This document shows positions 1 through 25,300 of a DNA stretch of 25,300 nt, one piece after another. This DNA is from a virus (taxonomy: Duplodnaviria; Caudoviricetes), in IMG/VR virus record IMGVR_UViG_3300042288_000537, positions 1 to 25,300 of that record; one strand, written 5' to 3'. A program made the translations under genes and the position numbers. How positions within the stretch are numbered: position 1 is the stretch's first letter; each line of letters starts with the position of its first letter. The notes under the pieces are model-generated. The model did not search any database, had not been told where the DNA came from, and worked only from the letters and a program-made list of their open reading frames with translations.

Positions 1-787
1 CGCCTAGCGAATAGGAATAATCGCCGAACGACTCCGACGCTAGCGCGGTGTCGCGCTTGCGCCCGTTGTAGATTCGGCTCGCGATTAGGTGGCACGCGTG
101 GACAATGTCGGGCGGAATCGTTTCGTACCCGCCGTCGTAATCGACTAGCACCGACACGGGCGCCGTAGGCCACCCGTCGCCGTTGTCGTCGTCGTAGCCG
201 CTACGACCAAAGTAGAGAATTCCGCGCGGTAGGTCGCCCGTTATGTCCATTTGCGCTTGATCGGCGAAGGTAACGGTAGCGACGCTGTCTTTCAGGTCGC
301 GGCCTACTAGCCGATTGATTCGGTATACCGAACAATTCACCGATGCCGACGCGGCGAAACCCGTAGTAGCGGTAATCTGCGCGGCGAGCGCGTTCGACGA
401 CTTATGGTTCGCGAAATTGATATCGGTTTGGGTTTCGTTGCCCGTTGAATCCGTGCGGGTTAGAGTAAGTTTTGTTTCTCTAACCGTGATAGTGGCCGAA
501 ATGTCGCTAGCGACCGTGCTACGTACCGTCATGCACGCAAGCGAACCAAAGCCCACGTAGTGAACGTGCCCCACGGGCGGATTGTGAACGACGAGCCCGC
601 TATCGCCACGCGCTGTCGTCCATTCGTAGAAACGACGTTGGACGAATTTACGGTCGGCGTACGCTTCGATTGCGTAACTAGCGCGGTCGATTGCCGACTC
701 CAACACCGCGTCGTCCGTGGCGTAGGTAATCCCCATATAGGATTTCAACGCGGCGAGGGTGGTAAGTGCGTAGGTATCAACGGCCAT
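1..787 (-). CDS. Head-tail connector/adaptor (HK97 gp6/SPP1 gp15-like) with large internal insertion; 3' end runs off the window
   Basis: Not in the ORF track. ATG at 787 gives MAVDTYALTTLAALKSYMGITYATDDAVLESAIDRASYAIEAYADRKF... and later VDYDGGYETIPPDIVHACHLIASRIY...SESFGDYSYSLG, typical adaptor N- and C-terminal motifs. Lies downstream of the capsid genes. Confidence 0.8.
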   Translation of the reverse strand, partial: MAVDTYALTTLAALKSYMGITYATDDAVLESAIDRASYAIEAYADRKFVQRRFYEWTTARGDSGLVVHNPPVGHVHYVGFGSLACMTVRSTVASDISATITVRETKLTLTRTDSTGNETQTDINFANHKSSNALAAQITATTGFAASASVNCSVYRINRLVGRDLKDSVATVTFADQAQMDITGDLPRGILYFGRSGYDDDNGDGWPTAPVSVLVDYDGGYETIPPDIVHACHLIASRIYNGRKRDTALASESFGDYSYSLG

Positions 788-820
788 TGGTTGTTCCGTT
801 CATCGGCACGCGTAGCCGCC

Positions 821-1060
821 TCATTTCGCCCGCGGCGGCCGTCCGCGCTTGCGTGTGGTGTCGGTAGGGGTTTCGACGTCGGCGGGCGCCACGGGCGATT
901 CCCGCGGGGTTACGGCGGTCGTGGATTGCGTCACGAATTCCAACACGCCGCGGCGCTGCAATTGAACCGCAAGCGCGGGCGACACGGCGACAAGCGCGCC
1001 GCGCCGCGCGCCCGCCCACGGTTGCAACGCTATGCAAATTACGTTGGTGGTAGTGTCCAA
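821..1060 (-). CDS. Small head-region protein with basic C-terminal AT-hook-like motif (RKRGRPPRAK)
   Basis: Part of ORF 821..1108. Probable TTG start at 1060 overlaps the end of the upstream gene and the ORF fills the gap before the adaptor. Confidence 0.6.
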   Translation of the reverse strand: MDTTTNVICIALQPWAGARRGALVAVSPALAVQLQRRGVLEFVTQSTTAVTPRESPVAPADVETPTDTTRKRGRPPRAK

Positions 1061-2232
1061 TCGGGTTTCCCGTTCGTGTGGTAGTCGTGCATAAATTGGT
1101 GGACGCAATTCAAGTTCCTATCGGGCCATGACGCGACGACTTGTAGGTGGCCGACGCGTACTTGCGGCGTGGTCGAAATCTTCCAACCCGCGGCGCGCGC
1201 CTTCTTCCAAAAGTAAACGTCGTCGTCTACGCGGTCGTTGCCCCAATCGCCCTTTGCGCCCGCCTCACCGACAAACCACGGCATCGGGAATTCGCGTAGG
1301 CGGTCGCACCGAATCAACGTAAGCCCGAAATGCCCGTGCAGCACGGGCCAATGATCGTCGGCGAGTCGTTCTACCGCTAGTTCCGAAACGGGTAGCCCCA
1401 TGCCGTCGTCGATTTTCGCAAGCAATTGGTTTCGGTCGCGCCCAATCTGCAAGGGGCACAAAATGTCAAGGTCGTGCGCGTCGGCGATGTCTCGCAACAT
1501 ACATACGTCGTGCGCGTCGAAAATCGTGTCGTAATCAATCGCTAGAACGTACTTATGCTGTCCGCCTTCCGCGATCTGTTGGAACAATCGTTGCAAGCAT
1601 TGCCCCCAAAAGACACCAATCGACCGAACGAACGGAATATGCAACGGCCCTAACGCGGTATAGCAACACCCCATGTTTTCCGTCCACGCTAGCCGCGGCA
1701 TACTCATCACCGCGTGCATATCGGGGAGCGGGCGAACGGGGACGCGGCGCAACACGCCCGCGGCGCGCTTGACGGCGCGAATGTTCAACGACACGGGCAA
1801 CGACGAACACGAATTTGAGTCGCCCGCCCAATCTCCGACGACTTCGAAGCCCGCCGACGCTAGCGCGTCGGTGAGTTTCTGTCGGTTGAATATCGCGGCG
1901 TGGAAATCGTTGGCGTCCGTCTGTCCGCCCATTATGTATTGCTCGACAGGCCACGCGACGCCGCGCGCGTACGCGTCCACGCATCTATCGAAATCGGGCA
2001 CCGCTACTAGCAACGTACCGCCAACGCGTAGCGCGCGATTCCATTCCCGCAACACGGCGAGCGTTTCGCGGTGCGGGATATGTTCTAGAACGTGGCTAGC
2101 CTTGACGACTTCTAGCGAACCGTCGGCGATTCCGACTAGCGCGCGCGCGTCGCGGCCCTGCGCGATGTCCCACGGTTCAAAGCCCGCGGTACAACGATCC
2201 ATACAACCGATGTCGATTTTCGTGATTGTCAT
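1039..2232 (-). CDS. Fusion of class I SAM-dependent methyltransferase (N-term) and GT-A/GT2-like glycosyltransferase (C-term)
   Basis: N-term has KIDIGC (motif I), ASHVLEH, LRVGGTLLVAVPD. C-term has DxD motif IDYDTIF, GHFGLTLI, DDDVYFW..ARAAGWKI...VRVGH. Confidence 0.8.
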   Translation of the reverse strand: MTITKIDIGCMDRCTAGFEPWDIAQGRDARALVGIADGSLEVVKASHVLEHIPHRETLAVLREWNRALRVGGTLLVAVPDFDRCVDAYARGVAWPVEQYIMGGQTDANDFHAAIFNRQKLTDALASAGFEVVGDWAGDSNSCSSLPVSLNIRAVKRAAGVLRRVPVRPLPDMHAVMSMPRLAWTENMGCCYTALGPLHIPFVRSIGVFWGQCLQRLFQQIAEGGQHKYVLAIDYDTIFDAHDVCMLRDIADAHDLDILCPLQIGRDRNQLLAKIDDGMGLPVSELAVERLADDHWPVLHGHFGLTLIRCDRLREFPMPWFVGEAGAKGDWGNDRVDDDVYFWKKARAAGWKISTTPQVRVGHLQVVASWPDRNLNCVHQFMHDYHTNGKPDWTLPPT

Positions 2233-2236
2233 AAGA

Positions 2237-2264
2237 CATAGCGACGGCTTTCGCCGCCGCTATG
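2237..2264 (-). terminator. GNRA-capped hairpin (attenuator/terminator or mRNA stabiliser) just upstream of the MTase-GT start
   Basis: Minus strand CATAGCGGCGGC-GAAA-GCCGTCGCTATG followed by TCTT-ATG; U-tract is weak. Confidence 0.55.
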
Positions 2265-2310
2265 CGTAGCCTACTAACGGCTCCGACGCCCGTTGGCTAT
2301 GGCGATTCTA

Positions 2311-2742
2311 TCACCGTTCGGGCGACCGTACCCAAATGGTAGCGCCAACATCGTCTACCGCCTTTCGACCCATTGCAGGGCGCGCTAGGTTGGCGGTTGA
2401 AATGATGTTTGACGACGCGCTAGGGGTGCAAGTAAAGAGTAGATACCGACGGTAGCCCGCGGTATCAATATCGAACACGCAATAGGGGTTGTTCGTACCC
2501 GCGGCTTGCGCGGGGATTGTGTAATCGGTTCCGCCTGTCAACCCGCACGCGACAAACGCGGTAGCGTCGGTCGTGTCGCCGTGTTCAATTTTGAACGTAG
2601 TCGGCGCGTGCGTTGTTGACTTGAATACGGCGACGCGTACCGAATCAAATCCCTTTGTATCTACCGTGGCGGTTGCGGTTTGACTTGTAGACGTGGTACC
2701 CAATGTAAGTAGCACGGTTTTCGTGTTGCTGTTGTGTTGCAT
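2311..2742 (-). CDS. Putative capsid decoration/cement protein, paralogue 2
   Basis: 143 aa, Thr/Ala-rich and beta-like. Shares VDT(K/R)GFDS.R.AVF.S.T.AP...K.EH.DTTDAT.F and VFDI.TAG.RRYL.FT with 2817..3257. Follows the MCP. Confidence 0.65.
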   Translation of the reverse strand: MQHNSNTKTVLLTLGTTSTSQTATATVDTKGFDSVRVAVFKSTTHAPTTFKIEHGDTTDATAFVACGLTGGTDYTIPAQAAGTNNPYCVFDIDTAGYRRYLLFTCTPSASSNIISTANLARPAMGRKAVDDVGATIWVRSPER

Positions 2743-2757
2743 TGTGGCCTTTCAACA

Positions 2758-2791
2758 CTACGGGGCGCGGGCTTGCACCCACGCCCCGTAG
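2758..2791 (-). terminator. Long GNRA-capped intergenic hairpin between the two decoration-like genes
   Basis: Minus strand CTACGGGGCGTGGG-T-GCAA-G-CCCGCGCCCCGTAG then TGTT. Confidence 0.6.
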
Positions 2792-2816
2792 CAAGGTAGG
2801 AAGAGACAGGAACGAA

Positions 2817-3257
2817 TTAGCGGCTAGGAACCGTAACCCAATTCGCCGCCGACAGGTCGGTGGCGCTGTCGATACCCGTCAACGGTCGGCCTAGTTCCGC
2901 GATAGCGACGACGTTCGACGTAGCCGCGGATGCGCCCGTGTAGGTGAACCGAAGGTAGCGACGTAGCCCCGCTGTCACGATGTCGAACACGGCCGACGGG
3001 TTCGTGGTCGTCGCGGTACTAGCGGCGGCGGTGAAATCGGTACCCGCTGTCGCGTTGATTGTTGCGAACGTCGTAGCGTCGGTGGTGTCGGAGTGTTCCA
3101 CCTTCAACACGGCGGGCGCGTTGGTGATGGAACTAAACACCGCGATGCGGCACGAATCGAAGCCGCGCGTATCGACGTTGGCGGTGGTCGTTGCGTTCGT
3201 TGCCAACGATGCGCCGTTGACTAGTAGAACGGTTTTTTGGTTGGATACTTCAATCAT
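2817..3257 (-). CDS. Putative capsid decoration/cement protein, paralogue 1
   Basis: 146 aa immediately after the MCP, GGAAGGG RBS, clear paralogue of 2311..2742. Confidence 0.65.
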   Translation of the reverse strand: MIEVSNQKTVLLVNGASLATNATTTANVDTRGFDSCRIAVFSSITNAPAVLKVEHSDTTDATTFATINATAGTDFTAAASTATTTNPSAVFDIVTAGLRRYLRFTYTGASAATSNVVAIAELGRPLTGIDSATDLSAANWVTVPSR

Positions 3258-3275
3258 GGTTGGTTTCCCTTCCTA

Positions 3276-4667
3276 TCAACGGGTGAGCATGACGACGGCG
3301 CCCGCGGCGGTAGTGTCGCCGCAAGAATGGCAATTGATGTCGATTCGTTGGGTGCCACGGATTACGATTTCGTCCTGTTCGAACGCGTTTAGCGCGCTAT
3401 CGGATGTCTTGATCGTGACGCTACGACGGTCGCCGAACCCGACGGCTTGCGTAAGGTCGCCGAAGTACGCCAACACGGCGCCGTCGGTGCCCGAACCAAT
3501 GGTGCCCGACATGGCTTGCGAGAACACGACGGGGTAGCCGAAGAATCGCGGAGCGATTCCGTTTTGCATTTCTGCGGCGGACACGCCCCCCGCACCCATC
3601 GCGACGCGTTCGAACATCGCGTGGAAAACCGACTTGTGACAGTAGATTTTCGTATTCGGGGTCTGCGCGTACGCGGGGAGTAGTGCCATCATGCCGTGAA
3701 TGTCGGCTTGAAGGTCTGCAACCGTGACGCTTGCCAATGCACCCGTACCGATGCCCGAATCCGACGTTCCCGCGCTACCGATTGCGTTCGCGAGTCCGAC
3801 GATGCCGCCGAACGTGCTAGTACCGTCGCCGTTGAACCCCGCCTGATCTTCGCGCAACGCGAATTCGTAGGCGATTTCGCCCGCGACGTTGTCGGCGATG
3901 TTGACAATCGCATCCTCTGCAAGTTCCGACGACGTCGTGGTGAGCGCAAAGAGTTTCTTCGCCTGTAGCATCACGTTGTCGAAGGTTTGCGTAGATTCGG
4001 TCGCCGCCTTTGTCTCGCCGACCCAATACGACGTAAGGGTGCCCGTACGTCGTGGAATGTAGATCACGTCGCGCGACATCGGCCAAACCTTCGCGTTGGC
4101 GCGGAAGACGCCGAATTGTTCGCGAAGCGAAATGAGCGTGTCGGAAAATTCGTCGGGAACTAGGAAGCCGCCCGCGCTGTTGTTGCCTTCGGAATGCGCC
4201 TTGACGGTAAGCCCGTTACGCGCGCACCAATCCGCCGATTTCGTGTGGTTGCACGCGGCGAAGAGGAAGCGACCGAATCGGTAGGCTTCGCGGTTGTCGC
4301 TGAAATTCTTCAACCGACCGCCGCGGAACTTCGGCGCGTCGTCGTCGCCACCCGTCACAATCGCGCGACGTGCAGCGGGTGCGGCGTCGGCGATTGCCGC
4401 GCGGATTTCTGCGCGGACAGACTTCGCCACGGCGGCGGTGTCCGCCTTCTCTTCGGGCTTTGCCATGTCGGTTTCGACTTCGGCGGGCGCGGCGGCGGGT
4501 GCCACCATCACGTCGATATTCGCGGGGTCAATCGGTGCGCCCGATTCGTCCACGATCATGCAATCTTGCAACATGAGCGCTTTCGTGTGCGCCACGCCAC
4601 GTTCGCCGTGTTGTGCGGCGGCGTTCTTTAGTGCGGTGGTGAATTCTGAAATTTTGAGTGTACGCAT
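3276..4667 (-). CDS. Major capsid protein, HK97 fold, with N-terminal scaffold (delta-like) extension
   Basis: Motifs GGFLVPDEFSDTLISL, YWVGE..A..S..FDNV.L..KKL......S.EL.ED, G..PVV.S..M, YFGD, AFEQDEIVIRGTQRID. Follows the prohead protease. Confidence 0.93.
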   Translation of the reverse strand: MRTLKISEFTTALKNAAAQHGERGVAHTKALMLQDCMIVDESGAPIDPANIDVMVAPAAAPAEVETDMAKPEEKADTAAVAKSVRAEIRAAIADAAPAARRAIVTGGDDDAPKFRGGRLKNFSDNREAYRFGRFLFAACNHTKSADWCARNGLTVKAHSEGNNSAGGFLVPDEFSDTLISLREQFGVFRANAKVWPMSRDVIYIPRRTGTLTSYWVGETKAATESTQTFDNVMLQAKKLFALTTTSSELAEDAIVNIADNVAGEIAYEFALREDQAGFNGDGTSTFGGIVGLANAIGSAGTSDSGIGTGALASVTVADLQADIHGMMALLPAYAQTPNTKIYCHKSVFHAMFERVAMGAGGVSAAEMQNGIAPRFFGYPVVFSQAMSGTIGSGTDGAVLAYFGDLTQAVGFGDRRSVTIKTSDSALNAFEQDEIVIRGTQRIDINCHSCGDTTAAGAVVMLTR

Positions 4668-4745
4668 ATCGGTAATCCCTTCGGTGTTGCGTCTAGTTCT
4701 AGGCTACGCGTCTAGGCACATTGCCGCCCGTTCGTAGCCGCCACG

Positions 4746-5423
4746 TCAACGCAACGCGCCGCGCGCGCGCGCCAATTCGCGACGCACTACGGCGGTAGTG
4801 TCCATCGGTTGAACCCGCGCCGCGCTTGCGGCGTCGGCCCACGTACGCGCGGGCACGGGCACGACAATTTGTACGCGCCGCGGTTCGACGTAATCCAACC
4901 AACGCGCGGCCGCGGCGGCGTCTACGGCGCCCTTGCGTACGGCGCTTATCAACGCTTGCGGATTGCATTGGAGCGGCGCCACGGAAATTTCCATAAGGCG
5001 CCATTTGTTGTAGACAGTATGCACGGCGTCGCCGTAACGCTTGCGGTCGTCAACGGTCGCGCGGCGCGTGCCGCCCTGTTCGGGTACGTAGCCAATGCTT
5101 ACGCCCTTTACGACCCCTTGCCCAATCACGGCGCGCACGAAATCGGGGAAGAATTCGCCGACGTAATCCGCGGGCCGTTCGGCCAATTGGAATTCGCCCA
5201 CGATGCTATCGGGGTTGCGTTGCAACGCGACGCAACGGCCGACGGGTAGCGTTAGGTCGTGATTCCAAAACAGCACGGGGTTGGATTCGTACTCCGTGCT
5301 ATTCATACCTTGCGGGATTACCACCTCGCCGTCGCGGTCGATTGCGGCGGTTGTAACGGTCGCGGTGAATCCGCCCGCGCTAGGTACCAATTCGGCTTTG
5401 AGTTTCTTACGTTGCATGGTCAT
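4746..5423 (-). CDS. HK97-family prohead (maturation) protease
   Basis: Motifs IDRDGEVVIPQG, NPVLFWNHD..LPVGR, GVSIGY, LMEISVAPLQCNPQA. ATG at 5423 overlaps the portal stop (ATGA), so the ORF-track start 5510 is probably too long. Confidence 0.9.
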   Translation of the reverse strand: MTMQRKKLKAELVPSAGGFTATVTTAAIDRDGEVVIPQGMNSTEYESNPVLFWNHDLTLPVGRCVALQRNPDSIVGEFQLAERPADYVGEFFPDFVRAVIGQGVVKGVSIGYVPEQGGTRRATVDDRKRYGDAVHTVYNKWRLMEISVAPLQCNPQALISAVRKGAVDAAAAARWLDYVEPRRVQIVVPVPARTWADAASAARVQPMDTTAVVRRELARARGALR

Positions 5424-8248
5424 ACCTTCCGCGCGCGTGCGCGTCGTTCGGCTTCCGCCGCAATGTTTTCGTAATCGTCTACCAACGTCGGTTGCATCGC
5501 GCATCGGCAATTCGGGTGCAGCGGCGGCGCCGAAATCTCTTCATAGTCGAGTTTCATTTTCCCGCCGTCGGCGCCCGTCAACGTGTCGCCCTTCGCGTAG
5601 AACGAATCCTCTAGGCCGACGCCCTTTTCGGTAAACCTCTTCGCGACGGCTTCGCAGAATTCGCACGGGTCGGGCGCAAGTATCCAACGCTTGCCCGACA
5701 CTAGCCCCGTGGATTTCCACGCGTCGGTTTCGGCGGTAGCCGCCGCGCGCGCGGCTTCGGTGCGTGCAATCATCGTTGCACGGCGGCGCGTCGCGCGCAC
5801 GTCGTCGCCCTCGCCACGTGCCCATTCTTGCACACGTTCGGCGAGTTCATCGGTGTTTTCACCTAACGACATCCCCTCCCCGAACATATCGCGCAAGCGT
5901 TCGACGGTATAGCCGTTGATTGAATCGGCCGCACGCGACGCCAACCGAACGCTACCGCGTTCGACGTACTCCGCTAGTTCTTTGCTACTCCAACCCAATT
6001 CGGCGACGGCCGTAGACGTCGCGAGTTTCGACAGGTTGGCAAATCCGATATCGGCGCCGTGCTGCAACGAACGACGAATGTATGGCGCTAGCGCGTCCAC
6101 CAATTCGCGATGCCACGCGCCGCGCTCCAACACGCCCACGGCGCGCGCGACCGTTTCGGGCGTCGCGTCGCCCTCGCGTTTGATTGCGGCGACGACGGCG
6201 CGCACTTGCGCGGCAAACACGGCGTCTACCCCTTTTAGGAAGCCCGCCAACAATTCGTCGTCTACTAGTTCACCCGTACCCGCGGCTTTCGTGATTCGGT
6301 CGGCGTCGGTTAGCCAAAGGTCGGAATGCTTGACGGCGTGCGCGTCGGTGCCGCAACACGCGCACGACTTCGCGCGCGACTTCTCGCCGCGTTCGCGGTC
6401 GAATTCGTCGCGCTTTCGTTTCGCCCACGTCCACCCTTCATCGCCGCCCCAACCGTGCCACGCTTGCCACCCCTTGCCCTGTTCGTCCCACGTCGCGCCC
6501 TGTTTGTCGGATTCGTGGCGTTCGAAGTATGCAACCATCCGCCTTACGGTGTCCTCCGACACGGCGACGCGGTTCGCTAGGTCGCGGGCGCGCGCGATGC
6601 CCGTAGCCGTCATGCCGCGTTGGCTAGGCGGCTTCGATTCGCGTACTTCAAGCGCGCGCCGCGCGTTGTCGGCCACGGCTTGCGGCGGCACCGTGTCGAT
6701 GTCTTGAAGCGCCTTTGATTCGCCGCACATTTCGTACGCGATAGCGGCGGCTTGCGATTCGTCGTAGCCTTCCGCTAGTAGCGTCGGAATCTTCGCGGCG
6801 ACGCAATCGGAAAGCGCCGACTTTGTGGCGGTGGTTGGTGCGGCCGACGGTGCCACGGCGTCGGCCGACGTCGCGACAGGCGGCGCGGGTGGCGTGATTG
6901 CCGCGGTTTGTGGCGGCGTCGCGTCTAGTGCCATTGGAGCGGGCGCCGCGGCCCCTAGCGGTTGCCCGTTTACCAACAGGCGGTCGGCCATTGGGTCGTC
7001 GGTACGTTCCAATCCGTAGCGTTCGCGCGCCTCATTCGGGGTAAGCCAACCACCCGATACCGCGACTTGCGTTTCGGTCAAATCCTGTTGGCGGTTCAAC
7101 GGTACAGGGTCGTCATAGGCTAGCACCGCGTCGCCTTCTAGGCCGAACATCGGCAATAGCCGTTGGTTCAAAGTTTCTTCATCCATTCGGCATAGCGGTA
7201 GTACGGTCATTTCACGCCACGACGCGAACCCGATAGACGCGCCCGCTAGGTTCGGGTCGTTCGCCTTCAACATGGATACGGGCACGCCGAACACCGCGGC
7301 GATTTCCTCCACGACGTCGTCGCGCCCCGTGAGATCCTTCGGCGGGAACGCTAGCGGCTTCACGTCGATTTCCGCGGTAGATACCATGAAATTCCCGCGG
7401 TTACGCGGCCCGCGGAATTTCTGCTTTATGGCGCGCTCTACGCGTTCCAATTCATCGCCCGACGCGTTCCCCTTGATAGTCAACAGGTAGTCGGGGCGGC
7501 CGTTGTTTTGGAACATCGCCAAATCCATTGAATGTAGCGCGGCGTTGGCATTCGCGGCACCCCATGCGGCTTCGAGTTTCCCCATGCCGTAGAACAGGTC
7601 GCGCGGGTTCGGCCGTCGGAAATGGATAACCTCATCCGCGGGGAAGTTCTGTTTTGATTCGCTACCCTTGCCGTAGCGATAGCCGCTAATGAATTCTACG
7701 GGGTCGGGGATTACTTCCGTCCATTGTGGCGGCATCGGCCACAATTCCGTCGGCGTGCCGAACGCGTCGGTAATCACGTGCAGATAAGCGTTACCCGTCA
7801 ATTCTTGCCACACGACACGCAACACCGTTGCGTCGTATCCGTTGAACCACGGGTTAGCCGTAGACAACAGGCGCAACAACGGGTGGTCGTCCGTAACCTC
7901 TTCGAAATCGTCGCCTAGTTCCGCGGCTTTCCGCATCACAACCGCCGACGGTTGGTGCGCGGTGTCGCCGCGCAAGCGCGCGACAGACTTACGCGACGCG
8001 GCGCGCGTATTCCACAATTGCCGCGTGGCGTTGTCGCCGCGCACGTATAGCCGTAGTGGAGTAGACGCAACCGCGTTTGCGTTGATTGACGCCGCCGCGT
8101 AAATCCACGAATTGTAGTAGGCCACCGCGGCTTTGTGGTCGAACGGCGCCGCGCGCCCTTCGCCCGTTCGCATTTCGAAACTTCGGGTGGATGCGCTAAT
8201 CCACGCGCGTGGGTCGGCGGCTTTTACAATGGCGCGTAGTAAGTTCAT
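5420..8248 (-). CDS. Portal protein fused to internal domains and a C-terminal MuF/SPP1 gp7-like head morphogenesis domain
   Basis: Residues ~1-430 are HK97-type portal (LTGNAY, EVIHFRRPNP....GMG, IAAVFGVP, GWLTPNEARE). C-term RATMIARTE...KRW...CEFC...PPLHPNCRC is the MuF signature. Confidence 0.88.
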   Translation of the reverse strand: MNLLRAIVKAADPRAWISASTRSFEMRTGEGRAAPFDHKAAVAYYNSWIYAAASINANAVASTPLRLYVRGDNATRQLWNTRAASRKSVARLRGDTAHQPSAVVMRKAAELGDDFEEVTDDHPLLRLLSTANPWFNGYDATVLRVVWQELTGNAYLHVITDAFGTPTELWPMPPQWTEVIPDPVEFISGYRYGKGSESKQNFPADEVIHFRRPNPRDLFYGMGKLEAAWGAANANAALHSMDLAMFQNNGRPDYLLTIKGNASGDELERVERAIKQKFRGPRNRGNFMVSTAEIDVKPLAFPPKDLTGRDDVVEEIAAVFGVPVSMLKANDPNLAGASIGFASWREMTVLPLCRMDEETLNQRLLPMFGLEGDAVLAYDDPVPLNRQQDLTETQVAVSGGWLTPNEARERYGLERTDDPMADRLLVNGQPLGAAAPAPMALDATPPQTAAITPPAPPVATSADAVAPSAAPTTATKSALSDCVAAKIPTLLAEGYDESQAAAIAYEMCGESKALQDIDTVPPQAVADNARRALEVRESKPPSQRGMTATGIARARDLANRVAVSEDTVRRMVAYFERHESDKQGATWDEQGKGWQAWHGWGGDEGWTWAKRKRDEFDRERGEKSRAKSCACCGTDAHAVKHSDLWLTDADRITKAAGTGELVDDELLAGFLKGVDAVFAAQVRAVVAAIKREGDATPETVARAVGVLERGAWHRELVDALAPYIRRSLQHGADIGFANLSKLATSTAVAELGWSSKELAEYVERGSVRLASRAADSINGYTVERLRDMFGEGMSLGENTDELAERVQEWARGEGDDVRATRRRATMIARTEAARAAATAETDAWKSTGLVSGKRWILAPDPCEFCEAVAKRFTEKGVGLEDSFYAKGDTLTGADGGKMKLDYEEISAPPLHPNCRCAMQPTLVDDYENIAAEAERRARARKV

Positions 8249-8251
8249 AGG

Positions 8252-9451
8252 TCAAATTACCTTGAATAAAAACGGCTTATGTCGCCGCCGTGCGGCGAGC
8301 GCAAGCGCAAGCGCGCACACGCCGTCGTCGTGCCCCGATTGGGCTTCATACGTAACCCTACCCGCGTTATATCGGAAACCGAAGGAATCCAATTCGGCGC
8401 GCAACCAACCGTCGGGGTAGCGAACCTCGCGAGATTGAATCGCGGCGGATAGCCCCTCCATTATCTGTTGCTTGCTTGCGTTCGTGAATTTGAACCCTTC
8501 CGCGTTGCGGCACGCGCGGCATATGTCTTCCGTGATTGGGTCGCCTACCCCTGTTGAGTCGATATACGCCGTCGTATTCGCAACGATGCGCGCGACGCGT
8601 TCGCGTGTCGCGCCCCAATCCGATTGCCAACGCTCCAACACGCACACGGCGCCCGACGAATCGACGCCACAACAGACCGTCCAATCGTGCGATTTCGCTA
8701 GGTCAACGCCGAACGCGACAGGCGCGGCCGTCGATAGCGGCGCGACACACGCGCGGATTGCGTCGCCGCCGAAAGGGTTGCTACCGTCGTCGGTTGGTTC
8801 GGCTAGGTATAACTCGCGAAAGACATTGTCGGGAAGAATCGCGCGCGCCTCTTCGATTTCGCGGGCGTCCAATACGCCGCCGTCTACGGCATCCCACGCG
8901 GTAAGGCGGTGGTAGGCCATATTCGGCGCGCCGCCTTCCGCCATTCGCGCCAATCGGTATACCCAATTCTTGCGGCCCTTTACGTTGCCGATGATTCGTA
9001 GCGGCCCGCGCGTCGCGGTGAGTGTCGAACGCACCGCGTTGAACGCGGCTTCGGGGCACCGCGTAGCCTCATCAATTACCGCCGCGCTTACGTCGTCGCC
9101 GAAGAGGCTATCGGGGTTGTCGGCGGATTTGAACCATACGCGCGAACCGTTCGCGAGTCGCACGCACAATTCGGAGTCGTTGTCGTCCCACGTGCGTTTG
9201 GCGGGGTCGGCCTGTCGTAGCATCGTCTGCAACCGCATATAGCCGACGGTTTTCGTAACGTGGAACGTGGGCGCAATCCACCAATAATTGCCGCCGCGCC
9301 CGTTCCACGCGGCCGCGAACAACCACAATAGACACCCCGCGGTTTTCCCCGATTTCGTGCTAGCCTCAATTATCACGATACGCGCGGGGTCGCATATCGC
9401 GGCGAATTGCCGCGGGTACATAGCGGGCAAGGTCGGCGGCGTAACAATCAC
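8252..9451 (-). CDS. terL: Terminase large subunit
   Basis: Walker A ASTKSGKT, WWIAPT, Walker B AAVIDEA, RNase H-like nuclease FGVDLAKSHD and HDDGVCALALA. Directly precedes the portal. Confidence 0.93.
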   Translation of the reverse strand: MIVTPPTLPAMYPRQFAAICDPARIVIIEASTKSGKTAGCLLWLFAAAWNGRGGNYWWIAPTFHVTKTVGYMRLQTMLRQADPAKRTWDDNDSELCVRLANGSRVWFKSADNPDSLFGDDVSAAVIDEATRCPEAAFNAVRSTLTATRGPLRIIGNVKGRKNWVYRLARMAEGGAPNMAYHRLTAWDAVDGGVLDAREIEEARAILPDNVFRELYLAEPTDDGSNPFGGDAIRACVAPLSTAAPVAFGVDLAKSHDWTVCCGVDSSGAVCVLERWQSDWGATRERVARIVANTTAYIDSTGVGDPITEDICRACRNAEGFKFTNASKQQIMEGLSAAIQSREVRYPDGWLRAELDSFGFRYNAGRVTYEAQSGHDDGVCALALALAARRRHKPFLFKVI

Positions 9452-9798
9452 GAACCCGCGCCACCCGCGCGAAGCGTGATAGGCGCCAATTCTACGCGTT
9501 CAGTAGCGCCGCCACCGTCTAGCCGTTCGCAACGGTCGGCCGCCACCAACGCATCTAGGTTCGCGCGTTGCATAGCCAACAGGGTTTCCACGGCGCGCAA
9601 CCTGTCGCGTTCGCTAGCGGCGTTGGTTGCCATTTCGGTAACTAGGTCGGGCAACGTCGCCAACACGTGCGGCGGGATTTTCCAACCTTCGCGTAGCGCG
9701 CGGCGAACAATCACCAATCCCGCGCGATGCCCGACAGCGTCGATAGCGGAATCTGTCGCGGGTGATTCTGCGGGGGTAAGTTTTCGCGCGCGTGTCAT
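9448..9798 (-). CDS. Putative terminase small subunit
   Basis: MTRARKLTPAES... helical protein immediately upstream of and overlapping terL. The ATG at 9798 overlaps the upstream stop. The call is positional. Confidence 0.6.
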   Translation of the reverse strand: MTRARKLTPAESPATDSAIDAVGHRAGLVIVRRALREGWKIPPHVLATLPDLVTEMATNAASERDRLRAVETLLAMQRANLDALVAADRCERLDGGGATERVELAPITLRAGGAGS

Positions 9799-9980
9799 GG
9801 CGTGGGCGCGGTGAACCGCGGGCTTCCCTTCGGGTCGTATGTCCAACCGATGTCGCACGATTCGTCGACAAACAACGCAACCACGGTAGCGCTGTCGGGC
9901 GGTGTCCATTCGGCGATGCCGTCCCAAAGTATCACGTTGTCTACAACGCTTGCAACGACGATAGCGTGTCGGTCGTTCAT
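9795..9980 (-). CDS. Small acidic protein accompanying the Gly-rich fibre (possible fibre chaperone)
   Basis: MNDRHAIVVASVVDNVILWD...CDIGWTYD...FTAP; the A.V....V.NVI...IGW.YDG..F..P pattern is commonly seen after Gly-rich phage fibre genes. ATGA overlaps on both sides. Confidence 0.65.
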   Translation of the reverse strand: MNDRHAIVVASVVDNVILWDGIAEWTPPDSATVVALFVDESCDIGWTYDPKGSPRFTAPTP

Positions 9981-10864
9981 TGTTCCACCACCAAAACATA
10001 GCCCGCGCCACCCGCGCCGCCGTCGCCCGCGCGCGCGTTGAAGCAAGCGCCGCCACCACCGCCACCGCTACCGCGGCCGCCCGCGCCGCCGTTGCCCGCC
10101 ACCGCGGCATTGTTGCCACCGCCACCGCCGCCGCCCGTGCCGATGCCACGCCAAAGCCCTGTGACGCTACCCGCCGTGCCCGCCACGCCCGCGCCGCCGC
10201 CCGCGCCGCCACCGCCGCGCGTCGTCGTTTGCGAATTGACGCTACCGCCCGCGCTACCCGCTAAACCCGTTAGGCTTGCAAGGTCGAACGGCCCGCCGCC
10301 GCCGCCACCCGCGCCCGAAAACCAACCGCGAACGCCGCCCGTAGACACCGACGCGACGTTGGACGCGCCGCCCGCGCCGTACGCGACGCCGAACGCCGCT
10401 ACGGCCGTGCCGCCCGCCGCGTTTGCGTTGCTACCCGCGACACCACCGCCGCCACCCGCGACAGATAGCGCATCGAACGACGTAGTACCACCGCCGCCGC
10501 CATTGCTCGCGGTCGTGCCACCCGCGCCCAACGTGCCGCCCGCGGCGATTGTGACGGTAACGGACGTCGCCACGTCGGACGCTAGCAACACGACGACACC
10601 GCCGCCGCCGCCCGCGCCGCCACCACCCCCGCTACGGTCGGCCGCGGTCGTGTTGACGCGCGCGCCACCGCCACCGCCACCACCGCCGCCGACTAGGTAG
10701 ACGGTTATGGTTTCGGCGCCCGCCGACTTATAGAACGTGCCCGACCCCGTAAACTCCGTAACTGTCGCGCCGTAAACCAACCCGTCGCTACCGACGCCGA
10801 TACCCGCGCCCGTGGCTAGCGGTAACGTGTTGGGGTCGATTGTGGTTAGGTAGCGTGGGTTCAT
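9977..10864 (-). CDS. Glycine-rich virion fibre-like protein (polyglycine-II type domain)
   Basis: TEFTGSGTF...ITVYLVGGGGGGGGG...VTVTIAAGG...GGAGGAGYVLVVEQ. Confidence 0.75.
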   Translation of the reverse strand: MNPRYLTTIDPNTLPLATGAGIGVGSDGLVYGATVTEFTGSGTFYKSAGAETITVYLVGGGGGGGGGARVNTTAADRSGGGGGAGGGGGVVVLLASDVATSVTVTIAAGGTLGAGGTTASNGGGGGTTSFDALSVAGGGGGVAGSNANAAGGTAVAAFGVAYGAGGASNVASVSTGGVRGWFSGAGGGGGGPFDLASLTGLAGSAGGSVNSQTTTRGGGGAGGGAGVAGTAGSVTGLWRGIGTGGGGGGGNNAAVAGNGGAGGRGSGGGGGGACFNARAGDGGAGGAGYVLVVEQ

Positions 10865-11106
10865 TCGTTCCGCCTTGCACGGTCGTAGCCGTATTGAATT
10901 TCGAACGCGCGAAGCGCCGCGATATGGACGCGCCTATCTCGCGATGCGGGTAGACGAATTCCCGCCAATCGGCCCGAATCAATCCACCGCGAAACTTGCG
11001 TGGCCGACACCCCTAGCCGCGCGGCTATCTGTCCCGTGGTGAACCATTCGCGCGCGGGCGGTAGTGGTTCGTTCCCGCGGGGCGGTAGGTTACTCCGCGC
11101 GCGCAT
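10861..11106 (-). CDS. Excisionase/MerR-like (HTH_17) DNA-binding protein
   Basis: WFTTGQIAARLGVSATQVSRWIDSGRLAGIRLPASRDRRV. GGAGG lies 9 nt upstream of the ATG at 11106. Confidence 0.8.
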   Translation of the reverse strand: MRARSNLPPRGNEPLPPAREWFTTGQIAARLGVSATQVSRWIDSGRLAGIRLPASRDRRVHIAALRAFEIQYGYDRARRNE

Positions 11107-11365
11107 CGTCAGCATCCTCCACGAACGACGGCGGCACGGCGTACCAACCTTCGGGAATCGTTACGCGGTTTGCCGATAGCGTCCATTCGCCGTCGGCGTA
11201 GGTATAGACGCGGCCGCTAATCGTCGGCCCTATCCGAATCGGAGCGGCTTCGGGTACTAGCACCGTTCGCGCGCAACCAATCGCGGACACGGCCACCGCC
11301 GCGGCGCAAAAGGCCACGATTCGTAGGCGCGTCGGTCGCGGTGGTTGTTCCAATGTACTTTCCAT
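11090..11365 (-). CDS. Putative lipoprotein (o-spanin-like)
   Basis: Basic N-region, hydrophobic stretch IVAFCAAAVAVSAIG|C resembling a lipobox, Pro-rich mature part. Overlaps 11217..11423 in another frame. Confidence 0.55.
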   Translation of the reverse strand: MESTLEQPPRPTRLRIVAFCAAAVAVSAIGCARTVLVPEAAPIRIGPTISGRVYTYADGEWTLSANRVTIPEGWYAVPPSFVEDADDARAE

Positions 11366-11423
11366 AGGTGGCTAGGATTGATTGCAGCACGGCCGACGCG
11401 AACGCGGCTAGCGCCGCGATCAT
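11217..11423 (-). CDS. Small N-terminally hydrophobic protein (i-spanin-like position)
   Basis: MIAALAAFASAVLQSILATYG...; its ATG overlaps the holin-like stop (ATGA). Confidence 0.5.
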   Translation of the reverse strand: MIAALAAFASAVLQSILATYGKYIGTTTATDAPTNRGLLRRGGGRVRDWLRANGASTRSRSDSDRADD

Positions 11424-11632
11424 TTCGCGCCCGCGCGTTCGGACGACACGCGGTTGTCGCGTGCGGCGATTAGCCCTAGCCCCGCCATAACCGCGGCCGC
11501 GACCGCGCCCCAATCGGGAATCGTTACGGGGTCGTTATCGAACAACGCCGTAACCGCGGTACCGACCGCGACCACGATTGCCGCGACACCCGCTACCGTT
11601 GTACGCCACGAACCGCCTTTGATTGCGTCCAT
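11420..11632 (-). CDS. Putative holin (2 TM segments, basic C-terminus)
   Basis: SWRTTVAGVAAIVVAVGTAV...WGAVAAAVMAGLGLIAARDNRVSSERAGAK. Confidence 0.6.
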   Translation of the reverse strand: MDAIKGGSWRTTVAGVAAIVVAVGTAVTALFDNDPVTIPDWGAVAAAVMAGLGLIAARDNRVSSERAGAK

Positions 11633-11634
11633 TG

Positions 11635-11901
11635 TTACCGCCTTTCTTCTAGTCGTTCGATGCGCGCGCGTAGCGCGTCCAATTCACGTTGGCTACCCGC
11701 GTCGGCCGTCGCGTTCGCTATCTGCGCCTTCGCCAAATCCTGCACGATGCTAGCCAATTCTTCCACGCGGCCGACGGTGTTCGATAGTTGAAAATCGCGC
11801 CGCCCGACTTCCGACCCCAACCACCATAGGCCACCGATAAGCGTAAACAATTGCGCTACGTTCACGGTTCTATCCAACGCGGCTAGCGGGTGCGGCTTCA
11901 T
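11635..11901 (-). CDS. Single-TM plus coiled-coil protein (holin/antiholin-like)
   Basis: MKPHPLAALDRTVNVAQLFTLIGGLWWLG...ELDALRARIERLEERR. The ATG at 11901 overlaps the resolvase stop; the ORF-track extension to 12189 is spurious. Confidence 0.6.
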   Translation of the reverse strand: MKPHPLAALDRTVNVAQLFTLIGGLWWLGSEVGRRDFQLSNTVGRVEELASIVQDLAKAQIANATADAGSQRELDALRARIERLEERR

Positions 11902-12242
11902 AGTAGCGGGTTTCCGTCGGCGCTTGCGAGGGCGACGCGTAGCGCCGTTAGGTCGGCGAGTCGTAGCATTACCACCCATTCCGTATCTCCATCCTCGCGA
12001 CAAAGCACGGTCGGCACCGCACCCGCGACCGCGTCGCGTTCGGCTTGCCGTAGGAATTCGATAGCGGAGATGCGCGCGCGGCGCTTGATTTCCAAATGAA
12101 CGGGCGCCGTAGTGGCCACGTCGGCGTCGCCGTGTCGCCCTGTCCGTTGGGCGGTGCGATGCGCGGGAAGCCCCGTAGCGGCCGTCCACGCGGCCGCGGC
12201 TTCGCGCTCCCCGACGGCACCCTTTGTACGCGAATTCGGCAT
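11898..12242 (-). CDS. Hjc-like PD-(D/E)XK Holliday junction resolvase
   Basis: NSRTKGAVGERE...GDADV...HLEIKR...VPTVLCREDGDTEWVV. Confidence 0.8.
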   Translation of the reverse strand: MPNSRTKGAVGEREAAAAWTAATGLPAHRTAQRTGRHGDADVATTAPVHLEIKRRARISAIEFLRQAERDAVAGAVPTVLCREDGDTEWVVMLRLADLTALRVALASADGNPLL

Positions 12243-12286
12243 GGCGCTAGTATCGGCGCGCGGCGGCGTTACGTCTACCCGTAACG
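12243..12286 (-). promoter_or_regulatory. Putative late-operon promoter giving a leaderless mRNA, with an inverted repeat over the -35
   Basis: TAGACG (12277-12272)-N17-GATACT (12254-12249), then 6 nt, then the ATG at 12242. CGTTACG-N6-CGTAACG at 12267-12286. Confidence 0.55.
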
Positions 12287-12321
12287 AAAACGCACGCGCT
12301 CGGAACGTCCGAACGCGTGCG
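12287..12321 (-). terminator. Intrinsic terminator ending the cassette array
   Basis: CGCACGCGTTCGGA-CGT-TCCGAGCGCGTGCG followed by TTTTCGTT. Confidence 0.8.
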
Positions 12322-12345
12322 CGGGTAAGAAAAGATATCGGTAGT

Positions 12346-12609
12346 CTAGCGCGATTCGGCGGCGGCGCGCGCGGCGTAATCCTCCGCGCAACGCTTCGCG
12401 CGTTCTATCGCGTAGGGGTCGCGCGCGTTTTCGGCGTACGCGTGGACGTGTTGCCCCTTGACAGACACGGCGACTAGCAACGCCGAAGCGCCCGATACGA
12501 AATCGAGCCGAACGGGTAGCCCGTGGATGCGCGCGACGATTGCGGATTGCCAACCGTTGCCAACGCTATCCCAAAGGGGCAACGACCACGTAGCGTCGGC
12601 GGTGTTCAA
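12346..12609 (-). CDS. Hypothetical early protein (cassette 1, gene 2)
   Basis: TTG start overlaps the upstream TGA; 87 aa with globular-looking composition. Confidence 0.65.
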   Translation of the reverse strand: MNTADATWSLPLWDSVGNGWQSAIVARIHGLPVRLDFVSGASALLVAVSVKGQHVHAYAENARDPYAIERAKRCAEDYAARAAAESR

Positions 12610-12866
12610 TTGCCACCCCCGATTTCCGTAGCGGCAAGGTGCGCGCGAAGCCCGCGCACGGTTTCACGTTGAACGGTTTTATACGCGACGTTGACGCGGC
12701 GACGGAACGCGTAGCCCGCGTCGTCGAAGCCCGCGCCGCGACTTGTGGCGAAAGCCCAACCCGCGGCGATCATGTCCGCCATAGCGTAATTGTTCGCGGC
12801 GATATGCGCGGCGCACGCGGCGCGGCACGCGTTCGTAAGTTCGGTGGTCGTTGCGTTCGTGTCCAT
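12606..12866 (-). CDS. Hypothetical early protein (cassette 1, gene 1)
   Basis: AGGGG RBS 6 nt upstream; lies directly behind a repeat promoter/leader. Confidence 0.75.
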   Translation of the reverse strand: MDTNATTTELTNACRAACAAHIAANNYAMADMIAAGWAFATSRGAGFDDAGYAFRRRVNVAYKTVQRETVRGLRAHLAATEIGGGN

Positions 12867-12994
12867 TGTGTACCCCTGTCGTTGTCGGCGTCTGCCGCCG
12901 CGGCCCGTCGCCGTAGTGGCGACGCGGTGAGTATAGAGCGGCCCGCGCGTGTGTCAAGCCGCATTGGACAGAATCCGACAGAATCGCAAAAAGA
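12867..12994 (-). promoter_or_regulatory. Repeated promoter-leader unit, copy 1
   Basis: Tandem GATTCTGTC(G/C) motif, TTGACA (12957-12952)-N16-TATACT (12935-12930), two-hairpin leader, AGGGG RBS. Confidence 0.88.
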
Positions 12995-13016
12995 ATTCGG
13001 CCCCTTGCGGGGCCGA
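12988..13016 (-). terminator. Intrinsic terminator of cassette 2
   Basis: TCGGCCCC-GCAA-GGGGCCGA then ATTCTTTTT. Confidence 0.8.
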
Positions 13017-13037
13017 TGTCCGTAGCGTGGTCGTCGA

Positions 13038-13229
13038 TTAGGCGCGCGCTGTCGCGGCCGCGGCGTCGGCGACGACGCGGCGCCACGCGCGAATCGACAG
13101 GCCGACGGTGCGGAACTTGCGGGCGAGTCGTTGCGCGTCGCGTTCGTTGTTGCCCGTCAACCACGGGCGCACGAATTCGATAACGGCGGCGGGCGTGGTG
13201 TTTGCGGTGTCGGTCGTGGTTGCGTTCAT
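13038..13229 (-). CDS. Hypothetical early protein (cassette 2)
   Basis: 63 aa, AGGGG RBS, bounded by a repeat promoter and a terminator. Confidence 0.75.
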   Translation of the reverse strand: MNATTTDTANTTPAAVIEFVRPWLTGNNERDAQRLARKFRTVGLSIRAWRRVVADAAAATARA

Positions 13230-13347
13230 TGTGTACCCCTATCTTCGCGGTCGGCCCGCGTGGCCTGTCGCGTTCGTCGCGACGGGGTAAGTATAGCGCG
13301 CGGCGCGCGCGTGTCAACCCGCATTGGACAGAATCCGAAAGAATTCT
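13230..13347 (-). promoter_or_regulatory. Repeated promoter-leader unit, copy 2
   Basis: TTGACA (13317-13312)-N16-TATACT (13295-13290); 41 bp of the leader is identical to copy 3. Confidence 0.88.
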
Positions 13348-13537
13348 ACCGCGCGGGCACGACGACGAACCCGCCGCGCTCCACCGCCGCGGATTCCGCG
13401 GCCGACAGGTCGGCGAACACGCACGGGCAATCGAACACGACCCGCGTACCGTCGGCGTCGCGGTCGAACACGTCGCCCGTGCCGCGGCAATCGGCGCACG
13501 TTGGGCACGGCCGTAGCGTTACGGGGGCTACGTTCAC
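13346..13537 (-). CDS. Small Cys-rich putative Zn-ribbon protein (cassette 3, gene 2)
   Basis: CPTCADCRGTG...DCPC. GTG start overlaps the upstream TGA, with an AAGGGG RBS. Confidence 0.65.
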   Translation of the reverse strand: MNVAPVTLRPCPTCADCRGTGDVFDRDADGTRVVFDCPCVFADLSAAESAAVERGGFVVVPAR

Positions 13538-13761
13538 GCCGCACCCCTTTCTACCAATTCCCACGTATTCATCCCTTCAATAACGTGCGCGACCGCGGCG
13601 CGGTATGTCGTATCGTATGACAATTCGCCAACATACATTCGTCGGCACAATTCATCGTTGCAAGCCACGTATCGGTTTACGGCGGTCGTGCGGCGTCCGT
13701 GTGGCGCCGACACAATCCACGCGTGCATTTGTTCGGGCGTCATTTTTCGCGCTGTTGACAT
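13534..13761 (-). CDS. Hypothetical early protein (cassette 3, gene 1)
   Basis: 75 aa, AGGGG RBS behind the repeat leader. Confidence 0.75.
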   Translation of the reverse strand: MSTARKMTPEQMHAWIVSAPHGRRTTAVNRYVACNDELCRRMYVGELSYDTTYRAAVAHVIEGMNTWELVERGAA

Positions 13762-13884
13762 TTGGTACCCCTATCTTCGCGGTCGGCCCGCGTGGCCTGT
13801 CGCGTCGTGCGACACGCGGAGTATAGCGCGGCGCCGCACCGTGTCAACCGCCATTGGACAGAATCCGACAGAATCGCAAAAAGA
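13762..13884 (-). promoter_or_regulatory. Repeated promoter-leader unit, copy 3
   Basis: TTGACA (13847-13842)-N16-TATACT (13825-13820); 33 bp of the upstream block is identical to copy 1. Confidence 0.88.
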
Positions 13885-13908
13885 CACGCGCCCCCGTTCG
13901 GGGGCGCG
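13878..13908 (-). terminator. Intrinsic terminator of cassette 4
   Basis: CGCGCCCCC-GAAC-GGGGGCGCG then TGTCTTTTT. Confidence 0.75.
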
Positions 13909-13929
13909 CGGCGCCGTCGGGCGCGGGGG

Positions 13930-14322
13930 TTAGTTCCAATCGCGTTCGGCGTCGCGGTGCGCGTCCACCGCCATTTCGTCGGCGCACGCGGGCGCGGTTG
14001 CCCACACTTGACGCGACGCCCATACCGACGTCCGCCACATAGCGCGGTTGCGGAGTACGCCCGCGGCGGCGCAATTGCGCGCGGCGGCGTATCCGAAGCC
14101 CGCGACGCACACGCCGTCGGCGTTGTAGAGTCGCGTACGGAACTGCGACACGCCGTGGTAGTTACGTTCTAGGCGCTCTTCGAAGTAGCCGCCCGCGCGC
14201 ACAATCTCCGCGGCGCGAAGCGCGCGACCGCGAAGGGTGGCGAATCCCGCGGCGGCGCGCGCGGCGCGCATTTCGGCGGCGGTTGGTTCGGTCGTCGTGG
14301 CGGTCGTTTCGGTGGTGAGCAT
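13930..14322 (-). CDS. Hypothetical early protein (cassette 4)
   Basis: MLTTETTATTTEPT...; ATG at 14322 with AGGGG RBS. The ORF-track start 14373 lies inside the leader. Confidence 0.75.
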   Translation of the reverse strand: MLTTETTATTTEPTAAEMRAARAAAGFATLRGRALRAAEIVRAGGYFEERLERNYHGVSQFRTRLYNADGVCVAGFGYAAARNCAAAGVLRNRAMWRTSVWASRQVWATAPACADEMAVDAHRDAERDWN

Positions 14323-14445
14323 TTGTAACCCCTGTCGTCGGCGTCGGCCGCCGTGGCCTGTCGTGCGAATCACGACACGCGAAGTATAGACAGACTTCGG
14401 CGCCTGTCAACCCACGTTGGACAGAATCTAGAAAGATTCTCAAAA
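14323..14445 (-). promoter_or_regulatory. Repeated promoter-leader unit, copy 4
   Basis: TTGACA (14410-14405)-N16-TATACT (14388-14383), two-hairpin leader. Confidence 0.88.
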
Positions 14446-14473
14446 GACACCGCCCCGCGGGTGCGCGGGGCGG
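14442..14473 (-). terminator. Intrinsic terminator of cassette 5
   Basis: CCGCCCCGCG-CACC-CGCGGGGCGG then TGTCTTTT. Confidence 0.75.
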
Positions 14474-14500
14474 CATCGGCGCGCGGGCGGGCGCGCGTGG

Positions 14501-14785
14501 TTACGCGTGGGGGTCGCGGTACGAATCGGCGCGGCCGACGTAGGCGCGGCGCCCGTTGCCGTCGGCGGCGTCATAGACGCCCTGTTGTTCGCGGCTTGCC
14601 ACGTAGCGCGAAATTGTCCCATCGCCGCCGCGCAGACATAGCGCGATTGATAGCGGGCGCGTGATGCTAGACGCTGCAACCGCCGTAACGATTGCGGGGT
14701 ATCGGTCGCTACCGATACACACGGTAGCGGGCATACCGACCGCGGGCGCGACGTTCGGAACGCCGTAGCGGGCGTGGGCGCTCAA
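14501..14785 (-). CDS. Hypothetical early protein, beta-rich (cassette 5, gene 2)
   Basis: TTG start overlaps the upstream TGA; P.VGMPATVCIGSDRYPAIVTAV...YRDP. Confidence 0.65.
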   Translation of the reverse strand: MSAHARYGVPNVAPAVGMPATVCIGSDRYPAIVTAVAASSITRPLSIALCLRGGDGTISRYVASREQQGVYDAADGNGRRAYVGRADSYRDPHA

Positions 14786-15045
14786 TAGCCACCCCCAATC
14801 GCGACCAATGCCGAAGGATGCGCGAACACGGCGCCGTCGTAGTGGTCGTGTTCGGGGATTGGTTCCAACCAATCGCCCGCCACAATGTCGGCGTCGGCGT
14901 CGATCTTCGCGAAGTGCGGCGCGATCTTGAAAAGCCCGCCCATTTTGCTGTCGGCCGCGATAACGCGCGTAACCGTAGCGTTGAACGGACGCGGGCTATT
15001 AGGCACGTTGACGACGACGTGTTGCCCAACAGTAAACTTACACAT
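14782..15045 (-). CDS. Hypothetical early protein, SH3-like start (cassette 5, gene 1)
   Basis: MCKFTVGQHVVV...ATVTRV; AAGGGG RBS. Confidence 0.7.
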   Translation of the reverse strand: MCKFTVGQHVVVNVPNSPRPFNATVTRVIAADSKMGGLFKIAPHFAKIDADADIVAGDWLEPIPEHDHYDGAVFAHPSALVAIGGGY

Positions 15046-15170
15046 AGCGAAACCCCTTGCAATCGGCGTCGGCCGCCGCGGCCTGTCGCGTTCGTCGCGA
15101 CGCACACACAATAGCAACACCCGCGCCCGTGTCAACCCACGTTGGACGAATTCCGTAAGAATTCCGAAAA
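15046..15170 (-). promoter_or_regulatory. Repeated promoter-leader unit, copy 5
   Basis: TTGACA (15135-15130)-N16-TATTGT (15113-15108), same leader architecture; abuts the tRNA 3' end. Confidence 0.82.
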
Positions 15171-15244
15171 TAGCCGCGGCGGGATTCGAACCCGCAACGA
15201 CGGGTACCTAAAACCCGCGCGTCTACCGATTGCGCCACGCGGCC
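15171..15244 (-). tRNA. tRNA-Leu (anticodon UAG), short variable loop, CCA not encoded
   Basis: GGCCGCG-TG-GCG CAATCGGTAGA CGC-G-CGGGT TT[TAG]GT ACCCG-TCGTT-GCGGG TTCGAAT CCCGC-CGCGGCT-A; all four stems pair. Confidence 0.9.
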
Positions 15245-15299
15245 GACAGTCTCGCCCCAAACCCCGCGCACGCCGTGCGCGCGCGCGTTCGGGGCCGCA

Positions 15300-15950
15300 T
15301 CATTCCCTACCCATTCCGAATAGCACCCCTTGCGCTAGACGTTCGGCTATCGCGTCGCAATAGCCTTTGTCGATTTCGATACCGACCGACGGCACGCCAC
15401 ACAATCGCGCCGCGACTAACACCGAACCACTACCCGCGAACGGATCGACGACCGATGCCGCGTCAGGGAACATATCGGCGAGGATACCCGCGAACAACCT
15501 AACGGGCTTTTGTGTCGGGTGGACGCGGCGCCCGCCGTCGTCGTTGACGACCCCGCCATGTAGGATTCGGTACATTCGTTCAAACCCGCTACGCTTTGAC
15601 GTCCACGCCATTTCGAACGGTGCGCCCAACATACGGTCGGCGGCTTCGGTTAGGCGCTTGTCCCAACAAATCCAACGCCCGCGATGCGGCAACAGGTGCG
15701 GGAAACAATGCGCCCCGAACACCACCGCGTCGTCGGCGCAATCTAGGCGCGTGAATAGCCACCGCGCCATTGTGTCGTCGTCGTCGCCGTGAATCGTCGC
15801 CCATTCGCGCGTCGTCGCCGTATGGTGGAAATTCACGCCGTAGGGCGGGTCGGTGAGTAGCACCGACGCGCGGGCTAGGTTCGGCAGGATATCGCGCGCG
15901 TCGCCGTGGTATAGCGTCGTTAGGCCGTCGCGGTAGTACGGTTCAACCAT
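15300..15950 (-). CDS. Orphan N4-cytosine/N6-adenine DNA methyltransferase (beta class)
   Basis: TLYHGD, LLTDPPYG (motif IV), HPTQKPV, VVDPFAGSGS (motif I), GIEID. Confidence 0.92.
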   Translation of the reverse strand: MVEPYYRDGLTTLYHGDARDILPNLARASVLLTDPPYGVNFHHTATTREWATIHGDDDDTMARWLFTRLDCADDAVVFGAHCFPHLLPHRGRWICWDKRLTEAADRMLGAPFEMAWTSKRSGFERMYRILHGGVVNDDGGRRVHPTQKPVRLFAGILADMFPDAASVVDPFAGSGSVLVAARLCGVPSVGIEIDKGYCDAIAERLAQGVLFGMGRE

Positions 15951-16149
15951 TGGACAAATGCCGCCGACACTCCGCTACCGCGGTTCGTGCCATCATTGGT
16001 AGCCGCGCGGCTTGCGCGTCGATTAGTTCCACCAATTCCGCGTCGGTGGTGTCTGCGGGTACGCGGATTCGCACCGATAGCCACGCGGTCGCGTGTTCGG
16101 GGTCGCGCTTGACATTCGCGCGCGTTTCGCGCGGTTCCCACGCCGTCAC
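15943..16149 (-). CDS. Hypothetical protein
   Basis: GTGA overlap at 16146-16149; fills the operon gap. Confidence 0.6.
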   Translation of the reverse strand: MTAWEPRETRANVKRDPEHATAWLSVRIRVPADTTDAELVELIDAQAARLPMMARTAVAECRRHLSNG

Positions 16150-16517
16150 AGACTCCCCGCACCGTCCATATGCTGTTTGCATTTGCTATTCTCCGATTGC
16201 ATTTCGAACGCGACGCGTTCGACTAGGTCGAGCCAATTGCACCTATCCCGCCACGGTAGCGCGCTCCAACGTTCCCAATCCGCTAGCGCGGCCGTGTGGC
16301 TACGGTTGATTGCGGCGGCTACGTCGGGCCACGACGGCGACGGGCGCGCGCATTCGCGTAACGCCGCTACTAACACCATTCGCCAATCTCGCGACGCCAT
16401 AGCGCGTAGCGCGGCGGTTTCCCGCGGCGTATACGTTTCGGGGCCGTGGATGCGGTTAGGGTTCGCGGCTAGGTAGCGCACCGCGTCGCCGATGTCGCGT
16501 TGTGTATAGGTGGTCAT
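16146..16517 (-). CDS. Putative HTH protein resembling DnaA domain IV
   Basis: PSWPDVAAAINRSHTAAL resembles the S.PEIG..F.RDHTTV motif. ATGA-coupled. Confidence 0.5.
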   Translation of the reverse strand: MTTYTQRDIGDAVRYLAANPNRIHGPETYTPRETAALRAMASRDWRMVLVAALRECARPSPSWPDVAAAINRSHTAALADWERWSALPWRDRCNWLDLVERVAFEMQSENSKCKQHMDGAGSL

Positions 16518-17347
16518 TCGGTACAGGTACAGGGTATTTGCGATTCTTCGGGGTCGTTGGTATCTGGCTCCCCGAACAATTCGGGTTGTATTCGAACCTG
16601 TACTAACAATTGCGCGTAATTAGCGCGGTCATCGCGGAAGGTGCGCCCAAATTCTTTTTCGGCGTCGATCCACCATTGGGCGCGGTCAGGTTCTCGCCTT
16701 ATTACGCGTTCTAGTAGTCGTTTCCCCTTCAAAAAACATAGGTCGCAATTTCCGAACGCCCTGTCGTCGTTCGGCAACCTCAAATCGAAATTTTGAAGTT
16801 TCCAGAATGCGCGAACGTCGTCTAGCGTGTGTCCCGCTTCGGCCATAGGGCACACGTAATCGAAACCCATTCGTTCCGAACCCGCGACACGATGCACGCG
16901 GCGCGGTTCATCCGCGCGCAACCCTACCGCAAGCGTTGCATCCACGAACCCCAACGTTTTTGCATACTTCGCGATTGGTTCAACCTTCAACCATTGGGTA
17001 CATAGGCGACGTAACGGGGTTGGCATCATGCGTCGGGATCGCATCATGTCCAAAAATGGTTCGCCGTTACGACTAGCGGTATCGTAATTGCACACCCTAT
17101 AGCGTGATTCCGCGGAAGAATCGTATTCAATCCAATGCACGTCTACCCCGAAATTTTCGGAGCATTCGCGCACGAATTGCAAGGTAGCGGCGTGTTCGCG
17201 GCCAGTGTTGGCGAACACGATTAGGCCGTGGGTAGGAAACTTGCCCCCGTGGGCTTCTATGATTTTTGCGAGCATAAAAGCCGACGTGCGACCACCGCTA
17301 AACGACACCACAAAAGGTTCGTCGATTTTGTAGGGGTTGCGATTCAT
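16514..17347 (-). CDS. PAPS-reductase/DndC-like PP-loop family protein with Cys motifs
   Basis: VVSFSGGRTS (PP-loop), FANTGREH, R.CT..LK, GLRADEPRR, GNCDLCFLK, C-terminal CTC. The ATG at 17347 overlaps the upstream stop. Confidence 0.85.
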   Translation of the reverse strand: MNRNPYKIDEPFVVSFSGGRTSAFMLAKIIEAHGGKFPTHGLIVFANTGREHAATLQFVRECSENFGVDVHWIEYDSSAESRYRVCNYDTASRNGEPFLDMMRSRRMMPTPLRRLCTQWLKVEPIAKYAKTLGFVDATLAVGLRADEPRRVHRVAGSERMGFDYVCPMAEAGHTLDDVRAFWKLQNFDLRLPNDDRAFGNCDLCFLKGKRLLERVIRREPDRAQWWIDAEKEFGRTFRDDRANYAQLLVQVRIQPELFGEPDTNDPEESQIPCTCTE

Positions 17348-17688
17348 TCGACAATCTCCCAAACGCGCGCCATGCGTCCCGACCGCGTCGGGCGTTGCCC
17401 GTTCGCGCGAATAACGCCGCACCGCATAAGTTTATTGATAGCGGCCGACGCGCTTTGGTGCGTCATACCCAACCGCGCTTCGATTTCGTCGCACGTTGAC
17501 GGATTCTCCGCGATTGCGCGGCGAATGAATTCGATAGCCGAATCGGGCGCCGCGCGGTACGCGGCATCCTGCACATCCCATCGTGTCGCCTGTCGCGCGG
17601 TCGCGCGCGGCGGGTTGTCGATTGCGAATCGGAATATCCCCAATTCGTCGCCGCGGGTTCGTCCGTGGTTGTATTCAATCATTCGCAA
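17344..17688 (-). CDS. Winged-helix DNA-binding protein
   Basis: TCDEIEARLGMTHQSASAAINKLMRCGVI...RPTRSGRMARVW. Confidence 0.75.
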   Translation of the reverse strand: MRMIEYNHGRTRGDELGIFRFAIDNPPRATARQATRWDVQDAAYRAAPDSAIEFIRRAIAENPSTCDEIEARLGMTHQSASAAINKLMRCGVIRANGQRPTRSGRMARVWEIVE

Positions 17689-17944
17689 GCGCCTTTCGTA
17701 GTCTGCGGATTTCGTCGGCGGCTTCGGCCCATTCGCGACCTAGCCGCGACAGGCTAGCGCCGTCGATTGGTACGGTTTCGTTTCGTCGCGTCGCGTATCG
17801 GCTAGCGGCTACGGATACCGTGCCGTTCCATCGCGCGCGGGCTTCTATGTCGATAGCGGAAAGGGGCACGTGGAATATCCCCGCACCCTCAACAGGCGGC
17901 GCCACGTGCGCGTCGTCGTCGTCGTGTGTTGGCGTGTCGATCAT
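17675..17944 (-). CDS. Hypothetical protein
   Basis: ATGA-coupled; ends EAADEIRRLRKAL, a motif shared with 18703..18963 (AADEIERIRAE). Confidence 0.65.
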   Translation of the reverse strand: MIDTPTHDDDDAHVAPPVEGAGIFHVPLSAIDIEARARWNGTVSVAASRYATRRNETVPIDGASLSRLGREWAEAADEIRRLRKALAND

Positions 17945-18195
17945 TCGCGCGGCCTATCGGCCAATTGCCACAACAGCACGCCGACCACCCCCAACGCGAC
18001 GACCAACAGCACCAACGACGCGCCGACGTCGGCGCAACAATCCCGCGGCGCGGGCGATGGCTCCACCACGCGCGCGGGTTGTTGAGTCGTTGCCGCGTCG
18101 TCGTTCCACACATTCGGCTTTCCGTACCGATATTGCGCGAACGGGTCGGCGGGGTTCGTCCAAACGCTGTTGGTTGTTGTGGTGCGTTGTGTCAT
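17941..18195 (-). CDS. Hypothetical membrane protein (C-terminal TM)
   Basis: SLVLLVVALGVVGVLLW; ATGA overlaps on both sides. Confidence 0.65.
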   Translation of the reverse strand: MTQRTTTTNSVWTNPADPFAQYRYGKPNVWNDDAATTQQPARVVEPSPAPRDCCADVGASLVLLVVALGVVGVLLWQLADRPRE

Positions 18196-18518
18196 ACGTT
18201 CGCGGGTTCGGGCTTCGACTTGCGCGGGCGCCCCGCGGCTTTCTTCACAATACCACCCGTGAACTTATATTCCCGCATCACGGCACCGCCGTTCCGTCGT
18301 AGGTCGCGTACCCTCAACATCGGTTGGCGAAGGTTGGCGGCTTCGCACGCGCGCGCGAAACTTGCATCGGGAATTCGGCCGCCGTTCAACCAATTGCAGA
18401 CGGTTTGCGGCGACACGTTCACCAACGCGGCGAGTCGGCGAACGCCGATAGCGGCAAGCGCTTTGTATGCGTCGTCGTCGGGCGAGAGTGTCCAAAAAAT
18501 TTCGACGTGTGCATTCAT
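18192..18518 (-). CDS. Cro/XRE-like HTH regulator with C-terminal AT-hook-like GRPRK
   Basis: GVRRLAALVNVSPQTVCNWLNGGRIP...AGRPRKSK. The ATG at 18518 overlaps the upstream stop. Confidence 0.75.
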   Translation of the reverse strand: MNAHVEIFWTLSPDDDAYKALAAIGVRRLAALVNVSPQTVCNWLNGGRIPDASFARACEAANLRQPMLRVRDLRRNGGAVMREYKFTGGIVKKAAGRPRKSKPEPANV

Positions 18519-18706
18519 TGTTCGTATCCAATCACCGCGCGCATAGCGCGGATTGTGAGTTGTCCTAGCCAAATCCAATACCACGCGCACGCGGTGAGAA
18601 TCGCGGCTACCGCCGTAATTCGCACGAACACGAACCCCACGGCGTATAGCCACGGGTACGCATCGTCGCCCCTCATTTTGTTGTCGTCGTCGTAGTCGGG
18701 CATCAT
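18515..18706 (-). CDS. Small membrane protein
   Basis: Long hydrophobic segment WLYAVGFVFVRITAVAAILTACAWYWIWL; coupled overlaps. Confidence 0.6.
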   Translation of the reverse strand: MMPDYDDDNKMRGDDAYPWLYAVGFVFVRITAVAAILTACAWYWIWLGQLTIRAMRAVIGYEQ

Positions 18707-18963
18707 GCGTTTTTACCCTTGCGCGGTCGTTGTTCGCGTTCGTAGCAATCCCACCCGCGTAACTCCGCGGTACGTTGCAGCGTGTGGAAAATCTTTTTCG
18801 TGTGCCAACATACAAGCCGCCGCGCGTGGTCGCGTTCGGCGCGTATCCGTTCGATTTCGTCGGCGGCAAATTTCAGCCCGTCGGAAACCTCTTGCACCCC
18901 TTGTTCGTCGGCGCCGATTGCCCACGCGCGAAGCCGCGCCACGATTTCGTCGGTTTCGTTCAT
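18703..18963 (-). CDS. Hypothetical protein
   Basis: MNETDEIVARLRAW...AADEIERIRAERD..RR.VC...AELRGWDCY; ATGA-coupled. Confidence 0.65.
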   Translation of the reverse strand: MNETDEIVARLRAWAIGADEQGVQEVSDGLKFAADEIERIRAERDHARRLVCWHTKKIFHTLQRTAELRGWDCYEREQRPRKGKNA

Positions 18964-19163
18964 CGTTGCCCCTTCGGCTTGCGCCCGTCGCGTTGCATTC
19001 GTTCGACGACTTCGCCGCGCCAAATCTCAATTTCCCGCGGGAATTCGAACGCGACGCGCGCGCGGCCGTCGCCGCGGATAGTTACGGTAATCGCTCCCAA
19101 CGCGACGCCGTCGCGCAACACGTCAAACCGTTGTTGGTCGGCTACGGTGATTACCAACGCCAC
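18960..19163 (-). CDS. csrA: CsrA/RsmA-like translational regulator (divergent)
   Basis: MALVITV...ITVTIRGDGRARVAFEFPREIEIWRGEVVERMQ aligns by eye with CsrA (MLILTR...VTV...[26 protein letters not shown]). 67 aa, AGGGGG RBS. Confidence 0.65.
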   Translation of the reverse strand: MALVITVADQQRFDVLRDGVALGAITVTIRGDGRARVAFEFPREIEIWRGEVVERMQRDGRKPKGQR

Positions 19164-19327
19164 GCGGCACCCCCTGTCGGAAGGGCCGCGCCGCCCGCGG
19201 AGATGCGCCGCGGGCGGCGTGGCGTGGGGAATGGGCGCATAGCGCCCCCGACGCTACCGCGCGTCCTGCGCGGGATTCCCGCTACGTCGGCGGGGGTTGC
19301 GTGCATTGTAGCCGTATGTTCGTTCAT
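19151..19327 (-). CDS. Possible small Arg/Pro-rich protein
   Basis: Manually translated 58 aa MNEHTATMHATPADVAGIPRRTRG...PRRPRRIS...WRW. AAGGGG RBS; fills the operon gap. Confidence 0.4.
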   Translation of the reverse strand: MNEHTATMHATPADVAGIPRRTRGSVGGAMRPFPTPRRPRRISAGGAALPTGGAAWRW

Positions 19328-19396
19328 TGGTACCCCTTCGCGGCGTTCGGTACGCCGTAACCGTGCGGCGTGTGCCGCGTGTCTAGTGCCATTGTA

Positions 19397-19873
19397 TCAC
19401 GATTCAAGCGCCGCGCAAACGATGAACACGTGCGCCCGTTGCCATTCTTCGATTTTCGCGGGTAGTGGTTCGACGGGTAGCCATTTCGCCGCGCGCATTC
19501 GCGCGACGGCGTCGGCCACGCGGTCGCGCGGTTCGATGCGTAGCCGTTCCACGCACCGCGCGCGGTCGCGCTCCAACGTCGCGACGATGTCGGCGCGTTC
19601 GGCGTCGGGTGATTTCTGCGGCTTCGCGGCTTCGCGTGCGTTGCCCGTGTTTGCAATCCGACGGTAAACGGCTAGCAATTCCGACAGGCGGAACACGGTA
19701 CTAGTGCATTCCACGCGGTAGTCGTCGATTGCGGCGGCCAACCACCGTTGGTTGAGATTGGACAGGCGCCCGACCGCCAACCGCCGTTCGTCGTCGGTTG
19801 GTTGGTACCGCGGCCATAGGCCGTTGATTCGTTGGCGGTTGGTTTCCCATGTTGCGTCGGCGTGTTCGGTCAT
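19397..19873 (-). CDS. Replication-module protein (helicase loader/inhibitor-like position)
   Basis: Helical 158 aa, ATGA-coupled directly after the initiator. Function is positional only. Confidence 0.55.
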   Translation of the reverse strand: MTEHADATWETNRQRINGLWPRYQPTDDERRLAVGRLSNLNQRWLAAAIDDYRVECTSTVFRLSELLAVYRRIANTGNAREAAKPQKSPDAERADIVATLERDRARCVERLRIEPRDRVADAVARMRAAKWLPVEPLPAKIEEWQRAHVFIVCAALES

Positions 19874-20358
19874 ATGCCACCCTTCCGCGCGTGCGCGCGT
19901 AACACACGCGTAGCGTGTGTATCTTCTCTTCTCTTCTCTTCTCTAGGTAACGCGGTTGTAACGTCGCATTTAGGTAACGCGGTTGTAACGGTCGAACCGT
20001 TACGCGCGCGGTGAGTCGCGACGCGGCGCGCGGTTTCGGCGCGACTCTTCGCCGTGGCGCCATTGTGTTCGTCGAATCGCGGGATAGCGGGCGAACCGTC
20101 GGACACGTCCACCAACCACCCCACGCCGCGAAGCGCGGCCGACAGCGTTAGCCGTTCGGCAATCGGCCCGCCGCCTAACGCGTCTACGTCGGCCGTCGTG
20201 TGGTAACGCAACACGCCATCGGTGGTGAATTCATCCGCCCACGACCACAACGTAACCAACGCACCGACGACCGTTGCAGGGTGCAAGCCCGTTGCACGCG
20301 CGACGTACGCTACCCGTGGGTCGTTGTGTAGGTTCGTGCGTACTTTGATCCATGCCAC
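19870..20358 (-). CDS. Phage replication initiator (lambda O-like organisation)
   Basis: MAWIKVRTNLHNDPRV...VVGALVTLWSWAD...GWL...IPRFDEHNG...R...HR, followed by an internal repeat and an REEKRRE tract. GTG start at 20358. Confidence 0.75.
   Translation of the reverse strand: MAWIKVRTNLHNDPRVAYVARATGLHPATVVGALVTLWSWADEFTTDGVLRYHTTADVDALGGGPIAERLTLSAALRGVGWLVDVSDGSPAIPRFDEHNGATAKSRAETARRVATHRARNGSTVTTALPKCDVTTALPREEKRREDTHATRVLRAHARKGGI
19922..20003. repeat. Putative replication origin: iterons plus polypurine/polypyrimidine tract
   Basis: TAGGTAACGCGGTTGTAACG twice (19944-19963, 19971-19990), inverted CGTTAC (19998-20003), and (TCTTC)n at 19922-19943, all inside the initiator gene. Confidence 0.75.
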
Positions 20359-20359
20359 G

Positions 20360-20734
20360 CTATCCCCCAATCCTGCGCGCGCGCGCAATCGCGACCGCAC
20401 GGCGCACGACGTCGAACCTCATCGAATCGTCGGCACACTCCCACAACAGCAACGCCACGCGTACGACGTCGGGCGCGACGCGTAGACGCCGTGCCACGAC
20501 GTCGCGACGCGGCGACAGGTGCGCGGGCATCATGTCGAACACGATCCCCGCCACCGCGATTTCCCGCGGTAGTTCCGTATCGGGCCACACGACGTCGGCC
20601 GCGGCGAGAGATTCGGCAAGCGTAAACGGTGCCGACGACGGGCGACGGCCGACGACGTCGGCCGCGGCCGTCGGGGGAAGTTCCCCCGACGCCGCGACAG
20701 GGTTAGAACGGCAATTCGTCATCGGCGCCCCCAT
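20360..20734 (-). CDS. Hypothetical protein (start uncertain)
   Basis: Fills the gap between ERF and the initiator; possible HTH (RRDVVARRLRVAPDVV). Confidence 0.5.
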   Translation of the reverse strand: MGAPMTNCRSNPVAASGELPPTAAADVVGRRPSSAPFTLAESLAAADVVWPDTELPREIAVAGIVFDMMPAHLSPRRDVVARRLRVAPDVVRVALLLWECADDSMRFDVVRRAVAIARARRIGG

Positions 20735-21701
20735 TCGTCGTGGGTGCCACGGTTCGGACGTCTACCACCATTGGCATTTTGCTACCGCGCGATTGCACAA
20801 CAGGGATAAGCGTTTGCCCAACCAATTCGGGTAGCCACGTCGCTATCGCGTCGGCCACGACGTAGTCGGTTACTTCGCCGTTCGACAGGAAGCCCGCGAC
20901 ACGGAAACTACGGTTTCCGACCGTTCGCGTTTCCAATCGGTGCAGCACCGCGGCCGCTATGGCGGTAGGTTCGCCCGTAGCGGCGTTCCCCGCGTCGGGG
21001 GCGGCCGTCGGCGGGTTCGGCACGTCGGACGCCGTAGCGGGCATCGTAGGGGCATTTCCCGCAAGCGCCGAATTTACCGCCGCGGCGCCCGTCGAACGTG
21101 GCGCGCGCTTCGGGCCGTCGGTCGGTGCCGACGTCGCGGGCGCGACGCGGTCGCGTACCCCGTGCCGCGTTTCGTTACGGTCGTCGTTGCGACCGTCCAT
21201 ATGCCCCGATTCATCCTCGCGAGGTAGGCACAACAGGTCGCGAAGCCAATAGGAAAGGCTAGTGGTCAACGCGCTAGCCACCGCCTTATCGACGGGGCGC
21301 CCCTTTTCAACCACGATAGGCCACACCACCACCGATTCGGCCGATTCGCCCGTCCAACCGTGGCACACGGTTAGACGCGACTGCACGTACAGACCGTCGG
21401 CGACGATTTCCCAACCCGTGCGGCGGGCGACGACGCCGCCACGCTGCAACGCGTCGCGGCACGCCGAAATCATCCCTTCCGCCGACGTATACGCGTAGCG
21501 GTGGAACGTATTCCGCGAATCCTTCGATACGCCCGATATCGCGCCTTGCGCGACCAACAGGCCGTCGGAGAGAGACACCGTACCCGAACGCGGGCACGCG
21601 GTCGGCGCCGACGCCATCGGCAACGGCGGACTATCTTCTATCGGCGTGGCGGGATGCGACACGCCACGCGCCATTCGGCTAGCGCGTCGTTGGTCGTGCA
21701 T
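20703..21701 (-). CDS. ERF-family single-strand annealing protein (start uncertain, 21701 or 21617)
   Basis: AQGAISGVSKDSRNTFHRYAYTS.E.....R.AL...G...H..TGES...ASALT....Y.L..LL.LP.ED; acidic DDELPF tail. Confidence 0.75.
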   Translation of the reverse strand: MHDQRRASRMARGVSHPATPIEDSPPLPMASAPTACPRSGTVSLSDGLLVAQGAISGVSKDSRNTFHRYAYTSAEGMISACRDALQRGGVVARRTGWEIVADGLYVQSRLTVCHGWTGESAESVVVWPIVVEKGRPVDKAVASALTTSLSYWLRDLLCLPREDESGHMDGRNDDRNETRHGVRDRVAPATSAPTDGPKRAPRSTGAAAVNSALAGNAPTMPATASDVPNPPTAAPDAGNAATGEPTAIAAAVLHRLETRTVGNRSFRVAGFLSNGEVTDYVVADAIATWLPELVGQTLIPVVQSRGSKMPMVVDVRTVAPTTNGGADDELPF

Positions 21702-21715
21702 TGGTTCCGAAGGAT

Positions 21716-22516
21716 TCAAGCGCCACCCCCAATCGCCCACGCGGGAAGGGGCAAATCTTCGATGAACCCCGAATAGCCCGACCATACGCCCGACGCGGTC
21801 GCGGCCGCGTACGCGTTGCACGCGGCTTCAATCGTCGGCAACATCGCGTCCAAATCCGCATCGGCTAGGCCGTACGTCGCGACACAATGCGGCGCCGCCT
21901 TTTCGACGGCAACCAACACCGCACCAGTAACCCGTCGGCCGTTCGCGCGCAGAATCTCGCGATAGAACGCCATTTGGAGATAGTACCCGTAATCAACGGC
22001 CGACCGCGCGAACGCGCGCGGCGCGGCGCACGTGGTCGTTTTCAGGTCAACCAACATACCGTCGGCGCAATAGGCGTCTACGCGACACTTGCACGGCACC
22101 CCGAATAGGTCGGCGGTAAACACACGTTCGGCGAACGTCACGCGCGACATAATGAGGCTAGCCGCGTTGTGTTGTTGCATCGCGGCGACCATCGCATCTA
22201 CGCCCGCGTATTCCGATTCGTCTACGACGGTTTTCCCGACGTTCAACGCCGCGAACGCTTCGGCCGCCTCTTTCCCCGCCTTTGTGCGGCGGTCGAATTT
22301 CGGGCTAGTCGCGAATTCGTTCGCGAAATCCGCGGGGCGAAGCGCGGCACAATGCAACGCGCGGCCGACGCGAAACGCGTCGGTATCCTCTTCGGCGCTG
22401 TTCATACGCGCGAACAGGTGCGCGGGGGTTTGACTTGCTAGGGTTTTCACCCACGACGCGCGCAAGCCCGCAAGCGCCGCGTATTCGGCTTCCGACATGA
22501 TTAGCCCGCTATTCAT
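21716..22516 (-). CDS. RecE/exonuclease VIII-like PD-(D/E)XK nuclease (DUF3799 type)
   Basis: GRALHCAAL, DRRTKAGK, KCRVD...VDLKTT, YGYYLQMAFY, VAVEK..PH. Confidence 0.88.
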   Translation of the reverse strand: MNSGLIMSEAEYAALAGLRASWVKTLASQTPAHLFARMNSAEEDTDAFRVGRALHCAALRPADFANEFATSPKFDRRTKAGKEAAEAFAALNVGKTVVDESEYAGVDAMVAAMQQHNAASLIMSRVTFAERVFTADLFGVPCKCRVDAYCADGMLVDLKTTTCAAPRAFARSAVDYGYYLQMAFYREILRANGRRVTGAVLVAVEKAAPHCVATYGLADADLDAMLPTIEAACNAYAAATASGVWSGYSGFIEDLPLPAWAIGGGA

Positions 22517-22629
22517 CGCGTACCACCCTTCCGACGCGTAGCGCGTCCACGTTGCAAGAATTCACGTTCGACCGCGCATCCGAAAAGGAAGGCGCACCCG
22601 ACGACGACCAACAATGCGAGAATGTCCAT
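22513..22629 (-). CDS. 38-aa membrane peptide
   Basis: Manually translated MDILALLVVVGCAFLFGCAVEREFLQRGRATRRKGGTR. AAGGG RBS; the stop overlaps the exonuclease ATG. Confidence 0.55.
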   Translation of the reverse strand: MDILALLVVVGCAFLFGCAVEREFLQRGRATRRKGGTR

Positions 22630-22681
22630 TATTAGAACCCTTGCGCCGTCCGTCGGCGCGACGTTCCGCCCGTGTGACGGG

Positions 22682-22708
22682 TAGCCCGCCGCGAATCGCG
22701 GCGGGTTG
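22682..22708 (-). terminator. Strong hairpin after the first early gene (no U-tract; attenuator or processing site)
   Basis: AACCCGCCGCG-ATT-CGCGGCGGGCT. Confidence 0.5.
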
Positions 22709-22713
22709 GCCTA

Positions 22714-22962
22714 TCACACGGTAGCGGCTTGCAATTCGCGTTCGTAACCCCATTCGCGGCTTACTGCGGTATGTAGGTCGTTCGCCTTCCTACGGAGTTG
22801 CGCGGCCGTCCACGTGGCGCCGCATCGGCGCGCGCACGCGGCGTAGTCGTTCAACGCGTGTTGAACGGAGTAGAGACAACACGCCACGCGAACGCGGTGC
22901 GGTTGTTGGAGCGCCATAGCGGCTTCGATTGCGAGTTGCGCGAATTGTTGCGACTTATTCAT
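22714..22962 (-). CDS. Hypothetical protein, first gene of the early operon
   Basis: AAGGGG RBS behind repeat unit copy 6. Confidence 0.7.
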   Translation of the reverse strand: MNKSQQFAQLAIEAAMALQQPHRVRVACCLYSVQHALNDYAACARRCGATWTAAQLRRKANDLHTAVSREWGYERELQAATV

Positions 22963-23083
22963 TTTGCTAACCCCTTGCGCCGCGTTCGGGCCGCGGTTGC
23001 CCTGTCGCGTTAGGCGACGTGCAGACTGTAACGCTATCGGCGTTACGTGTCAAGGCGCATTGGACATAATTCGAAAAATTTCG
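22963..23083 (-). promoter_or_regulatory. Repeated promoter-leader unit, copy 6 (early operon promoter) with a palindrome in the spacer
   Basis: TTGACA (23053-23048)-N17-TACAGT (23030-23025); GTAACGC-N5-GCGTTAC at 23028-23046; same TGTCCAATGCG upstream motif and hairpin leader. Confidence 0.8.
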
Positions 23084-23115
23084 GTAACGAACCCGCGCGG
23101 GGTATTATTCGACGC

Positions 23116-23526
23116 GTGGGGCGCGTACGAATCCGAACCAACACCGATACGACCGCGCAAGCAATCACCGCGACGCGCGACGACCTACGCGCGGCGTGGG
23201 CTATGGCCTGTCTCGTCCGTAGCGGGCGCCGCGTGCCGCGTTCCGTGGCCGTTGCCGTAACGGCCGACAGGCGCGCCCGTATCGACGTCTACCGAATCCT
23301 TCGCGCCATGTCGGAACGCGCGCCCCTGTCGCGGCCAACGTTTCTAGACGCACCGACGCGCCTAACGCGGGCGCCGACGATGCCGCAAATGCTAACGATG
23401 ATAGACACCCTTCGAACGACGCACGACCTAGCCGACCGCGAATTGGTGCGCGCGGCGGTGAACAATTACCGCGGCGTGATTCTCGCGAAGTTCCACCGCG
23501 AACAATCACGAAATGAGGGTGTCTAG
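23116..23526 (+). CDS. Divergently transcribed hypothetical protein (repressor-like position), probably leaderless
   Basis: The only + strand ORF not shadowing a minus gene. TTCGGT-N17-TATTAT (23080-23108) then an in-frame GTG at 23116. Confidence 0.5.
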   Translation: MGRVRIRTNTDTTAQAITATRDDLRAAWAMACLVRSGRRVPRSVAVAVTADRRARIDVYRILRAMSERAPLSRPTFLDAPTRLTRAPTMPQMLTMIDTLRTTHDLADRELVRAAVNNYRGVILAKFHREQSRNEGV

Positions 23527-24882
23527 AATGGTTTCGCCGCCCGCCGTGTTCGCGGGTAGCACGTAGCCATTTTCGTACATGGCAAAGAATCGGTCAAATT
23601 CGGTATTGAAAATCCCTTCGGCGTTGTTCGTGACCGTCAACCCTAGGTGGTCATTATTTACCCAATCGGTCGAACCCGCAAGGATTACGAACCCTTGCGA
23701 ACCGCGCGCCGATTGCCGTACTTCGGCCAACACCAATTCGTCTAGGTACATGATGCCGCCCGAATTGAGCGCGGTAGTCTGTTCGACCACCGCGTATACC
23801 GTAGACGGTAGCGATAGCGGCGCGCGGAAAAACGCGTATTGCCAACCGTACGTCGTTCCGACGGTATAGGGGAGCGAAACCGACGTACCCGATACGACGG
23901 TGCCGCTGTTGTCTTGCAACGAAACGCGCACCGTGCCCGCGCTTGCGCCCGCGTTCACACGCGCGGCAATCGCCAACACGTACAGACGGTCGGACGTAAT
24001 CGCGTGCGGCGTGCCCGCGTCGGCTTGCATTTGTTGGCGAACCTTCGCAAGCGTCGAACCGTCGCCAATCATTTTGAACGCCGAACCGCCGCGGTAGGTT
24101 ACGCTAGTTTCCTGCGCGAAGTGTGTACCCGCGGTGCCCGTACTCACCGTCCAATAGTCGGGGATATTCGCCGTCGTGTAATTCGTGAACGCGCCGTTTC
24201 GTAGCAATTGTTCGTAGCGCGCGCCCGTGTCTAGCGCGGCATTCAAGCATGACATAACGAACCGCGCGCCGCTACCCGAAGGGAATCGGTAGTCAAGGTT
24301 CGTATAGGCGGCTTGCCCGCGTACCTCGAAAATCTCCGAACCGCGCGCAATCTCGCCCGATTGCGAATCGGCGATACAACGGATTTGCAGACGTTCGGTG
24401 CGGATGTTCGGGAATTGGGTGATACCACCCTTTAGCCCTAGCGGGATAAGTTCCGTATACAACAACGTACCGTTTCCGACGTTGCCCGTACCGACGGCGA
24501 TAGCACCTTTGCTAATCGTCGTACCGTCCACCGTTTCGCTGTCGTTCGCCATTTCGCGAATAAGGAATTGGATAGCGTCGCCGACAGACTTCGACGGCAT
24601 CGGCGTACGCCCGCCCGCGATTGCTTCGGCGTAGCACATTTCGACCAACGTCGATTGGGAAGCGCGGCGGATGTCGTCAAGAATCGCGCCCGCGGCGGCC
24701 ACGCGTTGTTCCAATTGCGCGACCAAATCGCCGACCATATAAGAATCGGCCGAAGTGTATTCGGCTTGAATCGCGGCGATGCGCGTAACGATGTCCTGTT
24801 GGTGATTGCGAACGGCTTCGGCTAGGCCGAAGAGTTTTCCCAATCGTGTGAATAGCCCGTTGGAACCGTCGTACGTTAGCAT
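23506..24882 (-). CDS. Virion structural protein with a carbohydrate-binding-like beta-sandwich (tail/receptor-binding candidate)
   Basis: ATG at 24882 (GGAG RBS). LLRNGAF......PDYWT...VRQ...LYVL....V...YLDELVL resembles CBM-like domains. Confidence 0.6.
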   Translation of the reverse strand: MLTYDGSNGLFTRLGKLFGLAEAVRNHQQDIVTRIAAIQAEYTSADSYMVGDLVAQLEQRVAAAGAILDDIRRASQSTLVEMCYAEAIAGGRTPMPSKSVGDAIQFLIREMANDSETVDGTTISKGAIAVGTGNVGNGTLLYTELIPLGLKGGITQFPNIRTERLQIRCIADSQSGEIARGSEIFEVRGQAAYTNLDYRFPSGSGARFVMSCLNAALDTGARYEQLLRNGAFTNYTTANIPDYWTVSTGTAGTHFAQETSVTYRGGSAFKMIGDGSTLAKVRQQMQADAGTPHAITSDRLYVLAIAARVNAGASAGTVRVSLQDNSGTVVSGTSVSLPYTVGTTYGWQYAFFRAPLSLPSTVYAVVEQTTALNSGGIMYLDELVLAEVRQSARGSQGFVILAGSTDWVNNDHLGLTVTNNAEGIFNTEFDRFFAMYENGYVLPANTAGGETILDTLIS

Positions 24883-24887
24883 TCGCG

Positions 24888-25160
24888 TTACTCCGTAGGG
24901 GTAGTATCGGTGAACGGCACGGCGCGGTTTAGTGCGGCGCGACGTTCGGGGCATCGGCAATTCGGCGCGACCGCGTCCACGACGGCCGCAACGCCCGTAA
25001 CCGTCGCGGCAATCGCTACGACGTCGCCTAGCCCGCGCGGCTTGCCACTATACATTCGGCACGTATCACACTTCGGGCCGACGTCGCCGCCGACGCCCGC
25101 GTGTGTGCAGCGGGTGCCGTTCGCAAATCTGCACGGGTGGTCGTTACGTGAATGAGACAC
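24888..25160 (-). CDS. Small Cys-rich protein (RGLGD...TG...CxC..RR..LN)
   Basis: CRF...C...CDTC...PRGLGDVVAIAATVTGV...NCRCPERRAALNRAVPF. Probable GTG start at 25160. Confidence 0.6.
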   Translation of the reverse strand: MSHSRNDHPCRFANGTRCTHAGVGGDVGPKCDTCRMYSGKPRGLGDVVAIAATVTGVAAVVDAVAPNCRCPERRAALNRAVPFTDTTPTE

Positions 25161-25299
25161 TAGCGGTACCCGTATACGTGTGGCGTTGCGATAGCGCGGG
25201 GTCGACGTACGTAGCGTTTTGGAGTCGTATCGGGCCAATGATCGGGTACGCGTCCGATTCACGTAGAAAGGTAACTTCGATTCCCGCGGTTGGACAATT
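25144..25299 (-). CDS. 3' end of an upstream (probably structural) gene entering from beyond the window
   Basis: Open frame ...NCPTAGIEVTFLRESDAYPIIGPIRLQNATYVDPALSQRHTYTGTASVSFT* ends at TAA 25146-25144. Confidence 0.5.
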   Translation of the reverse strand, partial: NCPTAGIEVTFLRESDAYPIIGPIRLQNATYVDPALSQRHTYTGTASVSFT

Positions 25300-25300
25300 G

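Follow-up and report, generated by a model that had tools for sequence, protein, structure and literature searches.

We found that the window, a 25,300-nt stretch of the uncultured phage contig IMGVR_UViG_3300042288_000537, carries on its minus strand six sigma70 promoter cassettes with a repeated leader, which is predicted to be a portable element made of a 5'-terminal hairpin (hairpin 1) and a minimal pseudoknot. Judged by its pairing and compensatory changes, the core of this leader belongs to the class of H-type pseudoknots, and database searches support its being a structured RNA without an Rfam family. Under the best reading, the leader acts post-transcriptionally and may boost predicted early mRNAs (probability of roughly 0.4), with hairpin 1 as a shield for the 5' end and the knot as an aid to 30S loading, likely via ribosomal protein S1, at the adjacent Shine-Dalgarno sequence (SD).

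All six copies listed in the initial annotation were recovered on the minus strand, to which all coordinates given here refer. Each cassette is composed of TTGACA, a 16-nt spacer (17 nt in copy 6) and TAnnnT, followed after exactly 6 nt by GTCG, and the predicted +1 positions of copies 1-6 (12923, 13283, 13813, 14376, 15101, and 23018) equal those proposed earlier. Copy 1 has the promoter TTGACA-16-TATACT (12930..12957) and a leader at 12866..12923 (hairpin 1, 12923-12907; pseudoknot, 12905-12886; SD, 12877-12873; ATG, 12866), behind which lies an 86-aa ORF of no known family (12606..12866). The same order recurs in copy 2 (13229..13317; promoter, 13317-13290; hairpin 1, 13283-13267; pseudoknot, 13265-13246; SD, 13240-13236; ATG, 13229), which precedes a 63-aa ORF (13038-13229), and in copy 3 (13761..13847; promoter, 13847-13820; hairpin 1, 13813-13799; pseudoknot, 13797-13778; SD, 13772-13768; ATG, 13761), which precedes a 75-aa ORF (13534-13761). 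Copy 4 (14322..14410; promoter, 14410-14383; hairpin 1, 14376-14360; pseudoknot, 14358-14339; SD, 14333-14329; ATG, 14322) stands before a 130-aa ORF (13930-14322) and copy 5 (15045..15135; promoter, 15135-15108; hairpin 1, 15101-15085; pseudoknot, 15083-15064; SD, 15057-15053; ATG, 15045) before an 87-aa ORF (14782-15045), with a tRNA-Leu(TAG) at 15171..15244 adjoining the copy 5 promoter on its upstream side. Copy 6 (22962..23053; promoter, 23053-23025; hairpin 1, 23018-23004; pseudoknot, 23002-22980; SD, 22975-22971; ATG, 22962) is located at the head of a recombination/replication operon.

The second-hairpin stems (CGGCG/CGCCG in copies 1, 4, and 5; CGCGG/CCGCG in copies 2 and 3; CCGCG/CGCGG in copy 6), their loops (GCCGA, with GCAGA in copy 1 and GCCCGAA in copy 6) and an AGGGG 4-8 nt downstream of this hairpin were also as originally described in the six copies. 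The count itself was incomplete, as two further pseudoknot cores are present in the window at 22644-22663 and 19342-19362. Copy 7 (22629..22702), which lacks a consensus promoter, has a hairpin-1-like stem (22702-22688), an insertion, the pseudoknot (22663-22644) with a matched new pair CGT/ACG located 2 nt before the second-hairpin stem, and the ATG (22629) of a hydrophobic 38-aa ORF directly before an ExoVIII-like gene. Copy 8 (19327..19396) is intergenic and follows the replication module, with a -10-like TACAAT (19396-19391), a hairpin (19378-19365), the pseudoknot (19362-19342; GGT/ACC), and the ATG (19327) of a 58-aa ORF.

The predicted core spans about 20 nt and consists of a 3-bp stem 1 (S1), a 2-3-nt loop 1, a 5-bp stem 2 (S2), and a GA loop. 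We parsed 68 leaders and dropped two of them, one a pattern match within coding sequence (L400) and the other an A/T-run hairpin (L311), leaving a set of 66 whose selection took no account of the pseudoknot helix. In this set, 98.5% of cells showed the helix paired, all three of its pairs had two-sided changes, and the distance from the end of S2 to the ATG stayed within 14-20 nt in 66/66 leaders (13-20 nt for the knot overall). Among related phages (terminases 72-100% identical; hereafter the clade), an upstream S1 partner accompanied 78/83 start-linked NNNGA 5-bp hairpins, compared with 14/246 elsewhere, and S1 occurred as eight different Watson-Crick triplets. It was fully Watson-Crick in 60/63 copies with a five-nt loop, the remaining 3/63 having a mismatch or wobble; these include copy 1 (GGC/GCA within 12905-12886, a single mismatch), which had already been noted as a poor fit. 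Copy 6 instead has a 4-bp S1 (GGGC/GCCC) and a GAA loop within 23002-22980. Only the GA and the geometry are invariant in the knot, nearly every stem position being variable, which suggests recognition by shape. Fold-energy z-scores of copies 1-6 (-2.1, -3.6, -2.2, -1.0, +0.5, and -0.3) are weak alone, and both hairpins appeared in only 4/6 of the minimum-free-energy folds of these copies; support for the structure comes from covariation in the relatives. Their compensatory changes bear out both stems and the linker-loop pairing suggested by the initial annotation. The conserved unit, however, is not the pair of hairpins that it proposed, real as both are by covariation, but the pseudoknot linked to the AUG.

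Hairpin 1 lies where it had been placed, at the predicted 5' end, and begins at the predicted +1. The first base is paired, +1 is G in 65/66 leaders, and -1 is a pyrimidine in 61/66. The hairpin comprises 15-18 nt and varies in length and sequence with pairing kept; GTCG..CGAC is palindromic in 56/66 copies. Two leaders (L168 and L166) show G-U pairing on the sense strand. In a wider scan, which asked whether a GTC..GAC hairpin at +1 is a rule among phages in general, we estimated ~950 versus ~300 stretches at 6- versus 11-nt spacing, with stems of at least 5 bp in 46/120 and 39/83, respectively. The G lying 7 nt beyond the -10 box would be the transcription start, and hairpin 1 would shield the mRNA 5' end by blocking RppH-type attack; the RppH of B. 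subtilis is reported to act only where two or more 5' nucleotides are unpaired (PMC3997798). Between the hairpins lies a spacer, mostly of 6-7 nt, whose sequence covaries with the second-hairpin loop, and the structured part of the leader amounts to ~36-39 nt. The knot lies about 2-8 nt from the SD (GGAG in 31, AGGGG in 19, and AAGGG in 13 of the 66 leaders), and its distance from +1 is variable, the copy 7 insertion falling upstream of the knot.

We further examined the cassette context. The six cassette promoters were six of the seven top-scoring sites in 10000-25300, where the scan found 10 sites against 4.3 +/- 2.3 in shuffles. The genes of the cluster are each served by a separate promoter, with predicted terminator-like hairpins between the cassettes. 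The scan placed them just 5' of the promoters of copy 1 (12997..13016, with a U-tract), copy 2 (13348..13363, weak) and copy 3 (13885..13910, strong, with a U-tract), and a G+C hairpin followed by a T run 5' of the copy 4 promoter (14442..14476) came from the fold, the scan not listing it. Strong promoters, SDs and terminators together point to putatively high output. The leader precedes ~50 unrelated small-gene families across the phage group, and cassette sets vary among phages whose terminases are 98-99% identical; the chimeric make-up of leader L151 suggests that repeats have recombined. Loss or decay of the promoter leaves the knot in place, as in window copy 7 and at L166:4285 and G007:6969. 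Two complete genomes contain 7 and 11 knot sites, all in non-structural regions and none in the head module, and the head/packaging genes, including the capsid gene, lack the knot. The capsid gene needs high output and yet has no knot, an observation that counts against an enhancer.

This organization resembles the PeSL cassettes of the T4-type phages RB49 and phi1, in which a strong sigma70 promoter, a terminator stem-loop and an SD are repeated before small orphan genes and near-identical phages differ in cassette content (PMC2839356). A repeated strong sigma70 promoter and SD before orphan genes were likewise found here, as were terminator stem-loops beside the promoter (predicted, copies 1-4). 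The PeSL stem-loops, however, are described as terminators upstream of or inside the promoter, whereas here a separate structured leader lies within the transcript; that paper does not use the word pseudoknot (PMC2839356).

Searches against Rfam 15 bore out the proposal of a new structured RNA: the window gave only the tRNA and one chance match at E <= 1, copies 2-3 gave three matches far below threshold at E <= 10, and ten related loci gave two tRNAs and five sub-threshold matches at E <= 5. Six 15-nt motifs were absent from three examined files of the catalogue of candidate viral RNAs by Fremin (2023), and six contig ids were absent from its file 4. Outside the clade, none of 12 GTDB pattern matches fit the structure, no model match was obtained in 43 loci (L178-L220; either with terminases of 52-58% identity or lacking the early region), and five whole records of this distant or early-region-less type gave no model match below E 0.01. 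A promoter-free scan detected perfect S2 stems in 15/15 cases in the clade versus 3/39 outside it (chance level), where a correctly placed SD and ATG also occurred at one locus only (L551). Identity to cultured phages reaches at most 32%, and blastn against them matched the tRNA alone among the best 20 of 151.

The anatomy of the leader is compatible with an S1-dependent leader pseudoknot of the tisB/timP type. Those knots also lie in 5' leaders outside the SD, could recruit protein S1 or the 30S subunit, and depend on pairing rather than sequence; they differ in that each serves one toxin mRNA, whose leader is long and whose SD is sequestered, and in tisB the standby region is found ~100 nt 5' of the ribosome-binding site (PMC7708055, PMC11228461), whereas the 20-nt knot here lies 2-8 nt from an unsequestered SD and precedes ~50 unrelated gene families. 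Protein S1 is reported to bind H-type pseudoknots at nanomolar affinity and to dock the rpsO mRNA on 30S (PMC7708055), and the timP pseudoknot to raise initiation even with an open SD, along with the mRNA level (PMC11228461). By analogy, the knot would promote loading of the 30S subunit at the neighbouring SD, probably by way of protein S1, and the tagged messages would be early mRNAs with raised output. This reading draws on sequence, spacing, covariation, cassette context and absence from head genes; from these we infer the start site, early timing, the 5'-end block, S1/30S docking, and the positive sign. A bolder version, which we consider doubtful, is that this lineage carries its own form of an undescribed tag used across phages, a minimal pseudoknot ~17 nt ahead of the start codon, which would dock on the 30S platform or protein S1 and favour early phage mRNAs over those of the host, i.e., a shape-read portable enhancer of 20 nt. 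Stem S1, at 3 bp, is marginal, which counts against an enhancer. A passive SD-insulator role gained no support from nested folding, by which predicted SD accessibility was 0.44 versus 0.44 at other starts, a further point against an enhancer. A preQ1-type SD-sequestering pseudoknot was rejected, the loop complement lying in the linker in 63/66 leaders and in the SD region in 3/66 and only GA being invariant, where that type has many invariant ligand-binding bases, and pairing between the discriminator and the SD on read-through RNA was no better than permuted.

The serious rivals to the best reading are a repressor target and an exonuclease barrier. The effect of the knot could be negative, because reporters in live bacteria were translated less when a compact pseudoknot stood within 10 nt of the SD (PMC10018353), and the knot lies within this range. 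It may then be a shape-read operator, stabilised near the SD by a phage or host protein that, when early expression gives way to late, silences all tagged early mRNAs through steric block, entrapment, or RegB-like cleavage. Confinement to non-structural regions and a marginal 3-bp stem suited to conditional stabilisation agree with such an operator, as does the reported behaviour of T4, in which a leader pseudoknot is bound by gp32 and RegB acts at GGAG to inactivate early mRNAs (PMC3014915). The T4/RB69 gene 32 operator is likewise an H-type pseudoknot of two stacked stems in a phage 5' leader upstream of the ribosome-binding site, but is described as autogenous, serving one gene and having a long AU-rich tract (PMC3014915); here there is neither such a tract nor a single regulated gene. 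Moreover, the SD varies, unlike a RegB site, and conserved early ORFs yielded only helicase-loader-like or HTH-like leads and no RNA-binding regulator, leaving the operator rather unlikely. An xrRNA-like barrier to 5'-to-3' exonucleases, backing hairpin 1 and guarding downstream cistrons after processing, would accord with the promoterless copies found between cistrons, right after a stop codon and behind further hairpins, and the very small two-hairpin/pseudoknot coremin RNAs of plant viruses can stall Xrn1 (PMC6546385, PMC10321173). Coremin/xrRNA-C and xrRNA-WCC elements share two small hairpins, a short spacer, a first hairpin starting with GUC and a 3-bp pseudoknot stem, although in the published descriptions the coremin spacer is 8-10 nt long and its 3' end is the pairing partner of the first loop (YGAD) (PMC6546385, PMC10520033, PMC10321173). 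In the leader, by contrast, the second loop is the partner of the 6-7-nt spacer, the first loop remains free, matching YGAD/YGNNAD in 0/66 leaders, and the element occupies the 5' ends of mRNAs; a 5' strand of merely 3 bp and a 20-nt ceiling to the AUG, needless for a pure barrier, also argue against this role, which we judge unlikely.

Far less probable is antitermination, a function raised by the initial annotation; a put- or nut-like leader would then modify RNA polymerase. The leader is promoter-proximal with two stems, copies 1 and 6 head long operons, and most copies share with lambda boxB a 5-bp stem and a G...A pentaloop. Lambda nut/boxB has a GNRNA pentaloop with boxA upstream. In the leaders, GNRNA fits 2/66 loops, the loop covaries with the linker, and none of four boxA-like motifs (6-8-mers) occurs on the window minus strand. 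Per-gene promoters, with terminator-like hairpins between several cassettes, spacing tied to the AUG, and a knot that persists without a promoter tell further against it. HK022 put is described as a two-stem nascent RNA of ~70 nt that needs specific bases such as G35 and A64 and a 5' A3-G7 duplex (PMC9378689); compared with this description, the leader is shorter and lacks conserved polymerase-contact bases, its stems varying almost throughout. The least probable explanation is that the repeats are DNA-level features, either palindromic operators or recombination homology, with incidental pairing. Nearly all pairs are Watson-Crick, GTCG..CGAC is palindromic in most copies, and cassettes were evidently shuffled via repeats; however, double-stranded palindromes cannot yield the interleaved linker-loop covariation, and both the kept pairing of a variable hairpin 1 and the sense-strand G-U pairs argue for RNA.

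To our knowledge, each leader pseudoknot known from bacteria or phages controls a single gene. The 20-nt knot of this leader is a portable cassette part reused before many unrelated small genes. Its unusually clean natural compensatory changes provide ready-made disrupt-and-restore pairs, which would probe how a fold on the margin of the 30S footprint alters initiation or decay. If positive-acting, the knot would offer a compact expression part for G+C-rich hosts. These findings bear on the means by which phages favour their early mRNAs or shut them down later.

Re-inspection of the window confirmed the six leader copies as the initial annotation had described them. In all six minus-strand cassettes, a GTCCAA box, TTGACA, 16-17 nt, TAnnnT and a further 6 nt precede hairpin 1, which is followed by one purine, GGC, 2 nt, a 5-bp stem-loop (hairpin 2), AGGGG and ATG, giving leaders of 52-57 nt. 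The minimum-free-energy structures contained both hairpins in 4/6 leaders, and folding-energy z-scores ranged from -3.6 to +0.5, a modest signal on its own. Terminator-like hairpins were found upstream of the promoters of copies 1 and 3, weakly at copy 2, and in the fold for copy 4. The GTCCAA box lies 6 nt upstream of TTGACA in every copy (copy 1: 12963-12968), is kept across the clade of close relatives, and makes up, together with the -35 box, an imperfect inverted repeat; upstream, GATTCTGTC-like repeats are phased at roughly 10 bp. The box is possibly a regulator site or UP-like element, and the product of a conserved HTH-like gene (18192-18869, minus strand; PHROG repressor match, E = 1e-6; Cro/YdaS-like leads below 0.9) is its candidate partner.

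The window is a 25.3-kb tailed-phage fragment (62% G+C) with genes on the minus strand: head and packaging genes (terminase at 8252-9451, portal, protease, capsid) at 1-11.1 kb, then a RusA-like gene, a small orphan gene cluster (12.6-15.0 kb), tRNA-Leu, and a stretch reaching 22.5 kb with methyltransferase, PAPS-reductase-like, replication-initiator, ERF and ExoVIII-like genes. The replication initiator is followed by a conserved 158-aa gene (19397-19873, minus strand), for which the closest family-assigned clusters weakly suggest a helicase loader of the G39P/lambda P types. No cultured relative closer than 32% identity was found. Word avoidance is strong, with AGCT, CCGG and TTAA missing from positions 1-25300, AG/CT reaching 0.47 of its expected frequency, and a depletion of CAG/CTG and GAG/CTC. 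Leucine codons are shifted to CTA (88) and TTG (111) over CTG (21), which matches the phage-encoded tRNA-Leu(TAG) at 15171-15244.

A terminase search for relatives retained 80 of 261 loci, including the clade at 72-100% identity, and another 27 viral and 34 metagenome loci came from pattern scans in which the pseudoknot bases were left free; none of 12 pattern-matching GTDB loci fitted the structure. The same leader with altered letters was seen in the clade when promoters were listed without any structural filter. From 395 distinct promoter-downstream sequences parsed, 68 passed and two were removed as chance, leaving 66 leaders; the parse required the hairpin-2 stem (S2) to be perfect and hairpin 1 to have 4 bp or more, and left the pseudoknot helix (S1) unselected. 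In their alignment, 98.1% of 857 cells were paired, with two-sided changes at all 13 pairs and 17-52% pairing in slid controls, the pairing of S2 and hairpin 1 being partly circular because the parse demanded those helices. RNAalifold recovered both hairpins unaided, and one member (L382) had a broken S2. The previously proposed pseudoknot between the linker and the hairpin-2 loop is supported by covariation: in 60/63 copies with five-nt loops, the triplet in the linker exactly complements loop bases 1-3, and these 60 include 10 of the 11 copies with a non-GGC linker. None of 100,000 permutations reached 60 exact matches, a test inflated by sequence relatedness.

Members beyond this training set were found by a covariance model and descriptor scan, among them two extra window knots, copy 7 (CGT/ACG, 22663-22644) and copy 8 (GGT/ACC, 19362-19342), each 14 nt before an SD-led ATG. 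Within the clade, an upstream partner was present in 78 of 83 distinct 5-bp NNNGA hairpins located 13-20 nt before an SD-led ATG, three of the five partnerless ones being members with one mismatch or wobble, and in 14/246 such hairpins at other positions; outside the clade, the count was 0/15. When the distance was not limited, the first ATG lay at 13-20 nt in 69 of 86 knotted hairpins; 7 more were members with a stray ATG ahead of the SD, and the remaining 10 were without leader context and equal the background rate in number. Eight S1 forms occurred (GGC/GCC, GCC/GGC, ACC/GGT, GGT/ACC, CGT/ACG, GGG/CCC, CGG/CCG and CCG/CGG), and 4-bp forms (GGGC/GCCC, GCCC/GGGC, GCCG/CGGC) come with a 3-nt last loop, as expected from H-type geometry. 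In five phages, orthologous sites behind the replication module carry four different S1 pairs. The knot is kept despite a missing or decayed promoter at window copy 7 and at two sites in other phages (L166:4285, G007:6969); at copy 7, the old GGC was apparently split from S2 by an insertion, and a new matched pair now stands at the correct position.

Hairpin 1 begins 5-6 nt downstream of the -10 box in 77/89 parsed promoter copies, with a pyrimidine at -1 in 61/66 leaders and G at +1 in 65/66, and its sequence can change fully with pairing preserved. GTC..GAC hairpins also stand close after strong sigma70 promoters in many unrelated phages (L225-L348, L422-L541), including multi-copy cassettes in L237 and L311. 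Signals for their placement at exactly +1 were mixed: an estimated 950 or so stretches at 6-nt spacing stood against about 300 at 11 nt, but stems of at least 5 bp occurred in 46/120 versus 39/83.

Two complete genomes (30-32 kb) carry 7 and 11 knot sites, all of them in non-structural regions, with none in the head module; one further G-U site, ahead of an ORF of 8 codons, is dubious. Behind the leaders, 100 distinct protein sequences (median 85.5 aa) fall into 50 clusters, and 0/12 tested had a Pfam match. Cassette sets differ between phages whose terminases are 98-99% identical, and in one locus (L151) the copy-4 gene stands behind the copy-5 promoter, the same logic as in passages on the PeSL stem-loop cassettes of phages RB49 and phi1 (PMC2839356). 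The window copies are all on one strand, unlike relatives with divergent back-to-back cassettes (L162:5217-5267, L163:105-155, L165:4942-4996, L607/L612). A gene of 37-44 aa, hydrophobic at its N-terminus and with a basic tail, immediately precedes the ExoVIII-like gene in the window (22513-22629, minus strand), L162 (L162:4440) and L165 (L165:3927); similar peptides occur at L166:4255 and L397:1726, and each gene lies behind a pseudoknot, with little sequence similarity between lineages.

In an unrelated phage, a perfect knot with SD (L551:1001-1042) lies 17 nt before the ATG of a 289-aa, by appearance scaffold-like gene that follows a portal-like ORF; about 0.1 such cases are expected by chance among 39 matches, so this site counts as no more than a lead. 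Scans beyond the clade gave no hits or chance-level counts. Three further unrelated phages (L325:355 and L248:1547, minus strand; L225:1501) have a promoter with a +1 hairpin and possibly a small pseudoknot of different sequence, which in L325 ends 14 nt before an ATG; these could be chance.

The leader had no match in Rfam, in line with the novelty initially suggested, and literature searches returned no description of it; passages of Weinberg 2017, Fremin 2023 (compared by text, not by its model files) and a 2026 language-model preprint do not mention it. Identity with coremin was rejected (0/66 loops fit, and pairing uses the other loop), as were put and an SD-sequestering switch. The boxB-like reading failed, with only 2/66 loops fitting.

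The AUG-tied spacing, the survival of promoter loss and the position of the knot where the 30S footprint has its upstream limit (about -20) point to a post-transcriptional role. Antitermination, also suggested initially, fits poorly and is very improbable, and an action of the repeats at the DNA level, another poor fit, is about as improbable. We favour, tentatively (probability about 0.40), a reading in which hairpin 1 would act as a 5' cap and the knot as an enhancer of S1/30S loading. Hairpin 1 would shield the mRNA 5' end, RppH requiring unpaired 5' ends according to passages of PMC3997798, and the knot would help ribosomal protein S1 and the 30S subunit to load next to the SD, for which the tisB and timP leaders, as described in parts of PMC7708055 and PMC11228461, are models. 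Against enhancement, the capsid gene has no knot, SD accessibility is not raised, and translation can be reduced by a compact pseudoknot lying no more than 10 nt from the SD (PMC10018353).

The knot could instead be a repression site read by its shape for early shut-off, comparable to gp32 and RegB in passages of PMC3014915; we rate this as a serious rival, less probable than the enhancer reading, and a barrier to exonucleases as nearly as probable. Judged from its sequence, the leader is a real, strongly covarying and uncatalogued phage RNA with a putative function.
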